Shown piece after piece: positions 1-64,000 of a stretch of 64,000 bases of DNA. The notes beneath the pieces were generated by a model that saw only the letters and a list, made by a program, of their open reading frames with translations, had not been told where the DNA came from and ran no database searches. Source of the stretch: Deltaproteobacteria bacterium (GTDB lineage: Bacteria > Myxococcota_A > Polyangia > Fen-1088). A program made the position numbers and the translations under genes. The stretch lies in NCBI GenBank assembly GCA_016935975.1, contig JAFGPX010000084.1, positions 174 to 64,173 of the forward strand, in the 5' to 3' direction. Every line of letters begins with the position of its first letter. The first letter of the stretch is position 1.

Positions 1-1130
1 GAGAAGTGGGTGGTCATGAGCCCTTCGTACCAGTTCCCTTGAGCGCTGTTGCTGTTGTCGCCACCGGTACCGAGGATGATGGCGCCCTCCTTCCTCATGG
101 GATTGTATCTATCGCTGGGGCGCTTTCCCTCGAACGGAGTGTCTAGGGCGCCGGACTGGGCATTGCCGACCTTGATGGCCCAGTGGCCGTCGGGCCACGT
201 CGTGCTCTTCGAGTCGCCCTTGACCATGGCCGTGATCCATTTGTGGGTGACCGGCTTGTTCTTCTCGTAGGGGCTGTAGTCCCCGGCCCAGAGGCCGTTC
301 TCAAGATCCCCCATGACCCACGGACCGTCGCCGTCCCCCTTGTTCCAGAAGGTGCAATCCCCGAAGTAGACCGCCTCCATCGTGCCTTCGCCGTTGTCCA
401 TGCTGTTGGTTTCGGCGTTCCCGTAGTCGAAGCAGCACCCGCTATTGTAGAAGTCGCCGTTGACGATCATGTAGGCCGTCTGAGGGCCATCGCCGGTCGC
501 GGTGCCGTTGGGCGTGTTGTCTCGATAGCCGATACCCGGCGTGATCTTGACGCCGTAGAGGCTATGACCACCGATCGTGACCGGGAGGGCTTTCGCGTTG
601 GCTTCGTTGTCGGGTGTCTTCTTGGCCCCGCCCGCGGGCGCCACCGTGAGATGGTTGCCCTTGCCGGACTGGTCGTAGATGATTGATATGGTGCATGCGT
701 CGTCCCCGCAGGCTGCGTCCTGGGCAGCTGCGTCGGCGAAGCCATCCGCGTCGAACCCGATCTCCGCCGTCGCGCCGCCCGTGCCGCTCTTGCTACCCCC
801 GATTCTGACCTGGTAGAGGTCGCCGTCGTATGCACTCCGTAGACGCCGAATCGTGCTGTGGGCCGCCACGCATGGGCCGCCGTCTTCTTCGTAGATGTCG
901 CAAGGCAGCTTCGCGGGGTCGAACGTCTTGCCGCCCGCGCCCGTAGCGCCACCCGAACCCATGGCGCCCCCCGAATCCTGTTGACCGCCCGTGTCGCTCA
1001 CGCCGCCGCTGCCCGTAGCGCCGCCACTAGAAGTCCCCGCGTCTTGGTCCGAGGTCATCGTACATCCCCAAGAGAAGATGCCGAAGACCGCGACCAGCAG
1101 GAGTTCATTGGAAAGGCTTCTTGTTCTCAT
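1..1130 (-). CDS. Alpha-L-arabinofuranosidase B catalytic domain (GH54) lipoprotein; 3' end runs off the window
   Basis: Not in the ORF track. Manual translation from ATG 1130 (RBS AAGGAGG): MRTRSLSNELLLVAVFGIFSWGC, Gly-rich linker, then PCDIY..PCVAAHST..IYDQSGKGNHL..GCCFDYGNAE..GTMEAVYFG..GPWVMGDLENGL..KEGAIILGTGGDNS, all typical GH54 motifs. Confidence 0.9.
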   Translation of the reverse strand, partial: MRTRSLSNELLLVAVFGIFSWGCTMTSDQDAGTSSGGATGSGGVSDTGGQQDSGGAMGSGGATGAGGKTFDPAKLPCDIYEEDGGPCVAAHSTIRRLRSAYDGDLYQVRIGGSKSGTGGATAEIGFDADGFADAAAQDAACGDDACTISIIYDQSGKGNHLTVAPAGGAKKTPDNEANAKALPVTIGGHSLYGVKITPGIGYRDNTPNGTATGDGPQTAYMIVNGDFYNSGCCFDYGNAETNSMDNGEGTMEAVYFGDCTFWNKGDGDGPWVMGDLENGLWAGDYSPYEKNKPVTHKWITAMVKGDSKSTTWPDGHWAIKVGNAQSGALDTPFEGKRPSDRYNPMRKEGAIILGTGGDNSNSAQGNWYEGLMTTHF

Positions 1131-1365
1131 CGAGGCATGCCTCCTTGCATGCGGATAGACAGACTTCGCGGAAGTGAGATTGCCCGAACAGCTGAATCTT
1201 GTCACGGCAATCCCTCCGACGAAACGTGAATCTTTCGCCCGGCAGGCTTGACATCGGGGGCGCTTGTCTGCATCGTCCTACCGCCTGACGGCTAGCGGTC
1301 GGGCAATCAGGGCAAGGGCCAGCCCCAGTTGCGCGAACGCCGTTGGGCGAGGAGAAAAGGATCTC

Positions 1366-1796
1366 ATGGCGTCCCCAGGCGACCCGAACAGCATCGCGAG
1401 TGGTGCCGCCCGTGGAGTGGGGGGCGATTTCGGTACCGACTTGGCGCGAAGCATCGTCGCTCACACGACCACTGGCAGCGTGCTTGACACATCACTCGTG
1501 TACCACCCCAGGTTGGCCAGGGGGCCGTATTGTGACCCTGTCGAGAACGGGTTCCGGCAACACCCGCTCAACCACCTTGGAAGCACAAGATCCTCCATGC
1601 TTGATGCGCTCGGGCAGGCCGGTTCGACGGTACCCGCCAAGGTGCGCGGCATCGGCGCGGACACGAAGCGATGTCGTCTGGCGCCAAGTCCGTCTGCCGG
1701 CCCGGTCCAGACCGGGCAGAGTGCCAAGATTGGAAGCATGAGAGCTGTTCGCCGCTCGGCTCGTTCGTGGACACCGAGTTGACGCGCGAGTCCTGA
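1366..1796 (+). pseudogene. araB: Degenerate ribulokinase remnant (N- and C-terminal pieces joined by an internal deletion)
   Basis: One frame reads GGDFGTDLARSIV..YHPRLARGPYCDPVENGFRQHPLNHL..KVRGIGADT (AraB N-terminus). A second frame reads EAMSSGAKSVCRPGPDRA..LGSFVDTELT* (AraB-like C-terminus). It has an RBS before ATG 1366 and sits directly upstream of araA. Confidence 0.75.
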
Positions 1797-1884
1797 GCCA
1801 CCAGAATAGTCGCGGTCGTCTTCCTGAGAAGGCGACCACGTGTTGCCCCAAAACAAAACGAGCAAGGTGTCAAAAGGTGTGAAC

Positions 1885-3387
1885 ATGAACGCTACAAAGC
1901 CCCAGGAAGTCTGGTTCTTGACCGGTAGTCAGGAGTTGTACGGTCAGGAGACGTTGAACAAGGTCGCAGAGCACTCCCGCGAGATCGTGGCGTATCTCGG
2001 CGCACCCGGGAGGCTCCCAGTTCAAGTGGTTTGGAAGCCCACCCTCACGGGGCCAGATGCCATTACACAGATGTGCCTCGAAGCCAATGCGGCATCCGCC
2101 TGTGTTGGCGTGATCACCTGGATGCACACGTTTTCACCAGCGAAGATGTGGATTCGTGGGCTCGCGCAGCTCGCGAAGCCGCTGGTGCACCTGCATACGC
2201 AATTCAACCGCGAGCTGCCGTGGTCGCAGATCGACATGGATTTCATGAATCTGAACCAGTCGGCCCACGGCGACCGCGAGTTCGGCTTCATCGCTTCGCG
2301 GCTCCGGCTCGAGCACAAGATCGTGGTAGGCCATTGGCAGGACAGCGATGTCCTCGCGGATCTCGAGAGTTGGTCACGTGTTGCCTGCGCGATCGCCGAA
2401 TCGCGGAGACTGAACATCGTGCGCTTCGGCGGCATGAACATGCGCGAAGTCGCAGTGACTGGCGGTGACCGCGTCGAGGCCCAGATTCAGCTCGGCTGGG
2501 CCGTCAACGGTTATGCTGTCGGCGACCTGGTCAAGCGGATTTCCGACGTGAAAGACGCCGACGTCGACCATCTCGTCGAGGAGTATGAGGCAAAGTATGT
2601 CGTCGCCCCGGCGCTGCGCAAGGGCGGCAGCCACCGCGAGAGCCTGCGCGACGCCGCCCGGCAAGAGATCGGAATGCGCGCCTTCCTCACCAGCGGAGGC
2701 CACGGGGCGTTCACCACCACCTTCGAGGACTTGCATGGCCTCAACCAACTCCCTGGCCTTGCCTGCCAGCGTCTGATGGCCGACGGCTACGGATTTGGCG
2801 CCGAGGGGGACTGGAAGACGGCAGCGCTCGTGCGACTAATGAAGGTCATCTCGGCGGGGCGCAAAGGCGGTGTGTCTTTCATGGAGGACTACACCTACCA
2901 TCTCGTCAAAGGCGAGGAGAGAGTCCTCGGGGCCCATATGCTCGAAGTCTGCCCCTCGATCACCGACGCGAAGCCTTCGCTGGAGGTTCATCCCCTCGGC
3001 ATCGGCGGCAAAGCAGATCCCTGCCGTCTGGTTTTCGATGCGGGGCCTGGGCCGGCAGTCGCCGTCGGTCTCGTCGACATGGGCGGGCGGATGCGGCTGA
3101 TCGTTCAGGAGGTGGACGTCGTCAAGGTCGAGCACGCCATGCCGAAGCTGCCCGTGTCGCGGGCGCTTTGGGTGCCACGGCCAGATTTCAGGCGTGGCTG
3201 CCAGGCCTGGCTCCTTGCGGGCGGCGGACATCACACGTCGTTCAGCCGAGCAGTGACGGCCGAGCAGCTCGAGGATTTGGCTTCCATGCTGGGCGTAGAA
3301 TGCGTGCGTATCGGACACGGGACAGATCTCGGAACACTCAAGAAGGAACTTCGCTGGAGCGACGCCGCTTTCCGGGGCTCTCGGTAG
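1885..3387 (+). CDS. araA: L-arabinose isomerase
   Basis: 500 aa; VWFLTGSQELYG, WMHTFSPAKMW, MNLNQSAHGDREFG, GFGAEGDWK, SFMEDYTY, LGAHMLEVCP, AGGGHHT. Confidence 0.97.
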   Translation: MNATKPQEVWFLTGSQELYGQETLNKVAEHSREIVAYLGAPGRLPVQVVWKPTLTGPDAITQMCLEANAASACVGVITWMHTFSPAKMWIRGLAQLAKPLVHLHTQFNRELPWSQIDMDFMNLNQSAHGDREFGFIASRLRLEHKIVVGHWQDSDVLADLESWSRVACAIAESRRLNIVRFGGMNMREVAVTGGDRVEAQIQLGWAVNGYAVGDLVKRISDVKDADVDHLVEEYEAKYVVAPALRKGGSHRESLRDAARQEIGMRAFLTSGGHGAFTTTFEDLHGLNQLPGLACQRLMADGYGFGAEGDWKTAALVRLMKVISAGRKGGVSFMEDYTYHLVKGEERVLGAHMLEVCPSITDAKPSLEVHPLGIGGKADPCRLVFDAGPGPAVAVGLVDMGGRMRLIVQEVDVVKVEHAMPKLPVSRALWVPRPDFRRGCQAWLLAGGGHHTSFSRAVTAEQLEDLASMLGVECVRIGHGTDLGTLKKELRWSDAAFRGSR

Positions 3388-3403
3388 GCATCGCCAACGA
3401 CAG

Positions 3404-4117
3404 ATGAAGTCGAGCTACGACGAGCTGAAGGAGACGGCGTGGCGGGCCAACATGGAGATCCCGCGCCGGGGCCTGGCCATCTACACCTTCGGGAACGTCT
3501 CGGCGTTCGATGCCCAGCGAGCCGTCTTCGCGATCAAGCCGAGCGGCGTCGCCTATGAGAGTCTCGCAGCCGCTGACATGGTCATCGTCGACCTCGACGC
3601 CAAGGTGGTAGAGGGTAGCCTGCGGCCCTCTTCCGACACGAAGACCCACGCCGCATTGTACAAAGCCTTTCAAGAGATCGGAGGGATCGTTCACACCCAT
3701 TCCACCTACGCCACGGCCTGGGCGCAGGCGCGCATGCCGATCCCCATCTACGGCACGACCCATGCGGATCACCTCGCGGAGGACGTTCCTTGTACGGCGC
3801 TCATGACTGCCGATGCGGTCCGTGGAGACTACGAAGCCGAGACGGGAACACAAATCATCGAGTGCTTCCGCGCGCGTGATCCGACCCAGACTCCGATGGT
3901 CCTGGTTGCGGGGCATGGCCCGTTTGCGTGGGGCAAGACGGCGGACAAGGCGGTGTACCATGCTGTCGTCCTCGAAGAGCTTGCCAAGATGGCGTCCATC
4001 ACGCGGGGCCTCGATCCCAATGCAGGAAGGCTGCCAGAGTACCTCGTCCGCAAGCACTTCGAGCGTAAACACGGGAAAGACGCGTACTATGGACAGACGA
4101 CCGATACGAAGTTCTAG
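3404..4117 (+). CDS. araD: L-ribulose-5-phosphate 4-epimerase
   Basis: TFGNVS, IKPSGV, RPSSDT, GGIVHTHS, GTTHAD, HGPFAWG, KHFERKHG..AYYGQ. Confidence 0.96.
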   Translation: MKSSYDELKETAWRANMEIPRRGLAIYTFGNVSAFDAQRAVFAIKPSGVAYESLAAADMVIVDLDAKVVEGSLRPSSDTKTHAALYKAFQEIGGIVHTHSTYATAWAQARMPIPIYGTTHADHLAEDVPCTALMTADAVRGDYEAETGTQIIECFRARDPTQTPMVLVAGHGPFAWGKTADKAVYHAVVLEELAKMASITRGLDPNAGRLPEYLVRKHFERKHGKDAYYGQTTDTKF

Positions 4118-4148
4118 CCACTGGAACACACGAGAGGAAGGGGCAACC

Positions 4149-5693
4149 ATGCGACGAGTATCACAGCTATCGGGACTATCGGGACTGCTAGTGACGGTTT
4201 TCGTGTCGACTCGCGCCTTCGCCGAGGAGCCCACAGACGCTGACGCCCAACAACCTGCTGAAGAACCCCAAGAAGCCACCAAGGCAGAGCAGCCGCTGCC
4301 GGTCGCGCCAGCTCCCACAGGAGCTGCGCCAGCCGCCGCTGTTCCAGCCATCGCAGCCCTCCCGCCGGCCACCAAGCCGAAGGTCGGCGACCTCTCCGTG
4401 CACGGATACTTCCGTGGCGGTTGGGGCGCGAGCAACCAGAAGGGCCGCATGACCTGCTTCGGACTCAGCATCAGTGGGGGATTGAAGTCCAAGTACCGGC
4501 TCGGCAACGAATGCGAGCAGTGGGGCGAGTTGCACATCACGACCGTCGCGTACGTGGGCGAGGATGGCACGGTCGCGAGCCTTCACTTCATGCCGACCGC
4601 CTACATACCGACGACCGAAATGGGCTATTCTCCGACCGCGGTCACAAACTCCCCGGCCGAATACACAACCGCAACCGGAGCGACTGTGGCCTTCCCCAAC
4701 CTCTACGCCGACATCCAGGGGATTCCCTGGCTTTTCGGAGGGACCGCCTGGGTTGGCACACGGTACTACAAGCGTGAGTCTTTCTACATCAGCGACTTCT
4801 TCTATTGGAATCCCTCGGGTGTGGGTGGGGGTATCGAGGACTTCAGCCTCGGTCAGGTCTGGGAGTCGGCCCCGGCCATGTTGAGCGATCTGCGGTTCAG
4901 CTATGGCCTCTTCGCGGTCGATGGCCAGCCAAAGCCGAACGATGCCAGCTCACCGCCGTTCCCGATGAAGTTCGACCTTGGCATTCGCAACGATCTCCAA
5001 GTTCGAGGGTTCCGCCCCTACGAGGGCGGTGAGCTCCAGATCGGATTTCAGTACATCCACAATTGGACCCACAAGGACGATGCCAGTGGCAACACCAACA
5101 CCCATAGTGGTTGGGGCGTAACTGTCCAGCATGTACAGGATCTTCTTGGCGGCAACAACAAGCTGGCTTTTCAATATGGCAAAGGTGGAGGAACTGGGTT
5201 TGGAACGCTTGCGCGGTTCTACTACCCCGACTTCTCGCTCTATTGGGGTGAGAGTGAATCGAGGATGCGACTCGTCGATGTGCTCACCATCCAGCCGACC
5301 GGCTGGCTTGGTGCGCAGGCCGGCGTCGTCTGGCAGCGCGACGACATGGGGACCGGAGTGAGCGGGGCCAAGACCGATTGGTACTCTGCCGGCGCACGCC
5401 TGAGCTTCGCCGCCACCGAGCACTTGAAGCTTCTCGCTGAAGCCGGCTATGATCGCATCAAGAAGGACAACGGTTCGGACCCGAGCTATCTTGCCAAGTT
5501 CACCATCGCCCCCGCAATTGCCGCAGCCAGGGGATTCTGGGCTCGCCCGGAGCTGCGCCTCTTTCTCACGATGGCGATGTGGAACGATAATGCTGCAATA
5601 TCCGGTGTCGATTCGGGCAACATCTACAGGGACACCTACCCCAACTATAGGAATGGCTACATTGCCGGCCTCCAAGCCGAGGCGATGTGGTAG
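4149..5693 (+). CDS. Carbohydrate porin (LamB/maltoporin family)
   Basis: Signal peptide, HGYFRGG, KYRLGNECE, WVGTRYYKR, DFFYWNPSG, FWARPELRLF, C-terminal QAEAMW. Confidence 0.88.
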   Translation: MRRVSQLSGLSGLLVTVFVSTRAFAEEPTDADAQQPAEEPQEATKAEQPLPVAPAPTGAAPAAAVPAIAALPPATKPKVGDLSVHGYFRGGWGASNQKGRMTCFGLSISGGLKSKYRLGNECEQWGELHITTVAYVGEDGTVASLHFMPTAYIPTTEMGYSPTAVTNSPAEYTTATGATVAFPNLYADIQGIPWLFGGTAWVGTRYYKRESFYISDFFYWNPSGVGGGIEDFSLGQVWESAPAMLSDLRFSYGLFAVDGQPKPNDASSPPFPMKFDLGIRNDLQVRGFRPYEGGELQIGFQYIHNWTHKDDASGNTNTHSGWGVTVQHVQDLLGGNNKLAFQYGKGGGTGFGTLARFYYPDFSLYWGESESRMRLVDVLTIQPTGWLGAQAGVVWQRDDMGTGVSGAKTDWYSAGARLSFAATEHLKLLAEAGYDRIKKDNGSDPSYLAKFTIAPAIAAARGFWARPELRLFLTMAMWNDNAAISGVDSGNIYRDTYPNYRNGYIAGLQAEAMW

Positions 5694-5716
5694 CCAGGAG
5701 CGCGAGGAGCACAACC

Positions 5717-6883
5717 ATGTTCATGAAATTCGTTCTCTCCGTCCTTGCTCTAGCGTTTGCGCCAACGACGATGGCGATGGCCGCCGGACCCACCAAGAAG
5801 CCGGATCCCCTGAAGAAGACTACCCCCTCGGTTACAGAGGCTGTCTTTGGCAGTCTTGCGGACGGCAGAAAGGTCACGCTCTACACGCTGACCAACGCCT
5901 CCGGTGCCGAGGCGAGGATCATCAACTATGGTGCGATCGTCGTATCGCTGAGAGTTCCGGATCGGCACGGCAAGCTCCGCGACGTGGTCCTCGGCTACGA
6001 CGATCTTGCGGGGTACCTGAAAGACAAGGATTTCTTCGGAGCCACCGTCGGCCGCTACGGCAACCGCATCGGTGCCGGCAAGTTCACGCTCGACGGCAAG
6101 ACCTACCAGCTGGATCTGAACAACGGGCCCAACCACCTGCACGGGGGTGCACAAGGCTTCTACAAGAAGCTGTGGAAGGCCGAGCCAGTCAAGGGCAAGG
6201 CGGAGCCCGGCGTGAAGCTCACGTACGTGAGCCCGGACGGTGAGCAGGGATATCCCGGCACGCTCACGCTGGCCCTCACCTACACGCTGACCCGCAAGAA
6301 CGGCCTGCGCATGGACTATGTGGGAACGACCGACAAGCCGACCATCCTCAATCCAACCCACCACTCGTACTTCAATCTCAGCGGCGATCCGACGCACAAG
6401 ATCCTGGACGAGGAGCTCACCATCATTGCGGACAAGACGACCCCGGTGGATGCGGGCCTGATTCCCACGGGAAAGCTGGCGGATGTCGCTGGCACGCCGA
6501 TGGATTTCCGCAAGCCCACCGCGATCGGCGCCCGCATCGACGCCAAGGACGAACAGCTCGGCTTCGGCAAGGGCTACGACCACAACTGGGTCCTACGCAA
6601 CCCCGGCAAGAAGGTGCGCAAGGTGGCCGAGCTCCGCGATCCGACCAGCGGCATCGTGATGCAGATCCTCACCGACCAGCCTGGGCTGCAGTTCTATTCT
6701 GGCAACTTCCTGAATGGCACCATCCGTGGGAAAAACGGCGCGGCCTATCAATACCGAACCGCGGTGGTACTAGAAGCGCAGGTCTTCCCGGATGCGCCCA
6801 ACCACCCCAAATTCCCGAGTGCGGTCCTCCGGCCCGGTCAGCGCTATCGCCAGACCACGGTCTATCAGTTCTCCACCCGGTAG
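5717..6883 (+). CDS. galM: Aldose 1-epimerase (mutarotase) with N-terminal signal peptide
   Basis: GATVGRYGNRI, NHLHGG, GYPG, NPTHHSYFNL, GYDHNW, TDQPGLQFYSGNFL; hydrophobic N-terminus ending AMA. Confidence 0.93.
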   Translation: MFMKFVLSVLALAFAPTTMAMAAGPTKKPDPLKKTTPSVTEAVFGSLADGRKVTLYTLTNASGAEARIINYGAIVVSLRVPDRHGKLRDVVLGYDDLAGYLKDKDFFGATVGRYGNRIGAGKFTLDGKTYQLDLNNGPNHLHGGAQGFYKKLWKAEPVKGKAEPGVKLTYVSPDGEQGYPGTLTLALTYTLTRKNGLRMDYVGTTDKPTILNPTHHSYFNLSGDPTHKILDEELTIIADKTTPVDAGLIPTGKLADVAGTPMDFRKPTAIGARIDAKDEQLGFGKGYDHNWVLRNPGKKVRKVAELRDPTSGIVMQILTDQPGLQFYSGNFLNGTIRGKNGAAYQYRTAVVLEAQVFPDAPNHPKFPSAVLRPGQRYRQTTVYQFSTR

Positions 6884-6967
6884 ACGCAAACACGCGACAG
6901 GCACGCCGCAGACGCCGAACTGGAAGTGACGCCTGGTCTGCCATCGTGCTTTCTCGACCATGATGTC

Positions 6968-9010
6968 CTATTGCGTGTCTGCTTCTGCACGCGCGGATTT
7001 GATGGCTTCGGAGAGCCTTGTCAGCATTTCTGAGATCCTGTTTGCCCGTGTCTGATCGCCCGCGGATCTCGCCAAGGCAAGCGCATGCTGAAGAGCCCCA
7101 TTTGCCTCGATCCAGTGCCCCTTCTTCAGAAGGGCGGAGACCAAATTGTCGAGGTGCTCAACGGCACCGGGGTTCGTCTTCAGCGCCCGACGGTAGTGGA
7201 GAATTGCTGCGTCGATCTCTCCCACTCCCGCAAGCATGACACCAAGGTTGTTGTGCGCGTTCGCGTGTTCGGCGTCAAGTTGCAGCGCTTTCCGGAAATG
7301 CCCCATGGCCTCGTCGTGTCGATTCCTCTTCGCGAGCAGGAGACCAAGGTTGTTGTATGCGTCGGCATATTCTGGGTGAAGCTCCAGTGCTATCCGATAG
7401 TGAACCATAGCCTCTTCTATCCGTCCCGTGCTTGCGAGAAGGTCAGCGACGTTGTAGTGGACCTCCGCGTGATCGGGATGAAGCTCCAATGCTTGCAACA
7501 AGTGAGCCATCCCCTCCTCCGGGCGTCCATTGCGCGCGAGCAGTGCGCCGATGTTGTTGTGCGCGTCGGCTTGACGGGGATTGATCTCCAACGCCCTCCG
7601 TAGATGTGTCGCAGCCTCCTCTGCTCGCCCCATGTCCATGAAAAGAAGGCCGAGGTTGGCGTGGGCATCGGCCTTCTGTGGGTGATGCACAAGTGCCTTC
7701 AGCAGATGATCCATGGCCTCGTCGTGTCGCCCCGTCTCCATGAGCAGAAGACCGAGATGGGTGTACGCCATCCAGCAGCTCGCGTTCCTGGACATCGTGG
7801 TGCGATACAGGGTCTCGGCGTCGGAATACATGTGGCTCTGTTTCCAGCTCAGCATGGAGAGGACGAGAAGCAGGGTGCCCGGGACCGCGGGGCGGAGCCA
7901 GCGCAACGACGTGCCCTTCAGCTGATCCGTTGCCTTTGCGAGACAGGCGGCTGCGACCGTTATCGGCGCTATGGTGGCCAGGTACTGGAAGTGGTCAGCC
8001 ACATATGAATACGCGAACGGGTAGACGTTGAAGAACCCCAACGCGGGGAAAAGCGTGATCACGAACAGGAGCAGCACCGCAAGGGGCGTCCTTGAGCGGT
8101 GCCGCAGTACCCAGAACGGGCCCGCGAAGAGGACAAGCGCGGCCGGGAACAAGTACTGCCTCACGTCGATGGAGTCCATGGACCAACGGGGGTAGATGAA
8201 GATCAGGTTGGCAGGCCAGACGAGTTTGTAGATGTAGAACCAGACTGCGCGGCCGGCGACAAGGCAGCGTTCAGCGAAGGTGAGGTCGAACCCGCCGCCT
8301 GCTGCACCGATGAATGCTCGTTCCACCCAGGCCGTGAACAAGCCCGAGATTGCCCCTATGACAAAGAATGGGGTCAACGGCATGACGTCCCGCCTCAACG
8401 ACACAGTCCCCCGCTTCCACCAAAAAACCACGAGGAGCGCAGCGGGCAGGGTGGCGATCGCGCTCTTGGCAAGCAACCCGAGGGCAAACAGCAGCAGAGC
8501 CGTGGCATAGTGTCTTGTCTCCCGGTTGTCGTCAAAGCTCAGGTACGCCAGGGCAGCGGCGATGTAGAGAACACCGGAGAGTGTGTTCTTCAGTTCGGTT
8601 ATCCATGCTACCGATTCGACCATCACAGGGTGAAGCGCGAATATCCCCGCCGCGAGCCACGCTCCACGGATTCGCAGTCTTCCTAGGACTGCAACCAGGA
8701 GTAGTGCAGAGGTCGAGTGAAGCAGGATGTTGAGCAAATGGTAGCCGACTGTGGATTCGCCCCAGAGACGGTATTCCAGCCAGAAGACCGTATGCACCAG
8801 CGGGTAGTACTGCTGCGTGGCCCCAAGCTGCGTCCAGATACTCGCGAGACCTGCGACCGAGCGGAGAGTAGGCTTCGTCATGTGCGCAGCGTCGTCCCAG
8901 ACCGGCTGGCCATTCCACGCCGGTTGGTAGGCGAGGAACGTTGCTGCGACCAGTAGCAACGCAAACGCCCAATCACGGTTTTTCCAGAAGTGCTGGGCGG
9001 CTTTCGGCAT
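6968..9010 (-). CDS. Multi-TM protein with C-terminal TPR array (TMTC-like GT-C glycosyltransferase family)
   Basis: VWDD, YYPL, YHLLNILLH, FALHPVMVESVAWITELKN, ADHFQYL, then several TPR repeats (AHNNLG). Start estimated at MPKAAQ. Confidence 0.8.
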   Translation of the reverse strand: MPKAAQHFWKNRDWAFALLLVAATFLAYQPAWNGQPVWDDAAHMTKPTLRSVAGLASIWTQLGATQQYYPLVHTVFWLEYRLWGESTVGYHLLNILLHSTSALLLVAVLGRLRIRGAWLAAGIFALHPVMVESVAWITELKNTLSGVLYIAAALAYLSFDDNRETRHYATALLLFALGLLAKSAIATLPAALLVVFWWKRGTVSLRRDVMPLTPFFVIGAISGLFTAWVERAFIGAAGGGFDLTFAERCLVAGRAVWFYIYKLVWPANLIFIYPRWSMDSIDVRQYLFPAALVLFAGPFWVLRHRSRTPLAVLLLFVITLFPALGFFNVYPFAYSYVADHFQYLATIAPITVAAACLAKATDQLKGTSLRWLRPAVPGTLLLVLSMLSWKQSHMYSDAETLYRTTMSRNASCWMAYTHLGLLLMETGRHDEAMDHLLKALVHHPQKADAHANLGLLFMDMGRAEEAATHLRRALEINPRQADAHNNIGALLARNGRPEEGMAHLLQALELHPDHAEVHYNVADLLASTGRIEEAMVHYRIALELHPEYADAYNNLGLLLAKRNRHDEAMGHFRKALQLDAEHANAHNNLGVMLAGVGEIDAAILHYRRALKTNPGAVEHLDNLVSALLKKGHWIEANGALQHALALARSAGDQTRANRISEMLTRLSEAIKSARAEADTQ

Positions 9011-9689
9011 GCGCTCCCGCTCCTGACACATGATGTTGAATGTACCACGGCACGGTGAGTCCCGTCCGGCGCCACCTCGAGCAGCGGGCCCGTCGCCGCC
9101 GCTTGCTTGGCCATCCGGGACAGCAGGTCGGGGTGATAGATGGAGACACAACCGAAGGTCCCGCCTGGAGAATTCTCGGGCAGATAGTAGCGATGCCGCG
9201 AGAGCATAATCGCGGCGAAGGCAGTGCCCGGTGGGACACCTCGCGGCGGCTACCCAAGAACCTGGAAATGCCCGCGGCCCGCCAAGGTGGGCTGGAAGGC
9301 GAACAAAGGCGCATCCTTGCGCCCGAGACGTTCGTTCCGTCCCGGTGATAGCTCGACCGGAGTAGCAGCACGAGTGGGTGCTAGTTCCGACGCTGCCAAG
9401 GTACGCCGTCATCGGCGTCCACCGTGGCGGCAGCGACAATAGCGCGCTCGACAGCTTCACAAGCTGCCGTAGGGCTGGCGCGGGTCCGGGATTTCGGCCG
9501 GCCTCACGTCCGAGGTGAGGATCTCGAATGAGCCGCGCCGCCACAGCGCCAGTTTCGACCGGGGCAAGCCATGATTCTTCACAAAATCACCTCCCTTCGG
9601 ACAACCTTACTATGGCAGGGGGGCTTCCCCGAGCGTAGGAGCTACTCCCAGCCATCTTGGCCATGCACAAATCAATACCGGAGCGCGAT

Positions 9690-11381
9690 ATGGCACCCAA
9701 CCTTCGTAGTCTGGCGCTTGCCGTGGCCCTCCTCGGGGTGGGCTGCACGGGGGCAAGCTCCGTCCCCCAGAACACATCGACGGGAGGCATGGCTGGCGGC
9801 GGCCCGGGGAGCGGTGGGGCGACAAGCTCGGGCGGGACCAAAGCGACCGGCGGCACCACAAGCGCTGGCGGTAGCACTGCGACCGGAGGCGCGAGCGGAA
9901 GCGGCGGCAACTCGGCGGCCGGTGGCGCGGGCGGGACGGGCGGGAGCAGCGCGAATGGCGGGACCGGTGGAAGTGGCGGCAGGGGCGGAACGGGTGGCAG
10001 CTCGGACAGCGGCGGCAGGAGCGGGACCGGCGGCAGGACGGCGGCGGCCGGTGGCACAGAGGCGACCGGCGGCAGAGCCGGCAGCGGCGGTGCGGGAAGG
10101 ACGGGCACTGCAGGCGCTCGCACCGGCGGCGCAACCGGTTTCGGCGGTACCACGGGCGGTGCTGGCGGCGGTTCCGCCAGCGGTGGAACCCGATCGGGCG
10201 GCACCACAGGCGCAGGCGGCACGACAGCGGCCGGCGGCACGACGGGCACCGGGGGCTCGACCTCGACCATCATCGCGGCGACGCCGCCCATGGGCTGGAA
10301 TTCGTGGAACAAGTTCGCCTGCAACGGCCTCAACGAATCTGTCGTCAAGGCCCAAGCGGATGCCTTCATCACCAGCGGCATGAAGGACGCCGGCTACCAG
10401 TACGTCAATCTCGACGACTGCTGGATGGACGGGCGCGATTCCAACGGCAAGTTCAAATGGAGCACGAGCAAGTTCCCCTCCGGGATTCCCGCGCTCGCCG
10501 ACTACATTCACAACAAGGGCCTGAAGATCGGTATCTACTCGACCCCCAACACCAAGACTTGCGCGGCGCTCTACGGCGGCTACACCCCCGGAGTTGGCAG
10601 CCTCGGTCACGAAACCCAGGACGCACAGACGTTCGCCGAGTGGGGTATCGACTACCTCAAGTACGACAAATGCCAAGGCCAACTCAGCGCCTTCGCGGTC
10701 ATGCGCGACGCGCTCAGGAAGACCGGGCGCCCCATCGTCTACAGCATCAATCCAGCCGACCAAGGTCCCTATTGCACCCCGACGAACTGCTCGATCGACC
10801 TGGTCAACATCGCGAACCTATGGCGCATCGAGTTCGATATCTCCGCCAAGTGGAGCGAGGTGATTCGGCTCATCGACAAGAACAAGCCCGAATACGTCGG
10901 GGCGGGACCGGGACATTGGAACGATCCCGACATGCTGGAGGTCGGCAACGGCCTCAACGACACGGAAGGGCGGTCCCACTTCAGCATGTGGTGCATCATG
11001 GCGGCGCCGCTCATCACCGGGAACGACCTCTCCACCATGAGCACCGCGACGAAGGCGATTCTCACGAACAAAGAGGTCATCGCCGTCGACCAAGACCCGC
11101 TCGGCAAGCAAGGTCGGGTAGTGGCCGGGAACGGAACGAACCAAGAGGTGTGGTCGAAGGAGATGTCGGGGACCAACACGCGAGCGGTGGCGCTGTTCAA
11201 CCGCGGCACGGGAAGCGCCAACATCACCGTGCAGTGGAGCCAGATCGGCATTCCCACCGGCGCCGCCACCGTCCGCGATCTTTGGGCGGCCAAGGACCTC
11301 GGGGAGTTCACCGGGTCCTACACGGCGAGCAACGTGGCCAGTCACGACGTTGTCATGCTCAAGATCGTGAGCACGCCCTGA
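9690..11381 (+). CDS. GH27 alpha-galactosidase lipoprotein with Gly-rich linker
   Basis: Lipobox LGVGC, about 170-aa G/S/T/R linker, TPPMGWNSWN, NLDDCW, YLKYDKC, GPGHWNDPDMLEVGN, VIAVDQDPLG. Confidence 0.92.
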   Translation: MAPNLRSLALAVALLGVGCTGASSVPQNTSTGGMAGGGPGSGGATSSGGTKATGGTTSAGGSTATGGASGSGGNSAAGGAGGTGGSSANGGTGGSGGRGGTGGSSDSGGRSGTGGRTAAAGGTEATGGRAGSGGAGRTGTAGARTGGATGFGGTTGGAGGGSASGGTRSGGTTGAGGTTAAGGTTGTGGSTSTIIAATPPMGWNSWNKFACNGLNESVVKAQADAFITSGMKDAGYQYVNLDDCWMDGRDSNGKFKWSTSKFPSGIPALADYIHNKGLKIGIYSTPNTKTCAALYGGYTPGVGSLGHETQDAQTFAEWGIDYLKYDKCQGQLSAFAVMRDALRKTGRPIVYSINPADQGPYCTPTNCSIDLVNIANLWRIEFDISAKWSEVIRLIDKNKPEYVGAGPGHWNDPDMLEVGNGLNDTEGRSHFSMWCIMAAPLITGNDLSTMSTATKAILTNKEVIAVDQDPLGKQGRVVAGNGTNQEVWSKEMSGTNTRAVALFNRGTGSANITVQWSQIGIPTGAATVRDLWAAKDLGEFTGSYTASNVASHDVVMLKIVSTP

Positions 11382-11405
11382 GCTGGGCGCTCCGCAAGCC
11401 CCCGG

Positions 11406-12407
11406 TCAATCGCCGGCGAATGTCTTCGGATCTTGCAGCATCCGCCACAAGTGAGTCCTGATGCTCGCTGTGTCGACCTGGGTGACCACCAAGGCATTTC
11501 CAGCGGCATTGGGCACGAGCGGCGGGCCCTGCCCTTGCGGCGAACCGAATACGGCCGTCGGATCAGGTGCGCTGGGTTCCGCCGTGATCACGAAGGTAGA
11601 CACGCCCGCCGCGAGGACCGCCACTTGGTCGGCCGCGGTGTTGAGCTTGGACAGGTTCGGCTGCTTTCCCGCCATCCAGTCTCCGAATGGATTCCTGGGC
11701 AGATTCGCGAGATCGTCTGCCGTCACGTCGCCGCTCTGGTCGTAGCGGACGGGTACCTGGGTGTAGTGGAACTTGTGAGCGACAATCCAGTCCGCCCAGG
11801 GATCGAGATCACCGTTCGGACCGGTCATGAGGGTCTTCCCGGACGAGGACGAGCCAAGCGCCGCCACCACGGTCACACGATCGACCACGGTAGGGTCCAT
11901 GAGATAGGCATCCGCGAGATTGGTGAGCTGAGCGCCGGTCACGACGACGAGAGGGTGCCCGGGCAGATACAGCTGCCTAGAGAGATCCACGATCAACTGG
12001 GCACCCGCTGAGCGTAGCGGGACCGTGGACTCGATTCTCTGGTCGGCAGGCACCGTCAACTGCGTGCTGGCGCCCTCGGTGACATCGGGAATGTGCTCAA
12101 GGCCGCTCGCGCGCGCGGCTGTCACGAGATTGGTCCAGCCGGTCACGTTCGCGTTCTGGTCGGTCCAGTAGTTGCTCGCATCGACAACGATGCCGGCAAG
12201 GCTCAAGCTTCCGGCGTTCGCGAGTAGCACCGCGCACTCGCCGGCCCAGTTGTCGCTCCAGCCATCGTTGTCGATGATGACTGGGTTGCGATGGTCGACG
12301 GGCAACTGCCCGTACAAGTTGCGACCTGCGTCCAGGGTTTCCCCACATCCCGCCGCCGCAAGCGCCAGCCCCAGGTACAAGGCGCATCGTCGCCCGCCAG
12401 GTGGCAC
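11406..12407 (-). CDS. Lipoprotein with inosine/uridine nucleoside hydrolase-like fold
   Basis: Lipobox LAAAGC, PVIIDNDGWSDN, LVVVTGAQLTNLADAYLMDPTVVDRV. Start uncertain (GTG 12407 chosen). Confidence 0.55.
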   Translation of the reverse strand: MPPGGRRCALYLGLALAAAGCGETLDAGRNLYGQLPVDHRNPVIIDNDGWSDNWAGECAVLLANAGSLSLAGIVVDASNYWTDQNANVTGWTNLVTAARASGLEHIPDVTEGASTQLTVPADQRIESTVPLRSAGAQLIVDLSRQLYLPGHPLVVVTGAQLTNLADAYLMDPTVVDRVTVVAALGSSSSGKTLMTGPNGDLDPWADWIVAHKFHYTQVPVRYDQSGDVTADDLANLPRNPFGDWMAGKQPNLSKLNTAADQVAVLAAGVSTFVITAEPSAPDPTAVFGSPQGQGPPLVPNAAGNALVVTQVDTASIRTHLWRMLQDPKTFAGD

Positions 12408-12835
12408 GGCACGAAGGCGAGTACCCGGCTTCGCACCGGGAACAGAACACCGCAGGAAAACGGTGCCTCGGAGGCAGCCGCGGCGCCGCACACGTCGAGC
12501 GTTCGCCCAAGTCCCGTCAGCGTCTTGGCCTGCACGGCCTCCAAGCTTCCGTGCCCGTGCGGTTGCGTCGTCCTCGATTCGTTTCATCGTGGCCTTCCTG
12601 CCTTGAGGAAGCGACACATCTTTCTATACTCGGCCTTGAAACGAAGGCAAGGAGCACTGCGCGCCCATGGCCGGCGGCGCCTGTGCTGTCGGCTATGGTG
12701 GGACGGCTCTGTCCGTCTCGGCTGCGGGAGCCGCGCTGCTTCACGGATGCGCAGGACGTCCGGCACTTCGGCTCGCGGCGAGGATCCGCCCTTCTGGAGA
12801 GCCGCGCCGGAAAGAAGAGTCGGACCATTCGGTCA

Positions 12836-13345
12836 TCAGTATTCCTCCATGAATATCCCGCGCAAGGCCCAGCCGATCTGCTTGCGGACGTCTTCGACAT
12901 CAATGCCTTGCTGTTTCTTGTCCACCCAGACGTCGTAGAGCCCTTCCACCAAGGCGCCCTTTTCGGCTGACCAGTATTTGTGGCTGTTGAGCATCCTGAT
13001 CGTCTCCGGGCCGAACGCTGCGATCGCGGCGTCGGAGACGTCTAGTGGCGCCAGGGCCGTCTTGGCCAAGCCCGGAGCGCCGATGGGCGGCGTCGTTGTC
13101 CCCTGATTGGCGAGCGGCGGTGACGAGGAAGGCCTCTCCGGCAGCGCCAACCGCGGCGGCGGTAGGGACCGCTTCTTGGCCACTTTCGGTTGGGAGCCTA
13201 ACGTCGCAGCTCTTTCGGCAGACGGGTCCTCCAGCGACGGCTCGCCAGCCACCTTTGGCTCGCGGTTTCCCAACCAGAACCAACCGAGCGGAAGCAGCAA
13301 CAGCAACAACCAGAACCACCGGCCCTTTTTCCTGCGGTTGGTCAT
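12836..13345 (-). CDS. Hypothetical membrane-anchored protein
   Basis: MTNRRKKGR, then a TM helix, Pro-rich linker and small C-terminal domain; RBS AAAGGAG; ECF-like motif upstream. Confidence 0.6.
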   Translation of the reverse strand: MTNRRKKGRWFWLLLLLLPLGWFWLGNREPKVAGEPSLEDPSAERAATLGSQPKVAKKRSLPPPRLALPERPSSSPPLANQGTTTPPIGAPGLAKTALAPLDVSDAAIAAFGPETIRMLNSHKYWSAEKGALVEGLYDVWVDKKQQGIDVEDVRKQIGWALRGIFMEEY

Positions 13346-13408
13346 GGCACTCCTTTGGGTGGGGAAGACGCGTACGAGGATTCTACGCGCGGCTCCCAGA
13401 CTGGTGCA

Positions 13409-13436
13409 ATGCAACTCCGGAGGCGTTTCGATCACA
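13409..13436 (-). promoter_or_regulatory. Predicted ECF promoter TGTGATCGA-N15-GCAT (copy 1)
   Basis: Minus strand tgtgatcga aacgcctccggagtt gcat, about 64 nt upstream of ATG 13345. Confidence 0.7.
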
Positions 13437-13636
13437 GGATTTCCTGGGCTCGGGCAGCATGCGCGACGGGACTGAAGTGATGAACATGGGGGGCTCGTTG
13501 ACAGGGGATCCGTTGTCGCGCACCATGGCCCACGATGCGCCGATACGAGAGAAGGCAGTCCAGCTTTCCATGGGCATGCAACCCACGAGGGCTCGATCCG
13601 GCAACGATGGAGGTGAGGGTCCGGGATGAATGCCCC

Positions 13637-14662
13637 GTGATTTCGATTGCCTTCTTCGGTCTTGCCGTGGGCATGCTGCTTTCGGTGCTAGTGCTGTCCG
13701 CAGGCTGCAGGTGCGGACGGACCAGCTCCCATGGAACTGCAGCGCCGGTCGAGACGAGGGCGAATCTCGCAGACGACGGTCCTGGGCGCGCTTGGGGGGG
13801 CACGGCGCGAAGCTGCAAAGGACTCGCGCCGACCTGCGGGCCATCGGGCAACGATGACTGCTGCAAGAGCCTGCGGGTTCCGGGCGGGACCTTCGCGCGG
13901 AGCTACGATGGCGTGGACTTCCTGGACAAGAGCTTCCCGGCGACGGTGAGCGACTTCTACCTCGACAAATACGAGGTCACGGTGGGCCGGTTCCGGGCCT
14001 TCGTGAACGCGGGCATGGGCACGCAGAAGAACCCGCCGCGGGAGGACACGGGCGCACATCCGAAGATCGCGGGCTCTGGCTGGGACTCCGCATGGAACGC
14101 CAAGCTGCCGGCAAAAATGGACGCGCTGAAGGCCGCCCTCAAGTGCCACACGTCCTTCCAGACCTGGACGGACGCGCCGGGGAGCAACGAGAGCAAGCCG
14201 GTAAACTGCCTGGACTGGTACGCGGCATTCGCCTTCTGCGCGTGGGACGGCGGGCGTCTGGCGACCGAGGCGGAGTGGAACTACGCGGCCGCAGGAGGCA
14301 GCGAACAACGGTACTATCCCTGGTCGATCCCTCCAAGCTCCACGGCAATCGATGACAGCTACGCGGTGTACTGCGGTGGCACATGCAAGCTGCTGGACGT
14401 GGGCGCGAAGTCGCCGAAGGGCGACGGGAGGTGGGGGCAGTCCGACCTGGGCGGAAATGCTTGGGAGTGGACGCTCGACTGGGATCCCGTCCAGTACCCA
14501 ATGCCGTGCCACGACTGTGCCCATGTGAAAGCAGGCACCTACAGGGCTTTCCGGAGCGGCAGCAACGACGACATCGCCGCGACTCTCCGGTCGTCCGTTC
14601 GGCACGTCTACTACCCCGACTACCGCGGCGTCAACGGAGCCCGTTGCGCCAGGACCCCATGA
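13637..14662 (+). CDS. Formylglycine-generating enzyme (FGE/SUMF1) family protein, probable lipoprotein
   Basis: VPGGTF, FYLDKYEVTVGRF, PVNCLDW, RLATEAEWNYAAAGG, DLGGNAWEW, GARCAR; lipobox LSAGC. Confidence 0.85.
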   Translation: MISIAFFGLAVGMLLSVLVLSAGCRCGRTSSHGTAAPVETRANLADDGPGRAWGGTARSCKGLAPTCGPSGNDDCCKSLRVPGGTFARSYDGVDFLDKSFPATVSDFYLDKYEVTVGRFRAFVNAGMGTQKNPPREDTGAHPKIAGSGWDSAWNAKLPAKMDALKAALKCHTSFQTWTDAPGSNESKPVNCLDWYAAFAFCAWDGGRLATEAEWNYAAAGGSEQRYYPWSIPPSSTAIDDSYAVYCGGTCKLLDVGAKSPKGDGRWGQSDLGGNAWEWTLDWDPVQYPMPCHDCAHVKAGTYRAFRSGSNDDIAATLRSSVRHVYYPDYRGVNGARCARTP

Positions 14663-14671
14663 CTCCGCCCG

Positions 14672-15031
14672 CTACGATCCAGGGCAGATGTCCGTCTGCT
14701 TCCCCGCGAAAGGCTTCGCGACCTCGCTCACCTGCTTGCCGACCACGGTGATCGTCGCGGTGTCGTTGCTGCCCAAATGCTCCGCGGCCAACGCCGTCAG
14801 GTAGGGGACCTTCTTCGGGTCGCACTTCATGACCAGGGCTTGGACGGTATCGACGGCGAGAACGTTGCTGCCGGCCAGGATGAGGCGCATGTTCTTCGTC
14901 GAGGATTCGTAGTCGTACGTGCCGCTGTCGTCCCACACGGGCAGAGGACCGTGCTCGAGTCCCTGCAAGCCGTCCATGACCACGAAGTCGGCGGGGCGGA
15001 TGCCGTAGTAGTCGCGGATGAACGTGGATCT
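14672..15031 (-). pseudogene. C-terminal fragment of a DUF362 domain protein
   Basis: ADFVVMDGLQGLEHGP..MRLILAGSNVLAVDTVQALVMKCDPKKVPYL; the N-terminal part is absent and no plausible start was seen. Confidence 0.65.
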
Positions 15032-15120
15032 CGCGTCTCCCGGGGATCTCGATTCACCAGCAGGGTGCGTGGCGAGATCCACGGCGACCGCGCAGCGGGC
15101 GCACCGAGAGGGGTGGGGGG

Positions 15121-15186
15121 CCCGACGGGCTTTGCCCGCTCGGGGCGGGGAGGCTGGCCTCCCCGCCGTTTCGCGGAACGCGAAAC
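15121..15186. repeat. Three consecutive hairpins (REP-like or structured element)
   Basis: cccgacgggc-ttt-gcccgctcggg; ggcggggaggc-tg-gcctccccgcc; gtttcgcg-gaa-cgcgaaac. Confidence 0.55.
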
Positions 15187-15210
15187 CCAGGTTCAATCGT
15201 CGCCGCTTGG

Positions 15211-16323
15211 CTAGTCTGCCAGTGGGAAGTACGCGTTCGCCTGCCGTGCCATCGAGTCCTCACCCGACGAGGTGGCATGGCAGCTGTCGGACATGACCTC
15301 GCCCTTGGTGCTGTCGAGCTTCCACTGACCGAGGTAGACCACATCCGTGATGCCCTCCGCGGCGATCTTCTTGGCCTCGTCGTCCGTCCATTTGGCGCCG
15401 CCCGTGCCAGCCAGGGTACACTCGTGTCCGGCCTCGTACACCGGCTGCCCCGACAGGTAGATCTTCGTGCCCGGGTTGACGTGAGCCTTCGCCGCCGTGA
15501 TCATCCTCCTCACCTCGTCATCGGTCGCCCTGCTGCTGAAGATGCAGATCATGACCTGGACCCCTTTGACCACGTCCTTCCCTCCGATCGACTGCATCTT
15601 GCGGTCGAAGAGCTGCCAAGAACTGCTATTCGAGTCTGTCCAGTTCTGGACGACCATGGCACCCGTACCATAGCTATCCGAGTTCCACATCACCCCGTTG
15701 CCAACCCGCTTGTTTCCATTGCCGATGTTGTTGGCCATCGAGCATCCGGTATAGGCAATCGCGTTCTTGCCAAAGCCGGTCGTCGGGGGCGTGGTGCCCC
15801 CCGTGCTGGTCGTGCCACCTGTGGCCGCGCCGCCGGTGCCGGTGGTGCGACCACCTGTCCCGGCACGGCCCGTCCCCGTCGTACGACCGCCCGTGCCGCT
15901 CGCTCCAGCGCCTCCAGTTTCACCGCCCGAGCCCTCCACTCCGCCACTGCCCGAGTCTCCGCCGGAGCCAGTCCTGCCTCCAACCATCGTACGACCGCCC
16001 GTACCAGACCGGCCGCCTCTGCCGGTGGTGCCGCCCGACTCCGTGGCGCCGCCGCTGCTGGTCGTGCCGCCCGAGCTGGTCGTGCCGCCCGAGCTGGTCG
16101 TGCCGCCCGTGCTCGTCGTGCCGCCCGTGCTCGTCGTGCCGCCGCTGCTCGTCGTGCCGCCGCTGCTGGTCGTGCCACCTGTATTCTCGTTGCCGCCGCT
16201 GCCGCCGGACTGACCACCCGTGCCAATCACGCTTCCGCCCGTCGATTGCTCACACCCGACGAGCATGAAGGCGGCCAAGCCGATCGGCAGACAGACCCGG
16301 CTGATGATGCGCGCATGGTTCAT
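15211..16323 (-). CDS. Gly-linker lipoprotein with SGNH-like hydrolase domain
   Basis: RBS AGGAGG, lipobox LVGC, SGGTTS repeats, AYTGCSM (block I-like) and DSCH (DxxH) near the C-terminus. Confidence 0.7.
   Translation of the reverse strand: MNHARIISRVCLPIGLAAFMLVGCEQSTGGSVIGTGGQSGGSGGNENTGGTTSSGGTTSSGGTTSTGGTTSTGGTTSSGGTTSSGGTTSSGGATESGGTTGRGGRSGTGGRTMVGGRTGSGGDSGSGGVEGSGGETGGAGASGTGGRTTGTGRAGTGGRTTGTGGAATGGTTSTGGTTPPTTGFGKNAIAYTGCSMANNIGNGNKRVGNGVMWNSDSYGTGAMVVQNWTDSNSSSWQLFDRKMQSIGGKDVVKGVQVMICIFSSRATDDEVRRMITAAKAHVNPGTKIYLSGQPVYEAGHECTLAGTGGAKWTDDEAKKIAAEGITDVVYLGQWKLDSTKGEVMSDSCHATSSGEDSMARQANAYFPLAD
16048..16179 (-). repeat. 18-bp tandem repeats encoding (S/T)GGTTS
   Basis: About 7 near-identical units (gccgcccgagctggtcgt and variants). 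Confidence 0.85.
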
Positions 16324-16376
16324 TGGAAATCTCCTCCTGTTGGACTGACGCCCGCGCGGACGCCCATATCCCATTC

Positions 16377-16404
16377 ATGCGGGCACAGGGCCAAATCGAT
16401 CACA
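16377..16404 (-). promoter_or_regulatory. Predicted ECF promoter TGTGATCGA-N15-GCAT (copy 2)
   Basis: tgtgatcga tttggccctgtgccc gcat, about 54 nt upstream of ATG 16323. Confidence 0.7.
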
Positions 16405-16516
16405 CGGTCGTCCTGTGTGAGACGAACCGAGCCCCTTGACAGACTGCTCTTCCTGGGGACCGCAGCACGTCCGCCGCAACTAGGCGACAACGGGCCCGCG
16501 CCCGGCCCCGGCCATG

Positions 16517-17803
16517 CTACGGGAGCGTATAACGCTTCAAGACTTCCCACGCCACGTCGGGAATGGCGAAGGATGCGTAGTTGGCGCAATGCGTGCCGTC
16601 CTGCACCGTGCAGAGGATCGTCTCCACACCCTCCGCGCACTCTGGATACGCCTTGCACGATGCGTTCTCCGGCATCGGTGCCGGAGTACCCGTGCATTGG
16701 TTGATCTGCCCCCATTTCGTGAAGTTCGGTTCCGCCCCGCTGTAGTTCACCATCTGGTCTTTGGTAGCGCGGAACTGTATCTCCGTGATGGGTCGCGAAG
16801 GGTTGCAGGGGGTGGCGACAGTATCGAAATCGACCGGGGCCACCGCCGCGATCACGTCGGCCGCATCGCACGCCAGCTTGTAGGACATCGCGCCGCCGTT
16901 CGAGCAGCCCGTGGCGTAAACGCGTTTGCCGTCGATGCAGGCATCGGTCTTGAGCGCTGCGATGACCGCCTTCACGAAAGCCACATCGTCGACCTTGTCG
17001 GTCGTTGCCGGCGGGCAGCAGCCGCCGCCGTTCCACGACTTCCCGACCCCATCCCCGTAGATTACGAGGATTCCCTCCTTGTCCGCGAGCTTGTCGAAGC
17101 GGGACATCGACTTCTCCATGGCGCCGTCGCCACCCATCCCGTGGAAATCGAAAACGACAGGGAAGGGTGTCTTGCCGGTATAGCTGGTAGGCGCATAGAC
17201 GGTGTAGGTGCGGTCGAGGGTACCCACCGTGATCGTCTTTTTCGTGGATCCGGCCTTGAGCGTGGCGCCTGCCGGGCACTCCCCGCTGCTGCCGCCGCTG
17301 CCGCCGGAAGCTCCGCCCGTGCCCACGCCACCCATCCCCGTCTGTCCGCCGTCGCTCCCGGTCTGCCCGCCCTCGCCCGCGGCCCCGCTGGAACCGCCGC
17401 GACCGGTCGCGCCGCCGCGTCCGCTCGCACCGCCGCGTCCGGTCATGCCACCGCGTCCGGTCACGCCGCCGCGTCCGCTCGCACCACCAGCGGCCATGCC
17501 GCCGCTTCCAATGCGCCCGCCCGTAGACACGCCCCCAGCGCTTTCACCACCACTGCCCACGCCGCCGCTGCCGAGGTCTCCGCCCGAGCCACTCGTGCCT
17601 CCGGAGTCGATTCGCGTGCTGCTCGTCCCTCCCGTGCTGGTTGTGCCCCCGCTGCTCGTGGTTCCGCCCGAGCTGGTTGCGCCACCCGACCCAGATTCCG
17701 CTCCCCCGGATCCACTGGGAGTCCCTGCGGGGTTGGAGGTACACGCGCTCGCCAGAAAGGCAAGCGCCACGAAGAGCAATCTCCTCTGCGGGGCAAAATG
17801 CAT
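16517..17803 (-). CDS. CE1-like / PHB-depolymerase-family esterase lipoprotein with Gly-rich linker
   Basis: Lipobox LASAC, GRGG repeats, PVVFDFHG, SWNGGGCC, DDVAFV, RVYATGCSNGG, C-terminal His. Confidence 0.85.
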   Translation of the reverse strand: MHFAPQRRLLFVALAFLASACTSNPAGTPSGSGGAESGSGGATSSGGTTSSGGTTSTGGTSSTRIDSGGTSGSGGDLGSGGVGSGGESAGGVSTGGRIGSGGMAAGGASGRGGVTGRGGMTGRGGASGRGGATGRGGSSGAAGEGGQTGSDGGQTGMGGVGTGGASGGSGGSSGECPAGATLKAGSTKKTITVGTLDRTYTVYAPTSYTGKTPFPVVFDFHGMGGDGAMEKSMSRFDKLADKEGILVIYGDGVGKSWNGGGCCPPATTDKVDDVAFVKAVIAALKTDACIDGKRVYATGCSNGGAMSYKLACDAADVIAAVAPVDFDTVATPCNPSRPITEIQFRATKDQMVNYSGAEPNFTKWGQINQCTGTPAPMPENASCKAYPECAEGVETILCTVQDGTHCANYASFAIPDVAWEVLKRYTLP

Positions 17804-17960
17804 GGTTGTCTCCTTGGTTGCGAGCCGTCACAGCGCGACCCGGGTCCGACGCCTAGGCGCTGGCCGCCAAACAGCGCCATCAGCGCCGACGCGAACGTCG
17901 CCTTCTCGTGCGCAACGGGTCACTTGGACGCGCTCTCTGCGGGTAGAATCCTGCCCTGAG

Positions 17961-17988
17961 ATGCGCGCAGAAACCTGGTTCGATCACA
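17961..17988 (-). promoter_or_regulatory. Predicted ECF promoter TGTGATCGA-N15-GCAT (copy 3)
   Basis: tgtgatcga accaggtttctgcgc gcat, in the intergenic gap about 158 nt upstream of ATG 17803. Confidence 0.7.
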
Positions 17989-17994
17989 CGATCT

Positions 17995-18864
17995 TCACTG
18001 CGCGATGCAGTTGTCCTGCATGATCTTCCAGATCGCGTCGGCGATGGCCCGTCCCCCGGCATCCGACGCCTGGATCTTGCTCACTGGGTCGGTGTATTCC
18101 GGGTGCCCCGCCCAGATCGGCTGCAGATCGAGGAAGTGACACGCCACTTTGTTCCTATTCGTGAGATCCGTGCATGCCTGTTGCACGAGTGGCCGCAGAG
18201 CGGGAACCCCGTAGATCGTGGGCAGCTCGGGATTGAGGAAGTAGACGATGTGCTCGACCGTTCCGTCTCTCTCCACCTGGTCCAGGAACAGCTCGAAATC
18301 GCTCGCCTCCTTGGCTACCGCGGCGTTCACGTCTCCGCCGTTGATGCCGGCCCAGGTGGTTTCCCAGGTCCCCCCATTCATGATCACCACCTTGAGCTTG
18401 GTGGCACCTGACTGCAGTGACCGGTATTGCTCGGTGATCGCCGCCATGCTGGCGGCTGCGGCGGCGGCCACCCGGTACTCCTCGTTCGGTCCGATGGCCC
18501 GCGCCGCACGTGCGTAGTCCTGGACCGTCGTGTACTGGGAGCCAGGAATGGTCACCCACGAATCGCCTATCCAACCGACCTCGTTCGCCTTCACCTGACC
18601 CTTCACGCAAACGCTGCCACTCTCCGAGTCGATGGCGCCCTCGTCCACTCCCAGAATCGCGTCCTTCCCATCCGCACCGAGAGCCACGTCAGCCGCGTCC
18701 GCGCCAGCCGGCACGTCCTCTCCGTCCGCAGCGACGGCCGCGTCCCCTGCATCCGCCAACGCACGCGCTCTGCCCAGGCGGATCACCTTGCCGTCGCAGG
18801 CAGCGATGGCGACCAAGACCGCCATCGACCAAGCGGTATGCGCGACAAGTGCCGACCTAGCCAT
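17995..18864 (-). CDS. SGNH/GDSL-fold lipoprotein with degenerate catalytic motifs
   Basis: Lipobox IAAC, WIGDSW, VIMNGGTWE, FLDLQPIW..KIQAS (Gln at the expected His position). Confidence 0.7.
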   Translation of the reverse strand: MARSALVAHTAWSMAVLVAIAACDGKVIRLGRARALADAGDAAVAADGEDVPAGADAADVALGADGKDAILGVDEGAIDSESGSVCVKGQVKANEVGWIGDSWVTIPGSQYTTVQDYARAARAIGPNEEYRVAAAAAASMAAITEQYRSLQSGATKLKVVIMNGGTWETTWAGINGGDVNAAVAKEASDFELFLDQVERDGTVEHIVYFLNPELPTIYGVPALRPLVQQACTDLTNRNKVACHFLDLQPIWAGHPEYTDPVSKIQASDAGGRAIADAIWKIMQDNCIAQ

Positions 18865-18870
18865 CGCCTA

Positions 18871-18880
18871 ATGGTACCAT
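18871..18880. promoter_or_regulatory. Palindromic extended -10 (ATGGTACCAT), putative bidirectional leaderless promoter
   Basis: Reads TGgTACCAT on both strands, 7 nt before ATG 18888 (+) and 6 nt before ATG 18864 (-). The 23-bp gap has no RBS. Confidence 0.6.
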
Positions 18881-18887
18881 CCTCGCG

Positions 18888-20060
18888 ATGCTCCCGGGCA
18901 GTGCCCTCTTGGTTGCGTTCCTGTCGCCCCTCGTCTTGGGCGCGGCCGCAAGCTCGTCTCCCGCGCCGATCACGAGCGTCCGTCTCGATGTGCGGGCCGC
19001 GCCCGGCTGCACCTCGCGCGGCGATCTGGTGACACGCGTCACCTCGCGCTCCTCGCGTATCCGGTTCGTCGACGACGGCGCGTTCGTGGCGCAGGCGACA
19101 TTTGCAGCACCACGGCCCGGAAGCGTCACCGCGGAGATCACGCTGACCGCCGCCAACCGCAAGCCGTCGCGGCGCAGAGTCGTCGCCCGTTCCTGCGCCG
19201 AAGCGGCCGACGCCATCGCCCTCATCATCGCCGTCACCCTGGATCCGACGTTGCCACGGAACGCCGTGGCCAGGCCCAGCGACGACCAGGACACCGCTGC
19301 GGAGAGCGAAGCGGCTTGGCAAACGCCATCGCAGTCCGCAGAAGACATGGCGAGCCCCTTCGATTCCGCTCCCGCGCCCGGCCCGAAGCCGGCAGTCAAG
19401 CCAGTCAGGCAAGCGGTCGCCACGCCGGCAAAGGCCGCGACGGCTCTCGCCAAGCCCAGCGCGATAGCTCCTGCAAAGGCCGCCACGCCGGCTCCCCTGG
19501 AAACCGCGGCGCCGGAATCGCCCGCCACCTCCGCCCCGCCGCGACATGTCTTGAGCGCGCACGTGGCAGGGCAACTGCTGTTCGGCCCCGCTCCGAGCGT
19601 CATGCCCGGCGTCGCAGTCCAGATAATGGCCGGAATGGATCGCGAAGGCCTGTGGTCACCGGCAATCTTCCTCGGCGCGACACACGTGTGGCGAGCGGGC
19701 CTGCGCGAGACGGGCGGGACTGCGTCCTTCACGCTCGATGCGGGAAGTCTCGACGCATGTCCGCTGCGCGCGCGTCTGTCTTTCCTCGAGGCGCGCCCGT
19801 GCGCGTCCGTGGTGGTTGGCCGGCTCGTCGCGGGCGGCGATGACACCGACGATCCCGCAACCGTGTCGCGCCCCTTCGCGTCCGCCGGCGGCGCTGCCAT
19901 CCTGACCGCCGGCCTGGGCGCCATCGTCGAACTGCACCTGCGCCTCGCCGCGGGCGTGACGCTGGTACGCGACTCGTTCGAATTCAGCCCGATCGTCTTC
20001 CACCGCGCCGGGCTCTTCACGACCTCGGCCAGCCTGGGCGCGGGCGCACGTTGGCCTTGA
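18888..20060 (+). CDS. Exported protein with N-terminal Cys-pair domain, Pro/Ala linker and probable C-terminal beta-barrel
   Basis: Signal peptide; PGCTSR..ARSCAEAADAIALII; alternating hydrophobic strands ending LGAGARWP. Confidence 0.6.
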   Translation: MLPGSALLVAFLSPLVLGAAASSSPAPITSVRLDVRAAPGCTSRGDLVTRVTSRSSRIRFVDDGAFVAQATFAAPRPGSVTAEITLTAANRKPSRRRVVARSCAEAADAIALIIAVTLDPTLPRNAVARPSDDQDTAAESEAAWQTPSQSAEDMASPFDSAPAPGPKPAVKPVRQAVATPAKAATALAKPSAIAPAKAATPAPLETAAPESPATSAPPRHVLSAHVAGQLLFGPAPSVMPGVAVQIMAGMDREGLWSPAIFLGATHVWRAGLRETGGTASFTLDAGSLDACPLRARLSFLEARPCASVVVGRLVAGGDDTDDPATVSRPFASAGGAAILTAGLGAIVELHLRLAAGVTLVRDSFEFSPIVFHRAGLFTTSASLGAGARWP

Positions 20061-20097
20061 CCGACCGGGCCCTGGCCGCGGCACCACAGAGCGACGG

Positions 20098-20841
20098 CTA
20101 CGGCCGCACGAGACCGGCGATCCGCGACACCCTATCGGCCAACACGGTTCCGCGGTGATCCGCCACGAATCGCTCGGCCAGCCTCCGCGCCTCGGCATTT
20201 CGCCCGAGCTTGACCAGTGCCTCGACCTTGAGCGCCGCCGCTTCGGGAAGGAAGCTGCCGGCGGGGTACCTTTCCTGATAGCGGCGCAGGAGATCCAACG
20301 CGCGCCCGCTGCTGCCATCTGCAATCGCCACACGCGCGGCATCCAGTAGCGCGATCTGTTCTCGCAAGACGCCGACGGCCGGGGCAACGCGGCCTCGCGG
20401 GGCCGGGACGGACGCGCCCGCGGACGGCTCGGCCGCCCGGACATTCCCCTGCGCCGGCGAGCCGGGCAGCGGTGGTGCCACGGCTGGCGCCATCGTCTGG
20501 GAAGCGGCCGGACGTGGCTCCGTGGGCGAATCCTTCCAGGACTGGACGCCGATGATCGTCCCGGCGACGGCCAAGCCGAGCACGCCGGCAGCAATCCACG
20601 GCCACACGGCCGTCGCGCCCACGCCCGCGGTCGCCTTGGACGCCACCGCCTCGGCGGCCAGCTCTTTCGCGACGGCCGCGACTCCGAGCGCGGCAGCAGA
20701 CGCGCCGATGGCCTGGGCCATACGCGCGGACATCTCGGGTGACGGCCGTTCATTCGCTGCAGCCCCGAGCAGCCGCCGTTCGAAGTCGGTCGCGCCTTCT
20801 GCGAGCAACGGTTCTGGCAGATCGTCAAGTGGGCGGTTCAT
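20098..20841 (-). CDS. Putative anti-sigma factor (single TM, periplasmic TPR-like domain)
   Basis: Overlaps the sigma stop by ATGA; TM WPWIAAGVLGLAVAGTIIGV; C-terminal helical repeat ALDLLRRYQERYPAGSFLPEA. Confidence 0.7.
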   Translation of the reverse strand: MNRPLDDLPEPLLAEGATDFERRLLGAAANERPSPEMSARMAQAIGASAAALGVAAVAKELAAEAVASKATAGVGATAVWPWIAAGVLGLAVAGTIIGVQSWKDSPTEPRPAASQTMAPAVAPPLPGSPAQGNVRAAEPSAGASVPAPRGRVAPAVGVLREQIALLDAARVAIADGSSGRALDLLRRYQERYPAGSFLPEAAALKVEALVKLGRNAEARRLAERFVADHRGTVLADRVSRIAGLVRP

Positions 20842-21404
20842 GCCTCCCCTTCCTTCCGCAGACTTCTTTCGATGCGTGCCGCTGCGGCACGGAATTGCTC
20901 GCGCGCGCGGCGCAGTCGAGACGCCACACTGCCAAGTGGGATCTCGAGCAGCGCCGCGATCTCCGGCGAAGACAGGCCCTCTAGCTCATAGAGGACGAAT
21001 ACCTCTGCCAACTCGGGGTTCACCCGGGCCAGCGCCAGGTCGCAAAGCTGGATGTCGGCCCGCCGTTCATCCGCGTCACGGAGGCCGGACAGGCGTTTGT
21101 CCATGTCTTCGTCCAGCTCCCAGCGCACGACCTTGCGGCTGAGCGTGTGCGCCATGCGCAGCGCGGTTTGGATCAGAAAGGCGCGTTCGCTTTCCGGGCG
21201 AATGTCGGGCAATCGACCGGCGGCGAGTAGAAACGTCTCCTGCGTCGCATCCGCGGCGGCATCGGGAGCCAAGCCGCGGCGACGCAACGCGCGCCAAACG
21301 ATCGCGTGGTGGTCATTGAACATCCGCTCCAAACGGGTTCGGTCCACCAACCTTGGATCGAGTGGTGGCTCCTCAGGGGATGCCGTTTTCAGGCTATGAA
21401 CCAT
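20838..21404 (-). CDS. ECF RNA polymerase sigma factor
   Basis: Region 2 VWRALRRRG..AADATQETFL; region 4 VFVLYELEGLSSPEIAALLEIPLGSVASRLRRAR; about 188 aa. Confidence 0.93.
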   Translation of the reverse strand: MVHSLKTASPEEPPLDPRLVDRTRLERMFNDHHAIVWRALRRRGLAPDAAADATQETFLLAAGRLPDIRPESERAFLIQTALRMAHTLSRKVVRWELDEDMDKRLSGLRDADERRADIQLCDLALARVNPELAEVFVLYELEGLSSPEIAALLEIPLGSVASRLRRAREQFRAAAARIERSLRKEGEA

Positions 21405-21437
21405 CCGCCTGTCCCGAGAATGACTCTGCATAACGAT

Positions 21438-21464
21438 ATGCGTGCAGTTCGCTCGTTCGATCAC
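21438..21464 (-). promoter_or_regulatory. Predicted ECF autoregulatory promoter GTGATCGA-N15-GCAT (copy 4)
   Basis: gtgatcga acgagcgaactgcac gcat, about 34 nt upstream of the sigma ATG. Confidence 0.72.
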
Positions 21465-21542
21465 CAAAAGCATAGCACTGCTAGAGCTGCTCGCGCCAAG
21501 TGCGGCTAGGCGTTGCAGGTTTGGGTCGTCCGAACCTCGTCT

Positions 21543-21555
21543 CGTAACGGTTACG
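21543..21555. promoter_or_regulatory. Palindrome CGTAAC-G-GTTACG, possible repressor operator upstream of the CE15-GH2 cluster
   Basis: AT-richer inverted repeat in the divergent intergenic region; only one copy seen. Confidence 0.3.
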
Positions 21556-21702
21556 TCACGGTTCGAGAACCGTGGCGGGCTGGACTCCCAAGGCAGTCGC
21601 GAGCATTGCTCGACAGTATGGGTAGTTCGCAGTTCGCGGGAAGTTCGTGGCCTGGCTCGGGCGGCCGGCTCTTCCGTGATCGCTCGTGAATCGGGAGTCA
21701 GC

Positions 21703-23403
21703 ATGGCAAATACACTGCTTCGTTCATTGATGGTCATTGGTCTAGGCGCCCTCCTTGTCTCATCGTGTTCAAATGGCGCGTCCACCCAAGAGATCACAGG
21801 GGGCGCGACGGGCGCGGGCGGTATCTCGGGCGGAGCGGGCGCCGATTCTGGTGGCACCAGCGGCTCGGCCGGGTCTGGCGGCTCGGCCACCACCGGTGGT
21901 GCGTCGGGGAGCGGCGGAACCAGCGCGAGCGGCGGCGCGTCCAGCAGCGGCGGGTCGGCCGGGAGCGGCGGTGCCGGTGTAGCCGGCGGCTCCTCGGGCC
22001 AGGGCGGCGCGTCCGGCACTGGCGGCGTTCGCCCAAGCGGCGGCGCGTCCGCAAGAGGCGGCGCGTCCGACGCAGGTGGCGCTCGGCCTAGTGGCGGCGC
22101 GTCCGGCAGAGGCGGCGCAACCGGCACCGGCGGCGGCCAGCCGGCAGGTGGCTCGGTCGGCGCAGGCGGCACCAATGTGGGAGACGCCGGAACGGGAGGG
22201 GGCACCGGTGACGGCGGCGCCGACGGCGGCTCGATCGGCAGAGGTGGCTCGACCGGCGCGGGCGGGGACATGCCCCTGGTCTATGACGTGGAGAACACCG
22301 GCGCCGACTGCCAAGTACCGACAAGCTTTCCGGCGTTCAGCGCGCTCAAGGCCGTCGCGAACCTGCCCGATCCATTCTTGATGGAAAGCGGCACACGCAT
22401 CTCCAGCCGCAGCGAATGGGCCTGTCGGCGCGCCGAGATCAGCGCCCAAATCCAACACTGGGAGCTCGGGACGAAGCCAGCCCCTCCGGCTGACAGCGAC
22501 GTTACGGCCACCTACTCGGGTGGCAAGCTCACGGTAGTCGTCAAGGTGGGCTCGCAGTCGGTCACGCTGACCAGCACCATCACCACGCCCAGCGGCACCG
22601 GCCCCTTCCCGGTCATGATCAAGATGGACGGGGCCGGGGTTCCGGTTTCCGGAATCGCGACCATGAGCTTCACCAGCTCCGCGCTGGCGGCCCAGATGCC
22701 CACCCGGGGCACGGGAACGTTCTGGAACCTCTTCCCGGACAAGACCGCGGGCGCGTACGCCGGCTGGTCGTGGGGCGTCAGCCGCCTCATCGACGGCCTT
22801 TTCGAGACAGCCGACCAGAACAAGATCGACGTGAAGCGTATCGGGGTGACCGGATGCTCGTACGCGGGCAAGATGGCGCTCTACGCCGGGGCCTTCGACG
22901 AGCGCATTGCGCTTACCATCCCCGAAGAGTCCGGCGGCGGCGGGGAGGCGGCCTGGCGCGTGTCATCGACGCTGAAGGATGCGGAAGACCTGGATCACGC
23001 TCAGGGCACGGGCTGGTATTCCGCGAATCTGAACCAATTCAAGAACGCGGATGCTCCGAAGCTGCCCTTCGACCAGCACGAGCTTGCGGCCATGGTGGCG
23101 CCCAGGGCACTCCTGACGATTGGCAACAACGGCATTTCCTATCTGGCAAGCGAGGCTGGCTACGTTTCGATGAAGGCTGCCACCGAGGTCTACAAGGCGC
23201 TCGGGGTCCCAGACAGGATCGGCTACTCCATAAACGGCAACAACGGCCACTGTGCATTCCCGTCCTCCCAGGCGCCGGACGTACAGGCTTTCGTAGACAA
23301 GTTCCTCCTTGGAAAGACCGCAAATACGGCCGTCGCAAAGAGCCCCACGTACAGCAGTGACCTGAAGAAATGGATTAGCTGGGACACGCCGACTCTCAAG
23401 TAG
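21703..23403 (+). CDS. CE15 glucuronoyl esterase lipoprotein with Gly-rich linker
   Basis: Lipobox LVSSC, LPDPF, WACRRAEI, WSWGVSRLID, GVTGCSYAGK, AFDERIALT, ESGGGG, LPFDQHEL, GHCAFP. Confidence 0.9.
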   Translation: MANTLLRSLMVIGLGALLVSSCSNGASTQEITGGATGAGGISGGAGADSGGTSGSAGSGGSATTGGASGSGGTSASGGASSSGGSAGSGGAGVAGGSSGQGGASGTGGVRPSGGASARGGASDAGGARPSGGASGRGGATGTGGGQPAGGSVGAGGTNVGDAGTGGGTGDGGADGGSIGRGGSTGAGGDMPLVYDVENTGADCQVPTSFPAFSALKAVANLPDPFLMESGTRISSRSEWACRRAEISAQIQHWELGTKPAPPADSDVTATYSGGKLTVVVKVGSQSVTLTSTITTPSGTGPFPVMIKMDGAGVPVSGIATMSFTSSALAAQMPTRGTGTFWNLFPDKTAGAYAGWSWGVSRLIDGLFETADQNKIDVKRIGVTGCSYAGKMALYAGAFDERIALTIPEESGGGGEAAWRVSSTLKDAEDLDHAQGTGWYSANLNQFKNADAPKLPFDQHELAAMVAPRALLTIGNNGISYLASEAGYVSMKAATEVYKALGVPDRIGYSINGNNGHCAFPSSQAPDVQAFVDKFLLGKTANTAVAKSPTYSSDLKKWISWDTPTLK

Positions 23404-23464
23404 CTCGCCGCCCGCGAGATGCGCGCGCGAGCTGAACGATGACAACAGAACGACCTAAGGACGA

Positions 23465-26350
23465 ATGCCAATGAAGAAGCAAGTCATTCGAGCGGGGCTT
23501 CGCTTGTCGCTTTCAATCGCGGTGCTACTGGCGGGCTGCGGCCAGGAGAGTCCGGCAGGTAGTAGCACCGGCGTCGGTGGAGGCCGGGGCGGCAGCGGCG
23601 GGGCAGCGGGTTCGGGCGGTGGCGGTCCGAGCGCCGGTGGAAGTGCGGGTAGCGGCAGCACGAGCAACTCCGGCGGCGCGGGCCAAGGAGGAGCCACGAC
23701 CAGCAGTGGCTCTGGCGGCACGGGGCAAGGCGGCGGTACGACGAGCGCCGGTGGGGGGCCAGACTCGGGCGGCGCGAGTGCGCGTGGAGGGGCCACGGCT
23801 CGGGGTGGGGCTGGCGGTGGCGGTGCGTCGGGACGGGGAGGCAGCGGCGGCGCGGGCGGCCGAAGCGGTAGTGGCGGAAGCGGTAGCGGCGGGAGCGGCG
23901 CCGGTGGTGCGCAGGGCGGTGCCGGCGGCGCCAGCAGCGCCGGCGGCACGAGCGGGCGCGACGCCTCGCCCGACGGGGCCACCCCGCCGCCGAGCGCGCT
24001 CGGGGCGCGGGCCTACAACGGCCGGCGCGGCGAGGAATTCAACGCCGGCTGGAAGTTCAACCGGGGCGACGTCTCGGGTGCCGAGGCGACATCCTTCAAC
24101 GACTCCTCGTGGAAGTCGCTCGACGTGCCCCACGACTGGAGCATCGAGCTGGCCTTCAACTCGAGCTCGCCCGCGGGCTCGGGCGGCGGCTTCCTGGATG
24201 GCGGCGTCGGCTGGTATCGAAAGAGGTTCACCCTCGATTCGGGGGCCGCGGGCCAGCGCATCTTCTTGGCCTTCGACGGCGTGTACATGAACAGCCAGGT
24301 TTGGCTCAACGGCTCGCCGCTGGGCACCCGCCCGTACGGCTATTCCACCTTCGAGTACGAAATCACCGACAAGGTGAAGACCGACGGCAGCGAGAACGTC
24401 GTCGCGGTCAAGGTCAACAACAACCAACCCAATACCCGCTGGTACTCGGGCAGCGGCATCTACCGCAACGTCTGGCTGACCAAGCTCAATCCCGTTCACA
24501 TCCCGCAGAGCGGCGTGTTCGTGACCACGCCCACGGTCAGCGGATCGTCGGCAACGGTTGCGGTCGCCACCGAGGTCCAGAACCAGTCGAGCGCCGGCGC
24601 TTCGGTGACCGCGACCACGACCATCTTGGCCGACGACGGCAGCCCGGTGACCTCCAACGACAGCTCGGCCAGCAGCGTCGCGGCCGGGGGCAAGGCCACG
24701 ATTCAACAGAGCCTGACCGTCAGCTCGCCGCAGCGCTGGTCGCCAAGCTCGCCCTATCTGTATCAGGTCAAGGTCGAGCTGAAGGTGGATGGCGCCACGG
24801 TCGATACCTACCTCGCGCCGCTCGGGATTCGCAACTTCGCGTTCAGCGGCAGCAGCGGGTTCTCCCTCAACGGCCAGAACATGAAGCTGCGCGGAGTGTG
24901 CCTGCACCACGACCTCGGCGCCCTGGGCGCCGCCATCAACTACCGGGCCATCGAGCGCCAGGTGGACATCATGAAGAAGATGGGTGTGAATGCCATTCGC
25001 ACGTCGCATAACCCGCCCGCTCCCGAGTTCCTCGAGATCGCCGACCGGATCGGCATCATGGTGATGGACGAGGCCTTCGACACCTGGACGCAGACCAAGA
25101 ACGCGAACGACTACGGGAAGTACTTCAACACGTGGGCGCAGCAGGACATCCAGGACATGGTCAAGCGGGATCGCAACCATCCCAGCATCATCATGTACAG
25201 CATCGGCAACGAGGTCGGCGGCGCCACCACGGCCACCGCGCAGAAGCTCAAGGATTGGGTCCTGGCCCTGGACAAGACACGCGCGATAACCTGGGCCTCG
25301 AACAAGATGGGCGGCCCGCACGTCTCGGAGGGCGACGACCGCAACGTCGCCAAGCTGCTGGACGTGGTGGGCTACAACTACGCGCCCTACGCCGGCGACT
25401 ACGACGCAGACCATTCCGCCAACCCGAACTGGGTCATCCTCGGTAGCGAGACCGTCTCGGCCTTCAGCAGTCGCGGCATCTACCACACGCCGGCCAACCA
25501 GATCAGGTACTCGAACGACGGCACTTCCGACAAACAGTGCTCGTCCTACGACAACGAGACGGCCAGGTACGGACAGACGGCCCACGAGTCGTATACCTAC
25601 GACAACAGCCGCTCGTACGTCGCCGGATCCTTCGTTTGGACGGGCTTCGACTACATCGGCGAGCCGACGCCCAACGGCTGGCCGGCCAAGAGCTCGTACT
25701 ACGGCATCGTGGACACGGCGGGATTCCCCAAGGACATCTACTACTTCTACCAGAGCCGCTGGACCAGCACGCCGACGATGGTGCACCTTCTGCCGCACTG
25801 GAACTGGTCGAGCGGCACCAACGTCACGGTCTTCGCCTATGGCAACTGCGACAGCGTCGAGCTGTTCCTCAACGACAAGTCGCAGGGGTCGAAGACCCTG
25901 AGCGGCGGGGCGTTGCACTTCGAATGGAGCGTGCCCTGGGCGTCGGGGACGCTGCGGGCCGAATGCAAGAAGGGCGGTACCATCGCCGCCACCGACGAGG
26001 TCAAGACCGCCGGCAGCGCGGCCAGGGTGGCCCTAACCCCGGATCGAAGCACCATTCGCGCCGACGGCAAGGACATGGTCTTCATCACCGCCGATATCCT
26101 GGACGGCAGCGGGGTCCTCGTGCCCAACGGCAACAACTCGATCACGTTCTCGGTCACCGGCTCCGGCCAATTGGTGGGCGTCGACAACGGAGACGCCACC
26201 GACACCTCGTCGTACAAGGGCGGAAGCCGCAAGGCCTTCAGCGGCAAGGCCCTGGCCATGGTGCGCTCGACCAAGACCGCGGGCGCCATCACCATCAAGG
26301 CGACCTCCAGCGGGCTGTCCTCCGACCCCATCACGGTGACGGCCCAGTAG
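23465..26350 (+). CDS. GH2 beta-galactosidase lipoprotein with Gly-rich linker
   Basis: Lipobox LAGC, VPHDWSIE, FDGVYMNS, RWYSGSGIYRNV, GVCLHHDLG, IRTSHNPP, RDRNHPS, SIGNE, WTGFDYIGEPTP. Confidence 0.95.
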   Translation: MPMKKQVIRAGLRLSLSIAVLLAGCGQESPAGSSTGVGGGRGGSGGAAGSGGGGPSAGGSAGSGSTSNSGGAGQGGATTSSGSGGTGQGGGTTSAGGGPDSGGASARGGATARGGAGGGGASGRGGSGGAGGRSGSGGSGSGGSGAGGAQGGAGGASSAGGTSGRDASPDGATPPPSALGARAYNGRRGEEFNAGWKFNRGDVSGAEATSFNDSSWKSLDVPHDWSIELAFNSSSPAGSGGGFLDGGVGWYRKRFTLDSGAAGQRIFLAFDGVYMNSQVWLNGSPLGTRPYGYSTFEYEITDKVKTDGSENVVAVKVNNNQPNTRWYSGSGIYRNVWLTKLNPVHIPQSGVFVTTPTVSGSSATVAVATEVQNQSSAGASVTATTTILADDGSPVTSNDSSASSVAAGGKATIQQSLTVSSPQRWSPSSPYLYQVKVELKVDGATVDTYLAPLGIRNFAFSGSSGFSLNGQNMKLRGVCLHHDLGALGAAINYRAIERQVDIMKKMGVNAIRTSHNPPAPEFLEIADRIGIMVMDEAFDTWTQTKNANDYGKYFNTWAQQDIQDMVKRDRNHPSIIMYSIGNEVGGATTATAQKLKDWVLALDKTRAITWASNKMGGPHVSEGDDRNVAKLLDVVGYNYAPYAGDYDADHSANPNWVILGSETVSAFSSRGIYHTPANQIRYSNDGTSDKQCSSYDNETARYGQTAHESYTYDNSRSYVAGSFVWTGFDYIGEPTPNGWPAKSSYYGIVDTAGFPKDIYYFYQSRWTSTPTMVHLLPHWNWSSGTNVTVFAYGNCDSVELFLNDKSQGSKTLSGGALHFEWSVPWASGTLRAECKKGGTIAATDEVKTAGSAARVALTPDRSTIRADGKDMVFITADILDGSGVLVPNGNNSITFSVTGSGQLVGVDNGDATDTSSYKGGSRKAFSGKALAMVRSTKTAGAITIKATSSGLSSDPITVTAQ

Positions 26351-26359
26351 GAGGCGGCC

Positions 26360-28060
26360 ATGCCACGTTGGCTCGCTTTCCTAGCCCTGGCATTGCTCGG
26401 GTCGGTCAGGGTGGCGTCGGCCAAGAGCCTGATCGACTACTTCCAGCCCACACCCATCGTGAGCCCGCTCAGCTCGAGCACGTGGGGCGGCTCGGGCGTG
26501 CTCCCGCGCGACACGAGCAATGGCCTCGAGACGCCGGACAAGAAGTACTTCTACTGGGACGGGAAGATCCTCAAGGTCGACGGCAAGTACCACCTCCATT
26601 GCAGCCGCTGGCCCAAGAGCGCCGGCTTCAACCAATGGTCCACGTCCATCGCGGTCCACGCCACGAGCGACAACGTCTTGGGGCCTTACCTCGACCAGGG
26701 CCAGATCTACGATCGCAACGGCGGCAAGGGCCACAACGTGGCGACCCTGGCGCTGCCGGACGGCAGCTTCACGCTCTACACCAGCGACATCACGCCCGGC
26801 GACTTCTACACTGCCCCCGCCATCACCGGACCCTGGACCTTCAAGGGCTCGATCGAGATCAACAAGAACGGCTACGACATCCCCTGGCCGACCTCCAACA
26901 TCACGGTCATGGTTCGCCCGAACAACGGCGATTTCCTGGCCACGGAACGGAGCGGGTTCATCTATGTCGGCGGTAGCGAGCTGCTCGGCCCGTACGAGGT
27001 CAAAGGCCCTAGCGTCTGGCCGAACGTCTCCGGCCTGGACAACTCCAGGGCCGAAGACCCGGTCCTCTGGTACAGCGGAGGCTGCTACCACATCACGGTG
27101 AACTGGTGGGATTCCCGCGTTGCGCACCACCTCATGTCGAAGGATGGCGTGAGCGACTGGAAGGACATGGGCGTGGCCTACGATCCCCGGACGAGCTTCA
27201 TCCGCTACACCGACGGCACGGTCAACAAGTGGAACAACCTCGAGCGCCCCAACGTCGTCATCGAAAACGGCCACGTCACGCACTTCACCTTCGCGGCCAC
27301 GGACATCGACAAGAGCTCGATCACGGGAACCGACAACCACGGCAGCAAGATCCTCGTGGTCCCCTTCGACGGCGTGGCGTTCGATGCCGACAACGGTTGC
27401 GAAAGCGGCACGGGTGGGGCCGGCGGCGGTGGAGCGAGCGGTCGCGGCGGCTCGAGCGGCGCGGCTTCGTCCGGCGGCAGTGGCGGCTCGCCGCGAAGCG
27501 ACGCGGGTGCCACCGGCGGCACCGCAGGATCTCGCGACGGGGGACGAGGTGATGTCGGAAACGGATCGGGTGGCTCCTCTGCGACCGGGGGCAAAGCGGC
27601 GACGGGCGGGAAATCAGGCACCGGCGACACGCCCGCAACCGGTGGGGCAACGGCGACCGGCGGTCCGGCAGGAGCAGGTGGCGCATCGGGATCGGGCGGC
27701 GTGTCGCCCAGTGGCGGCAAGCTCGCAAGCGGAGGCGCGGCCGGCGCAGGCGGCGAGCCGGTCACTGGAGGTGCGACTTCCTCGGCCGGCGGAGTCCGCG
27801 GCGCCTCGAGCAGCGCGGGGCTGGGCAGTGGTGGCGCAACGACCTCGAGCGGCGCGAGCAGCTCGTCATCGAACGGTTGCTCGTGTGGGATGACGGCCGC
27901 GACCGGCAGCCGAGGCGCATGGCCGTGGCTGCTCCTCGGCTGGTTGCTCGGCCTTGGCGCGCGCCGCCCGCTGACCGGGGCTCGCTTGCTCCGAGGCCTG
28001 GCGAAAGCGGCAGGCAGCTCCGCGGCGGATGCACGACAGTCAGAGACTCATCGGCAGTAG
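26360..28060 (+). CDS. Glycoside hydrolase (GH43-like beta-propeller) with Gly linker and MYXO-CTERM-like anchor
   Basis: Signal peptide, YWDGKI, KGHN, AEDPVLW, LERPNV; C-terminal GCSC, then TM, then RR. Confidence 0.75.
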   Translation: MPRWLAFLALALLGSVRVASAKSLIDYFQPTPIVSPLSSSTWGGSGVLPRDTSNGLETPDKKYFYWDGKILKVDGKYHLHCSRWPKSAGFNQWSTSIAVHATSDNVLGPYLDQGQIYDRNGGKGHNVATLALPDGSFTLYTSDITPGDFYTAPAITGPWTFKGSIEINKNGYDIPWPTSNITVMVRPNNGDFLATERSGFIYVGGSELLGPYEVKGPSVWPNVSGLDNSRAEDPVLWYSGGCYHITVNWWDSRVAHHLMSKDGVSDWKDMGVAYDPRTSFIRYTDGTVNKWNNLERPNVVIENGHVTHFTFAATDIDKSSITGTDNHGSKILVVPFDGVAFDADNGCESGTGGAGGGGASGRGGSSGAASSGGSGGSPRSDAGATGGTAGSRDGGRGDVGNGSGGSSATGGKAATGGKSGTGDTPATGGATATGGPAGAGGASGSGGVSPSGGKLASGGAAGAGGEPVTGGATSSAGGVRGASSSAGLGSGGATTSSGASSSSSNGCSCGMTAATGSRGAWPWLLLGWLLGLGARRPLTGARLLRGLAKAAGSSAADARQSETHRQ

Positions 28061-28134
28061 TCTGGCGCCGCCCCGCGTAGCGCGAAGCCCCAGAGTGAGC
28101 CGCCGCGACGGCCAGTCACCACTTGACTTGCATC

Positions 28135-29709
28135 ATGCGTCGATGCCTGTTCGCGTGTTTCCCCGCGCTCGCGCTGGCGGCCTGCAGCGGCGGAGGCAGC
28201 ATCTCGTCCGGCGGCGCTCTTGATGCTGCCGGCGGGACGAGCGGCGGCGGCACGGGAGCCGTCGCCAGCGGGGACGCCAGCGCCGTCTCCGGCACGGGAG
28301 GAGCCATTGCCACGGGCGGGGACAATGGAGCGGGCGGCGTTGTCGCAACGGGCGGTGTGGCGGGCGCGGGCGGTGTCATCGCGACCACCGGCAGAGCGGG
28401 CCTAGGCGGCTCGACCGCAAGTGGCGGCACCACGGGCGGCGGCGGAGCGATGGGCGGCAGCCGCGCCACCGGTGGCGCCCCGGGGACCGGCGGCACGGTG
28501 TCGTCGGGCGGCAGCCGGGCGGCCGGCGGTGCCGCCGGGACGGGCGGCGCGGGCGGGACGCGCGATGCGGGCCGCTTGACCGACGCGAGCGCCGCTGGGG
28601 GCCGAACGGGCACCGGAGGCACCAGCAGTCCGCCGGACGCCGCCGGCTCGGGAGGCAGCACGATGCCGCCCTCGACGGGAGCGCCGCAATCCAAGCCGCT
28701 CGGCTACGGCGAGGCCACGACGGGCGGCGGAGCGGCGGCGGTGGTCGAGGTCGGCAGCATGTCGGCCATGCAGGCGGCCATCGACGCGTATGCCGGCAGC
28801 GGCGGCCTTTCCCTGCGCTATGCCGGCAGGTTCGATTTCGGGACGATCAGCGACCCGTGCACGCAGTGGAAACTGCCGGCGCAAATCGTGGAGATCAAAC
28901 GCAAGAACGACATCACCATCGTGGGCGCCGACGGATCGGCGGCCAACTTCGGCTTCCACATCGCGTCCTCGGCGAGCAACATCATTCTGCGCAACCTGAC
29001 CATCGCGCTTCTGCCCGGCGGGGATGCCTCGGACGCCATCACCATCGAGGGCATGAGCGGCGGAGTGCCCACCAACATCTGGATCGATCACAACACGCTC
29101 TACTCGGCGCTGGTGGACTGCGCCGGCGCGGGCGACACATCCTTCGACGGCCTCATCGACATCAAGAAGGGCGCCGACAACATCACGGTTTCGTACAACT
29201 ACCTGCACGACCACGGCAAGGTCAGCCTGAACGGCTTTTCCGACAGCGACACGGAGATCCGCCACGTCACCTTCCACCACAACGTCTTCGCCAAGGTCGG
29301 CTCGCGCACCCCCCTGCAACGTGGCGGCTACAGCCACATCCTCAACAACCTCATCTCGCAAGTCTCCACCTCGGGCATCAACGTGCGCATGAACGGCCAT
29401 GCGTTGGTCGAGGGCAACTACTTCGAGAACGCGAAGAATCCCGTCACCTCACGCGACAGCGATGCCATCGGCTACTGGGAGCTGCGCGGAAACAACATCA
29501 CGAGCCCGGCCGATTTCACCAAGTTCGGCATCACCTGGTCTGCCAGTAGCTCGACGCCGACCGTGGACGCCACCGACTGGAAGACCACCGCCACCTTCCC
29601 CGTGGCGCTTGGCTATTCGTACTCGGTGGATCCCCCGCAGTGCCTCAAGGACGGGTTGCTGGCCGCGGCCGGCGCCGGCAAGGGCCTGGCCACGCTCAAG
29701 TGCAAATAG
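28135..29709 (+). CDS. Pectate lyase (PL1) lipoprotein with Gly-rich linker
   Basis: Lipobox LAAC, TTGG, NIILRNL, NIWIDHN, DGLIDIK, ITVSYNY, VTFHHN, SRTPLQR (RxPxxR). Confidence 0.93.
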   Translation: MRRCLFACFPALALAACSGGGSISSGGALDAAGGTSGGGTGAVASGDASAVSGTGGAIATGGDNGAGGVVATGGVAGAGGVIATTGRAGLGGSTASGGTTGGGGAMGGSRATGGAPGTGGTVSSGGSRAAGGAAGTGGAGGTRDAGRLTDASAAGGRTGTGGTSSPPDAAGSGGSTMPPSTGAPQSKPLGYGEATTGGGAAAVVEVGSMSAMQAAIDAYAGSGGLSLRYAGRFDFGTISDPCTQWKLPAQIVEIKRKNDITIVGADGSAANFGFHIASSASNIILRNLTIALLPGGDASDAITIEGMSGGVPTNIWIDHNTLYSALVDCAGAGDTSFDGLIDIKKGADNITVSYNYLHDHGKVSLNGFSDSDTEIRHVTFHHNVFAKVGSRTPLQRGGYSHILNNLISQVSTSGINVRMNGHALVEGNYFENAKNPVTSRDSDAIGYWELRGNNITSPADFTKFGITWSASSSTPTVDATDWKTTATFPVALGYSYSVDPPQCLKDGLLAAAGAGKGLATLKCK

Positions 29710-29910
29710 GCAGTCGCGGTCGGACGCATCGAGCGAGCCAGCGTCGTGGGGGCATGGGACACGCCCAGGCCGCGCTATCCGGCGCGGGTCGGCAGGCGCC
29801 CGGAAATCCCGCCCCGCCGCATGGGATTCGGCAAGACGAAGTCGGGCACAAGAGCGCGGCAACGAACGCATGCGCAAGACGCTGGCGCCGTTTGGCCCTA
29901 TCATGCGGCC

Positions 29911-30405
29911 ATGAGCCTCGTGGAAATCTGCCTCTTGGCTTCCCTCCTGGTCGTCGTCGTGGTCGTCGCAAAGATGCTGCGGGCCGTGCGTTTGCTCGAC
30001 GGACGCATGACCCTGCTCCAGGAACAACTGAAGCTCGGCCGCGTCGCCGCGCCCAAGGCACGCAATAGCCAGCCGGCTCCCACGAGATCCTCGCCCGTCA
30101 GGACGCCGGTGTTCGGAGTGCCGGTTGCGCCACCTTCCCCGCGCGCACCGACCCCGGCCCCCGAGGCCGAAAGCGCAGCCGAGGAAGGGCACCACCCGGG
30201 CGAGCAAACGGCCCATGTCATCGGTCAAGCCGAGGCGGATGCGGTGTGGGCACACATGGAGGCGGAGCAGGAGCGGCTGAAGAAGGCCATGGGCCGCGAC
30301 TTCCAGGTGCGCACGCGCAAGCGCTCCGCCAGCGACATACGCGGCAAGCCCGTGGTGCGCGCCTTGTCCGCGCAGGATCTGGCCAAGAAGATCGAGCGCA
30401 AGTAG
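29911..30405 (+). CDS. Hypothetical membrane-anchored protein
   Basis: N-terminal TM, coiled segment and Pro-rich linker; TATCAT 6 nt before ATG. Confidence 0.6.
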   Translation: MSLVEICLLASLLVVVVVVAKMLRAVRLLDGRMTLLQEQLKLGRVAAPKARNSQPAPTRSSPVRTPVFGVPVAPPSPRAPTPAPEAESAAEEGHHPGEQTAHVIGQAEADAVWAHMEAEQERLKKAMGRDFQVRTRKRSASDIRGKPVVRALSAQDLAKKIERK

Positions 30406-30449
30406 GGGCGCGATTCGTCGCGCCCTTCGCCATTCATCGCGCGCTCTCT

Positions 30450-31553
30450 CTACCAGCGCACGACCACGCGCAGGATTGCCAACAGGAGCTTCCACACCGG
30501 CTCCACCACATGGGTGACAATCGGGCCGCGGAAACCAGGGTAGTCGATGACCGCGGCGAAGTGGCGGAGGATCTCGCGGTCGGGCACCCGGCGGATCGCG
30601 GCGACGGCGCGCCGGCCGCGCCACAGATAGCGCCAGGCCGTCGGGCGCACGAACCACAGAAGCGAGCGCAGCTTGGCGCCCAGCCAGCCGCCGCGCGCCG
30701 CCATGAAGAGCAAACCGAGATCCGCAAGCAGGAGGGCCGGGAGCAACAGCAAGACCGTCGGCAAACGGTAGTTCTTGAGCACCACGATCCAGCGGTTGCG
30801 CTCCATCCAGTACCACTTGGACGTGGCCCGCGAGAATTCGTAGTAGTGCCGGCATACGCTGGCCGGAGCCACCACGTTGCGCAGGCCCGCCACGCGGATC
30901 CGCCAGCCCAGATCCAGATCCTCGTGGTAGAGCCAAAGGGTTTCGTCAAAGAGGCCCACCCGTTGCAGCACCGGCACCGGCAGGAGCACGCAGGCCCCGG
31001 ACGAAAACGCGATGTCGCGCGGCCCCGGCGGCACGGCCGCGCGCGCCCCCAGGTAGCCGCCGACGTAGCCGAAGCCCAGGAAGTGAATGAGGTTGCCGCT
31101 GGAATTGACCTTCTCGGGCTCGCTGCCCAGCACGAGCAGCGACTGCACCGAGCCCACGTCCGCGCTGCCCTCCGCCGCGTCGACCGCCTCACGCAGAGCC
31201 GCGCGCTCGCAGGTGGCGTCCGGGTTGAGCAAGAAAACGTAGTCGACGCCGCGAGCCGTGGCTGCCCGCAAAGCGAGGTTGTTGGCAGCCGCGAAACCCA
31301 GGTTGCCGCCCGGCTCATGCACCACCACGGACGGCAGGCGATCCCCGAGGCGTTCGATCTCCCGCCGCGCCGCCGCCAAGCTGCCGTCGCCGGCGCCGTT
31401 GTCCACGAGATGGAGTTCCAGCCGCTCACGGGGGTACTCGACCTCCGCAATGCTGGCAAGCAGGCCGGGCACGAACCTCTCGCAGCGGTAGAGGACCGTC
31501 ACCACGGCCACGCGCGGGAGCGATGCATCCGTCTCGGTGCTCAACGCCCGCAC
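30450..31553 (-). CDS. GT2 family glycosyltransferase
   Basis: LVDNG, NLGFAAANN, FLLNPD, SGAC, FDETLWLYHEDLDLGWR. Confidence 0.92.
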   Translation of the reverse strand: MRALSTETDASLPRVAVVTVLYRCERFVPGLLASIAEVEYPRERLELHLVDNGAGDGSLAAARREIERLGDRLPSVVVHEPGGNLGFAAANNLALRAATARGVDYVFLLNPDATCERAALREAVDAAEGSADVGSVQSLLVLGSEPEKVNSSGNLIHFLGFGYVGGYLGARAAVPPGPRDIAFSSGACVLLPVPVLQRVGLFDETLWLYHEDLDLGWRIRVAGLRNVVAPASVCRHYYEFSRATSKWYWMERNRWIVVLKNYRLPTVLLLLPALLLADLGLLFMAARGGWLGAKLRSLLWFVRPTAWRYLWRGRRAVAAIRRVPDREILRHFAAVIDYPGFRGPIVTHVVEPVWKLLLAILRVVVRW

Positions 31554-32753
31554 CTACTTGCGCGAAGGCGCTTGCGCATCCTCGGCGGCCAATTCCGCCA
31601 ACACCTTGAGCGCAGCCGCCCGCTTGGCCGCCCTGCCGGCTGGCCGTTCCGAGCCACCCGGCGAGGACGCGGGAGCAGGGCTCGCAGATGCCGCCCCGGC
31701 GCCCCCGTTTCCGGGTTTGGCGCTCTTGGCGGGCGGCGGCGCCGGCAGCGGCTCGGGTTTGGGAGTCGTCGCGGCCCGGAAGGCGGGCAGCACCTCCTTG
31801 AGAAAGCGCCCGCGTTCGGCCGCCTCCTCGGCGATGGCCTTCTTGTAGATGGCGTGCATCAACTCCGACACCCTGGCCGAGTCCGTGCGCGGCGCCGCCT
31901 CCGCGATGGCGTCCGACAGCGCCAGCCGGAACTCCTCGGCGCTGGCGAAGCGCTTGCCGCGATCGGGGGCCAGCGCGCGCATCACCACCGCGTCCAGGGC
32001 CGGCGTCACCCACGGGGCCCGCGACGACGGCGGCATGGGTTTGGGATGGCGCACGACGGCCAACGCGGCCACGGGATCGAGTCCGGCGATCTGCAAGTAC
32101 TGATGCCCGGTCAGAAGCTCCCACAGCACCACGGCGAGCGAGTACACGTCGGTACAGGGATCGGCGACCTCGCCGCGCGCCTGCTCGGGCGCCAGGTAGG
32201 CCGCCCGTCCGAACACCACGCCGGGCTGCGTGTGTTCTTCCTTGAGGGCGCTTCTCGCCAGACCGAAGTCCGTCAGTTTCACGTCGCCGTTGTAGGCGAG
32301 CATGATGTTGGGCGGCGCCACGTCGCGGTGGACCAGATTGAGCTCGCCGTACGTGTGCACGAAGGACAGCGTGCGCGCGACCTCGCGTGCCACCTGCAGC
32401 GCGACCTCGAGCGGGATACGATGACGTACGCGCACGCAGCGGTTCCACACCTCGCGCAGATCCTTGCCCTCGACGAGCTCCATGGCGATGTAGAACTCCC
32501 GGTCGACCTGGCCGGCGTCAAAGGTGTTGACCAAGCCAGAGTGGGAAAGCCGCAACACCACCTTGGCCTCGTCCAGAAACCGCTTGGCCTTGCCCTCGTC
32601 CGCCTTCTCGGGAATGACCTTCTTGATCACGCACAGCTTGTCGAAGCCGTCGAGCTGGCCCAAAGCCGCCACGTAGATCTCCCCCATCCCTCCCTTGGCG
32701 AGGGGCTTGAGCAAGACATACTTGCCGAACTGTCGCGGGTAGGCGGCGGCCAT
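31554..32753 (-). CDS. Ser/Thr protein kinase (cytoplasmic)
   Basis: LAKGGMG, VIKK, HRDVAPPN, DFGLA, YLAPEQ, DVYSL. Confidence 0.93.
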   Translation of the reverse strand: MAAAYPRQFGKYVLLKPLAKGGMGEIYVAALGQLDGFDKLCVIKKVIPEKADEGKAKRFLDEAKVVLRLSHSGLVNTFDAGQVDREFYIAMELVEGKDLREVWNRCVRVRHRIPLEVALQVAREVARTLSFVHTYGELNLVHRDVAPPNIMLAYNGDVKLTDFGLARSALKEEHTQPGVVFGRAAYLAPEQARGEVADPCTDVYSLAVVLWELLTGHQYLQIAGLDPVAALAVVRHPKPMPPSSRAPWVTPALDAVVMRALAPDRGKRFASAEEFRLALSDAIAEAAPRTDSARVSELMHAIYKKAIAEEAAERGRFLKEVLPAFRAATTPKPEPLPAPPPAKSAKPGNGGAGAASASPAPASSPGGSERPAGRAAKRAAALKVLAELAAEDAQAPSRK

Positions 32754-32803
32754 GACTGCGGACCCCGTAGCTTATCAGCGGGCCGGGCCGTACGTCGCCT
32801 ATT

Positions 32804-35647
32804 TCAGGGCAAGAGCCGACTTTCCACCAGGCGCAAGCCCTGCCCCGCCACGCGGTTGTTGGGGTCGAGCCTGAGCGCCTCCTCGTAGGCCTTCTTTGCC
32901 TCCTCGAACTTCTCCAGCTTGAAGTAGGCATCGCCAAGCAACACCCGCGCCTCGACGCCGCCGCCCGCGCGGGCGCTCTGCCGGGCCCGCAGGGCGGCCT
33001 GCTTGTAGTTCTTCTCCTGGAAGGCGATCTTGGCCAGCCCCGCGGCCGCAGCGCCTCGGGCCTGCCTCCTGGCGAGTAGCTTGCCGAAGGCAACTCGGGC
33101 CTCATCGTAGCGCTGGGCGTGCAAGAGCTGTCGAGCCTTCTGCAACGACTCCTCGATCTCCTTGGCCAAGGCCACGGCCGGGCGAGCGGGGCGCCCGCTC
33201 GGCTCACGCCGGACGGTCTCGCTGGGCTCGGGCTCGGCGACGGCCGGCTCCACCCCGGAGGCGCCTGCCTCGGCCGCGGCATCAAACGAAGCCGCGGCCA
33301 CGGGCGGAGGCGGAACGGGGGCGGGCACGGGCGGCTGGACGCTGCGGACGGCAACGGGTGGCGCCGATGCCGCTGCGCCCTCCTGCTGGTTCTGCCGGGC
33401 ACGGCCCAGGGCATACAGCGCCGCGCCGGCCAGCACGAAGGCAACGAGCCCGCCAACGAGGTAGAGCCGCCGGCGAAAAGCAAACGGCAAGACGACGCGC
33501 GTCTCCGAAACGTCGCCCGAGAAAGGCTGGTAGTCGGCTTGCAGCCCCTCGCCCGCCGGCGGGCTGACGTGCGGGAGCAGCGCCGGCGGCGGCGTCACGA
33601 TGAGGACGCTCTCGAGGGCTCGGATCTCGGCGGCGAGCTCGGCCATGCTCTTCGGGCGATCCTCCGGCAGCCGAGCCATGGCGCGTTCGACCAGCGCCAC
33701 GATCTCCGGAGAAAGCCCGGGCCGCACTTCGACGAGCGGCGGCGGCGGCTCGTTGGCCTTCTTGTGCAGGACCTCCATCACGTTGTCGCCCTCGTAGGGC
33801 GCCTTGCCCGAGAGCATCTCGTACATGATCGAGCCCACGGCGTAGATGTCGGAGCGTGGGTCGGCGGGGAAACCGGCCGCCTGCTCGGGCGCCATGTATT
33901 CGGGCGTGCCCATCGCGACACCGGGCCGTGTCAAGCGTTTGCCGCGCCGCGGGTGCTCCTCGATCTCCGCGCTCTTGGCGATGCCGAAATCCAACACTTT
34001 GACGAACTCGCTGCCCTCGCGCACGTCGATGCCGGGATTCGACTGCCCGTTCGACGGGGAGCGGCCGCCGCCCAGACCGAGCAGCAAGATGTTCTCGGGT
34101 TTGAGATCGCGGTGGATGACGCCGACGTCGTGCGCCGCCTGCAGCGCCTCGCACATCTGCTCGGCGATATGCAGGGTGCGCAGCGTGGCGAGCGGCCCCT
34201 CGCGGTGGATGAGCAGGCCGAGCTCGATGCCCTCGATGTATTCCATCACGAAGAAGAGCGAACCGTCGAGGGTCGTGCCGAAGTCGGTGACGTTGACGAC
34301 GTTCGGATGCTCGATGCGCGAGGCGGCGCGCGCCTCGCGCCTGAATCGTTCGACCAGATCCGGGGTGCGCGAGTACGCCGGATGCAGAACCTTGATGGCC
34401 ACGCGCTTGCCGATCTCGACATGCTCGGCTTCGTACACGCGTCCCATGCCGCCCTCGCCGCACAGGCGCTTGATCTGGTAGCGCCCCGAAAGGAGCGCCC
34501 CGACCATGCGCGAGCCCTCTTCGAGCGGCTTGGGCGTGATCACCGGCTCCGGACCGCCGGGGCGACCCAGCGGCGCCGTGGCGACACGTTCGGCCGCGAC
34601 CTCCACCAGCGCCTGAGGCGGCGGCGAGAACGGCTCCCGGTGCATGCTCGAGAAGCCTTCGAGCAGATAGGCGCCATCGCGCACCAGCTCCTGGCGCTCG
34701 CTGCGTTCCTTGGCCATGACCTCGCTCCACAGATCGCGCAGAAAACGCGCGACCTGATGCCCGTCCATGGCCGGGGCGTTCTTGGCGAGAAAGGCCGCTA
34801 GCTCCGAGCGTAGCTCCTCGCCGCTCTGGAAACGATCCTCCGGCCGCGGGGCCAGCGCCCTGAGCACCAAGAGATCGAGCTCGCGCGGTACGCGGCTAGC
34901 CCGCTGCGAAGGCGGCACGACCTGCGGGTGGCGCACGCGTTCGAGCAGATCGTCCTGGGGAGCCTCCTCGCCGGCCACGCGCGGCGCTGGGGCGAAGAGC
35001 TGCCGGCCGGTGAGCAGCTCCCACAGGATGACACCTGCGGCATACAGGTCGGTGCGCCCATCGAGTGTCTCGCCACGCGCCTGCTCGGGCGACATGTAGC
35101 TGACCTTGCCGTAGACCACCCCGGGCGCGGTCTTTTCCAGCTTCAGGGTCGAGGTGGCCAGACCGAAGTCGGTCAGCTTGATCTCGCCGGAATAGGACAG
35201 AAGCACGTTGGGCGGGGAGACGTCGCGGTGGACGAGCTTGAGACCTTCGAAGGAATGCGCGTAGCCCAGACCGCGCACCAGCTCCTTGACGATGTGAACG
35301 GCGACGGGCAGAGGGAAGGCCACGCCCTTCTGCGCACAGCGGTTCCACACCGCGCGCAGATCCTTGCCCTCGATGAAATCCATGGCGAGGTAGATCTCGC
35401 CTTTGACTTGGCCAGCGTCGAATACGCCCACCAGGTTGCCGTGCGACAATCGCACCACGACTTTGGCCTCGTCCTTGAAGCGCTGCAGGTAGCCTTTCTC
35501 GACCAGATGTGGCAGCGCCGTCTTGACCACGCACAGTTTTTCCATGCCGCGATGGCCGTGCAGCGCCAGGTAGAGCGCTCCCATGCCCCCACGCGCCAGG
35601 GGCTTGACCAGGACATACCCACCGAAGCGTCGCGGAAAGCCTTCCAT
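32804..35647 (-). CDS. Ser/Thr protein kinase with two kinase domains, TM helix and C-terminal TPR
   Basis: Domain 1 [17 protein letters not shown]; domain 2 [21 protein letters not shown]; [22 protein letters not shown]; [11 protein letters not shown]. Confidence 0.93.
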
Positions 35648-35816
35648 TTCTGAGCGTGCTGCTGGTCGATCTTAGGGTAACAAGTGCAAGATTCCTAGGG
35701 GTCTGGCTTACGCCGACGCAAAAAGATACCCCGATCCGGGGTCCGGAGCAGAGAGAAGCCGGACGTCCCCGCCGGCGACTTCCAAGCTGGGACAGCGCGA
35801 TGGCCTGGCTCCGATG

Positions 35817-36794
35817 CTAGGGGCAAGTCCCGCCGCCCGCGTTGCAGTCCACGCCGCCCGCGCAGGTTTCGGCTCCCTGTCCGCTGCACGTGACGTCGCA
35901 AGTCGACCCGTTGCAGGTCACGCGCGCCCGGCACGAGTTCCTACCGGAACACGTGACGACGTTGGCGCTGGCGTTGGTGGTGATGCCGCCCGCACACGAG
36001 CGATTGCCGCTGCAGGTAAGGTTGCACTCGTCGCCCGAGCAGCTCACGGTCGAGCCGCAGCTCGTTTCGCCGCCGCAGACGAGCCGCGTGTGGGCCGCGT
36101 TGCTGGAAACAGCCCCCTTGCAGGCGTTGGCTCCGGCGCAAGCGATGGTGCACTGGGTACCGCCGCACTTGACCGGGCCAGCGCAGGCATCCGCAGCGCC
36201 ATTTTCGCCGCAGACGACATCGCACGCCGTCGCCTGCGAGCAGTCGACGCCTTCGGCGCAGCTGGAAGCGCCACAGCGAACCTGGCAGGCCTGCTGGGAG
36301 GGGCAGGTTACGACCGTGCTGCATGCGTCCTGCGCGGTGCAGTCGAAAACACACTTGTCTGCCTGATACACCCCGCCCTTGTCGGCGCATTTCGTGCTGG
36401 GGGTGACCTCGGGACCCATCTCCGGGGGGCCGGTGTCAACGGGATTGTGGCTGGCGTCCGCGCCCGCCTCCCGCCGCACGACGCCGCCGTCGCCACGCCC
36501 GCCGCCAAAGGCCTGCGCCCCGCCCGCCGCCCTGGCGCCGCCCGTGCCGAACACTCCCCCCGTGTCCCCGACGCCACCGGCGCCAGGCGCGCCCGCAGCG
36601 CGCGTGGTTGCGCCGTTCCCCGCAGCACCACCGCTGGCCGCATTGCCCCCGAGACCCGTGCTGCCGCTGGCGCCGGAGACATCGGCCCGGGCACCGCCTT
36701 GACCATCAACCGGAAGGCCGGACCTGTCGATCGTGCATGCGAGTGGGGCAAGCAGCACGGCCAGCAGAGAGGGCCACCTTGGTTTCGTGCGCAT
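35817..36794 (-). CDS. Cys-rich repeat lipoprotein
   Basis: Lipobox PLAC, Gly-rich linker, then about 21-aa Cys-periodic repeats. Confidence 0.7.
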   Translation of the reverse strand: MRTKPRWPSLLAVLLAPLACTIDRSGLPVDGQGGARADVSGASGSTGLGGNAASGGAAGNGATTRAAGAPGAGGVGDTGGVFGTGGARAAGGAQAFGGGRGDGGVVRREAGADASHNPVDTGPPEMGPEVTPSTKCADKGGVYQADKCVFDCTAQDACSTVVTCPSQQACQVRCGASSCAEGVDCSQATACDVVCGENGAADACAGPVKCGGTQCTIACAGANACKGAVSSNAAHTRLVCGGETSCGSTVSCSGDECNLTCSGNRSCAGGITTNASANVVTCSGRNSCRARVTCNGSTCDVTCSGQGAETCAGGVDCNAGGGTCP

Positions 36795-36953
36795 CGAAAG
36801 CGTCCTGCCACCTGCGGCCGCTGCCACACGGGCCGAGCCCGCTCGCGCCCCGGACCGCGCGGAGGCGCGAGAACACGGAGGTATTCTGAGGGCGCGAACC
36901 GATGGGCACAAGCACAAACAAGTCGTGAGAGCCTTGACGTGCGCAACGGTGGG

Positions 36954-37694
36954 CTACTTGGCAAACAGCCTGGCGCGGTAGATGCCCATCTTGGCCAGAC
37001 GGAAGAGCACGGCGGTCCAGAGGCAGCCAAGGCCATAGCGCAGACTGCGGCCGAAGTTGATGGAGGATGCCTCCTTGAAGTACTTGGCCGGGCAAGTCAC
37101 CTCGGCGATGGAGAATCCGAGGAAATGGATCTGCGAGAGCATCTGGTTGTCGAAAACGAAATCGTCGGAGTTGCGCTCGATGGGCACGGTTTCCAGCACC
37201 TTGCGGGTGAAAGCACGGTAGCCCGTGTGGTACTCGGACAGCTTGGCGCCCATCAGGACGTTCTGCACCATGGTCAGGAAGCGGTTGCTGACGTATTTGT
37301 AGAGCGGCATACCGCCCTTGAGCGCCTGGCCGCCCAAGATGCGCGAGCCCAGCACGACGTCGTAGAGGCCAGATTCGAGAATGTAGGCCATGGCCGAAAC
37401 CAGCTTGGGCGTGTACTGGTAGTCGGGGTGGAGCATGATGACGATGTCGGCCCCGGCCGCGAGCGCGGTCTTGTAGCAGGACTTCTGGTTGCCGCCATAG
37501 CCCCGATTGCGTGGGTGCACGACCGTCCGAAGCCCCAGCTCCTTGGCTACGGAGACGGTTTCGTCGCGGCTGGCGTCGTCGACGACAATGATCTCGTCAA
37601 CGATGTCCAGGGGCACCTCGGCGCAGGTATTGCGCAGCGTCTTGCCCGCGTTGTACGCAGGCATGACGACGACCACTTTCTTTCCACGAATCAC
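36954..37694 (-). CDS. GT2 glycosyltransferase (polyprenol-phosphate/DPM1-like)
   Basis: VVMPAYNA, VDDASRD, NRGYGGNQK, HPDYQY, SEYHTGYRAF. Confidence 0.92.
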   Translation of the reverse strand: MIRGKKVVVVMPAYNAGKTLRNTCAEVPLDIVDEIIVVDDASRDETVSVAKELGLRTVVHPRNRGYGGNQKSCYKTALAAGADIVIMLHPDYQYTPKLVSAMAYILESGLYDVVLGSRILGGQALKGGMPLYKYVSNRFLTMVQNVLMGAKLSEYHTGYRAFTRKVLETVPIERNSDDFVFDNQMLSQIHFLGFSIAEVTCPAKYFKEASSINFGRSLRYGLGCLWTAVLFRLAKMGIYRARLFAK

Positions 37695-37780
37695 GGCCGG
37701 GAGGTTCCTTGGGACTGGTCTTATATTCCACAAGCCCTACCGAGGGTAGATTGGCGCGAACGCATGCCGCTCCGCGCTAA

Positions 37781-38413
37781 CTACTTCTCGAAGTGCTGGT
37801 AGTCCTTCATCGAAACCCAGGCCCCCCCCCACGTCCAGCCGCGGCGAGTGAATTCGCGGACGGCCCGGTCCCCCTGGCGCAGCAAGCCAGGAACCCTGCG
37901 CGCCCGGTTGGCGTACTTGGCACCTGCGGGAGGAGAAACCGTCCCCGCAAGAACCATGGGGTTCAGCAGCGGATTGATGTCGATGGCGCGGCCATGGCTG
38001 TGCCTCGAAAACACGAGAGGCTTGCCAGCCACGCGCCGGCAGTTGAAGCCCGAGGTGTTGTTGTCGGCCATCGAGCGGTCGTCGTCGCCCTGGTAGTCGT
38101 CGATGAGGCGCATCCTCTCGATGGGGAACTTCTGCTCGAAGAGCGCCCGGAAGATCTGGAGCACCTCGACGGCCAACTCGCGATGCACGATCAGCTCTCC
38201 CTCATGCACGGCCCCATCGCTGCCGTAGTGGGACAGCCGCAGATACGCCAGTTGCGCGATGGGAACCGGGCATCCCTCGCGCCACGAATGCACCCGCATG
38301 CGCGCGGCCACAGTCTGGGGAACCGTGCCTTGCGTGCCACGAAAAGCCGGCGGCGCGGGCCGAGCGTCGGCGGCAGGCAGCAGCAGGACGAAGAGCCACA
38401 GAAGCTTCAGCAT
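37781..38413 (-). CDS. M15 family metallopeptidase (peptidoglycan peptidase)
   Basis: Signal peptide, NNTSGFNCR, SRHSHGRAIDINP, WTWGG.W, KDYQHFE. Confidence 0.88.
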   Translation of the reverse strand: MLKLLWLFVLLLPAADARPAPPAFRGTQGTVPQTVAARMRVHSWREGCPVPIAQLAYLRLSHYGSDGAVHEGELIVHRELAVEVLQIFRALFEQKFPIERMRLIDDYQGDDDRSMADNNTSGFNCRRVAGKPLVFSRHSHGRAIDINPLLNPMVLAGTVSPPAGAKYANRARRVPGLLRQGDRAVREFTRRGWTWGGAWVSMKDYQHFEK

Positions 38414-38611
38414 CGCGGCCCATCCAGCCATGACGAGGATCGAATGTACGGCATTCCCGCGCGGGCTCGCCTCAGAAAACTGAACCCGCAAGACGTGCCC
38501 TGGCCGGAAAACATGGACCATTCGGGCGCCAAGCGCCAGTGGGACGATGGCACGCGAAATGCTGGCAACAGATGCCTAGGAGCATCAATCTGAAGGCAAA
38601 AGGACAACACC

Positions 38612-39790
38612 ATGGCGTCTGCAAAGCTCGTTTTCGGACTCTCGGCTATTGCCACCACCCTCATGGCGCCCGGCCTGGCCATCGCCCAGACCTGCACGAG
38701 CGACGCGGACTGTGCCAAGGGCTTGAGCTGTCAGGAGGACCCGACCATTGCCACGGCGGCGGTCGTCTGTTCCATCGTTGACGGCGGCACTGTCTGCACC
38801 GAGGTGGTTGGACCGCAGCTTCCAGCCACGAAGAGCTGCCAAGCCGCGCCCTGCGCGAGCGACGCGGATTGCGGGCCCGACATGGTGTGCTTCAGCCAGA
38901 CCTACACAACGTGCACTGGCGGCACTCCGGAGACTGTCAGGTGCGAACCGGGCACCGAATGCCCCGACCCGCCCGTGCCCGATCCCGTGACCTGCGCGGA
39001 CACCACCGTCTCCTACTGCGCGTATCGCTGGGAGATGCCGTGCAACACCGACGCGGATTGCGGCGCTGGCTTCACCTGCAAGCCCAACGTGATTGGTGTG
39101 TGCTCGGGTTCGAGCGGAAGCGCCAGCGGCGGCACGGCCGAGGACTCGGTCGGCACGGGTGGCGCCAGTGGTTCGAGTGAGCCGCCGGCACCGCCTTCCG
39201 AGGGCATCGACGCCGGCGAAGCCCCGGTCATCACGTGTACGACCGTCGAGTCCTATCCCGGCTACTGCCAAGCCAATGCCGTCGCCTGCGCTGCGGATAG
39301 CGACTGCCCCTCGGGCTGGACCTGCGTCACGGTTCACAGCGGAACCGAGGTTTCCAGCACGCCTCCCGACGTGGAGACCGCGCCGTCTGGAGCAGGCGAA
39401 GCCACAAGCAAGCCAGAGCCCGTGCCCGTGCCGCCGCCCGTGGTGCTTGACGCTGGTGCGCTCTTCCCACCCGAGGAAACGACCCGGACTTGCCAGCCCC
39501 CTTCAAGCCACGGCCCGCTCTACGTCGGCACGGATCTCGGCGGCAGCGAAGGCGGTGGCACCACCGCAGTGAGGGCGGCCGACGCTGGGACTTCCCAAGG
39601 CAACGCCGTCCCGCCCACACCGACGCCCACGACCGCCGACATGCCCGGGAACACCCCCCAGACCACCGCCGCGACCACCTCGGGCGGCGGCGGCTGCACC
39701 GTGGCCGCGGGCGAGCTGTCGAGCGGGCCGGCCTGGCTGCTCTTCGCCGCCCTGGGCCTGCTTTTCGCACGCCGCAGGCGCAAGGGCTGA
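38612..39790 (+). CDS. Cys-rich surface protein with CxxDxDC repeats and MYXO-CTERM-like anchor
   Basis: Signal peptide; four CxxDxDC motifs; C-terminal GGGGC..AWLLFAALGLLFARRRRKG. Confidence 0.8.
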   Translation: MASAKLVFGLSAIATTLMAPGLAIAQTCTSDADCAKGLSCQEDPTIATAAVVCSIVDGGTVCTEVVGPQLPATKSCQAAPCASDADCGPDMVCFSQTYTTCTGGTPETVRCEPGTECPDPPVPDPVTCADTTVSYCAYRWEMPCNTDADCGAGFTCKPNVIGVCSGSSGSASGGTAEDSVGTGGASGSSEPPAPPSEGIDAGEAPVITCTTVESYPGYCQANAVACAADSDCPSGWTCVTVHSGTEVSSTPPDVETAPSGAGEATSKPEPVPVPPPVVLDAGALFPPEETTRTCQPPSSHGPLYVGTDLGGSEGGGTTAVRAADAGTSQGNAVPPTPTPTTADMPGNTPQTTAATTSGGGGCTVAAGELSSGPAWLLFAALGLLFARRRRKG

Positions 39791-39969
39791 TTCGAGGCCC
39801 CGAAGGTCCAGCCGTCGGCCGAGACGTCGAGACCGCCTGGCCGGACGAGCTGCTTGTCCACATGGACCCAGACCTGGGTATCGTCGGGCGGCGGCATCGG
39901 GGTCTCGAGGGCGCACGAGGCCGTCCCGGCGATGCGCTCCGCGCGCCAGCCACGCGGCCAAGATAGACC

Positions 39970-41964
39970 TCAGAACTCGATCTGCATGCCGATCTCGACC
40001 ACTCGGTTGGGCGGAATGGCGAAGAAGTCGGTGGCCGGGCGCGCGTTGCGGGACAGGAAGCGGAAGAGCTGCTTGCGCCAGGCGGCCATGCCGAGGCGGC
40101 CGGGCTTGGGGATAATGGTCTCGCGGCCGAGGTAGAAGCTGGTGTCTGCGGCTTTCGTTTCGAGGCCGTTGGCCCGGCAGCGCCGTAGGATATCGGTCAC
40201 GTCCGGGCTCTCCATGAACCCGTAGTGCGCGGTGACCCCCCAGAAGCCGAGGCCGAAGTCGCGCAGGCGGATCTTCTGCTCCTCGCGCACCGCGGGGACG
40301 GCGTCGGTGGTGATCGACAGGATCACGACCTTTTCGTGCAGAACCTTGTTGTGCTTGAAGTGGTGCAGAAGGACGGTGGGCGTCCCGCGCGGGGTCGACG
40401 CGAGAAAGACCGCAGTGCCCGCCACGCGATGGGGCTTGTTTGCCCCCACGTCGGCCACAAACGTGGTCAGCGGCAGCGTGCCGGCCGCCACCTTCTCGCC
40501 GAGGATCGTCCGGCCGCGATTCCACGTCACCATCACGCTGAACACACCCGCGGCCAGGGCCAGCGGCACCCAGCCGCCGGTGCTGATCTTCGCCACGCAC
40601 GAAACGAAAAAGGAGAGGTCGATGCACAGAAGCACCAGCAGCAAGGCCCCCGCGCGCAGCCAGCTCCAGCCCCAGCGCTGCCGGGCCACGAAGAAGAACA
40701 GGATCGAGGTGATGGTCATCGTGCCGGTCACGGCGACGCCGTAGGCTGCGGCCAGGTTGCTCGAGGCGCGAAAGCCGAGCACCAGGGCCACGCAGGCCAC
40801 CATGAGCAGACGGTTCACCTCGGGGATGTAGATCTGTCCCTCGGTGGTGCCCGAGGTGTGCACCACGGTCATGCGAGGCAAGTACCCCAGTTGGATGGCC
40901 TGGCGGGCGATCGAGAAGGCACCCGAAATGAGGGCCTGGGACGCGATGACGGTCGCCACGGTCGCCAGCGCCACCATGGGGTAGAGCCATCCCGAGGGTA
41001 CCAGGGCATAGAAGGTATTGCTGACCGCGGTCGGTCGTTCGAGCAGAAGCGCCCCCTGGCCGAAGTAGTTGAGCAGCAGGGCGGGCAAGACGCAGGCATA
41101 CCAGGCCAGACGGATGGCGCGGCGGCCGAAGTGACCCATGTCGGCGTAGAGCGCCTCGCAGCCGGTGATGCACAGGACGACGGATCCCAGCACGAAAAAC
41201 CCGTGCATACCGTGGTCGGCGAAGAAACGAACCGCGTGCACCGGGTTCACCGCGAAAAGGATCTCGGGATGCCGGACGATCCACGGCACGCCACAGGCGG
41301 CGATGGCCAGGAACCAGAGCAGCGTGACCGGGCCAAACACGGAGCCGATGCGGCCGGTGCCACGCTTCTGCACCCAGAAGAGACCGATCAAGATCGCACA
41401 AGTGAGCGGCACCACGATGGGTTGGAAAGCTCGCGTCGCCACGCCCAGCCCCTCGACCGCCGAGAGTACGGAGATGGCCGGAGTGATCACCCCCTCGCCC
41501 GTGAGCAGCGCCGCACCGAAGAGCCCCAGCATGACCAGGACGAAGCTCGTGCGCTTGACGTCGTGCCAGTTGTGGCGCCTGGGCTTGGCCTTCTCTTGCC
41601 GTTGCGCGCTTCTGGCCCGCCCCACGCGCGCGGCCAGGGCCATGAGCGCGAGCACCCCGCCCTCGCCGCGGTTGTCGGCGCGCATGACGAACAAGATGTA
41701 CTTGGCCGAGACGACGAGAACGATGGCCCAGAAGAACAGGGACAGAAGCCCGAGGATGTTCTGCACCTGGGGCACGACGCCATGAGGCAGTGTCACGCAT
41801 TCCTTGAGCGCGTAGAGCGGCGAGGTGCCGATGTCGCCGTAGACCACGCCCACCGCACCCAGGGCCAGCCTGCGAATGTCCGCGCCTTGCTGCGGGCTCG
41901 CCTTGGCGCTGTCCTGCCGCGCACTGGCCGCGCTGACGGTGGTGCTCGCCTTGCCTTCGCTCAT
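39970..41964 (-). CDS. kup: Potassium uptake transporter
   Basis: GVVYGDIGTSPLY, MRADNRGEGG, ITPAISVLSAVEG, TGCEALYADMGHF, LNYFGQGA, GQIYIP, FYLGRET. Confidence 0.96.
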   Translation of the reverse strand: MSEGKASTTVSAASARQDSAKASPQQGADIRRLALGAVGVVYGDIGTSPLYALKECVTLPHGVVPQVQNILGLLSLFFWAIVLVVSAKYILFVMRADNRGEGGVLALMALAARVGRARSAQRQEKAKPRRHNWHDVKRTSFVLVMLGLFGAALLTGEGVITPAISVLSAVEGLGVATRAFQPIVVPLTCAILIGLFWVQKRGTGRIGSVFGPVTLLWFLAIAACGVPWIVRHPEILFAVNPVHAVRFFADHGMHGFFVLGSVVLCITGCEALYADMGHFGRRAIRLAWYACVLPALLLNYFGQGALLLERPTAVSNTFYALVPSGWLYPMVALATVATVIASQALISGAFSIARQAIQLGYLPRMTVVHTSGTTEGQIYIPEVNRLLMVACVALVLGFRASSNLAAAYGVAVTGTMTITSILFFFVARQRWGWSWLRAGALLLVLLCIDLSFFVSCVAKISTGGWVPLALAAGVFSVMVTWNRGRTILGEKVAAGTLPLTTFVADVGANKPHRVAGTAVFLASTPRGTPTVLLHHFKHNKVLHEKVVILSITTDAVPAVREEQKIRLRDFGLGFWGVTAHYGFMESPDVTDILRRCRANGLETKAADTSFYLGRETIIPKPGRLGMAAWRKQLFRFLSRNARPATDFFAIPPNRVVEIGMQIEF

Positions 41965-42055
41965 GCGTTGCTTGCCCGCCCGCGGGGCGGCTTCGCGGCA
42001 TTATGCCAGAGGACGCGACTGCTGCTAGTCTTCCCGCGAAAAAGGAAGAAACACC

Positions 42056-42199
42056 GTGCCGCTCTACGAATACGTTTGTCGCAAGTGCTCCAGCCAGTTC
42101 GAGGAACTCGCCTTGGGAAAGGCCCGACCCGCCCGCCTGTCCTGCCACGCGAAGGATCTCGGACACCGCGGGTGCAACGGACCCGGATCCACGCGATGA
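42056..42199 (+). CDS. Short FmdB-family zinc-ribbon ORF, second Cys pair degenerate (possible pseudogene)
   Basis: Not in the ORF track: MPLYEYVCRKCSSQFEELALGKARPARLSCHAKDL...; RBS AAGGAAG; stop overlaps the UbiD start (ATGA). Confidence 0.7.
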   Translation: MPLYEYVCRKCSSQFEELALGKARPARLSCHAKDLGHRGCNGPGSTR

Positions 42200-44010
42200 C
42201 CCACACTTCCACCCGCGAGTGCGTTCTCGATCTCGCGCGAGCCGGCCACCTTCTGCGCATCGAAACCGAGGTCGATCCCGATCTGGAGATGGCCGAGATC
42301 CACCGCCGCGTCTTCCGCGCCGGCGGCCCGGCCCTCTACTTCGTGCGCGTGCGCGGCTGCCGGTTTCCCATGGCGAGCAACCTCTACGGCACCATGGAGC
42401 GGGCGCGCTTCATCTTCCGCGACACGCTAGAAGGCGTTCGGCGCCTCGTCGAACTCCGCGCCGATCTGGCGGCGCTATGGCGGAACCCTGCGCGCTACGC
42501 CTCCGTGCCCTGGACCTTGCTGCGCACCCGGCCACGCCGGGTGGCGGGGGGGCCCCTCTTCGCCAACCAGATCGCCGTCGGCGAGTTGCCCCAACTACGC
42601 TGCTGGCCCGAGGACGGCGGCGCGTTTGTCACCTTGCCCCAGGTCTACTCCGAGGATCCGCGGCGGCCCGGCCCCAGGTCTTCGAACCTCGGCATGTATC
42701 GCGTGCAACTGTCCGGGGGCGGCTACGAGAAGGATCGCGAGGTGGGGCTGCACTACCAGCTCCAGCGCGGCATCGGCGTGCACCACGAGGCCGCGCTGGC
42801 GCGCGGTGAGCCGCTCTTCGTCAATATCTACGTCGGCGGGCCTCCGGCCATGACCGTCGCGGCCATGATGCCCTTGCCCGAGGGCATGCCCGAACTGGCG
42901 CTGGCCGGCGCCCTCGGCGGCCGGCGCGTGCGCCTCGCGCGGCAGAAGGGCTGGCCCCTGCCCATCTGCCCGGACGCCGACTTCTGCATCCTGGGGGAGA
43001 TCCATCCCGGCGAGCTTCGACCCGAGGGCCCATTCGGGGATCACCTGGGCTACTACAGCCTGCGCCACGATTTTCCCTGCGTGCGCGTACGGCGCATCTA
43101 CCACCGCGGCGACGCGGTCTGGCCCTTCACCGTGGTCGGCCGGCCGCCGCAAGAAGACGGCGTCTTCGGCCAGCTCGTGCACGAGCTGACCGGCCCGCTG
43201 CTTCCGACCGTGCTGCCCGGCGTGCGCGCCGTCAACGCCGTGGACGCCGCCGGCGTGCATCCGCTGCTGCTCGCCGTGGGCAGCGAGCGCTATCAAGCCT
43301 TCGCCGAGCGTGCAGAGCCGCAGGAGCTGCTCACCCAGGCCAATGCCTTGCTCGGTCAGGGGCAACTGTCGCTGGCCAAGTACCTGTTCATCGTGGCCGA
43401 GAACGACGACGCGAATCTGCGACCGAGCGACGTTCCCGCCTTCTTCCGCCACTTGCTCGAACGCGTGGATTGGCGACGCGATCTGCACTTCCAGACCCGG
43501 ACCACGATCGACACGCTCGACTACTCGGGGCCGGAACTGAACCAGGGCTCCAAGCTGGTGGTGGCGGCCGTCGGGGCAAAGAAACGCGAGCTGCCGACCC
43601 TGTTGCCGGCCGACCTGCGCTTGCCCGTGGGTTTCTCCGATCCGCGCGTGGTCCTGCCCGGCATCCTCGCCGTTCGCGCGACCAAGGACGCGCCGGCATT
43701 CTGCGCGGGCTTCTGGGCCACGGATTCGCTTTGCGCCTTCCCGCTCGTGGTTCTGGTCGACGACAGCGAATTCGCCGCGCGCAGCCTCGACAATTTCCTG
43801 TGGGTGACGTTCACGCGCTCGAATCCCGCCGTGGACGTCGACGGCATTGCCGCGGCCACGCGGGACAAGCACTGGGGCTGCGCCGGCTCTCTCGTCATCG
43901 ACGCGCGCACCAAGCCCCACCACGCCCCTCCCCTCGTCGAAGATCCGGCCATCACCGCCCGCGTGGACACGCTCTTTGCCCGAGGTGGGCCGCTGGCAGG
44001 ACTGGAATGA
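42196..44010 (+). CDS. UbiD family (prFMN-dependent) decarboxylase
   Basis: EVDPDLE, NLYGT.ER, WPEDGG.FVTLP, NLGMYRVQ, EGPFGDHLGYY, DTLDYS, LVIDARTK. Confidence 0.92.
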   Translation: MTHTSTRECVLDLARAGHLLRIETEVDPDLEMAEIHRRVFRAGGPALYFVRVRGCRFPMASNLYGTMERARFIFRDTLEGVRRLVELRADLAALWRNPARYASVPWTLLRTRPRRVAGGPLFANQIAVGELPQLRCWPEDGGAFVTLPQVYSEDPRRPGPRSSNLGMYRVQLSGGGYEKDREVGLHYQLQRGIGVHHEAALARGEPLFVNIYVGGPPAMTVAAMMPLPEGMPELALAGALGGRRVRLARQKGWPLPICPDADFCILGEIHPGELRPEGPFGDHLGYYSLRHDFPCVRVRRIYHRGDAVWPFTVVGRPPQEDGVFGQLVHELTGPLLPTVLPGVRAVNAVDAAGVHPLLLAVGSERYQAFAERAEPQELLTQANALLGQGQLSLAKYLFIVAENDDANLRPSDVPAFFRHLLERVDWRRDLHFQTRTTIDTLDYSGPELNQGSKLVVAAVGAKKRELPTLLPADLRLPVGFSDPRVVLPGILAVRATKDAPAFCAGFWATDSLCAFPLVVLVDDSEFAARSLDNFLWVTFTRSNPAVDVDGIAAATRDKHWGCAGSLVIDARTKPHHAPPLVEDPAITARVDTLFARGGPLAGLE

Positions 44011-44146
44011 CGGGGAGAAACGGAGCGACCGGGACCCAAGTGGCTTCGCTGCCTCCCCAACCTTGCCCTTGGTTTTCCGATCCGCCGTTCCTCCCCGTTT
44101 GGCATTCCGATTGCCCCGGCGAGCGCGTGTTGTCTATGCTGCTCGC

Positions 44147-45199
44147 ATGCGCTCCTTGAGCCGCCTTCTCGCGCTAGCCGTGCTCGGCGCAGTGGTGCTG
44201 CTCGCGTTGCTGGGAGTCGCCGCACCGTGGTCGCCCTCGGGGTGGTTCGCGCTGGGAACGCTGACGGTTGCTGCCGTGGCGCTGTTCATCAAGGAACGCC
44301 GGCCGCGGCGCGGGTTGGGCCTGGCTGCGCTTGTGCTGCTGGCCGTGCTGCTCGTGGTGCGCATCGTCGGCGCGGGCGATGGAATGATCGCGATGCGCAC
44401 GTTGCCGGCCGGCGCTTCGGCGCGCTGGCTGGGGCGTCTGCTGGACGAACAGGATCTCGCCTTGGCGGGGGCGCGCCTCGTGGCGATGCGATGGCAGTTG
44501 CCTCCCGGCGAACGAGAGCGTCTTGTCCCCGCCATGCACGCGGCGTATGTGGCGATGCGACGGGACGACGTCTTCTTTCCCTCGCCGGTGCTCGACACCT
44601 TCCTAGGCCGCCAGACGGCGGGCGCCTTCGATGCCCTGGTCATCGAGCCGCGCGCCGAGCCCAAGCCCTCCGTGCCCATGAAGTTCGCCGTGATCTTTCT
44701 GCACGGCTACGCGGGCAACTTCACCCTCGAATGCTGGCTTCTGGCGCGGGCCGCGAGAGAGATCGGCGCGCTCACGGTCTGCCCGGCAACGGACTTTCGC
44801 GGACAGTGGCGGGGCGATGCCGGCGAGCGCATTCTGCGCGCTACTCTCGACTACTTGCACGGCCGCAACATCAAACGCGTGTTCCTCGCCGGCCTGTCGA
44901 ACGGGGCCGTCGGCGCCGCTGCGCTCGCGCCACGCTTCGCCTCGCTGCTGCAGGGGTCGATTCTCATTTCCGGTGCGCCGGCCGCGGGCGCCAATGCGGG
45001 CCTGCCCACGCTGGTGGTGCATGGCGAGCATGACACCGTGGCGCCGGCCGCGGCAGCCCGCGCCTTCGCCGAACGCAATCGCGCCACCTACGCCGGCTTC
45101 CCCGGTGGCCACTTCGTGCTCCTGACCCAGCGCCGCGAAATCCAACGAACCATCGTGGATTGGCTGACGCGCCAGGCGGGCTACCGCGTGCGGCCTTGA
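44147..45199 (+). CDS. Membrane-anchored alpha/beta hydrolase
   Basis: Three N-terminal TM segments, IFLHGYAG, LAGLSNGA (GxSxG), HGEHD, GGHF. Confidence 0.8.
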   Translation: MRSLSRLLALAVLGAVVLLALLGVAAPWSPSGWFALGTLTVAAVALFIKERRPRRGLGLAALVLLAVLLVVRIVGAGDGMIAMRTLPAGASARWLGRLLDEQDLALAGARLVAMRWQLPPGERERLVPAMHAAYVAMRRDDVFFPSPVLDTFLGRQTAGAFDALVIEPRAEPKPSVPMKFAVIFLHGYAGNFTLECWLLARAAREIGALTVCPATDFRGQWRGDAGERILRATLDYLHGRNIKRVFLAGLSNGAVGAAALAPRFASLLQGSILISGAPAAGANAGLPTLVVHGEHDTVAPAAAARAFAERNRATYAGFPGGHFVLLTQRREIQRTIVDWLTRQAGYRVRP

Positions 45200-45367
45200 T
45201 AGGCACCGTTGTCGCAGACGCTCGCTCGGGATGGCGAGCACGGCGTCGAGATCGAGACGTCGGTGTCGTCGTCGGCCATGGGACGATCGAACGACAGCGC
45301 GGACTCGGCGACGTCCTAGCGCGCATTCTTCACCACGATTGAGACCAGCGGCCGGGCGGCCGGCCGC

Positions 45368-45934
45368 CTATGGGAAGGAACAGGCGAAGGGATCGCCGCA
45401 CCCATACGTGGTCGAGCACGAGACCAGGCTGGCAAGGCACGTCGCACATGCGAAGTTGTTCGAGGCGTAGTTGAGCGCGCAATCGTTCTGGTAGTTGGTG
45501 CCGTTGGCATCGCACGGACTGGCGAGCATGCAGTTGGCGTACGCCTGGCACACGCCGCCGGCCGCGGACGAGACGCCGTCCGAGTAGTAGCAGGCCACGA
45601 GCTTCGCGTTGCAGTTCGCTTGCAGGCAGCTCGCGAAGCCGGCCGGCGCCACGCAGGTGCCGCCCGTGGAGGAGATGCACATGGCGGTCGTCAGATCGCG
45701 CGCGCCGCCGGGCACGACGATGCTGCCGGCCCCCGAGGCGCCGCCGGCCCCACCGCCGGCGCCGCCCGCCGCTGGCACCGCGTTCCCGCCCTGGCCGCCG
45801 GCCGCGCCGCCAGGCCCAGGTGCCACGTCTCCCGGGCCGGCGTCGTTCCACACCGACATGAGGACGCTGGAATCGCCGTCGCAACTGGCCAACGACAGCA
45901 GCACGATCATCGAACCGATGGCTGGAAACCGCAT
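45368..45934 (-). CDS. Small Cys-rich lipoprotein
   Basis: RBS GAGGAG, lipobox LASC, short Gly linker, domain with many Cys. Confidence 0.72.
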   Translation of the reverse strand: MRFPAIGSMIVLLSLASCDGDSSVLMSVWNDAGPGDVAPGPGGAAGGQGGNAVPAAGGAGGGAGGASGAGSIVVPGGARDLTTAMCISSTGGTCVAPAGFASCLQANCNAKLVACYYSDGVSSAAGGVCQAYANCMLASPCDANGTNYQNDCALNYASNNFACATCLASLVSCSTTYGCGDPFACSFP

Positions 45935-45967
45935 TTTGCTCCTCAGGCCGCAAGCGCCCTTCTTTCG

Positions 45968-45996
45968 AGTCTGCGCACCGTCGAGAATTCTGTCAA
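45968..45996 (-). promoter_or_regulatory. Putative sigma70 promoter TTGACA-N17-CAGACT
   Basis: Consensus -35 with 17-nt spacer upstream of ATG 45934. Confidence 0.45.
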
Positions 45997-46048
45997 ACCG
46001 CGTGCAGGCACGCCGGCCCGAAGTCGTGATGCCGATCCCATCGCCAAG

Positions 46049-48397
46049 TCAAGAGCCAGTGGTGACTTGCGCGCCCGGCCGCAGATCCGAGGTGGGTTCG
46101 AGCACCACGTTGTCGCCCGGATCCAACCCCTGGATCACGATCGCCTCGGCCGCGTTGTGCTCGGCCGCGGTCACGGGACGCGCCTCGATGCGCCCGAGCG
46201 GCGAAACCACCAACACCTGCTGCCGGCGGCCCACGCTCTCGAGGGCGGAGGCCGGCAAGACCACGGCGCCATCGAACCGCGCCCGCGCCAGCCGCGCCGG
46301 GCGACCGAGCAGCGTCGAGGGCAAGGCGGCAATCTCCACGCTGACGTGGGTGTCGTCGTCGCGCCCTTGCCCCCGCGTGCAGGGGAACACATAGCCTTCT
46401 ACCCCGACCTGGCAGAAACCGAGCCGGCGTGCCGCCGCGGCCTGGGCCCGCGGCAGCTCGAAGGTGGCCCGATGGCCGGCCGAGCGCAGACGCAGGGCCA
46501 GGCTGCCGGCCTCCACGGTGTCGCCGACGCGCGCGAAGGTGTCTTCCACCTCGCCGGCCGTGCTCGCCACCACCGCGACCCGGCTCAGGGCGACCAGGGT
46601 CTTGGCGATCTTCGCCTTCCTGGACTCGACATTGGCTGCTTGTCGCTCTTCCTCGGCCGTGTTGCCGACCTGCCGCATGGCCTCCAGCATCTGCTGATAG
46701 AAGGCCAGACGTTCGCGCTGCTGGGCCAGCCGGTTCTGCAGAGGGCGCGCGGCCTCCACCGCCGCCAGAACGTCCCCGGCAACCACCGAGCTGCCGGCCG
46801 CTGCAACACGCGTGACCACTCCGGGCGCCGGGAACTTCATGACCGCGCCAGGCAACGCAGACACGACGGCAGCACCGGAGAAGTAGCGAAGCACGGTTCC
46901 AGGCGCGGCCGCCAGGGTGCGCACCTCGGGGCGAGACGCGGCACGAGTCTGGAAGAAGAAGGGCACGACGATGGCGAGCACCGCCGCGGCCGCCAGCACG
47001 CCGAGCGAGCCGAACACCAGCAGCGAGCGCCGCTGCCGCCTGCGCGCCGCCGCCTGCTGCGCGGCCGGTAGGGGCGGCAAGGGGGCCGGCGGCGGTGTCA
47101 CGACCAGAGGGGCCAGCGGCCGAACGACCGGGGTTGCCGACGGCGGCGGCGAAGGCTCGATGGGCCGTGGCGGAGGGGTGGGCAGCACCGGAAAGGCCGT
47201 GGAATCGAGGGGTCTTGGTGCGGCCGGTGCCGCTTGGGCTGGCGCGCCCACCTCCTCGGGGGCGACGCGCTCCTCTGGCAGCGCCTCCGGCGCGGATGCC
47301 GTTTCTACACGCGCGGACGCCGCAGGTGCGGGCGGCTCCGCGGGCGCTACCGCTGCGATCCCGGGCCCTTCGTCGCCCCGAGCCGTCGGCGCGGCGCCAT
47401 TCTCGCCCCCTTCCTCCGGCGACCGAGCCGCTTCGCCCATGGGCCCTGGCGGCGACGGCGAGTCCTCGCGCGCCGCCACGGCCGGCCCAACCCCCTCGCC
47501 CGCCGCTGCCGGTGGCGAGGGGATCTCCTCGACGGATTGCGCCAAAGAGGCTGCTGCCTCGCCACGTTCGGCTGGCGACGAGGCGATCGCTTCGGGCTCT
47601 TGCGCGGTCGGCGTGAGCGGTTGCTCGGGCTCGGCCTCGGGCAATGCGGCGTCTTCCTCGACGGCCACCGGCGCCGGAGCCGCTTCTTCGGCAACCGTCG
47701 GCACAGAAGCCCATTCCTCGGCAACTGCCGCCCCGGGATCGGATTCCTCGACGCCGGCCGCCGCGGGAGCCGCTTCTTCGACAGCCGGCTCCTGCGGTGC
47801 CGGGACGCCGCCGGGCACCTCGACGACCGCGGGCGCCGCCGTCTCGGCAACTGCCGGTTGCGGCGCCGGAGACTTGTCGCGCGCCGGTGCCGGCGCGGGC
47901 GCGGATTCCTCGGGCACGGCCGCTGCCTCGGGCATGTCTTCCCGAGGGATCTCCTCAAATGGCGGAACCACCTCCGCGAGCGCTCGGGCGGGCCCCGGCC
48001 CGGGCTTCGCCGTGACCGCCGGCGCAGCGGGAGCGGCCGGCCGACTCGCTTCGAGAATCTCCGCGCCTGCCTCGCGTTGCAAAGCCGCGCCCTCGACGGC
48101 CCCACCCTCGACGCGTGCACCGGCCACTGCGGGTTCGAGAAACCCCAGCTCGTGCAGGCGGGCCGCGAATCCCCGCAACTCGTCTTCCTTCGGTTCCACT
48201 CCGCCGGCGAGCTTGAGCCACGCGGCGACCTGCCCGTAGTCCAGACCATCGAAGGCGAGGGCAACGCGGTATTCGAAGTCGTAGAAACGGAAACTTGCGC
48301 CCGTGGCCGGATCGCGAACATCGACACACCTTTGCCCATCGGCCTCAAGCGGCACGGCCTCGAGGTCGCGACGAAAGCGCGGTCGCTGAAGCGGCAT
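46049..48397 (-). CDS. Membrane-fusion (periplasmic adaptor)-like protein with N-terminal PqqD/RRE-like domain and long acidic linker
   Basis: N-terminal PRFRRDL..VRDPATGASFRFYDFEY..FAARLHELGFLE; Pro/Ala/Glu linker; TM; FPAPGVV..GSSVVAGDVL, coiled hairpin, VVLPASAL, IQGLDPGDNVV. Confidence 0.7.
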   Translation of the reverse strand: MPLQRPRFRRDLEAVPLEADGQRCVDVRDPATGASFRFYDFEYRVALAFDGLDYGQVAAWLKLAGGVEPKEDELRGFAARLHELGFLEPAVAGARVEGGAVEGAALQREAGAEILEASRPAAPAAPAVTAKPGPGPARALAEVVPPFEEIPREDMPEAAAVPEESAPAPAPARDKSPAPQPAVAETAAPAVVEVPGGVPAPQEPAVEEAAPAAAGVEESDPGAAVAEEWASVPTVAEEAAPAPVAVEEDAALPEAEPEQPLTPTAQEPEAIASSPAERGEAAASLAQSVEEIPSPPAAAGEGVGPAVAAREDSPSPPGPMGEAARSPEEGGENGAAPTARGDEGPGIAAVAPAEPPAPAASARVETASAPEALPEERVAPEEVGAPAQAAPAAPRPLDSTAFPVLPTPPPRPIEPSPPPSATPVVRPLAPLVVTPPPAPLPPLPAAQQAAARRRQRRSLLVFGSLGVLAAAAVLAIVVPFFFQTRAASRPEVRTLAAAPGTVLRYFSGAAVVSALPGAVMKFPAPGVVTRVAAAGSSVVAGDVLAAVEAARPLQNRLAQQRERLAFYQQMLEAMRQVGNTAEEERQAANVESRKAKIAKTLVALSRVAVVASTAGEVEDTFARVGDTVEAGSLALRLRSAGHRATFELPRAQAAAARRLGFCQVGVEGYVFPCTRGQGRDDDTHVSVEIAALPSTLLGRPARLARARFDGAVVLPASALESVGRRQQVLVVSPLGRIEARPVTAAEHNAAEAIVIQGLDPGDNVVLEPTSDLRPGAQVTTGS

Positions 48398-48670
48398 GGA
48401 TCGATCCTTACAGCGCGGCCCGCCCGCCAACAAGGCCAAGCTGCGACGCGTCGGCGCCATCCTTGCGTCTGGATTGTCGAAGCCCGCGCTGTGGTGAGCC
48501 GTCCGGCAGTCGCTCGTCGTGCAGACGGTTCGTGGCGCTGGCCCCAACGCCACTCGTTCAGGAAACATCCAGAGGAGAAACAGAGCCGCAAGGCCTGGGT
48601 ATTCCGGTACCCCTAGCCATCTCCGTTCTCCGTTCCTGCTTGTCTTTCCCTTGCGCGACCGGCATTGGGG

Positions 48671-50263
48671 CTAGCTACATGCACCGCAGCGCCGGGATTC
48701 GCTCGCCAGACGCAGCAGGCGCTCGCTCGTGGGGCGGTCGGCCGAAAGGGCGTCCACGCTCACGGGCATGCGATAGGTCCAGTTGTGCTCGTTGACCGAG
48801 CCCGGCACGTTGACTCGTTCGCGCGCCCCCAGCAGATCCTGGAACGGCAGCAGGCACAGATCCGAGGCCGAGTGGTAGAGCACGGACAGCAACGTGTCCC
48901 GGACCCCGTCGTCGAAGCCGCGCTGGCAATCGAGATGGGCAAGCCCGGAAATGCGCGCGAGGTAGCCGCGCTGCTCGGGGGAAAGCCCGTCGTACCAAAC
49001 CGCCTGCGTCTCCGTGTCGTGCGTGCCCGAGGTGGCCACGGAGATCTCGGGCCATTTGGCCGGATCGCGATAGAACTGCCGCATGCGTCCGTCGCGCCAC
49101 AAGTCGTCCTTCTCCCAGCGCAAGACCCGGTAGCCGGGAACGCGCAGGCGGACGAGCGAGGGCCGCAGAAATTCCGGCACCATGCCCAGATCCTCGGCGA
49201 TGACCTCGCCGTATTCGCCCATGATGGACAGCAGGGTTTCCCCAAGGCGGATCTGCGCCTCCTCGTCGGTCGGCGAGAAACCTGATCTGCGTCGGTCGGC
49301 CGAGCGATAGTAGGTGCGGTACATGCCGATCACGTGGTCCACGCGGTAGAGGCCGAAGAGGCGTCCGTTGCGCTCGGCCCGCCGCCGCATCCACTGGAAG
49401 TCGGTCTTCTCCATGGCGCGCCAGTCGTAAAGCGGCAGGCCCCAATCCTGCCCCTCGGGGCACAGATTGTCGGGCGGGGTGCCCACGCGCAGCCCCAAGC
49501 GAAACAGGTGGCGCTCCTTCCATACGTCGGCGGAATCCTCGGCCACCATGAAGGGCAAATCGCCCATGAGGTCCACGCCCAGCGCCGCCGCCTCCTGCCG
49601 GGCAGCCCGCCACTGCTCGTCGAGCTGCCACTGCTGCCAGCACACGAAAAGAATCTCCTCTGCGTGCTCCTGCGCGGCGGCGGCCAGCGCGGCCGGCTGG
49701 TGCGCGGCCAGCGCCTTCGGCCACTCCTTCCAATGCTTGGCGAATGCCTGGTGAAGGACCGTGAACAGCGCGTAGTCCTTCAACCAGTCGCGATTCTCCT
49801 CGCGGAACTGTTCGAGTTGGCGAGCGCGCCGGCTGCGCTTCGGCCACTCGCGGGCGTGGAAGCTGGCAAACGCGAGTCGCGTGCCGCGCTCCTTGAGCGG
49901 CCGCAACCGGGCCCAGGGCACGGCCCCGGCGGCAGCCACTTCGTCGAGCAGACGCCTGTCTTGGTCGGTGAGAGCCGCTCGCCCGCCGGCGGCGGCGAAG
50001 TCCGGGCATGCGTCCAGGCCCAGGTACGCCGGATCGAGGGCGAAAGCCGTGGCCGCGGCATAGGGGCTGTTCTCCCCGCCGCTGACCGCGCACACCGGCA
50101 GCATCTGCACGACGCGGATGCCGGCCCGCGCGGCCCATCGGGCCATGGCCACGACGTCCGGGATCTCGCCTAGCCCCCACCCGGTCGGGGTGCGAACCGA
50201 GAAAAGGGGAATGAGCACGCCGGCGCGCCGCTGTCTCGGTCTTGGCCCGTTGCTACCAGGCAT
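48671..50263 (-). CDS. malQ: 4-alpha-glucanotransferase (GH77)
   Basis: AGVLIPLFS, WGLGEI, QMLP, SPY, LMGDLPF, GQDWGLPLYDW, YRVDHVIG, IAEDLG, GTHD, RVNVPG..NWTYR. Confidence 0.94.
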   Translation of the reverse strand: MPGSNGPRPRQRRAGVLIPLFSVRTPTGWGLGEIPDVVAMARWAARAGIRVVQMLPVCAVSGGENSPYAAATAFALDPAYLGLDACPDFAAAGGRAALTDQDRRLLDEVAAAGAVPWARLRPLKERGTRLAFASFHAREWPKRSRRARQLEQFREENRDWLKDYALFTVLHQAFAKHWKEWPKALAAHQPAALAAAAQEHAEEILFVCWQQWQLDEQWRAARQEAAALGVDLMGDLPFMVAEDSADVWKERHLFRLGLRVGTPPDNLCPEGQDWGLPLYDWRAMEKTDFQWMRRRAERNGRLFGLYRVDHVIGMYRTYYRSADRRRSGFSPTDEEAQIRLGETLLSIMGEYGEVIAEDLGMVPEFLRPSLVRLRVPGYRVLRWEKDDLWRDGRMRQFYRDPAKWPEISVATSGTHDTETQAVWYDGLSPEQRGYLARISGLAHLDCQRGFDDGVRDTLLSVLYHSASDLCLLPFQDLLGARERVNVPGSVNEHNWTYRMPVSVDALSADRPTSERLLRLASESRRCGACS

Positions 50264-50302
50264 CGATTTCCAGTTCGGCTATGATACGGCTTCCCCTCCC
50301 TC

Positions 50303-51289
<987 letters not shown>

Positions 51290-51318
51290 GACCGGAGCGC
51301 GACACGCGGATCGCACGA

Positions 51319-51444
51319 GCGTGGGCGAGAGCGTGCTCGTGGGGGGTACGCGAACCGCGCGAGGCGTGAGCGGCCGTACGCGGACCGTCCCACGCCTCCC
51401 GCCGCACGCATCACCCACACGGACACGCTCACGCTCGCCCACGC
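51319..51444. repeat. Intergenic imperfect inverted repeat
   Basis: gcgtgggcgagagcgtgctcgtgg ... cacggacacgctcacgctcgcccacgc. Confidence 0.55.
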
Positions 51445-51490
51445 GCGTGCCGCGTCCCGCGCCCCGGCTTTCCACTGCGGCGGAGTCACC

Positions 51491-52423
51491 ATGAGCGAGA
51501 TCGTCCTGCGTGCCGACGGGCTGGCCAAGACCTTTCGCCTCGGGTTCTTGCGCAAGCGCATCGAAGCGGTCCGGGAAGCAACCTTCGACGTCCAGCGCGG
51601 CGAGATCTTCGGGTACCTCGGCCCCAACGGCTCGGGCAAAACCACCACGCTCAAGATGCTCATGGGCCTGGTCTTCCCCACCCGCGGCCGCGCCGAGGTC
51701 CTGGGCCGGCCGGTACCGAACCGCGAAGCCAAGCGCCGGCTCGGCTACCTGCCGGAGAGCCCCTATTTCTATGAATACCTCGCCCCCGAGGAATTCCTCG
51801 ACCTGGTCGGCGCCCTGTGCGACGTGCCGCGGGCAATTCGGCGGGAGCGCGCGGCCAAGCTCATCGCCCGCGTCGGCCTCGAGCAGGCGCGCGGCCGGCC
51901 CCTGCGCAAGTTCTCGAAAGGCATGCTCCAACGTATCGGCATCGCGCAGGCCTTGATGGGCGATCCCGAGCTGGTCGTGCTCGACGAGCCCATGACCGGC
52001 CTCGATCCCCTGGGCCGCAAGGAGATCCGCGACCTCATGCTCGAACTTCGGCGCGAGGGCCGCACCGTGGTGTATTCCACCCATATCCTGCCCGACGTGG
52101 AGATGACCTGCGACCGCGTGGCCATGATCTTCGCGGGACGCATCCGCAGCGTGGGCCCGCTGGCGGAGCTTCTGACCGCGCGCCTGCTCTCCACCGAGGT
52201 GTGCCTGAGCCCGGGTGCGGGGACGCTCCCGCCGCTGCCCGCGGGCGCCACCACCAGACAGAGCCCCGACGGCTTGCTCGTCGATCTGCCCGAGGGCACG
52301 GACGTGGACGCTTGCCTGCGGGCAGTGCTGGCCGGCGGCTGCCACGTCCTCTCGGTGACCCCCCGCCGGGAATCGCTCGAGGATCTCTTCCTCCGCCAGG
52401 CCGCGGAAAAGGGGGCGGCATGA
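51491..52423 (+). CDS. ABC transporter ATP-binding protein (myxobacterial PilH-like)
   Basis: GPNGSGKTT, FSKGMLQR, LDEPMTGLDP, STH. Confidence 0.92.
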   Translation: MSEIVLRADGLAKTFRLGFLRKRIEAVREATFDVQRGEIFGYLGPNGSGKTTTLKMLMGLVFPTRGRAEVLGRPVPNREAKRRLGYLPESPYFYEYLAPEEFLDLVGALCDVPRAIRRERAAKLIARVGLEQARGRPLRKFSKGMLQRIGIAQALMGDPELVVLDEPMTGLDPLGRKEIRDLMLELRREGRTVVYSTHILPDVEMTCDRVAMIFAGRIRSVGPLAELLTARLLSTEVCLSPGAGTLPPLPAGATTRQSPDGLLVDLPEGTDVDACLRAVLAGGCHVLSVTPRRESLEDLFLRQAAEKGAA

Positions 52424-53205
52424 ATCGCGTCATCGCCATCGCCTGGAACACCTTCCGGGAAGCCGTACGCAACAAGATCCTCTACAGCCTGCTCTTCTTC
52501 GCGGTGCTGATCATCCTGTCCGCGCTCGCCATCGGCAATCTGACCCTGCACGAAGAGGTGCGCACCATCCGCGATATCGGTCTCTTCGGCATCGACCTCT
52601 TCGGGGTCATCATCGCGATTTTCGTGGGCGTCAACCTCCTGTACAAGGAGCTCGACCTCAAGACCGTCTACACCATCCTGCCCAAACCCCTGCACCGCTG
52701 GGAGTTCGTCTTCGGCAAGTGGCTGGGCATGCTGCTCACCCTCGCCGTACAGATATCGGTCATGGGAATCGTCTTGGCCGCGGTCCTCGCGGCGCAGGGC
52801 GCCCGGTTCGACCTGCCCACGGCCAAGGCGGTGTGGCTGCTCTTCGTCAACGTGATGCTCGTCACCTCCATCGCCGTCTTCTTTTCGGCCTTCTCCAGCC
52901 CGTTTCTCTCCGGGTTCTTCGCCCTGGGCTGCTTCGTGGTCGGCCGCTCCGTGCCCGACATCCGCGCACTGGGCGAAAAGCTGGGGCCCGCCGCCAACGC
53001 GGTGCTGAACATGCTGTGCGACCTGATCCCGAACCTTCACCTCTTCTACCCCTCGGGCGCCATCGTCGGGGCCGAGGAGGTTTCCGTACACCGCCAGTTC
53101 GTGGGCAGCGACTACATCCTGTCGGCCACCGGCTACGGCGTCGCGTATTCGTTCATCGTGCTGCTCCTGGCCATGCTGATCTTCCGCAAGCGGGATTTCG
53201 TCTGA
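52420..53205 (+). CDS. ABC-2 type permease (PilI-like)
   Basis: AIAWNTFREAVR, TVYTILPKP..GKWLG, multiple TM, terminal FRKRDF. Confidence 0.88.
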   Translation: MNRVIAIAWNTFREAVRNKILYSLLFFAVLIILSALAIGNLTLHEEVRTIRDIGLFGIDLFGVIIAIFVGVNLLYKELDLKTVYTILPKPLHRWEFVFGKWLGMLLTLAVQISVMGIVLAAVLAAQGARFDLPTAKAVWLLFVNVMLVTSIAVFFSAFSSPFLSGFFALGCFVVGRSVPDIRALGEKLGPAANAVLNMLCDLIPNLHLFYPSGAIVGAEEVSVHRQFVGSDYILSATGYGVAYSFIVLLLAMLIFRKRDFV

Positions 53206-53849
53206 TGCACGGTTGGCGGCGGCAACTCATCATCGTGGCTGCCGGTGTGGTTTCCGCCCTAGCCATTGTCGTGGTGCGCTTGCTGCTGGACGCGCACACG
53301 GCCCTTGCCAACGGCGCGGAGGCCGAGCTGCGAGGGGACACGGCCGCCGCCATCCGGCACTATATGGATGCGGGGCGTCTGTACGTGCCGGGCAGTCCCT
53401 TCACCCGTGACGCGCTTGACCACTTGGATAGCATGGCCGTGGCCGCGGTCACGCGCGGCGACTACCAGACGGCGCGCGCCGCGTTCGAGGCAGAACGCGC
53501 GGCAATACTCAGCACGCGCTCCTTCTACTCCCCCTACCAAAGCCGCTTGCCAAGCCTCGAACTCCGGCTCGCGCGCCTGCTGGCTGCCAGCGAAGGGCGC
53601 GCTGCGCTATCCGCTTTCGACAAGCGGGCCTCTTGGCACCAGGCCAGGCTCGCGCAGCGGCCGGGCCCCCACACGGGGTGGGTCCTGCTGGCGCTTCTCG
53701 GCCTGGCAACCTGGGTGTCGAGCGGCGTGTTGTTCTTCCGTCACGGGCTTGACTCCCGCTTCGGACTCCGCCGTGTCCCGGCAGTTCTAGCGGCCTCGGG
53801 CTTCGTGCTGGGACTCGGCCTTTTTCTTATCGGCCTGCGCCTAGCCTAG
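53205..53849 (+). CDS. Hypothetical membrane protein
   Basis: Start overlaps the permease stop; N-terminal TM, helical soluble domain, two C-terminal TMs. Confidence 0.7.
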   Translation: MHGWRRQLIIVAAGVVSALAIVVVRLLLDAHTALANGAEAELRGDTAAAIRHYMDAGRLYVPGSPFTRDALDHLDSMAVAAVTRGDYQTARAAFEAERAAILSTRSFYSPYQSRLPSLELRLARLLAASEGRAALSAFDKRASWHQARLAQRPGPHTGWVLLALLGLATWVSSGVLFFRHGLDSRFGLRRVPAVLAASGFVLGLGLFLIGLRLA

Positions 53850-53923
53850 CCTGCCGTTTTTCCGCAGGATCATGGAGTCTGACCGCGATTTCGATGCTAG
53901 AAACTGGGTTCCGGCTCAAGCTT

Positions 53924-55111
53924 ATGGGTATCCGTTGCGATCGTTGTCAAACCGAATGCAAAGTGGACGACTCCTCTGCAGGCCAGTCCAGCAGGGAGAT
54001 CCAGTGTAGCGCCTGCGGCCACGTGATGATAATCGGCCCCAAGACGCCAGCTCCGCTTCCATCGAGCCCCGGGCCCGGCACACCGAAGCCCGAAGCCAAC
54101 GAGTGGGTGGTCGAAACCGTCCACGGCCGTCGTCTGCAAACAGGTGAGATCGCGGCCCTGCACAGATGGATCATCGAGCGCCGGGTCACGCGCGACGACC
54201 GGATCTCCTGCAATGGCCAGCCGTTCCAGCCCATGGCCGAGGTGGCCGAGCTCCTGCCCTTCTTCGACATCACCGACAGCGCAGAACGCGCCCGCCGGGC
54301 CGATACGCCCAGCCCCAAGGTCTTGCCCGCTCCGCCACCCGCGACCGCGCAGCCGCCCACGACAGGCGAAACGACGGCAGGGGGCCCAACGCCGGCGCGT
54401 GCCGATGTGCTTCCGGCCGACGACGACCGCACCGAAACCAAGGTCGTTCCCTCCCCGACCTTGCGGCTGGCCCTTCCCTTCAAGCTCGCACTCATGACGT
54501 TGACCGCTGCGGCGGTCGCCTACGCCGGTATCGCCCTTTACAATCTGCGTTGGCGCCGGCCGGCCCAAGCGCCATTCCAGACCCGTTCCGTCACGAGCGA
54601 GCGCATCGTGGCTCCGGCCCCGGCCCCGGCCCCCGCCGCGCCGGAGGTCGTGACCATACCCGCAAGCCCGGATCCGCAGGAGCCCGCAATCGAGCCGAGC
54701 GCAGAAGAGGAGGACGAAAGCGCAGCCGAGCCCACGCCACGCCGCAAGGCGCGAGCCGCTGGCCGCTCTGCTGGCGCCCGGGGGAGCAGGTCTCGGGCAG
54801 CCGCGGTGGCTCGCCGCTCTGCCGCCGGCAACGACAAGGCTGGCCCTGCCTCCCCGCAGGCGATGGCCGCCCAAGGCTACGCGGCGCTAAACCGCCGGCA
54901 GTTCCCGCAAGCCATCCGGCTCTTCAAGCAAGCCTTGGCCGGCAACCCGGCCAACGGCACCGCGCAGTTCGGCCTTGCCGAAGCCTACCGCGAGACCGGC
55001 CAGAGGACGTCGGCGCTCAAGGCGTACCGCCGTTACATCCAAATCTTGCCGAGCGGCCCCGACGCCGGCTCCGCTAGGCTGCAAATCCGTTTGTTGGAGA
55101 GGAAGCAGTAG
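53924..55111 (+). CDS. Zinc-ribbon + GYF-like + TM + TPR protein
   Basis: CDRC..CSAC, LHRWIIERRVTRDDRIS..VAELLPFF, TM, C-terminal TPR (AQFGLAEAY). Confidence 0.75.
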   Translation: MGIRCDRCQTECKVDDSSAGQSSREIQCSACGHVMIIGPKTPAPLPSSPGPGTPKPEANEWVVETVHGRRLQTGEIAALHRWIIERRVTRDDRISCNGQPFQPMAEVAELLPFFDITDSAERARRADTPSPKVLPAPPPATAQPPTTGETTAGGPTPARADVLPADDDRTETKVVPSPTLRLALPFKLALMTLTAAAVAYAGIALYNLRWRRPAQAPFQTRSVTSERIVAPAPAPAPAAPEVVTIPASPDPQEPAIEPSAEEEDESAAEPTPRRKARAAGRSAGARGSRSRAAAVARRSAAGNDKAGPASPQAMAAQGYAALNRRQFPQAIRLFKQALAGNPANGTAQFGLAEAYRETGQRTSALKAYRRYIQILPSGPDAGSARLQIRLLERKQ

Positions 55112-55159
55112 CGAATCCGCGGCGTCCGGCTCGTGTAGGCGCGATGAATCGCGGCCCTA

Positions 55160-57742
55160 CTACCGCAGGCACACGGCCAGGATCTGCTTGAGATCGGTCT
55201 GGCCGGCGATGGCCTTGTCGATGCCGTCTTGAAGCAAGGTGGTCATGCCCCCCGCCACGGCCAGCCTGCGGATTTCCTCGACGGGTGCCTTGGCCACGAT
55301 GGCGCGCTTGATGGCGTCATCGGCCACGAGCAGCTCGTGCACGGCAAGGCGGCCCTTGAGGCCGGTCTTGGCGCACTGGTCGCAACCCGCTCCGCGCCAC
55401 AACTTGAAATCGGGTTTTCCGACCCCGCGGGCCGCGGCCCCTTCCTCACCGAAGGCTTGCACGATTTCCTCGATCTCGTCGGTAGCGGGCTTGTACTGTT
55501 CGCGGCATTTCTTGCACAGCCCGCGCGCCAGACGCTGCGCCAGCACGCCGAGCAAGGCGTCGGCGAAACTGAAGGGATCGAGGCCCATGTCCACGAGACG
55601 GGTGATGGTTTCGGGAGCGCTGTTGGTGTGCAGGGTGGAGAACACCAAGTGGCCGGTGAGCGACGCCTCGACGCCCGTGTTGGCGGTTTCCTTGTCGCGC
55701 ATCTCGCCGACCATGATGACATCGGGATCGGCGCGCAAGAACGAGCGCATGGCCGCGGCGAAGTCCAGGCCTATCCTGGGTTGCACCTGCACCTGCCGCA
55801 ATCCCGGCTGGGTGATCTCGACGGGATCCTCGGCCGTCCAGATCTTCATGTCCGACGTGTTGATGGTCCCCAAGGCCGAGTGCAAAGTCGTGGTCTTGCC
55901 CGACCCGGTTGGCCCCACGCACAGGATGAGGCCGTACGGCTTGGTGATGAGGTTCCTCATCTCGCGCAGGTTGCGCTCGCTCATGCCCATCTCGTCGAGG
56001 GGAATCGGCTTCGAGGCGGCCAAGATACGCATGACCATGTCCTCGTTGCCATTCACGGTCGGCATCGTGGCGACACGCAACTCGATGGTACGGTCGCGCA
56101 TGCGGAACCTGATCTTGCCGTCCTGGGGCTTGCGCCTCTCCGAGATGTCGAGCCGAGCCATGATCTTGAAGCGCGCCACGAGCGGGTTGCGGAAGATGGC
56201 CGGAATCTCCTGATAGTTCACGCAATCGCCGTCGATGCGGAAGCGGATGCGCGTGTTCTCCTCCTTGCCGTAGGGCTCGATGTGGATGTCGGAGGCGCCG
56301 CGCTGAAAGGCGTCGATGATGACCTGGTTGGCCAGCTTGATGATGGTGCTGTCGGATTCCTCGCCGTCCTGAGTGTCGTCGGCGACATCCTCGACCGCTC
56401 CCGTGGTTTCGTCGGTGGACAGCTCGCGAATCAGGGAATTGACGTCGGGCCGCATGCCGTACGACGTCTCGATGCAAGCCATGATCTCGTCGCGGAAACC
56501 GACGTGCAGGGCGATCTCGCGATCGGTCTCGACCGAGCGCAGGGAATCGGTGCGCGCGATGTCGTGCGGGTTGTCGATGACCACGACGAGCCGCGGGCCG
56601 CGGCGCTCGATCGGCACCGCACAGATCTTGCGCAAGAACTCCACGCGCAGGCGCTGACGGAGATCCTCCGGGATGGTCTGCGACCCGGTGAAGCGATAGA
56701 ACGGCACGCCGTAGTACTGCGAGATCGATTTCTCCACGTCGGCGCGCGCGATGCCGACCTTCTCGATGAGATAGCGGCCGACGTCGGACCCAGCAGCCTC
56801 CGCCGCGCTCGCCGCCTTGGCCAGAGCCTCGGCCTGCATGATGCCGGCCTCGACCAGGTAGTCCCACTTGCCGGCGGGCTTTGCCGACGGGCGTTCCTTG
56901 CCGCCGTCGCGGGCGGGACTTCTGCCGGCGCCGGGCCGGCCGGCCGCGGACACGGAGGAGGCGGCGGTCTGGGACGGGGGCGTCACGACGGTCTTGCCGC
57001 TCGCCGGGGCTCTGGCTGCCGGCGGCGCGGGCGTGACCTTCGCGGCCGCGGGCGTGGGCGTGGATTTGGCCGCCGGAGGCGTGGGCGTGGCTCTCGTGGC
57101 CGGCGGAGTAGGTGTGGACTTGGTCGCCGGGGGCGTGGGCGTGGACTTCGTAACCATCGGCGAGGGCGTGGCCGACGAGCGATGACCGAGGTTCAGGGCC
57201 AAGGCCGAAGCCACCGCCTCGGCCACCTCGCCCGCGTCGACCAGATCGCGGGAAGAGAAGCTCCCGGTCTCGTCCGCGCGGTTGGCGACAAGCAGCACCC
57301 CCAGAAGCTGCGTGTCGTCGCGCAGGGGTGCCAGCATCACCCCGCGCAGACGCACGTCCAGCCACTTGTCCAGACGCTCGTCGGGGCGCAAGCGCGAGTG
57401 CAGGCGCACCAACTCGCCCAGATCCCAGACGTTGCGAATGCTGGCGGGTGCCGGCGTGGTCGCGGCCCAGCCCACGAGGTTGTCCGGCTCGCTCGGCAGG
57501 CGCAGCTCGCGCATGGAATCGACGACCCAGGCCACGGCGTGCAGCTGGTTCTTCCGGTCCGGAACGAAGATCGCAGCCCGCTCGGCGCCGAAAAACCCCG
57601 CGACACGCTCCATGCCATCGAACAGCAGGCTGTCGAGCGAAGGCAGGCCCGCGAGGTAGGTGCAGAGCTCGGTCAGTTGCGCGCGCTTGTCTTGCTGGGC
57701 GGATTCGCCAGCCATCTGGCGCAGCCAAGTCGCAGCATCCAT
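55160..57742 (-). CDS. PilB/GspE family secretion ATPase with N-terminal GAF domain
   Basis: RBS AAAGGAG; GAF-like (APLRDDTQLLGVLLVANR..FSSRD); ASDIHIEP, RKPQDGKI, GPTGSGKTT, EDPVE, RADPDVIMVGEMRD, TGHLVFSTLHTN, CKKC/CDQC. Confidence 0.92.
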   Translation of the reverse strand: MDAATWLRQMAGESAQQDKRAQLTELCTYLAGLPSLDSLLFDGMERVAGFFGAERAAIFVPDRKNQLHAVAWVVDSMRELRLPSEPDNLVGWAATTPAPASIRNVWDLGELVRLHSRLRPDERLDKWLDVRLRGVMLAPLRDDTQLLGVLLVANRADETGSFSSRDLVDAGEVAEAVASALALNLGHRSSATPSPMVTKSTPTPPATKSTPTPPATRATPTPPAAKSTPTPAAAKVTPAPPAARAPASGKTVVTPPSQTAASSVSAAGRPGAGRSPARDGGKERPSAKPAGKWDYLVEAGIMQAEALAKAASAAEAAGSDVGRYLIEKVGIARADVEKSISQYYGVPFYRFTGSQTIPEDLRQRLRVEFLRKICAVPIERRGPRLVVVIDNPHDIARTDSLRSVETDREIALHVGFRDEIMACIETSYGMRPDVNSLIRELSTDETTGAVEDVADDTQDGEESDSTIIKLANQVIIDAFQRGASDIHIEPYGKEENTRIRFRIDGDCVNYQEIPAIFRNPLVARFKIMARLDISERRKPQDGKIRFRMRDRTIELRVATMPTVNGNEDMVMRILAASKPIPLDEMGMSERNLREMRNLITKPYGLILCVGPTGSGKTTTLHSALGTINTSDMKIWTAEDPVEITQPGLRQVQVQPRIGLDFAAAMRSFLRADPDVIMVGEMRDKETANTGVEASLTGHLVFSTLHTNSAPETITRLVDMGLDPFSFADALLGVLAQRLARGLCKKCREQYKPATDEIEEIVQAFGEEGAAARGVGKPDFKLWRGAGCDQCAKTGLKGRLAVHELLVADDAIKRAIVAKAPVEEIRRLAVAGGMTTLLQDGIDKAIAGQTDLKQILAVCLR
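57020..57172 (-). repeat. 27-bp tandem repeats encoding ATKSTPTPP-like units
   Basis: VTKSTPTPP-ATKSTPTPP-ATRATPTPP-AAKSTPTPA-AAKVTPAPP. Confidence 0.8.
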
Positions 57743-58050
57743 GTGAGAAACTCCTTTGGTTTTCAATCGGTAGTCCGGACGCGAAAATGAAGCCGCGGCA
57801 CAAGCACGGCTCGAAGTCGAACAACTGGTGCCAGTCATGCAGCGCCCGAAGCGCCACCGCCTCCTGGGCCGGCGACTTCGACGACGGCTTCACCGGGCAG
57901 AACATCGGCGCCAACCGCTCGAAGCGGAGCCGCCTCACCGCCGCGTGCGTCGAGTGTGTAAGGCAGGGTAGGACATCCGACTTTGGCCTCGGACGTGCGG
58001 CGAATCGTTGTAGACTGATCGGCCACTCCGGGCGAAAGGATCAACGGCTG

Positions 58051-59283
58051 ATGTCAGGAGAAACCATACTTGTCGTCGATGACAGCCCGACCATCTGCAA
58101 GCTCGTCGAGTTGACGCTGACCAAGGCGGGCTACCGGGTCGAAACCGCGCGCACCGGAGAAGGTGGCGTGGACGCGGCGCAAACCTGCCAGCCGAACCTC
58201 ATCCTGCTCGACTACCTGCTGCCGGATCTCAAGGGGGACGATGTGTGCCGCGCCATCTCGGGCAATGTCCGCCTCGCCGCCGTGCCCGTGGTCGTGATGA
58301 GCGCCAAGGGGGAAGACATCAGCGAGTGCTTCGCCGTCATGCCCAACGTGGTGAACATCATCGCCAAGCCGTTCTCCCCGGAGGCCCTGCTGGCCGTGGT
58401 CAACCACACCTTGGAGAAGGCGGGCAGCGAGCCTGCCGGACCCATGGCCAGCTCGGGATCGGACGGTCGCATCGACCTCGTGGCGCTCATCAGCGATGAG
58501 GCCAAGGACGAAAGCCCGCCGCGGCCGGCCCTGGATCCATCCGCTTCCTTGGCCGGCGACCTGGCGGTCGTCTCGATCGCCGACGTGCTCCTGCTGCTGC
58601 AGGACCGCGGCTACACGGGCACGGTCAACCTCACGCACGCTCGCGCGCAAATGGACATCTACCTCGGCCAGGGCCGCGTCGATTTCGCGGGCGCGCACGG
58701 CGTGGCCGAGGAATTCCTGCTCGGCGGCTTCCTGGTGCGCGGCGGGCACATCACGCAGGAGGCGCTGACGCAAGCCCTCGAGGAGCGGCGCAGCGGCGGC
58801 GGCGGCGAGTTGCTCGGGGCCTACCTGTGCGGCCGTGGCTTGCTGCCACCCGCGAGCCTGCGCAAGGCCATGGCGAAGCAGACCGCAGCCCTGGTCTACG
58901 AGAGCCTGCGCTGGGGCAACGGCCGCTTCGCCTTCCGGCGTTTGAACGAGCTGCCCGAGATGGCGCGCGAGGCATCCCTCGGGCTAGCGGTCGACGGTCT
59001 CATCCTCGAGGGCCTGCGGCGAGTCGAGGAATGGCGCTTGATCGAGCAGGAGATCGGCGATTTCGACATGACCTTCGTGCGCAACGAGGACAAGCTGTCG
59101 AGCTTCGGCCGCGGGCAGCTTCTGCGCGAAGAAGCCGCCATCGCCGAGTTGGTCAACGGCAAGAACACCGTGCGCGACCTCATCCAGATCTCCAACATGG
59201 GATCCTACGACGTGACCCAGGTGCTCTTCCGCTTGCTGCGCAGCAAGCTGATCCGGCGGCGGGTCGCGCCGGTGATCGTGTAG
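58051..59283 (+). CDS. Response regulator with DUF4388 domain
   Basis: ILVVDDS, LILLDYLLP, AKPF; LAGDL..IADVLLLL..TGTV, LRWGNGRFAF, LILEGLRRVEEW. Confidence 0.88.
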   Translation: MSGETILVVDDSPTICKLVELTLTKAGYRVETARTGEGGVDAAQTCQPNLILLDYLLPDLKGDDVCRAISGNVRLAAVPVVVMSAKGEDISECFAVMPNVVNIIAKPFSPEALLAVVNHTLEKAGSEPAGPMASSGSDGRIDLVALISDEAKDESPPRPALDPSASLAGDLAVVSIADVLLLLQDRGYTGTVNLTHARAQMDIYLGQGRVDFAGAHGVAEEFLLGGFLVRGGHITQEALTQALEERRSGGGGELLGAYLCGRGLLPPASLRKAMAKQTAALVYESLRWGNGRFAFRRLNELPEMAREASLGLAVDGLILEGLRRVEEWRLIEQEIGDFDMTFVRNEDKLSSFGRGQLLREEAAIAELVNGKNTVRDLIQISNMGSYDVTQVLFRLLRSKLIRRRVAPVIV

Positions 59284-59285
59284 TC

Positions 59286-59774
59286 ATGCCGTCTCCCGCC
59301 CCACTCGATGTGGTTTTCTTCGAACTGCGCGGTCTGCGCTGCGCCCTGCCCCTGGCCGTCGTACGCAAAGTGCTGCCCATGCGGGGCGTGACGCCTGTGC
59401 CGCTCTCGCCCCCGGTGGTGCGCGGCATCGCCCCCGTGCACGGGTTCATCCTTCCGATTCTCGATCTCGGCGTCTGTTTTTCGCCGGCAGGCGACGAAAC
59501 GGCCGAAGCCGCGACCTATCGCTCGCACACCGACAAGCTGCTGCTGGTCGAGACCGCTCGTGATGTGGCGGGCGAGGCGACACGCGCCGCGCTCGCCGTC
59601 GATCGCGTGATGGGCATCGGCACCGTAGACGAGCAGCACAGCCGCCTGCCGCCGTCGCGGCCTCCCTTTCTGTCGGCCACGGTGCTCGACGCCAGCGGCC
59701 CGGCGCTGCTTCTCGATATCGGACGCACCCTCGACTACGTCAAAGACGCGATCGGCACGGTGATTGGATCATGA
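59286..59774 (+). CDS. cheW: Chemotaxis coupling protein CheW
   Basis: CALPL..VRKVL, TPVPLSPPVVRGI..VHG.ILPILDL, ALAVDRV, LLLD. Confidence 0.85.
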   Translation: MPSPAPLDVVFFELRGLRCALPLAVVRKVLPMRGVTPVPLSPPVVRGIAPVHGFILPILDLGVCFSPAGDETAEAATYRSHTDKLLLVETARDVAGEATRAALAVDRVMGIGTVDEQHSRLPPSRPPFLSATVLDASGPALLLDIGRTLDYVKDAIGTVIGS

Positions 59775-60589
59775 GCGAAACAACCGAACTCGAAGATCTC
59801 CTTGCCACTTTGCAGGCGGCGGCGCAGGGCGATTTGACCGTGCGAGCCAAGCCGAGCAGCGGAGCGCTCGGGCAAGCGACAGCCGCAGCCAATGCGCTGC
59901 TGGCCGCGCTCGAGGAACGCGCCGCGCAGGTATCCTACGCCGCGACCTGCGTGGCCATCGCGGCCGAGGCGACCAGCGCCGCCTTGCCCGAAATCGCGGA
60001 AGGCATGGCCAGACAACAGGCGGCCGTGGCCGAAATCGCCCGGCGTCTCAAGGCGCTCGAGGCGCGTTCCGAGGAGATCGGCCAGATCGTCGAAATGCTC
60101 GACGACGTGACCTCGGAGACCAACATCCTGTCGCTCAACGCCGCCATCGAGGCCTCGCGCGCCGGCGCGCAGGGCAAGGGTTTCGGCCTGGTGGCCGAGG
60201 AGGTGCGCAAGATGGCCGAGCGCGCGGCCTCGGCCACCAAAGACATTGGCGCCTACATCGAGACCATCGCCAACGCCACCGGCGACGCCACGCGCGCCAT
60301 CGAGAGCGTGCGCAACATCGCCGACCAACTCGCCACGCTCACCACGCGCGCCGGCAGCGAGGCGGCCGTGCTGACCGAGGTGCGCAAGGCACTGCTGTCT
60401 GCCATCGCGCAATTCCGTTTCGCCGGGCAGGGCGAAACCGAGATCACGCGCGTCCTGCACGCGCGGCGCAGTGAGCTGGCACGCGTGCTGTCCCCGCTCG
60501 CGCCCCTGGTGGCCTCGGCGCGCACGCCGCTCGGCGAGGCCTTGCGCAACTTGCTCGCCGCCCTGGGCAAGAGCCCCGACGGCGGCTAG
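59771..60589 (+). CDS. Short cytoplasmic methyl-accepting chemotaxis protein
   Basis: AQGDLT (HAMP-like), ETNILSLNAAIEASRAGAQGKGFGLVAEEVRKMAER; no TM segment. Confidence 0.9.
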   Translation: MSETTELEDLLATLQAAAQGDLTVRAKPSSGALGQATAAANALLAALEERAAQVSYAATCVAIAAEATSAALPEIAEGMARQQAAVAEIARRLKALEARSEEIGQIVEMLDDVTSETNILSLNAAIEASRAGAQGKGFGLVAEEVRKMAERAASATKDIGAYIETIANATGDATRAIESVRNIADQLATLTTRAGSEAAVLTEVRKALLSAIAQFRFAGQGETEITRVLHARRSELARVLSPLAPLVASARTPLGEALRNLLAALGKSPDGG

Positions 60590-60600
60590 GTCCATCCGCC

Positions 60601-62925
60601 ATGGCGGGAAAACCCGACAACAGCGACGGCGCCGGCAGCCTACCCGCCCAAGAGTGGGGTGCCGGCGAAACCGACGTCCTGCGCAGCCTCTTCCTGGAGG
60701 AGGCCGAGAAGTACCTCGGCCATATCATCGAGGCGCAGAAGCTGCTGTCGCACGCCTCGGAGACGACACTCGAGATCTCCCCAGACGTGGTCGACGTGCT
60801 CTTCCGCCACCTGCACACGCTCAAGGGCTCGGCCGGCTCGGTCGGCTTCGATGCGGTGTCGCGGGCTGCCCACGAGCTAGAGGAACTGTGCACCGAGATC
60901 CGCCGCGGCCAGCTCGCGCCGACCTATGGAATTCTCGAGCGTATCGACGAGGGCGTGGCCGAGATCCGCGCCCTGCTCACCAGCGCACGCCTGGCGGCGC
61001 CACGCGCGCGCGGGCGCGAGCCGTCCGAGCCCGCGTCCGCGCCACGCGAGGCGCCCGAGCGGCGCCGCACCTCGGATCGCCGCACCGTCAGCGACCGGCG
61101 GGCCGGCGGCGAAGGTTTCTTGCGGGTCGAGGTCGAGCGCCTCGATGCCTTGCTCGAGAGCGTGGGTGACCTCGTGATCCTGCGCACCCGCCTCGAGCGC
61201 CGCGCGCACGACCTGGACAGCGTGCTGCGCGACCTGGCCGCCACCCGGCAGGACATGCGGACGGTGCAGAGCGCGCTGGCGACCGATCTCGCGGCGACCG
61301 CGAGGCACGGGGAAACCGGCCGGCTCCTCGATCGCCTGGGCGAAGTCGACGTCGAATTCACCGACTCGCTGTCCTTCCTCGAGCGCTCCGTGCGCCGCCT
61401 GGCCGACGACGCCGACGCCATGCGCCGGACGTCCGAGCACATCGAAGGACAACTGCGCCGCGCCCGCTTGGTGCCGCTCGAATGGGCCTTCTCCCGCCTG
61501 GGCTCGGCGCTGCGCGAGCTCGAACGCAGCTGCCACCGCCAGGCCGACCTCTCGGTTTCGGGCGGCGAGATCGAGCTGGACAAGGCCATCGTGGACCAGC
61601 TCGCGGAACCGCTGCTGCACCTTCTGCGCAACGCCATGGCCCATGGCATCGAATCCGCGCAAGTGCGCAGCGAGCGCGGCAAGCCCGCGCGCGGGCGCAT
61701 CGGCATTCGGGCTTCGCTCGAATCCGATTTTGTCTTCGTCGTCTTCGAGGACGACGGCGGCGGCATCGATCACGAGGCCATTCGTCGCGCCCTGCAAGCC
61801 TCGGGGCAAGCCCGCAACGAGACCGACCTCAGCGAGGAAGCCCTCATGACCGCGATTTTCGAGCCGGGTTTCTCGACGCGCCCGCAGTCGGACTCCCTGG
61901 CCGGGCGGGGCATGGGCCTCAACATCGTCAAGCGCGCGGTCATGCGTCTAGGCGGCGAGGTCAAGGTTGAATCCAAACTGGGCGCGTTTTCGCGCTTCCG
62001 CCTCTCGCTGCCGCTGACCGGCGCCATCACCCAGGGGCTGCTCTTCAAGCTGGGCGGCCAGGTCTACGCCGTGCCCGCGGCCCACGTCATCGAGGTGCTG
62101 CCCATCGGCCACAACGTGCTGGCCGGCAGCGTCGACAAGGCCAGCGACAGCGGCGAGCTGCCCGCGCTCAACGGCGTCAGCGTGCCCATTCTCAAGCTGC
62201 ATGCCCTGCTCGGCATCGAGCTGCCGCCCGGCCGGCGCGCCGCCGCCATGCACGTGCGCTATGCCGGCCGCAACTTCCTGCTCACCTGCGACAAGGTGAT
62301 TGGCCCGCGCACCGTGGTGGTGCGGCCACCGGGCCCGCTCATTGGGCTCATTCCCATCTACGCGGGCGTGACCGCCTCGGGCGCCGGCAAAGCCCAGCTC
62401 GTGCTCGACCTCGGCCCCCTGGCCGACATCGCCTACGGCACCACCAAGTTCGTGCCCACGGCGGCGCGTCGCGGACAGCCGCGCGTCCTGGTGGTCGACG
62501 ATTCGCGTCTGGCTCGCGAGGCGGCGGCCCGCCAGCTCGCCGCCTCGGGCTATCAGACCGTGCTCGCCGAGGACGGCTGGGAGGCCTGGGAGATCCTGGG
62601 CGAGCGCCGCTTCGACGCCGTGGTCACCGCGCTGGAAATGCCTCGCCTCGACGGCTTCCAGCTCATCGCGCGCATCCGCCGCGAGCCCACCTTGCGCGCC
62701 CTGCCCGTGATCGTGCTGTCCTCGCGCACCTCCCAGACCGCGCGCGACCGTGCCGTCGCGGCCGGCGCCAACGTCTTTCTGCCCAAGAGCCGCCACCGCC
62801 GCAGCATGGTGACCGCCGTGGACGCGTGCCTGCGCGAGCAAGCCGACGGCACGACGCCCGACGGCGGCCCGCGCGCTTCGGGCAGCGGCGAGTTCGCGAT
62901 GCTCGAGACCAAGCAAGGGCAGTGA
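60601..62925 (+). CDS. cheA: Hybrid CheA histidine kinase with C-terminal receiver domain
   Basis: Hpt FRHLHTLKGSA, LRVEVERLDAL, HLLRNAMAHGIE, DDGGGID, FEPGFST, GRGMGL, CheW domain, REC VLVVDDS. Confidence 0.93.
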   Translation: MAGKPDNSDGAGSLPAQEWGAGETDVLRSLFLEEAEKYLGHIIEAQKLLSHASETTLEISPDVVDVLFRHLHTLKGSAGSVGFDAVSRAAHELEELCTEIRRGQLAPTYGILERIDEGVAEIRALLTSARLAAPRARGREPSEPASAPREAPERRRTSDRRTVSDRRAGGEGFLRVEVERLDALLESVGDLVILRTRLERRAHDLDSVLRDLAATRQDMRTVQSALATDLAATARHGETGRLLDRLGEVDVEFTDSLSFLERSVRRLADDADAMRRTSEHIEGQLRRARLVPLEWAFSRLGSALRELERSCHRQADLSVSGGEIELDKAIVDQLAEPLLHLLRNAMAHGIESAQVRSERGKPARGRIGIRASLESDFVFVVFEDDGGGIDHEAIRRALQASGQARNETDLSEEALMTAIFEPGFSTRPQSDSLAGRGMGLNIVKRAVMRLGGEVKVESKLGAFSRFRLSLPLTGAITQGLLFKLGGQVYAVPAAHVIEVLPIGHNVLAGSVDKASDSGELPALNGVSVPILKLHALLGIELPPGRRAAAMHVRYAGRNFLLTCDKVIGPRTVVVRPPGPLIGLIPIYAGVTASGAGKAQLVLDLGPLADIAYGTTKFVPTAARRGQPRVLVVDDSRLAREAAARQLAASGYQTVLAEDGWEAWEILGERRFDAVVTALEMPRLDGFQLIARIRREPTLRALPVIVLSSRTSQTARDRAVAAGANVFLPKSRHRRSMVTAVDACLREQADGTTPDGGPRASGSGEFAMLETKQGQ

Positions 62926-63092
62926 GGCCCTGCGGTGCTGCGCGCCGGCTGCGTGCGCGTCGCAGCCACCGGCCAGGCCACCGCAGGTGGCGGTTGCCGC
63001 GACTTCCTCGAAGCGGAGGCAGCCGGGGCGGCCGCGCCCTTCCTTGGCAGACCGCCCCGGTGTTTGCGCCGTTGGGGGCGAAAGCCACCCCG

Positions 63093-63324
63093 CTACGGCT
63101 TGTGCACGACCGTCGCCCAGCCGTTGCCGGGCATGCTGAACTGCACCTTCTGGCCGCCGATCGAAACCACGTAGCTGTTGTTGGCCGACCCGCTGTTGAA
63201 CATCACGGCCACGAGAGTGCCGTCCGGGTTCTTGAACGCCACCGCTGGTCGCGACCCGCTTGGCTCGCACGGCGACGAACTGGGAGAAATGACGGAAGAC
63301 GCATTAGGCGGACGTGGCCTTGAG
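63093..63324 (-). pseudogene. GH30 C-terminal fragment with stop and frameshift
   Basis: LKATSA*CVFRHFSQFVAVRAKRVATSGG, then a shifted frame AVAFKNPDGTLVAVMFN..GWAT. Confidence 0.75.
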
Positions 63325-63332
63325 CGAAGATT

Positions 63333-63572
63333 GGGCAGGTGGCTCGTCGGCGCGGGTAGCGGGTCCTCCACCCGGAACGATGCCGTGACCGGAGTTGCGT
63401 GCGCAAGAAACCCCGCCCCGAGCAACTCGCCGTAGAACGGCCAACCCTATTCGCCGTCCGCCGCGGCGCGCGCGCCGACGAAGGCGCCGCCGGCACGGAT
63501 GTACGCTCCGAAAGCCCCCCGGCCCGCGTCATCGAGTAGCGTGCTGCCGAGCGCTGTGGTCGTGTTGAGAAA
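63333..63572 (-). pseudogene. ThuA-like domain fragment with in-frame stop
   Basis: FLNTT..LLDDAGRGAFGAYIRAGGAFVGARAAADGE*GWPFYGELLGAGF..VEDP..TSHLP. Confidence 0.72.
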
Positions 63573-63673
63573 GGCGAGGGGGGCCCATGCTCTACAGATT
63601 GGCGAAGTCCAGCCGCGCGCGCCGCATATCCCCGATCAGATCGCGACGACGTCGGGCTAGCGAGTAGCTCTGG

Positions 63674-64000
63674 CTATTGGCAGGTGGCTACGTCGGGGGC
63701 GCCGTAGTCGGCAAACGCAGCTCCCGTACAGCTCGTACCGAAGTCATCGTCCGGGGTCGCGCCCATGCACTCAGAAGGTGAACCAGTGGGGTCGCACAGT
63801 TGTACTGCGCCATTCATTCCCCCCGCGTGGCAGAACGGGTCGGCCGGATATGGGGGCACACACTTGGCGGACCAGCCAAAAATCACCGAGCTCACTCGGG
63901 CACAGCAGACTTGTCCGGCGGGGCAGTCTGCCTTGCTGTGGCACTGAATATCGACATATTGGCCAAGCTGGGCGGTTGTCTGCTCACACGTGGTCCCTCC
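63674..64000 (-). CDS. C-terminal part of a Cys-rich protein (5' end outside the window)
   Basis: Open frame from the window end: ..QCHSKADCPAGQVCCAR..QLCDP..ATCQ*. Confidence 0.65.
   Translation of the reverse strand, partial: GGTTCEQTTAQLGQYVDIQCHSKADCPAGQVCCARVSSVIFGWSAKCVPPYPADPFCHAGGMNGAVQLCDPTGSPSECMGATPDDDFGTSCTGAAFADYGAPDVATCQ

Follow-up and report, generated by a model that had tools for sequence, protein, structure and literature searches.

The sigma locus

The window, meaning the whole 64-kb stretch of DNA that was analysed, carries an ECF sigma factor gene on its minus strand, followed by the gene of an anti-sigma candidate and, further along, by genes for lipoproteins and membrane proteins. 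The genes considered here are the following:

20838..21404, minus strand: ECF sigma factor, 188 aa (P0001); Sigma70_r4_2 (1.8e-13), Sigma70_ECF, r2
20098..20841, minus strand: candidate anti-sigma of 247 aa with a single membrane pass (P0002); its start overlaps the sigma stop codon, by 4 nt
18888..20060, plus strand: 390-aa protein of the outer membrane (P0009); its gene converges on the sigma operon and is conserved with the sigma/anti-sigma pair
17995..18864, minus strand: SGNH-like lipoprotein, 289 aa (P0005); conserved neighbour gene
16517..17803, minus strand: lipoprotein esterase, 428 aa (P0004); Gly/Ser/Thr-rich linker and alpha/beta-hydrolase domain
15211..16323, minus strand: lipoprotein, 370 aa (P0003); Gly/Ser/Thr linker and C-terminal SGNH-like domain (GCS...DSCH)
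12836..13345, minus strand: small protein of 169 aa with a membrane anchor (P0007); belongs to no known family

P0001 is a bona fide ECF (group 4) member of the sigma-70 family, composed of domains 2 and 4 only. It scores 54.2 bits against TIGR02937 (sigma70-ECF; cutoff 42.9) and 50.4 bits against Pfam Sigma70_r4_2, while the match to Sigma70_r2 (21.6 bits) lies slightly under the cutoff of 24. Among its 13 PDB matches, not one of which bears an RpoE-ChrR label, the best relatives are SigE/SigH-type chains (E 1.6e-9 or worse). All close relatives of the sigma come from uncultured Polyangia MAGs, and the main text of PMC7826278 names no Myxococcota ECF group with the motif described below.

In P0002, a conserved N-terminal stretch of 50 aa is followed by a transmembrane helix and then by a Pro-rich linker, which leads to a TPR-like domain at the C-terminus; its gene is conserved in all 17 related loci. 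Domain searches gave weak TPR/YfiO matches only (E 0.005 or worse), with no match to a Pfam anti-sigma domain or to zf-HC2, cupin or FecR. Structure prediction of the sigma/P0002 complex reached a score of 0.84, against 0.23 for the best of three controls, though this may partly reflect likeness to solved ECF/anti-sigma complexes, since such structures exist. Among 80 solved complexes, 58 attain the mark applied to this score, as do 2 of 110 mismatched pairs; these counts are valid only roughly, because our own alignments were used for the prediction. Three runs had at least 73% of contacts in common, with a partner pLDDT of at least 71, and the model places P0002 between sigma domains 2 and 4. 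P0002 is thus predicted, from the modelled interface, to be the cognate anti-sigma factor that binds P0001. The sigma operon is made up of these two genes alone. A minus-strand open reading frame at 18857-20020 was considered as a further member and rejected as a shadow of the plus-strand outer-membrane barrel gene; its translation is rich in Arg, Ala and Ser, and wherever a locus has both frames the plus-strand one is better conserved (e.g. 4.7e-101 vs 5.8e-51 in L025).

The product of that plus-strand gene, P0009, begins with a signal peptide, after which an N-terminal alpha/beta domain is joined by a disordered linker rich in Pro to an 8-stranded C-terminal barrel of OmpA/OmpX type (OmpA 9fzc_A, E 4.2e-6, TM 0.60 by target; OmpX 1qj9, TM 0.66). 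Sigma, anti-sigma and barrel genes occur together in 15 of 17 related contig loci and in 11 of 13 same-genus loci (L002-L009, L015-L019), in the latter at 54% identity or more. There are 276 metagenomic homologues of P0009 at E 0.001 or better, and the best 120 of these have neither a Pfam family nor a name beyond 'hypothetical protein'. The protein is regarded as a candidate signalling component. In P0005, the GDSW motif is kept and block V reads SKIQ or DGIQ, with no His. The locus has no conserved regulator gene besides those of sigma and anti-sigma.

A rare bipartite motif

An exact-pattern scan of the window gave just four matches to GTGATCGA-N15-GCAT, all of them on its minus strand. The four putative promoters are:

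21438..21464, minus strand: P4 (GTGATCGA-N15-GCAT), 33 nt before the sigma ATG (21404); 32.4 bits, the best in the genome
17961..17987, minus strand: P3, 157 nt before the esterase ATG (17803); 29.5 bits
16377..16403, minus strand: P2, 53 nt before the ATG at 16323; 27.7 bits
13409..13435, minus strand: P1, 63 nt before the ATG at 13345; 29.0 bits

In dinucleotide shuffles, 0.02 matches were expected per window, and none of 100 shuffles held four or more. The first-pass annotation had described four exactly spaced minus-strand copies, all intergenic, in sense orientation and with spacers of unrelated sequence. This description was borne out: the distance from GCAT to the ATG of a same-strand gene is 33-157 nt at every copy, and the four 15-nt spacers proved unrelated when compared. 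Its end coordinates for the first three copies (13436, 16404 and 17988) were one base too long, because the T of TGTGATCGA had been included. The genome scan that it proposed revealed a pattern both rare and clustered, with five exact matches in the assembly (5.39 Mb, 341 contigs), of which four lie no more than 8 kb from the sigma gene; the fifth, on C258, is intragenic, within a same-strand ORF of positive coding score. When the spacer was varied over the whole assembly, N14 gave two matches and N16 none.

A weight matrix built from the sites of relatives only was then scanned over this genome, and its top four scores (27.7-32.4 bits) were the four window sites, the next-best site in the window reaching 15.1 bits. 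At 18 bits or more, seven sites were found in the genome compared with 0, 1 and 1 in three shuffled genomes. The clustering of four copies in 8 kb would also be seen if these were chance matches or relics of a local duplication or mobile repeat, but such an origin has hardly any probability in view of the expected count; moreover, the sequences flanking the copies are as unrelated as the spacers, the four downstream genes belong to different families, and the motif is kept before homologues in other genomes.

P3 starts 8 nt beyond the stop codon of the preceding gene, and P4 is preceded by TTTT at 21467-21470; P1, P2 and P3 do not have this upstream TTT block, unlike the sigma's own promoter and most sites in relatives. 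A divergent ORF listed from 21442 overlaps P4 on paper only, because its lipoprotein signal peptide begins at about 21700. No sigma-70-type consensus was found to overlap any of the four sites, and no copy of the motif lies upstream of P0005 or P0009. The commonest ECF signatures are AAC in the -35 and CGT in the -10 element, both missing from the TGATCGA and GCAT halves. Two other candidates were discarded. A CRP-like reading of TGTGA was set aside as no TCACA half-site was seen by eye at CRP distance near P1-P3, and GTGATCG at about 21677 (plus strand) was rejected on spacing and position as a promoter of the CE15 gene, because its GCAT lies 19 nt past TGATC and overlaps the CE15 ATG.

Conservation of the motif in related Polyangia

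Motif discovery upstream of orthologous sigma genes, also suggested by the first-pass annotation, recovered the same element. In an unbiased dyad count over the regions upstream of 30 related sigma genes, TGATC-N17-GCAT ranked first, being present in 20 of the 30, whereas the maximum in 20 shuffles was 3. Of 37 related sigma genes listed, 33 have a TGATC element at a distance of 4-88 nt ahead of their start codon. From 38 sites in 14 related Polyangia MAG loci (L021-L034), a fuller motif of approximately TTTnnnTGATCGAW-N14-YGCATA was obtained, in which TTT at -6 to -4, GA(A/T) past TGATC and the Y and A flanking GCAT are conserved at positions not forced by the search.

With gene starts of relatives taken from our own crude ORF caller, 14 of the 38 sites precede the orthologous sigma and one a second sigma copy. 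Seven lie before homologues of the esterase P0004, and six before homologues of the SGNH-like P0003, these being four genes, two of which have tandem sites. Single sites precede an FGE-domain homologue, a P0005-like gene, an Abhydrolase_1 protein and a GH2-like lipoprotein, and two precede other lipoproteins. Of the remainder, two (L027) have no downstream ORF of 80 aa or more and two (L024) are ambiguous. A genus-wide count of the pattern in 13 genomes gave 71 matches vs 4 for a backwards control, which was not taken as enrichment because the backwards pattern contains CTAG, a tetramer that tends to be avoided by bacteria.

The palindromes GATC and TCGA inside TGATCGA, together with TTGATCAA in some relatives, are what one might expect of an operator for a DNA-binding repressor or activator rather than a promoter. 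This is, however, very unlikely: the two halves are dissimilar and the motif as a whole is not palindromic, its orientation in the window is always that of the downstream gene, and it keeps strictly to the -35/-10 distance of ECF promoters, as the N14 and N16 counts indicate. Furthermore, the element accompanies ECF sigma genes in the 33 of 37 loci mentioned above, and sigma and anti-sigma are the only regulators conserved in the locus.

A promoter of ECF type might still be read by a different sigma. The assembly encodes paralogous sigmas of 41-45% identity, and that of C148 has TTTCGGTGATCAAA-N-CCAT upstream; related genomes have 2-4 sigma paralogues each, with the -35 half in common. Because the -35 elements of the genome's paralogues are near-identical, another sigma could read the sites, in which case they would be real ECF-type promoters served mainly by a paralogue of the same family, with the adjacent sigma as a target. 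Across the sigma clades, however, the -35 half is constant while the -10 half varies clade by clade, and the GCAT type tracks the clade of the adjacent sigma. The variants GCCYTA (6 rows) and CCAT (3 rows) each fall in one starred clade of the sigma tree. Placing the -10 labels on this tree required 6 changes vs a shuffled mean of 15.2, with none of 200 shuffles as low, a test that overstates the association because related rows share labels. This assembly has only one sigma of the GCAT clades, and none of the four sites is more than 8 kb away from it. Reading mainly by a paralogue is therefore considered unlikely, and recognition by the adjacent sigma is preferred. Separately, the residues that distinguish the GCAT from the GCCYTA clades include T57A, H86R, Q170E and others, for which no link to -10 contact positions was apparent.

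Target genes

The hydrolase domain of P0004 is akin to the PHB/PHA-depolymerase esterase family and carries the serine motif GCSNGG. Its family scores lie under the cutoffs: 128.5 bits against NF050058 (3.1e-37; cutoff 150), 45.3 against TIGR01840 (cutoff 107.85) and 21.1 against Pfam Esterase_PHB (cutoff 23). P0003 has no Pfam or NCBIfam match. Its GCS and DSCH motifs were spotted by eye, SGNH hydrolases having Ser in block I and Asp-x-x-His in block V, and its Atlas model gave TM values of 0.66-0.88 to SGNH-named or unnamed clusters, all 'under the bar', with 0.78-0.88 to clusters of SGNH type or linked to CBM2. The labels of esterase and SGNH-like lipoprotein, which had been given to these proteins earlier, are supported as leads.

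Their place in the predicted regulon is supported by recurrence. Homologues of P0004 have the motif upstream in 7 of the 14 loci L021-L034 as well as in the same-genus loci L002, L008 and L015, and those of P0003 in L022, L028, L029 and L033, so that the motif recurs before the same target families elsewhere, in agreement with the first-pass reading. The sole homologue of P0007 in the related loci (L022) does not have it upstream. A second esterase lipoprotein, on contig C45, is probably a fifth target. The esterase leader is 157 nt here and 10 to 231 nt in relatives, its length not being conserved; a riboswitch or other leader RNA was sought and discarded, as 11000-24000 contains 0 Rfam matches that reach the gathering score.

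Proposed mechanism and comparison with known systems

The four copies are very probably cognate promoters of the adjacent ECF sigma, which would be held by its anti-sigma and drive a small regulon of exported proteins. A cognate, autoregulated promoter with a regulon of surface esterases had been put forward from the sequence at the outset, and it is supported by the computed rarity of the motif, the dyad before sigma genes and the recurrence of target families, alongside its position and orientation. In this scheme, TGATCGA, with the upstream T-tract in the sigma's own promoter, would be the -35 element recognised by sigma domain 4, and (C/T)GCAT(A), 17 nt past TGATC, the -10 element recognised by domain 2. 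Transcription would start some 6-9 nt past GCAT, which for P4 places the start at about 21429-21432. The co-transcribed single-pass anti-sigma would keep the sigma at the inner membrane; once released, the sigma would boost its own expression via P4 and activate a small, mostly local set of genes for exported proteins. These would comprise the PHB-depolymerase/CE1-like esterase lipoprotein (P3), the SGNH-like lipoprotein (P2), the small membrane protein (P1) and, probably, the esterase lipoprotein on C45. The inducing signal is possibly an esterified polymer, sensed via the periplasmic TPR-like domain and the outer-membrane barrel protein. None of the listed sequencing runs that contain the stretch is RNA; two metatranscriptomes from the study that supplied the best DNA match contain next to none of its words and are uninformative on expression.

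A more far-reaching proposal, which we regard as speculative and rather doubtful, is that this is an ECF family not described so far, restricted to uncultured Polyangia, which forms a four-part trans-envelope sensor of an esterified polymer and induces surface esterases, with paralogues insulated by their -10 halves only. The parts may be the sigma, the single-pass anti-sigma with its periplasmic TPR-like domain, a tethered OmpA-like barrel and an SGNH-fold lipoprotein. The barrel, 8-stranded, may carry its periplasmic N-domain on a long disordered tether, and the SGNH-fold lipoprotein without a catalytic His could be a ligand-binding pseudo-esterase.

The type of switch is itself familiar among bacteria, and the present case is well supported. 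It differs from ECF modules in general in its TGATCGA and GCAT halves, where AAC and CGT types are common, and in an anti-sigma without any match to a Pfam anti-sigma domain. According to PMC7826278, autoregulated ECF modules have the same small two-domain sigma and co-transcribed membrane anti-sigma, and the same arrangement of a group-conserved bipartite promoter before their own gene and a small neighbouring regulon. The closest promoter is that of ECF11 RpoE-ChrR, for which PMC5507510 gives an experimentally supported consensus of TGATCC-N16-CGTA. The TGATC core and its distance to the -10 tetramer are the same, whereas the -10 is GCAT at all four sites here and CGTA in ECF11. In addition, the anti-sigma here is without a zinc-finger or cupin ChrR-like domain, and the regulon consists of exported hydrolases rather than oxidative-stress genes.

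For Bacteroides, Cytophaga hutchinsonii and Clostridium thermocellum, PMC10766802 describes genes of carbohydrate-active enzymes that are controlled by ECF-sigma/anti-sigma pairs. As proposed here, the anti-sigma sits in the membrane and has a sensing domain outside the cytoplasm, and the sigma that it releases induces exported polymer-degrading enzymes; a further likeness is that a genome has several paralogous pairs, which serve separate sets of enzymes. The present system differs in its lineage, Myxococcota, and in that neither a SusC/TonB-dependent transducer nor a carbohydrate-binding module on P0002 was detected. Genetic coupling of an outer-membrane beta-barrel to a sigma/anti-sigma pair is also shared with FecI-FecR-FecA and SigX-CfrX-OprF (ECF102; PMC7826278). 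Compared with FecI-FecR-FecA, the barrel here is a small 8-stranded OmpA/OmpX-like one that carries a periplasmic domain at its N-terminus, rather than a TonB-dependent transducer of 22 strands; a search for FecR domains found none, and the coupling is known from gene neighbourhood.

Literature searches on ECF sigmas with TGATC promoters returned work of RpoE/ChrR type or unrelated work, although the motif may still have been published. Judged by the listings, those on Polyangia ECF sigma factors returned only the MiST database, and those on Sorangium, anti-sigma and esterase nothing specific; the best-listed matches to GTGATCGA look like primer or construct contexts and are uninformative.

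The analysis provides a concrete promoter (TTTnnnTGATCGAW-N14-YGCATA) and a small putative regulon for an ECF clade known only from uncultured Polyangia MAGs, in which regulation is inaccessible to genetics. It connects exported esterases with a sigma/anti-sigma pair, and a GH2 glycosidase with paralogues of it, and would thereby add Myxococcota to the lineages in which polymer-degrading enzymes are under sigma/anti-sigma control. The promoter and sigma could be used as an orthogonal expression part, and paralogues with a shared -35 and different -10 halves constitute a natural set for studying -10-only insulation of related ECFs. In one paralogue clade, the motif precedes GH2 lipoproteins.

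Predicted promoter motif in the window and in the assembly

On comparative sequence grounds, which give strong support, the motif is very probably the cognate, autoregulated promoter of the ECF sigma factor, whose small regulon would consist of exported esterase-like proteins. A pattern search with GTGATCGA-N15-GCAT gave four matches in the window, all on the minus strand, against a chance expectation of 0.02, and none of 100 shuffles reached four. The four copies reported in the first-pass annotation are real and far beyond chance.

Motif copies (pattern matches) and the genes downstream of them
13409-13435, minus strand: motif copy; downstream ATG at 13345, 169-aa membrane-anchored protein
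16377-16403, minus strand: motif copy; downstream ATG at 16323, 370-aa lipoprotein
17961-17987, minus strand: motif copy; downstream ATG at 17803, 428-aa lipoprotein with an alpha/beta-hydrolase domain
21438-21464, minus strand: motif copy; downstream ATG at 21404, ECF sigma gene

As had been described, all copies are intergenic and in sense orientation, each preceding an ATG on the same strand, and their 15-nt spacers have no common sequence. For the opposite-strand ORF listed from 21442, the true start is marked by the signal peptide of a lipoprotein at around 21700, and hence the fourth copy (21438-21464) is also intergenic. The positions first recorded for the copies stand, but the ends of three were slightly long, which is explained by the reading TGTGATCGA in three of the four.

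The window is part of contig C142 of an assembly of 5.39 Mb (341 contigs, 67.7% GC). The genome-wide scan proposed earlier found the exact pattern to be rare, with five occurrences in the whole assembly, four of them in the window; the fifth (contig C258) lies within a same-strand ORF having a positive coding score. Spacers of 14 nt gave two matches and spacers of 16 nt none. When the assembly was scanned with a weight matrix built solely from sites of other genomes, the four window sites ranked first (32.4, 29.5, 29.0 and 27.7 bits), the next best site in the window scoring 15.1 bits. Seven sites in the assembly scored at least 18 bits, compared with 0, 1 and 1 in three shuffled genomes. One of them, on contig C45 at 6638 (minus strand; TGATCGA-N15-GCAA, 23.8 bits), is about 35 nt ahead of a lipoprotein gene whose product has an esterase-like domain and, like the window targets, a signal peptide and a Gly/Ser/Thr-rich linker; this gene probably adds a fifth member to the regulon, away from the cluster. 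Another, on contig C148 at 18730 (TGATCAAA...CCAT, 24.0 bits), is 41 nt upstream of a paralogous sigma gene (45% identity). Contig C148 of the source assembly holds three sigma/anti-sigma pairs of the wider family at about 4000-20100, and its sigma gene at 18796-19359 has TTTCGGTGATCAAA-N-CCAT 41 nt upstream, with the -35 half in common and the -10 half different.

Conservation upstream of related sigma genes

Searching 41 genomes (40 relatives and the source assembly) with the sigma protein gave matches with E no higher than 1e-20 in 11 of the other 12 genomes of the genus, often with several paralogues each. Scanning a contig collection (genome_contigs) with the sigma factor gave 14 loci at 61-77% identity and three at about 52%, all 17 belonging to Polyangia or Myxococcota-type MAGs. 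For 30 of these related sigma genes, all combinations of a 5-mer, a gap and a 4-mer were counted within 240 nt of upstream sequence; the distant paralogues L010-L014 and L020, six in all, were excluded. In this motif discovery, also suggested at first pass, TGATC-N17-GCAT came first with 20 of the 30 regions, the best dyad of 20 shuffles reaching three. Among the ten regions lacking the exact dyad, two (L036, L037) have the same halves spaced one base shorter, six share the -35 half TTTTCGTGATCGATT with a -10 half of GCC(C/T)TA, one reads TGATCAAAA...GACAT, and one has no element at all in the 240 nt searched. The TGATC element was located 4-88 nt ahead of the assigned start in 33 of 37 sigma genes. 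The 38 sites of loci L021-L034 are also conserved at several positions that the search had not forced: TGATC has TTT three bases ahead of it and is followed by GA(A/T), and GCAT is flanked by a pyrimidine on its 5' side and by A on its 3' side.

When 36 sigma sequences were placed on a maximum-likelihood tree, the GCCYTA variants fell in one well-supported clade and the CCAT variants in another, and the -10 labels required 6 changes against a shuffled mean of 15.2. The labels are common by descent; since related rows inherit them, the tree shows consistency and not independent events. A paralogous sigma clade (about 57-62% identity; L004, L005 and L025:18680-18780) has promoters of the TGATCAG/TGATCAC type on both strands of a divergent intergenic region, one directed to the sigma gene and the other to a GH2 glycoside-hydrolase lipoprotein.

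The predicted sigma/anti-sigma pair and known systems

The gene following the sigma gene overlaps its stop codon. Its product, a candidate anti-sigma factor of 247 aa, has a conserved N-terminus of 50 residues, a single transmembrane helix, a Pro-rich linker that varies and, at about residues 160-247, a conserved TPR-like domain. Complex prediction pairing the sigma factor with residues 1-66 of the candidate gave a score of 0.84, versus 0.23 for the best of three controls. Of 80 solved complexes, 58 attain the mark for such scores, as do 2 of 110 mismatched pairs; custom alignments were used here, so these counts apply only approximately. The predicted contacts fall on both sigma domains, three runs had at least 73% of contacts in common, and the partner pLDDT was at least 71. 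The model supports binding of the sigma factor by the 247-aa protein, and part of the score may come from resemblance to ECF/anti-sigma complexes already solved.

Autoregulation, a co-encoded anti-sigma factor and a group-specific bipartite promoter form the textbook ECF pattern (PMC7826278). The ECF11 RpoE-ChrR consensus, given as TGATCC-N16-CGTA in PMC5507510, equals the present motif in -35 core and spacing, but membership in ECF11 was rejected because of differences in -10 half, anti-sigma type and sigma sequence. ECF-sigma/anti-sigma pairs are established regulators of polymer-degrading enzyme genes in Bacteroides, Cytophaga and Clostridium (PMC10766802); the present pair would work similarly, without the transducers and sensing modules described there. 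The features that could take this case beyond the routine are the conserved barrel protein, the SGNH lipoprotein lacking the His, and paralogues that differ only in the -10 half.

Barrel protein and neighbouring lipoprotein

An operon continuing past the anti-sigma gene was not borne out; the minus-strand ORF at 18857-20020 is a shadow frame of a plus-strand gene that is better conserved in every locus with both frames.

Genes beside the sigma/anti-sigma pair
18888-20060, plus strand: real gene for an uncharacterised outer-membrane protein, better conserved than the minus-strand frame
17995-18864, minus strand: 289-aa lipoprotein of SGNH-like fold, conserved beside the module and adjoining the barrel gene

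In the model of the barrel protein (mean pLDDT 76), an alpha/beta domain near the N-terminus, at residues 29-118, is followed by 85 disordered residues and then by the C-terminal barrel. The predicted architecture is thus an N-domain in the periplasm, tethered by the disordered stretch to a barrel of eight strands. Structural matches of the barrel are OmpA, OmpX, Ail and OmpW, with E values as low as 4.2e-6 and target-based TM scores of 0.60-0.66. The barrel protein accompanies the sigma/anti-sigma pair in 15 of the 17 genome_contigs loci and, at 54% identity or more, in 11 of the 13 same-genus loci (L002-L009, L015-L019); in the three most distant loci it is found with the pair in a different gene order. 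A metagenomic search gave 276 relatives with E no higher than 0.001, and the best 120 listed carry no Pfam family and no name beyond 'hypothetical protein'.

Only 23 nt separate the start of the barrel gene from the lipoprotein gene that diverges from it at 18864. The 289-aa lipoprotein keeps the GDSW serine motif. SGNH block V is Asp-x-x-His; at that position the window protein has SKIQ and most of 10 aligned orthologues have DGIQ, and the protein may be catalytically dead because the His is replaced. Sensor or accessory roles would suit both proteins better than regulon output, since matrix scans of the assembly and window found no motif upstream of either gene.

Predicted target genes and their surroundings

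The alpha/beta-hydrolase domain of the 428-aa lipoprotein comes nearest to the catalytic domains of PHA-depolymerase type 1, with a match (NF050058, 3.1e-37) that stays under the curated cutoff. The C-terminal 190 residues of the 370-aa lipoprotein resemble SGNH-type esterase models in the Atlas, a lead only. The 169-aa protein matched no known family in family searches, and its sole homologue in related loci (L022) has no motif upstream.

In relatives, where gene starts are approximate and come from simple ORF scoring, the motif was found upstream of esterase homologues (seven sites) and of homologues of the 370-aa SGNH-like lipoprotein (six sites for four genes), both in L021-L034. It also precedes an FGE-sulfatase-domain protein (window homologue at 13535-14662), a paralogue of the 289-aa lipoprotein, an Abhydrolase_1 protein and a GH2-like lipoprotein. 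Its recurrence upstream of sigma and esterase homologues strongly supports the original proposal of a cognate ECF promoter whose regulon includes surface esterases. Two sites in L024 are ambiguous, and for one of them the probable target is an esterase homologue at a distance of 420 nt. Two minus-strand copies in L027 (13324 and 13418) have no downstream ORF and are aimed into the 3' end of a lipoprotein gene; they could drive an antisense or small transcript. Tandem copies 116-119 nt apart stand ahead of the SGNH-like homologue at L029:6450/6569 and L033:4334/4450.

The plus-strand gene at 21700-23403, which diverges from the sigma gene, encodes a CE15 glucuronyl-esterase lipoprotein (GCE_fung 6.7e-74); no motif was found upstream of it, and it was not found beside the sigma gene in L021-L037. 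For a 174-aa ORF (14672-15196, minus strand), the DUF362 match is confined to the C-terminal part of that domain, and the N-terminus is poor. In L027, L029 and L033 the homologue of this ORF lies ahead of the FGE-domain gene and on its strand, whereas in the window the ORF and the FGE-domain gene (plus strand) are convergent, which suggests local inversion or gene decay. According to a codon model trained on the long ORFs of the genome, the genes at 12000-22000 have lower per-residue coding log-odds than most other window genes. Nearly all exported proteins of this region carry long Gly/Ser/Thr low-complexity linkers, which may partly explain the low scores.

Follow-up and report, generated by a model that had tools for sequence, protein, structure and literature searches.

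A candidate three-component sigma switch spanning the envelope, beside esterase genes in Polyangia (Myxococcota)

A locus of a soil/sediment myxobacterium encodes what we regard, with slightly more confidence than doubt, as a three-component trans-envelope sigma switch, so far seen in Polyangia (Myxococcota) only, that would control esterase genes. Its parts would be an ECF sigma factor, a co-translated single-pass anti-sigma with a periplasmic TPR/BamD-like domain and a dedicated outer-membrane protein, P2, whose barrel would hang a small disulfide-containing α/β domain into the periplasm by an Ala/Pro tether of ~100 residues. The tethered domain is predicted to dock onto the TPR domain of the anti-sigma. 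Making or breaking this contact, as a lock or as an activator, would determine how stable or active the anti-sigma is, possibly by regulated proteolysis, and so release the sigma. The free sigma would transcribe from TGATCGAA-N14-GCATA promoters its own operon, with positive feedback, and neighbouring surface-lipoprotein genes, here one for a feruloyl-esterase-like enzyme and two whose products have no known function. The signal is most likely an esterified fragment of the plant cell wall, perceived at the cell surface, and this is the weakest step of the scheme. Such a switch would likely represent a novel route by which the cell surface is connected to plant-cell-wall esterase genes. By computation on the window (the whole 64,000-nucleotide stretch analysed) and on related genomes we obtained the gene structures, the folds, a conserved linkage, a promoter motif with its copies and a co-fold that passed against controls; a search for RNA runs that contain this DNA gave none.

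Components of the module

The four ORFs of the module (Table 1) have a coding-type GC3 (0.72-0.81), in agreement with the layout read by the initial annotation, namely, an ECF sigma, a TM-TPR partner, an exported protein and a divergent lipoprotein. The sigma matched Sigma70_r4_2, Sigma70_ECF and r2 of Pfam (E-values 1.8e-13, 1.7e-5, and 1.9e-4) and scored 54.2 bits on TIGR02937 (cut-off 42.9); its orthologues adjoining P2 in related loci have 56-78% identity. The postulated translational coupling to a single-TM protein was borne out by a 4-nt ATGA overlap of the sigma stop with the anti-sigma start and a GGGGAGG Shine-Dalgarno just 5'. Taking into account this overlap and the gene position, the single-TM protein would be the anti-sigma that binds the sigma.

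Table 1. Features of the locus, with positions in the window.
Feature	Position	Strand	Basis or score
Fourth motif copy, 5' of the gene for a small protein with a membrane anchor and no known function	13406..13441	-	PWM 20.3, core match
Putative regulon member: lipoprotein, long GGTTS-type linker, C-terminal domain of unknown family	15211..16374	-	
Third core copy, 5' of the 15211-16374 ORF	16377..16402	-	TGATC-N17-GCAT match at 16402
Putative regulon member: lipoprotein, ~150-aa Gly/Ser/Thr linker, feruloyl-esterase-like (PHB-depolymerase-family) domain	16517..17803	-	
Second promoter copy, just past the SGNH stop, about 155 nt 5' of the feruloyl-esterase-like gene	17958..17993	-	PWM 18.8
SGNH-fold lipoprotein without catalytic His, 289 aa, divergent, pseudo-esterase candidate	17995..18864	-	
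Palindrome ATGGTACCAT within the 23 nt that separate the start codons of the divergent P2 and SGNH genes	18871..18880	both	
P2, exported protein of 390 aa, family without a name; signal peptide followed by N-domain, tether and barrel	18888..20060	+	
P2 periplasmic N-domain, aa 29-118, ~90 aa, beta-alpha-beta4-alpha	18972..19241	+	pLDDT about 95
P2 disordered Ala/Pro-rich tether, aa 123-220, 98 aa	19254..19547	+	pLDDT below 50
P2 C-terminal 8-stranded outer-membrane-type beta-barrel, aa 221-389	19548..20054	+	pLDDT about 90
Candidate anti-sigma, single-pass membrane protein, 247 aa	20098..20841	-	ATGA overlap, TM, TPR/BamD-like C-domain
Anti-sigma layout from N- to C-terminus: short cytoplasmic end (aa 1-50), TM, then a Pro/Ala linker and the TPR/BamD-like domain (aa ~157-247)			
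ECF (group 4) sigma factor, 188 aa	20838..21404	-	Pfam, TIGR02937
ECF-type promoter 5' of the sigma, TTTnGTGATCGAA-N14-GCATA	21435..21470	-	PWM 36.2
CE15 glucuronoyl esterase lipoprotein, divergent from the sigma (context only)	21703..23403	+	PF22244 GCE_fung 6.7e-74; lipobox LVSSC

The anti-sigma has a single hydrophobic segment, with the TM at about aa 80-100. The TPR-like nature suggested for its periplasmic domain emerged from the 31 orthologues of alignment A2, among which 16 matched YfiO/BamD (best 9e-6) and 9 matched TPR_19; the TPR matches of the window's own copy were below threshold (E about 0.005). Four charged residues of this domain, D167, R170, E200, and E207, are invariant in the alignment. 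No recognisable anti-sigma domain was found at the N-terminus by Pfam and NCBIfam searches that included the orthologues, and no module protein matched the MucB_RseB or RseA families among the same profiles.

The antisense ORF of P2 has an equal GC3, but its translation is an R/S/A-rich junk and homologues were found for the + product only; therefore the + strand was taken as the coding one. P2 gave no matches in Pfam or NCBIfam, its 276 homologues are all annotated as hypothetical, and its relatives (4,401 representatives) constitute a family with neither name nor Pfam entry. In the AlphaFold model (m28fae7b3031f) three parts were distinguished, an α/β N-domain, an Ala/Pro tether and an 8-stranded barrel, in keeping with the earlier description of an exported protein with a Cys pair, a flexible linker and amphipathic C-terminal strands. 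C41 and C103 of the N-domain are invariant, the tether contains 28 Ala and 18 Pro and varies in length among homologues, and the barrel strands alternate hydrophobic and polar faces. The most conserved segment of P2 is the helix 103-118. The structures nearest to the N-domain were TolB N-terminal domains (VIA; 1c5k_A, Z 8.5, rmsd 2.4, 94 aligned; 7mx5_B, Z 8.3), a borderline likeness, as Z 8.5 is a level common for unrelated folds.

The barrel suspected in this ORF was recovered by structure prediction, with Foldseek matches to OmpA (6.3e-6) and OmpX (3.1e-5) and also to TtoA, NspA, Ail, OprF, and OmpW, and with VIA Z values of 15-17 (TtoA 3dzm_A, 16.8, rmsd 3.2, 160 aligned; NspA 1p4t_A, 15.2; OmpW 2f1t_A, 15.0; OprF 4rlc_A, 14.9). 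These matches support the assignment of the modelled C-domain to the OmpA/OmpX/OmpW-type 8-stranded outer-membrane barrels. C291 and C305 are invariant in it and its terminal residues are RWP. Considering that the signal peptide lacks a basic n-region and that the C-terminus is Trp-Pro and not a terminal aromatic, the insertion of P2 in the outer membrane is deduced from the fold only. By the usual topology of outer-membrane proteins, the two segments most conserved outside the barrel strands would form surface loops.

In the 21 aligned sequences of the SGNH lipoprotein, the lipobox Cys23 and four further Cys are invariant, S102 of the WIGDSW motif is changed to T in three and to G in one, and none of the 21 has kept the catalytic His of block V, the DGIH of solved SGNH proteins being aligned with dgiq in the family. 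Its AlphaFold model (pLDDT about 90+ across aa 90-289) matched CE2, CE3, acetyl-xylan esterase (AXE), and TesA with a Foldseek prob of 1.0. Fold and lost His agree with the degenerate SGNH protein originally claimed, which may act in the pathway as a pseudo-esterase. The gene is divergent beside P2 in 27 of 37 loci and absent beside it in 10. The palindrome between both start codons reads on either strand as an extended -10-like TGnTAnnAT, and most related loci, some without the SGNH gene among them, keep ATGnTAnCAT 7 nt 5' of the ATG of P2; it is a putative promoter, from which P2 and the His-less lipoprotein look constitutively co-expressed.

Linkage across genomes and the predicted contact

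The supposed co-occurrence of these genes was surveyed by tblastn on GTDB genomes. Sigma and/or anti-sigma directly adjoin P2 in 36 of 37 related loci, which are kin within one class and not independent samples; both are present in 33, the 3 single-partner loci end at contig ends, and in the sole exception (L056) P2 is truncated. The gene order is convergent in 32 loci and co-directional (P2>sigma>anti-sigma) in 4. The loci of a genus-level search were linked likewise. In distant P2-like loci (about 25-35% identity), among which there is a paralogue on contig C148 of the same genome, a co-directional sigma homologue comes next in 13 of 14 distinct loci, and six MAGs carry two complete modules per genome.

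The contact postulated between the N-domain of the barrel protein and the anti-sigma TPR was predicted by co-folding anti-sigma 150-247 with P2 24-126, which gave an ipSAE of 0.82 (0.83, 0.81, and 0.82 in the runs) against 0.00-0.01 in three controls (best 0.01); the runs had at least 77% of contacts in common and a partner pLDDT of at least 84. The pass mark is reached by 58/80 solved complexes and 2/110 mismatched pairs, counts that apply only approximately since the co-fold was run on self-built alignments. The predicted interface has the P2 helix 103-118 as its core and takes in D167, R170, E200, and E207, the full set of invariant charged residues in the anti-sigma C-domain. Conservation is only mildly enriched on both sides of it, with 10/24 interface residues vs 31/103 domain residues in P2 and 7/23 vs 24/98 in the anti-sigma.

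Promoter copies and putative regulon

The conserved ECF-type motif, with fixed spacing, was present in 32 of 35 sigma upstream regions. At a PWM score of at least 18 the genome has 6 matches, 4 of them on this contig, and the reversed genome has 0; the best of the 6 is the sigma promoter. Across the 37 loci (332,644 bp) we counted 68 matches to the core TGATC-N17-GCAT, against a mean of 0.75 and a maximum of 2 in 20 shuffles: 31 are at sigma promoters, 13 are divergent from the sigma, 12 lie just 3' of the SGNH stop and 12 elsewhere. Where the gene order is co-directional, the -35 box and the stop codon of P2 overlap.

Four core matches were found in the window, all of them on the minus strand and within the 13.4-21.5 kb interval. 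The second copy contains the core and occupies a position that is filled in 12 related loci too. The feruloyl-esterase-like lipoprotein (lipobox LASAC) matched PDB entries 9j07_A, feruloyl esterase, E 1.5e-23, and 8jh8_A, 1.9e-15, and its homologues adjoin the module in many loci. The 15211..16374 product, whose probable start by translation is the second Met (lipobox LVGC), gave zero matches against Pfam and PDB sequences; homologues of it lie close to the module in L025, L042, and L049. The small membrane-anchored protein sits within the ORF 12836-13435 (translation).

The surroundings had been described as rich in CAZyme genes, and they do include a CE15 glucuronoyl esterase, a GH2, a PL1 pectate lyase, and an alpha/beta hydrolase of the feruloyl-esterase-like kind; the promoter link was narrower. 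Sigma-type copies precede the feruloyl-esterase-like gene and the two unknown genes only. No motif was detected by PWM before the CE15/GH2/PL1 cluster, or before the CE15 gene on the + strand of 21405-21720 at a score of at least 5, and the link to polysaccharides therefore rests on one identified esterase family. The same score gave no motif on either strand of 18500-19300, thus none before P2 or the SGNH gene, which argues that both would be sensor or regulator parts placed upstream in the pathway and not outputs.

The stated absence of a TonB-dependent receptor was upheld: there is none on the contig, the genome's 9 Plug-domain matches being all on other contigs, none of the large ORFs of the window encodes one, and profile searches of the module proteins found no Plug, STN, or FecR domains. 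Of the trans-envelope relay first proposed, the barrel, the co-occurrence, the co-fold of N-domain and anti-sigma, the degenerate SGNH protein and the lack of a TonB transducer stood, the CAZyme link was reduced as described, and the sensing of a glycan by the lipoprotein is a conjecture.

Known systems and alternative readings

The module resembles FecA-FecR-FecI in having an outer-membrane protein with a periplasmic N-domain and a proposed contact to the periplasmic end of the regulator. Unlike the FecA type, a 22-stranded TonB-dependent transducer, P2 has a predicted 8-stranded, plug-less barrel with no Plug, STN, or TonB-box, its N-domain is of a different fold on a disordered tether of ~100 aa, and transport cannot be coupled to signalling. 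Unlike FecR, the regulator ends in a TPR/BamD-like domain and has no FecR domain, and, unlike FecI, the sigma scores 28 bits on the FecI model (cut-off 260). The division among an outer-membrane protein, a sigma regulator that crosses the inner membrane once and an ECF sigma follows the scheme outlined for FecA-FecR-FecI and Pseudomonas CSS in an excerpt of PMC2729926. In Bacteroidota PULs, ECF sigma/anti-sigma pairs with SusC-like transducers are proposed to respond to glycans (PMC10766802, in part); here the pair also lies among carbohydrate-active enzyme genes, whereas there is no SusC/SusD pair or TonB-dependent transducer, and taxon, sigma promoter, and outer-membrane partner differ.

In SigX-CfrX-CmpX-OprF (ECF102) of Pseudomonas, an ECF sigma likewise has a protein with an OmpA-type 8-stranded barrel in its conserved neighbourhood, suspected to be a regulatory part, and the excerpted text describes no direct contact of barrel and anti-sigma (PMC7826278, in part). 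Unlike OprF, with its N-terminal barrel and peptidoglycan-binding C-domain, P2 has the reverse order and a different periplasmic domain, and the mechanosensitive channel gene of the SigX locus is absent here. Multiple paralogous modules per genome are shared with SigI-RsgI of Clostridium thermocellum, which tune plant-cell-wall-degrading genes (PMC10766802, in part). Unlike the P2 module, SigI-RsgI is Gram-positive, carries the carbohydrate-binding sensor on the anti-sigma itself and has no outer-membrane component.

In the Rcs system (RcsF-IgaA) an outer-membrane-anchored protein spans the periplasm to an inner-membrane regulator, as P2 would, and the tether length matters; unlike the P2 module, Rcs is a phosphorelay, and in place of a barrel with a tethered domain it has RcsF, a lipoprotein threaded through OMPs. 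In RpoE-RseA-RseB, a third protein binds the periplasmic domain of a single-pass anti-sigma, and outer-membrane proteins take part in signalling. In both cases a third protein on this domain could govern proteolysis, whereas here it would be a tethered outer-membrane barrel, RseB being soluble and periplasmic, and the candidate regulon consists of esterase lipoproteins instead of folding factors.

It is conceivable, although rather unlikely, that P2 is an RseB-like lock for envelope stress, that is, a constitutive co-anti-sigma that protects the anti-sigma against proteolysis with its tethered domain; it would report the integrity of outer membrane and periplasm or the assembly of P2, and no nutrient, and the esterases would be incidental envelope-associated lipoproteins of the regulon. 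The co-fold fits this equally well. Also in its favour are an 8-stranded barrel with no channel or obvious ligand pocket, an anti-sigma domain resembling BamD/YfiO-type TPRs (16/31 members), the sigma independence of P2 by PWM and a tether of roughly periplasm-spanning length, which would suit a spacing or integrity sensor. However, the promoter copies recur before esterase-type lipoprotein genes and not before chaperone or protease genes, two modules in six MAGs and thousands of family variants fit many specific inputs better, and the two conserved barrel segments would, by inferred topology, face the surface.

We find it improbable that P2 and the SGNH lipoprotein play no part in signalling, being structural or enzymatic envelope proteins kept adjacent to an ordinary sigma/anti-sigma pair by shared ancestry, with the co-fold a false positive. 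The kinship of the related loci in one class, the 2/110 mismatched pairs at the mark and the mild enrichment at the interface would allow it, but adjacency holds through a change of gene order and divergence to about 25% identity, a P2-like gene stands beside the sigma in 13/14 distant loci, and the co-fold reached 0.82 vs 0.00-0.01 in three controls.

Least probable is that P2 is an output, a sigma-regulated outer-membrane protein as fecA is under FecI, with an N-domain that does no more than feed back on the anti-sigma: the receptor gene of classical cell-surface signalling does depend on the sigma, and weak or divergent promoter copies could slip past the PWM, yet 18500-19300 has no motif at a score of at least 5 on either strand, the sigma-type promoter of the co-directional loci comes after P2, over its stop codon, and 7 nt before the P2 start there is the other conserved, extended -10-like element.

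Gene content and conservation of the module

The four reading frames described in the initial annotation were all found where it placed them, with GC3 values of 0.72-0.81, and are listed below with the other features of the window. An antisense ORF (18857-20020) across the gene of the exported protein P2 was rejected as a gene: its GC3 equals that of P2, but its product is rich in Arg, Ser and Ala and has no homologue support. The plus-strand P2 product has hundreds of homologues.

Features of the window, in order of position
Feature	Position	Strand	Description
Small membrane-anchored protein	12836-13435	-	family unassigned; sigma-type motif at 13406-13441
Core motif site	13434	-	precedes small membrane protein
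387-aa gene	15211-16374	-	lipoprotein
Core motif site	16402	-	precedes 387-aa gene
428-aa gene	16517-17803	-	feruloyl-esterase-like lipoprotein
Core motif site	17986	-	precedes 428-aa gene
SGNH lipoprotein	17995-18864	-	289 aa
Spacer	18865-18887		23 nt between P2 and SGNH start codons
Palindrome ATGGTACCAT	18871-18880		family form ATGnTAnCAT
P2	18888-20060	+	390 aa
Anti-sigma	20098-20841	-	candidate anti-sigma factor, 247 aa: short conserved N-end, one hydrophobic helix, Pro/Ala linker, conserved ~90-aa C-domain
Sigma	20838-21404	-	188 aa; sigma2 and sigma4 domains only
Core motif site	21463	-	precedes sigma
CE15 glucuronoyl esterase	21703-23403	+	start 21703; lipobox
566-aa frame	26360-28060	+	no Pfam family
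GT2 glycosyltransferase region	30450-35647	-	
1,261-aa frame	40225-44010	+	UbiD-family domains
839-aa frame	46049-48568	-	no Pfam family
PWM match	53869-53904	-	score 18.8, without GATC core

The ECF sigma factors make up one of the largest signalling families of bacteria. In the family profile searches, sigma scored 54.2 bits with TIGR02937 (cut-off 42.9) and 50.4 bits with Sigma70_r4_2 of Pfam (cut-off 25.7, E 1.8e-13), and its r2 domain scored 21.6 bits, slightly below the cut-off of 24. Its length and domain content are as for ECF (group 4), and by these profiles the product is a bona fide ECF sigma factor. The stop codon of sigma and the start codon of the anti-sigma gene overlap as ATGA, preceded by the Shine-Dalgarno sequence GGGGAGG, and by tblastn this order was kept in the related loci having both genes. 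Alignment of the anti-sigma orthologues showed that the hydrophobic segment is conserved as PW(I/V)SxGVxGLVVAGAxVG. Profile searches detected neither zf-HC2, RsdA nor other anti-sigma domain families in the anti-sigma of the window or in 31 orthologues. Its C-domain is predicted to be TPR-like; the protein of the window matched TPR-clan profiles at E 0.005-0.06, under the cut-offs, and among the 31 orthologues there were matches to YfiO/BamD in 16 (best 9e-6), to TPR_19 in 9 and to TPR_14 in 8.

Homologues of P2 were found in 14 of 61 related genomes, its own counted; by genus, they were present in 10/12 genomes of the same genus and in 2/2 and 1/2 of two sister genera, and none appeared in the remaining 40 genera sampled. 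A word-indexed search gave 276 matches, all of them hypothetical proteins without Pfam domains, whose only taxon names were Polyangia, and the ESM Atlas returned unnamed Myxococcota clusters only. When the P2 profile was applied to a phylum-wide sample (8 candidates scored per genome), matches were obtained in 5 of 251 genomes, its own included, all of the same class. The family is unnamed, it has no Pfam model and we found no literature on it, yet an HMM search of 1.84 billion representatives retrieved 4,401 relatives in metagenomes with E up to 1e-3, of which 1,602 reached 1e-10 or better.

The initial annotation had proposed a neighbourhood survey across genomes to judge the co-occurrence of these genes. 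Sigma and/or anti-sigma adjoin P2 directly in 36 of 37 GTDB loci (tblastn), of which 33 have both genes; the remaining three keep one of the two and are cut by contig ends, and the single locus with neither, L056, carries a truncated P2. Two gene orders were distinguished, the convergent one of the window (32 loci) and a co-directional one, P2>sigma>anti-sigma (4 loci). A co-directional sigma homologue also follows the P2-like gene in 13 of 14 distinct loci of more distant relatives, and six MAGs hold two complete modules each. One of these distant loci is a paralogue on another contig of the source genome (C148, locus L002), where there is a second module, in which a P2-like gene with 26% identity is followed co-directionally by sigma and anti-sigma, with a related promoter motif between the P2-like gene and sigma. 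It was also possible to see homologues of the 428-aa esterase recurring on either side of the module in related loci.

Predicted structure of P2 and its predicted contact with the anti-sigma factor

P2 matched no Pfam family (E up to 0.1), PF13505 included, and no NCBIfam family. The AlphaFold model, built on 58 homologues, comprises a signal-like N-terminus of low confidence, an α/β N-domain (aa 29-118, pLDDT about 95), a disordered tether of 98 residues (aa 123-220, with 28 Ala and 18 Pro) and an all-β C-domain (aa 221-389, pLDDT about 90). At fold level this C-domain is modelled as an 8-stranded outer-membrane-type barrel of the OmpA-TM/OmpX/OmpW/NspA type, in agreement with the barrel that had been supposed in the initial annotation. 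Foldseek matched it with probability 1.0 to OmpA (6.3e-6) and OmpX (3.1e-5), and also to TtoA, NspA, Ail, OprF and OmpW, and VIA-align of aa 220-390 gave Z scores of 16.8 with 3dzm_A (rmsd 3.2, 160 aligned), 15.2 with 1p4t_A, 15.0 with 2f1t_A and 14.9 with 4rlc_A. Hydrophobic and polar faces alternate along the strands, and the protein ends in RWP, without a terminal aromatic residue. The closest named clusters in the ESM Atlas were OMP_b-brl (0.84-0.86), which we take as a lead only. Four cysteines are invariant, C41 and C103 in the N-domain and C291 and C305 in the barrel. Considering that standard OMP topology puts both barrel ends in the periplasm, the segments GPAPxVMPG and L-x-RDSYEF...FHRA, the most conserved non-strand parts of the barrel, would be surface loops.

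The structures closest to the N-domain were those of the N-terminal domain of TolB: Z was 8.5 for 1c5k_A, with an rmsd of 2.4 over 94 aligned residues, and 8.3 for 7mx5_B. Such scores are common between unrelated folds in VIA-align, where unrelated best matches typically have a Z of 7-8. There was no sequence similarity to TolB and there were no tol-pal genes nearby, and we use the TolB likeness of the model only to describe its shape. Among 828 candidates, no longer protein with the P2 N-domain, such as a fusion to a large receptor, was seen at E up to 0.001, which is weak evidence.

Co-folding was performed with aa 150-247 of the anti-sigma (alignment of 31 rows) and aa 24-126 of P2 (58 rows). 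The pair reached an ipSAE of 0.82 (runs 0.83, 0.81 and 0.82), against 0.01 for the best of three controls, with at least 77% of the contacts in common between runs and a pLDDT of at least 84 for the partners. The pair passed the mark of the method, as do 58 of 80 solved complexes and 2 of 110 mismatched pairs; these counts are approximate here as our own alignments were used. The contact between the N-domain of the barrel protein and the anti-sigma TPR, which had been proposed from the sequence, thereby gains support from a controlled prediction. The core of the predicted interface is formed by helix 103-118 of P2 and anti-sigma residues 159-174, 196-207 and 229-241, and all four invariant charged residues of the anti-sigma (D167, R170, E200 and E207) are part of it. 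By our count, conserved columns are modestly enriched at the interface, with 10/24 versus 31/103 in P2 and 7/23 versus 24/98 in the anti-sigma. No solved complex of this type is known to us, so that a score owed to memorised structures seems unlikely.

Promoter motifs, putative regulon and the SGNH lipoprotein

The motif nTTTCnGTGATCGAAT-N13-nGCATA, with fixed spacing, was found upstream of sigma in 32 of 35 loci, and its sequence resembles the -35/-10 pair of an ECF promoter. Scanning the 5.39-Mb genome with a PWM of this motif gave 6 sites with a score of at least 18, and scanning the reversed genome gave 0. This contig carries four of the sites, and another lies at the C148 paralogue. The match at 53869-53904 and another on contig C45 (6610-6645, minus strand, score 20.9) may be due to chance. 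In the 37 loci the core TGATC-N17-GCAT was counted 68 times, for a shuffle mean of 0.75. Among these loci, 31 have it at the sigma promoter, 13 have a copy divergent from sigma and 12 have one directly past the SGNH stop codon. Genome-wide, the core gave 23 matches versus about 16 expected by chance on a rough base-composition estimate; because this total is close to chance, only the local cluster of four sites in the window is meaningful. In the PWM scan, sigma-type motifs were absent upstream of P2, of the SGNH gene and of the CE15/GH2/PL1 cluster.

In four co-directional loci (L043, L044, L055 and L057) the TGA stop codon of P2 falls within the -35 box of sigma, GTGATCGAA, and the putative sigma promoter is embedded in the end of the P2 gene; therefore P2 lies outside the autoregulated unit. 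The C-terminal …KYWSAEKGAL… of the small membrane-anchored protein of the window is, on our reading of the DNA, apparently also encoded just 5' of the sigma promoter of L035.

Regarding the genes behind the local sites, the 428-aa protein matched solved feruloyl esterases (9j07_A, 1.5e-23; 8jh8_A, 1.9e-15). Like the 387-aa protein and the CE15 enzyme, this esterase is a lipoprotein with a Gly/Ser/Thr-rich linker of 150-170 aa after the lipobox, and these low-complexity linkers produced spurious tblastn similarity between the N-termini of the three proteins.

P2 and the SGNH gene are divergent, and the spacing between their start codons recurs in many related loci. The conserved palindrome inside the spacer, 7 nt before the ATG of P2 and 6 nt before that of the SGNH gene, reads as an extended -10 element, TGnTAnnAT, on both strands. 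We infer from this arrangement that divergent leaderless transcripts of the two genes would start from one shared promoter of the housekeeping type. A scan of 17800-21800 for sigma-70 consensus promoters and terminators gave 0 sites of either kind, and a search of sequencing runs listed no RNA run with this DNA.

The SGNH lipoprotein has an invariant lipobox Cys followed by a linker of about 60 aa, and its AlphaFold model has a pLDDT of about 90 or more across aa 90-289. It matched no Pfam or NCBIfam family, and the PDB profile search gave weak matches only for the family. Foldseek returned, all with probability 1.0, the CE2 enzyme 2wab_A (2.9e-6), the acetyl-xylan esterase 7ddy_A (5.3e-6), TesA (1j00, 6.8e-6) and the CE3 enzyme 2vpt (2.2e-5). 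Of 21 members, 17 have the serine of the GDS block I (WIGDSW), and the others have T (3) or G (1) in its place. In block V, the His of the DGIH motif of 9otv_A and 6vjp_A corresponds to Q in the family consensus 'dgiq', in profile alignments that are weak (E 0.015-0.24); all 21 members have Q, F, L or V at this position, and none has His. The description of the protein as a degenerate SGNH lipoprotein was right at the level of the fold, with the catalytic His absent from the aligned column, and a non-catalytic binding role would be plausible. The gene stands divergent beside P2 in 27 of 37 loci (tblastn); it is a frequent accessory and not an obligatory part of the module.

Comparison with known systems and proposed mechanism

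To our knowledge, among the ways in which an outer-membrane signal can reach an anti-sigma factor, only that through TonB-dependent transducers is well understood. As the initial annotation had remarked, no TonB-dependent receptor is present here; all 9 Plug matches of the genome are on other contigs. The P2 module would work like cell-surface signalling, yet it departs from the Fec type on every criterion tested. In FecA/FecR/FecI, the transducer has a Plug, a 22-strand barrel and an N-terminal STN domain, whereas P2 is modelled with an 8-stranded barrel and without Plug or STN; that system has a FecR-type regulator and a FecI-type sigma, whereas here none of the 31 anti-sigma orthologues has a FecR domain and the FecI model NF041727 gave 28.3 bits on sigma, for a cut-off of 260. 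Partial analogues are RpoE/RseA/RseB, SigX-CfrX-CmpX-OprF of ECF102 (PMC7826278), the sigma/anti-sigma pairs of Bacteroidota PULs and the clostridial SigI/RsgI (both PMC10766802). Our literature searches gave no account of the P2 module in the texts accessible to them; the supplements of the ECF reclassification, with gene neighbourhoods per group, might mention it. Envelope-spanning ECF signalling is already known; the models add a concrete predicted contact and a putative promoter.

The best-supported picture, wholly computational, is a trans-envelope switch formed by P2, anti-sigma and sigma. P2 would sit in the outer membrane and its tethered domain would dock onto the TPR end of the inner-membrane anti-sigma. 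This docking would govern the release of sigma, either by locking the anti-sigma, as RseB does, or by triggering its removal, in the manner of FecA. Once released, sigma would amplify its own operon and turn on the neighbouring surface-lipoprotein esterase genes. Here the sigma/anti-sigma pair appears hard-wired to an outer-membrane partner that differs from the TonB-dependent transducers, also in its contact domain. Should the contact prove real, it would give a function to a large family of 'hypothetical' proteins, a defined set of promoter, sigma, anti-sigma and partner that can be tested in reporter strains, and a way into the sensing of lignocellulose-type substrates by uncultured myxobacteria of soil and sediment.

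The observation behind the initial annotation was confirmed, by computation only, and its interpretation as a polysaccharide-sensing relay was supported in part. As to the signal, the least secure step, three features make us lean towards a plant-polymer cue sensed at the surface: the putative outputs are esterase genes, a pseudo-esterase would be expressed together with P2, and the loops presumed to lie at the surface are conserved. It is conceivable, and in our opinion rather improbable, that the module represents a previously undescribed, TonB-independent surface signalling, in which the barrel loops and the dead SGNH lipoprotein, binding esterified plant-cell-wall fragments, sense substrate outside and the periplasmic tether of about 100 residues relays this to the TPR anti-sigma; its thousands of variants, with two or more per genome in some MAGs, would then be a principal means for Polyangia to adapt their esterase and CAZyme sets to the polymers available.

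Some further genes of the window were noted. The 566-aa frame, located between GH2 and the PL1 pectate lyase, and the 839-aa frame both have coding-type GC3. Upstream of the GT2 glycosyltransferase there are two Ser/Thr protein kinase genes, one of which (947 aa) has C-terminal TPR repeats. In the 1,261-aa frame the UbiD-family domains are confined to the C-terminal half (aa 669-1115), and its long N-terminal portion may result from a start called too far upstream in this high-GC DNA.
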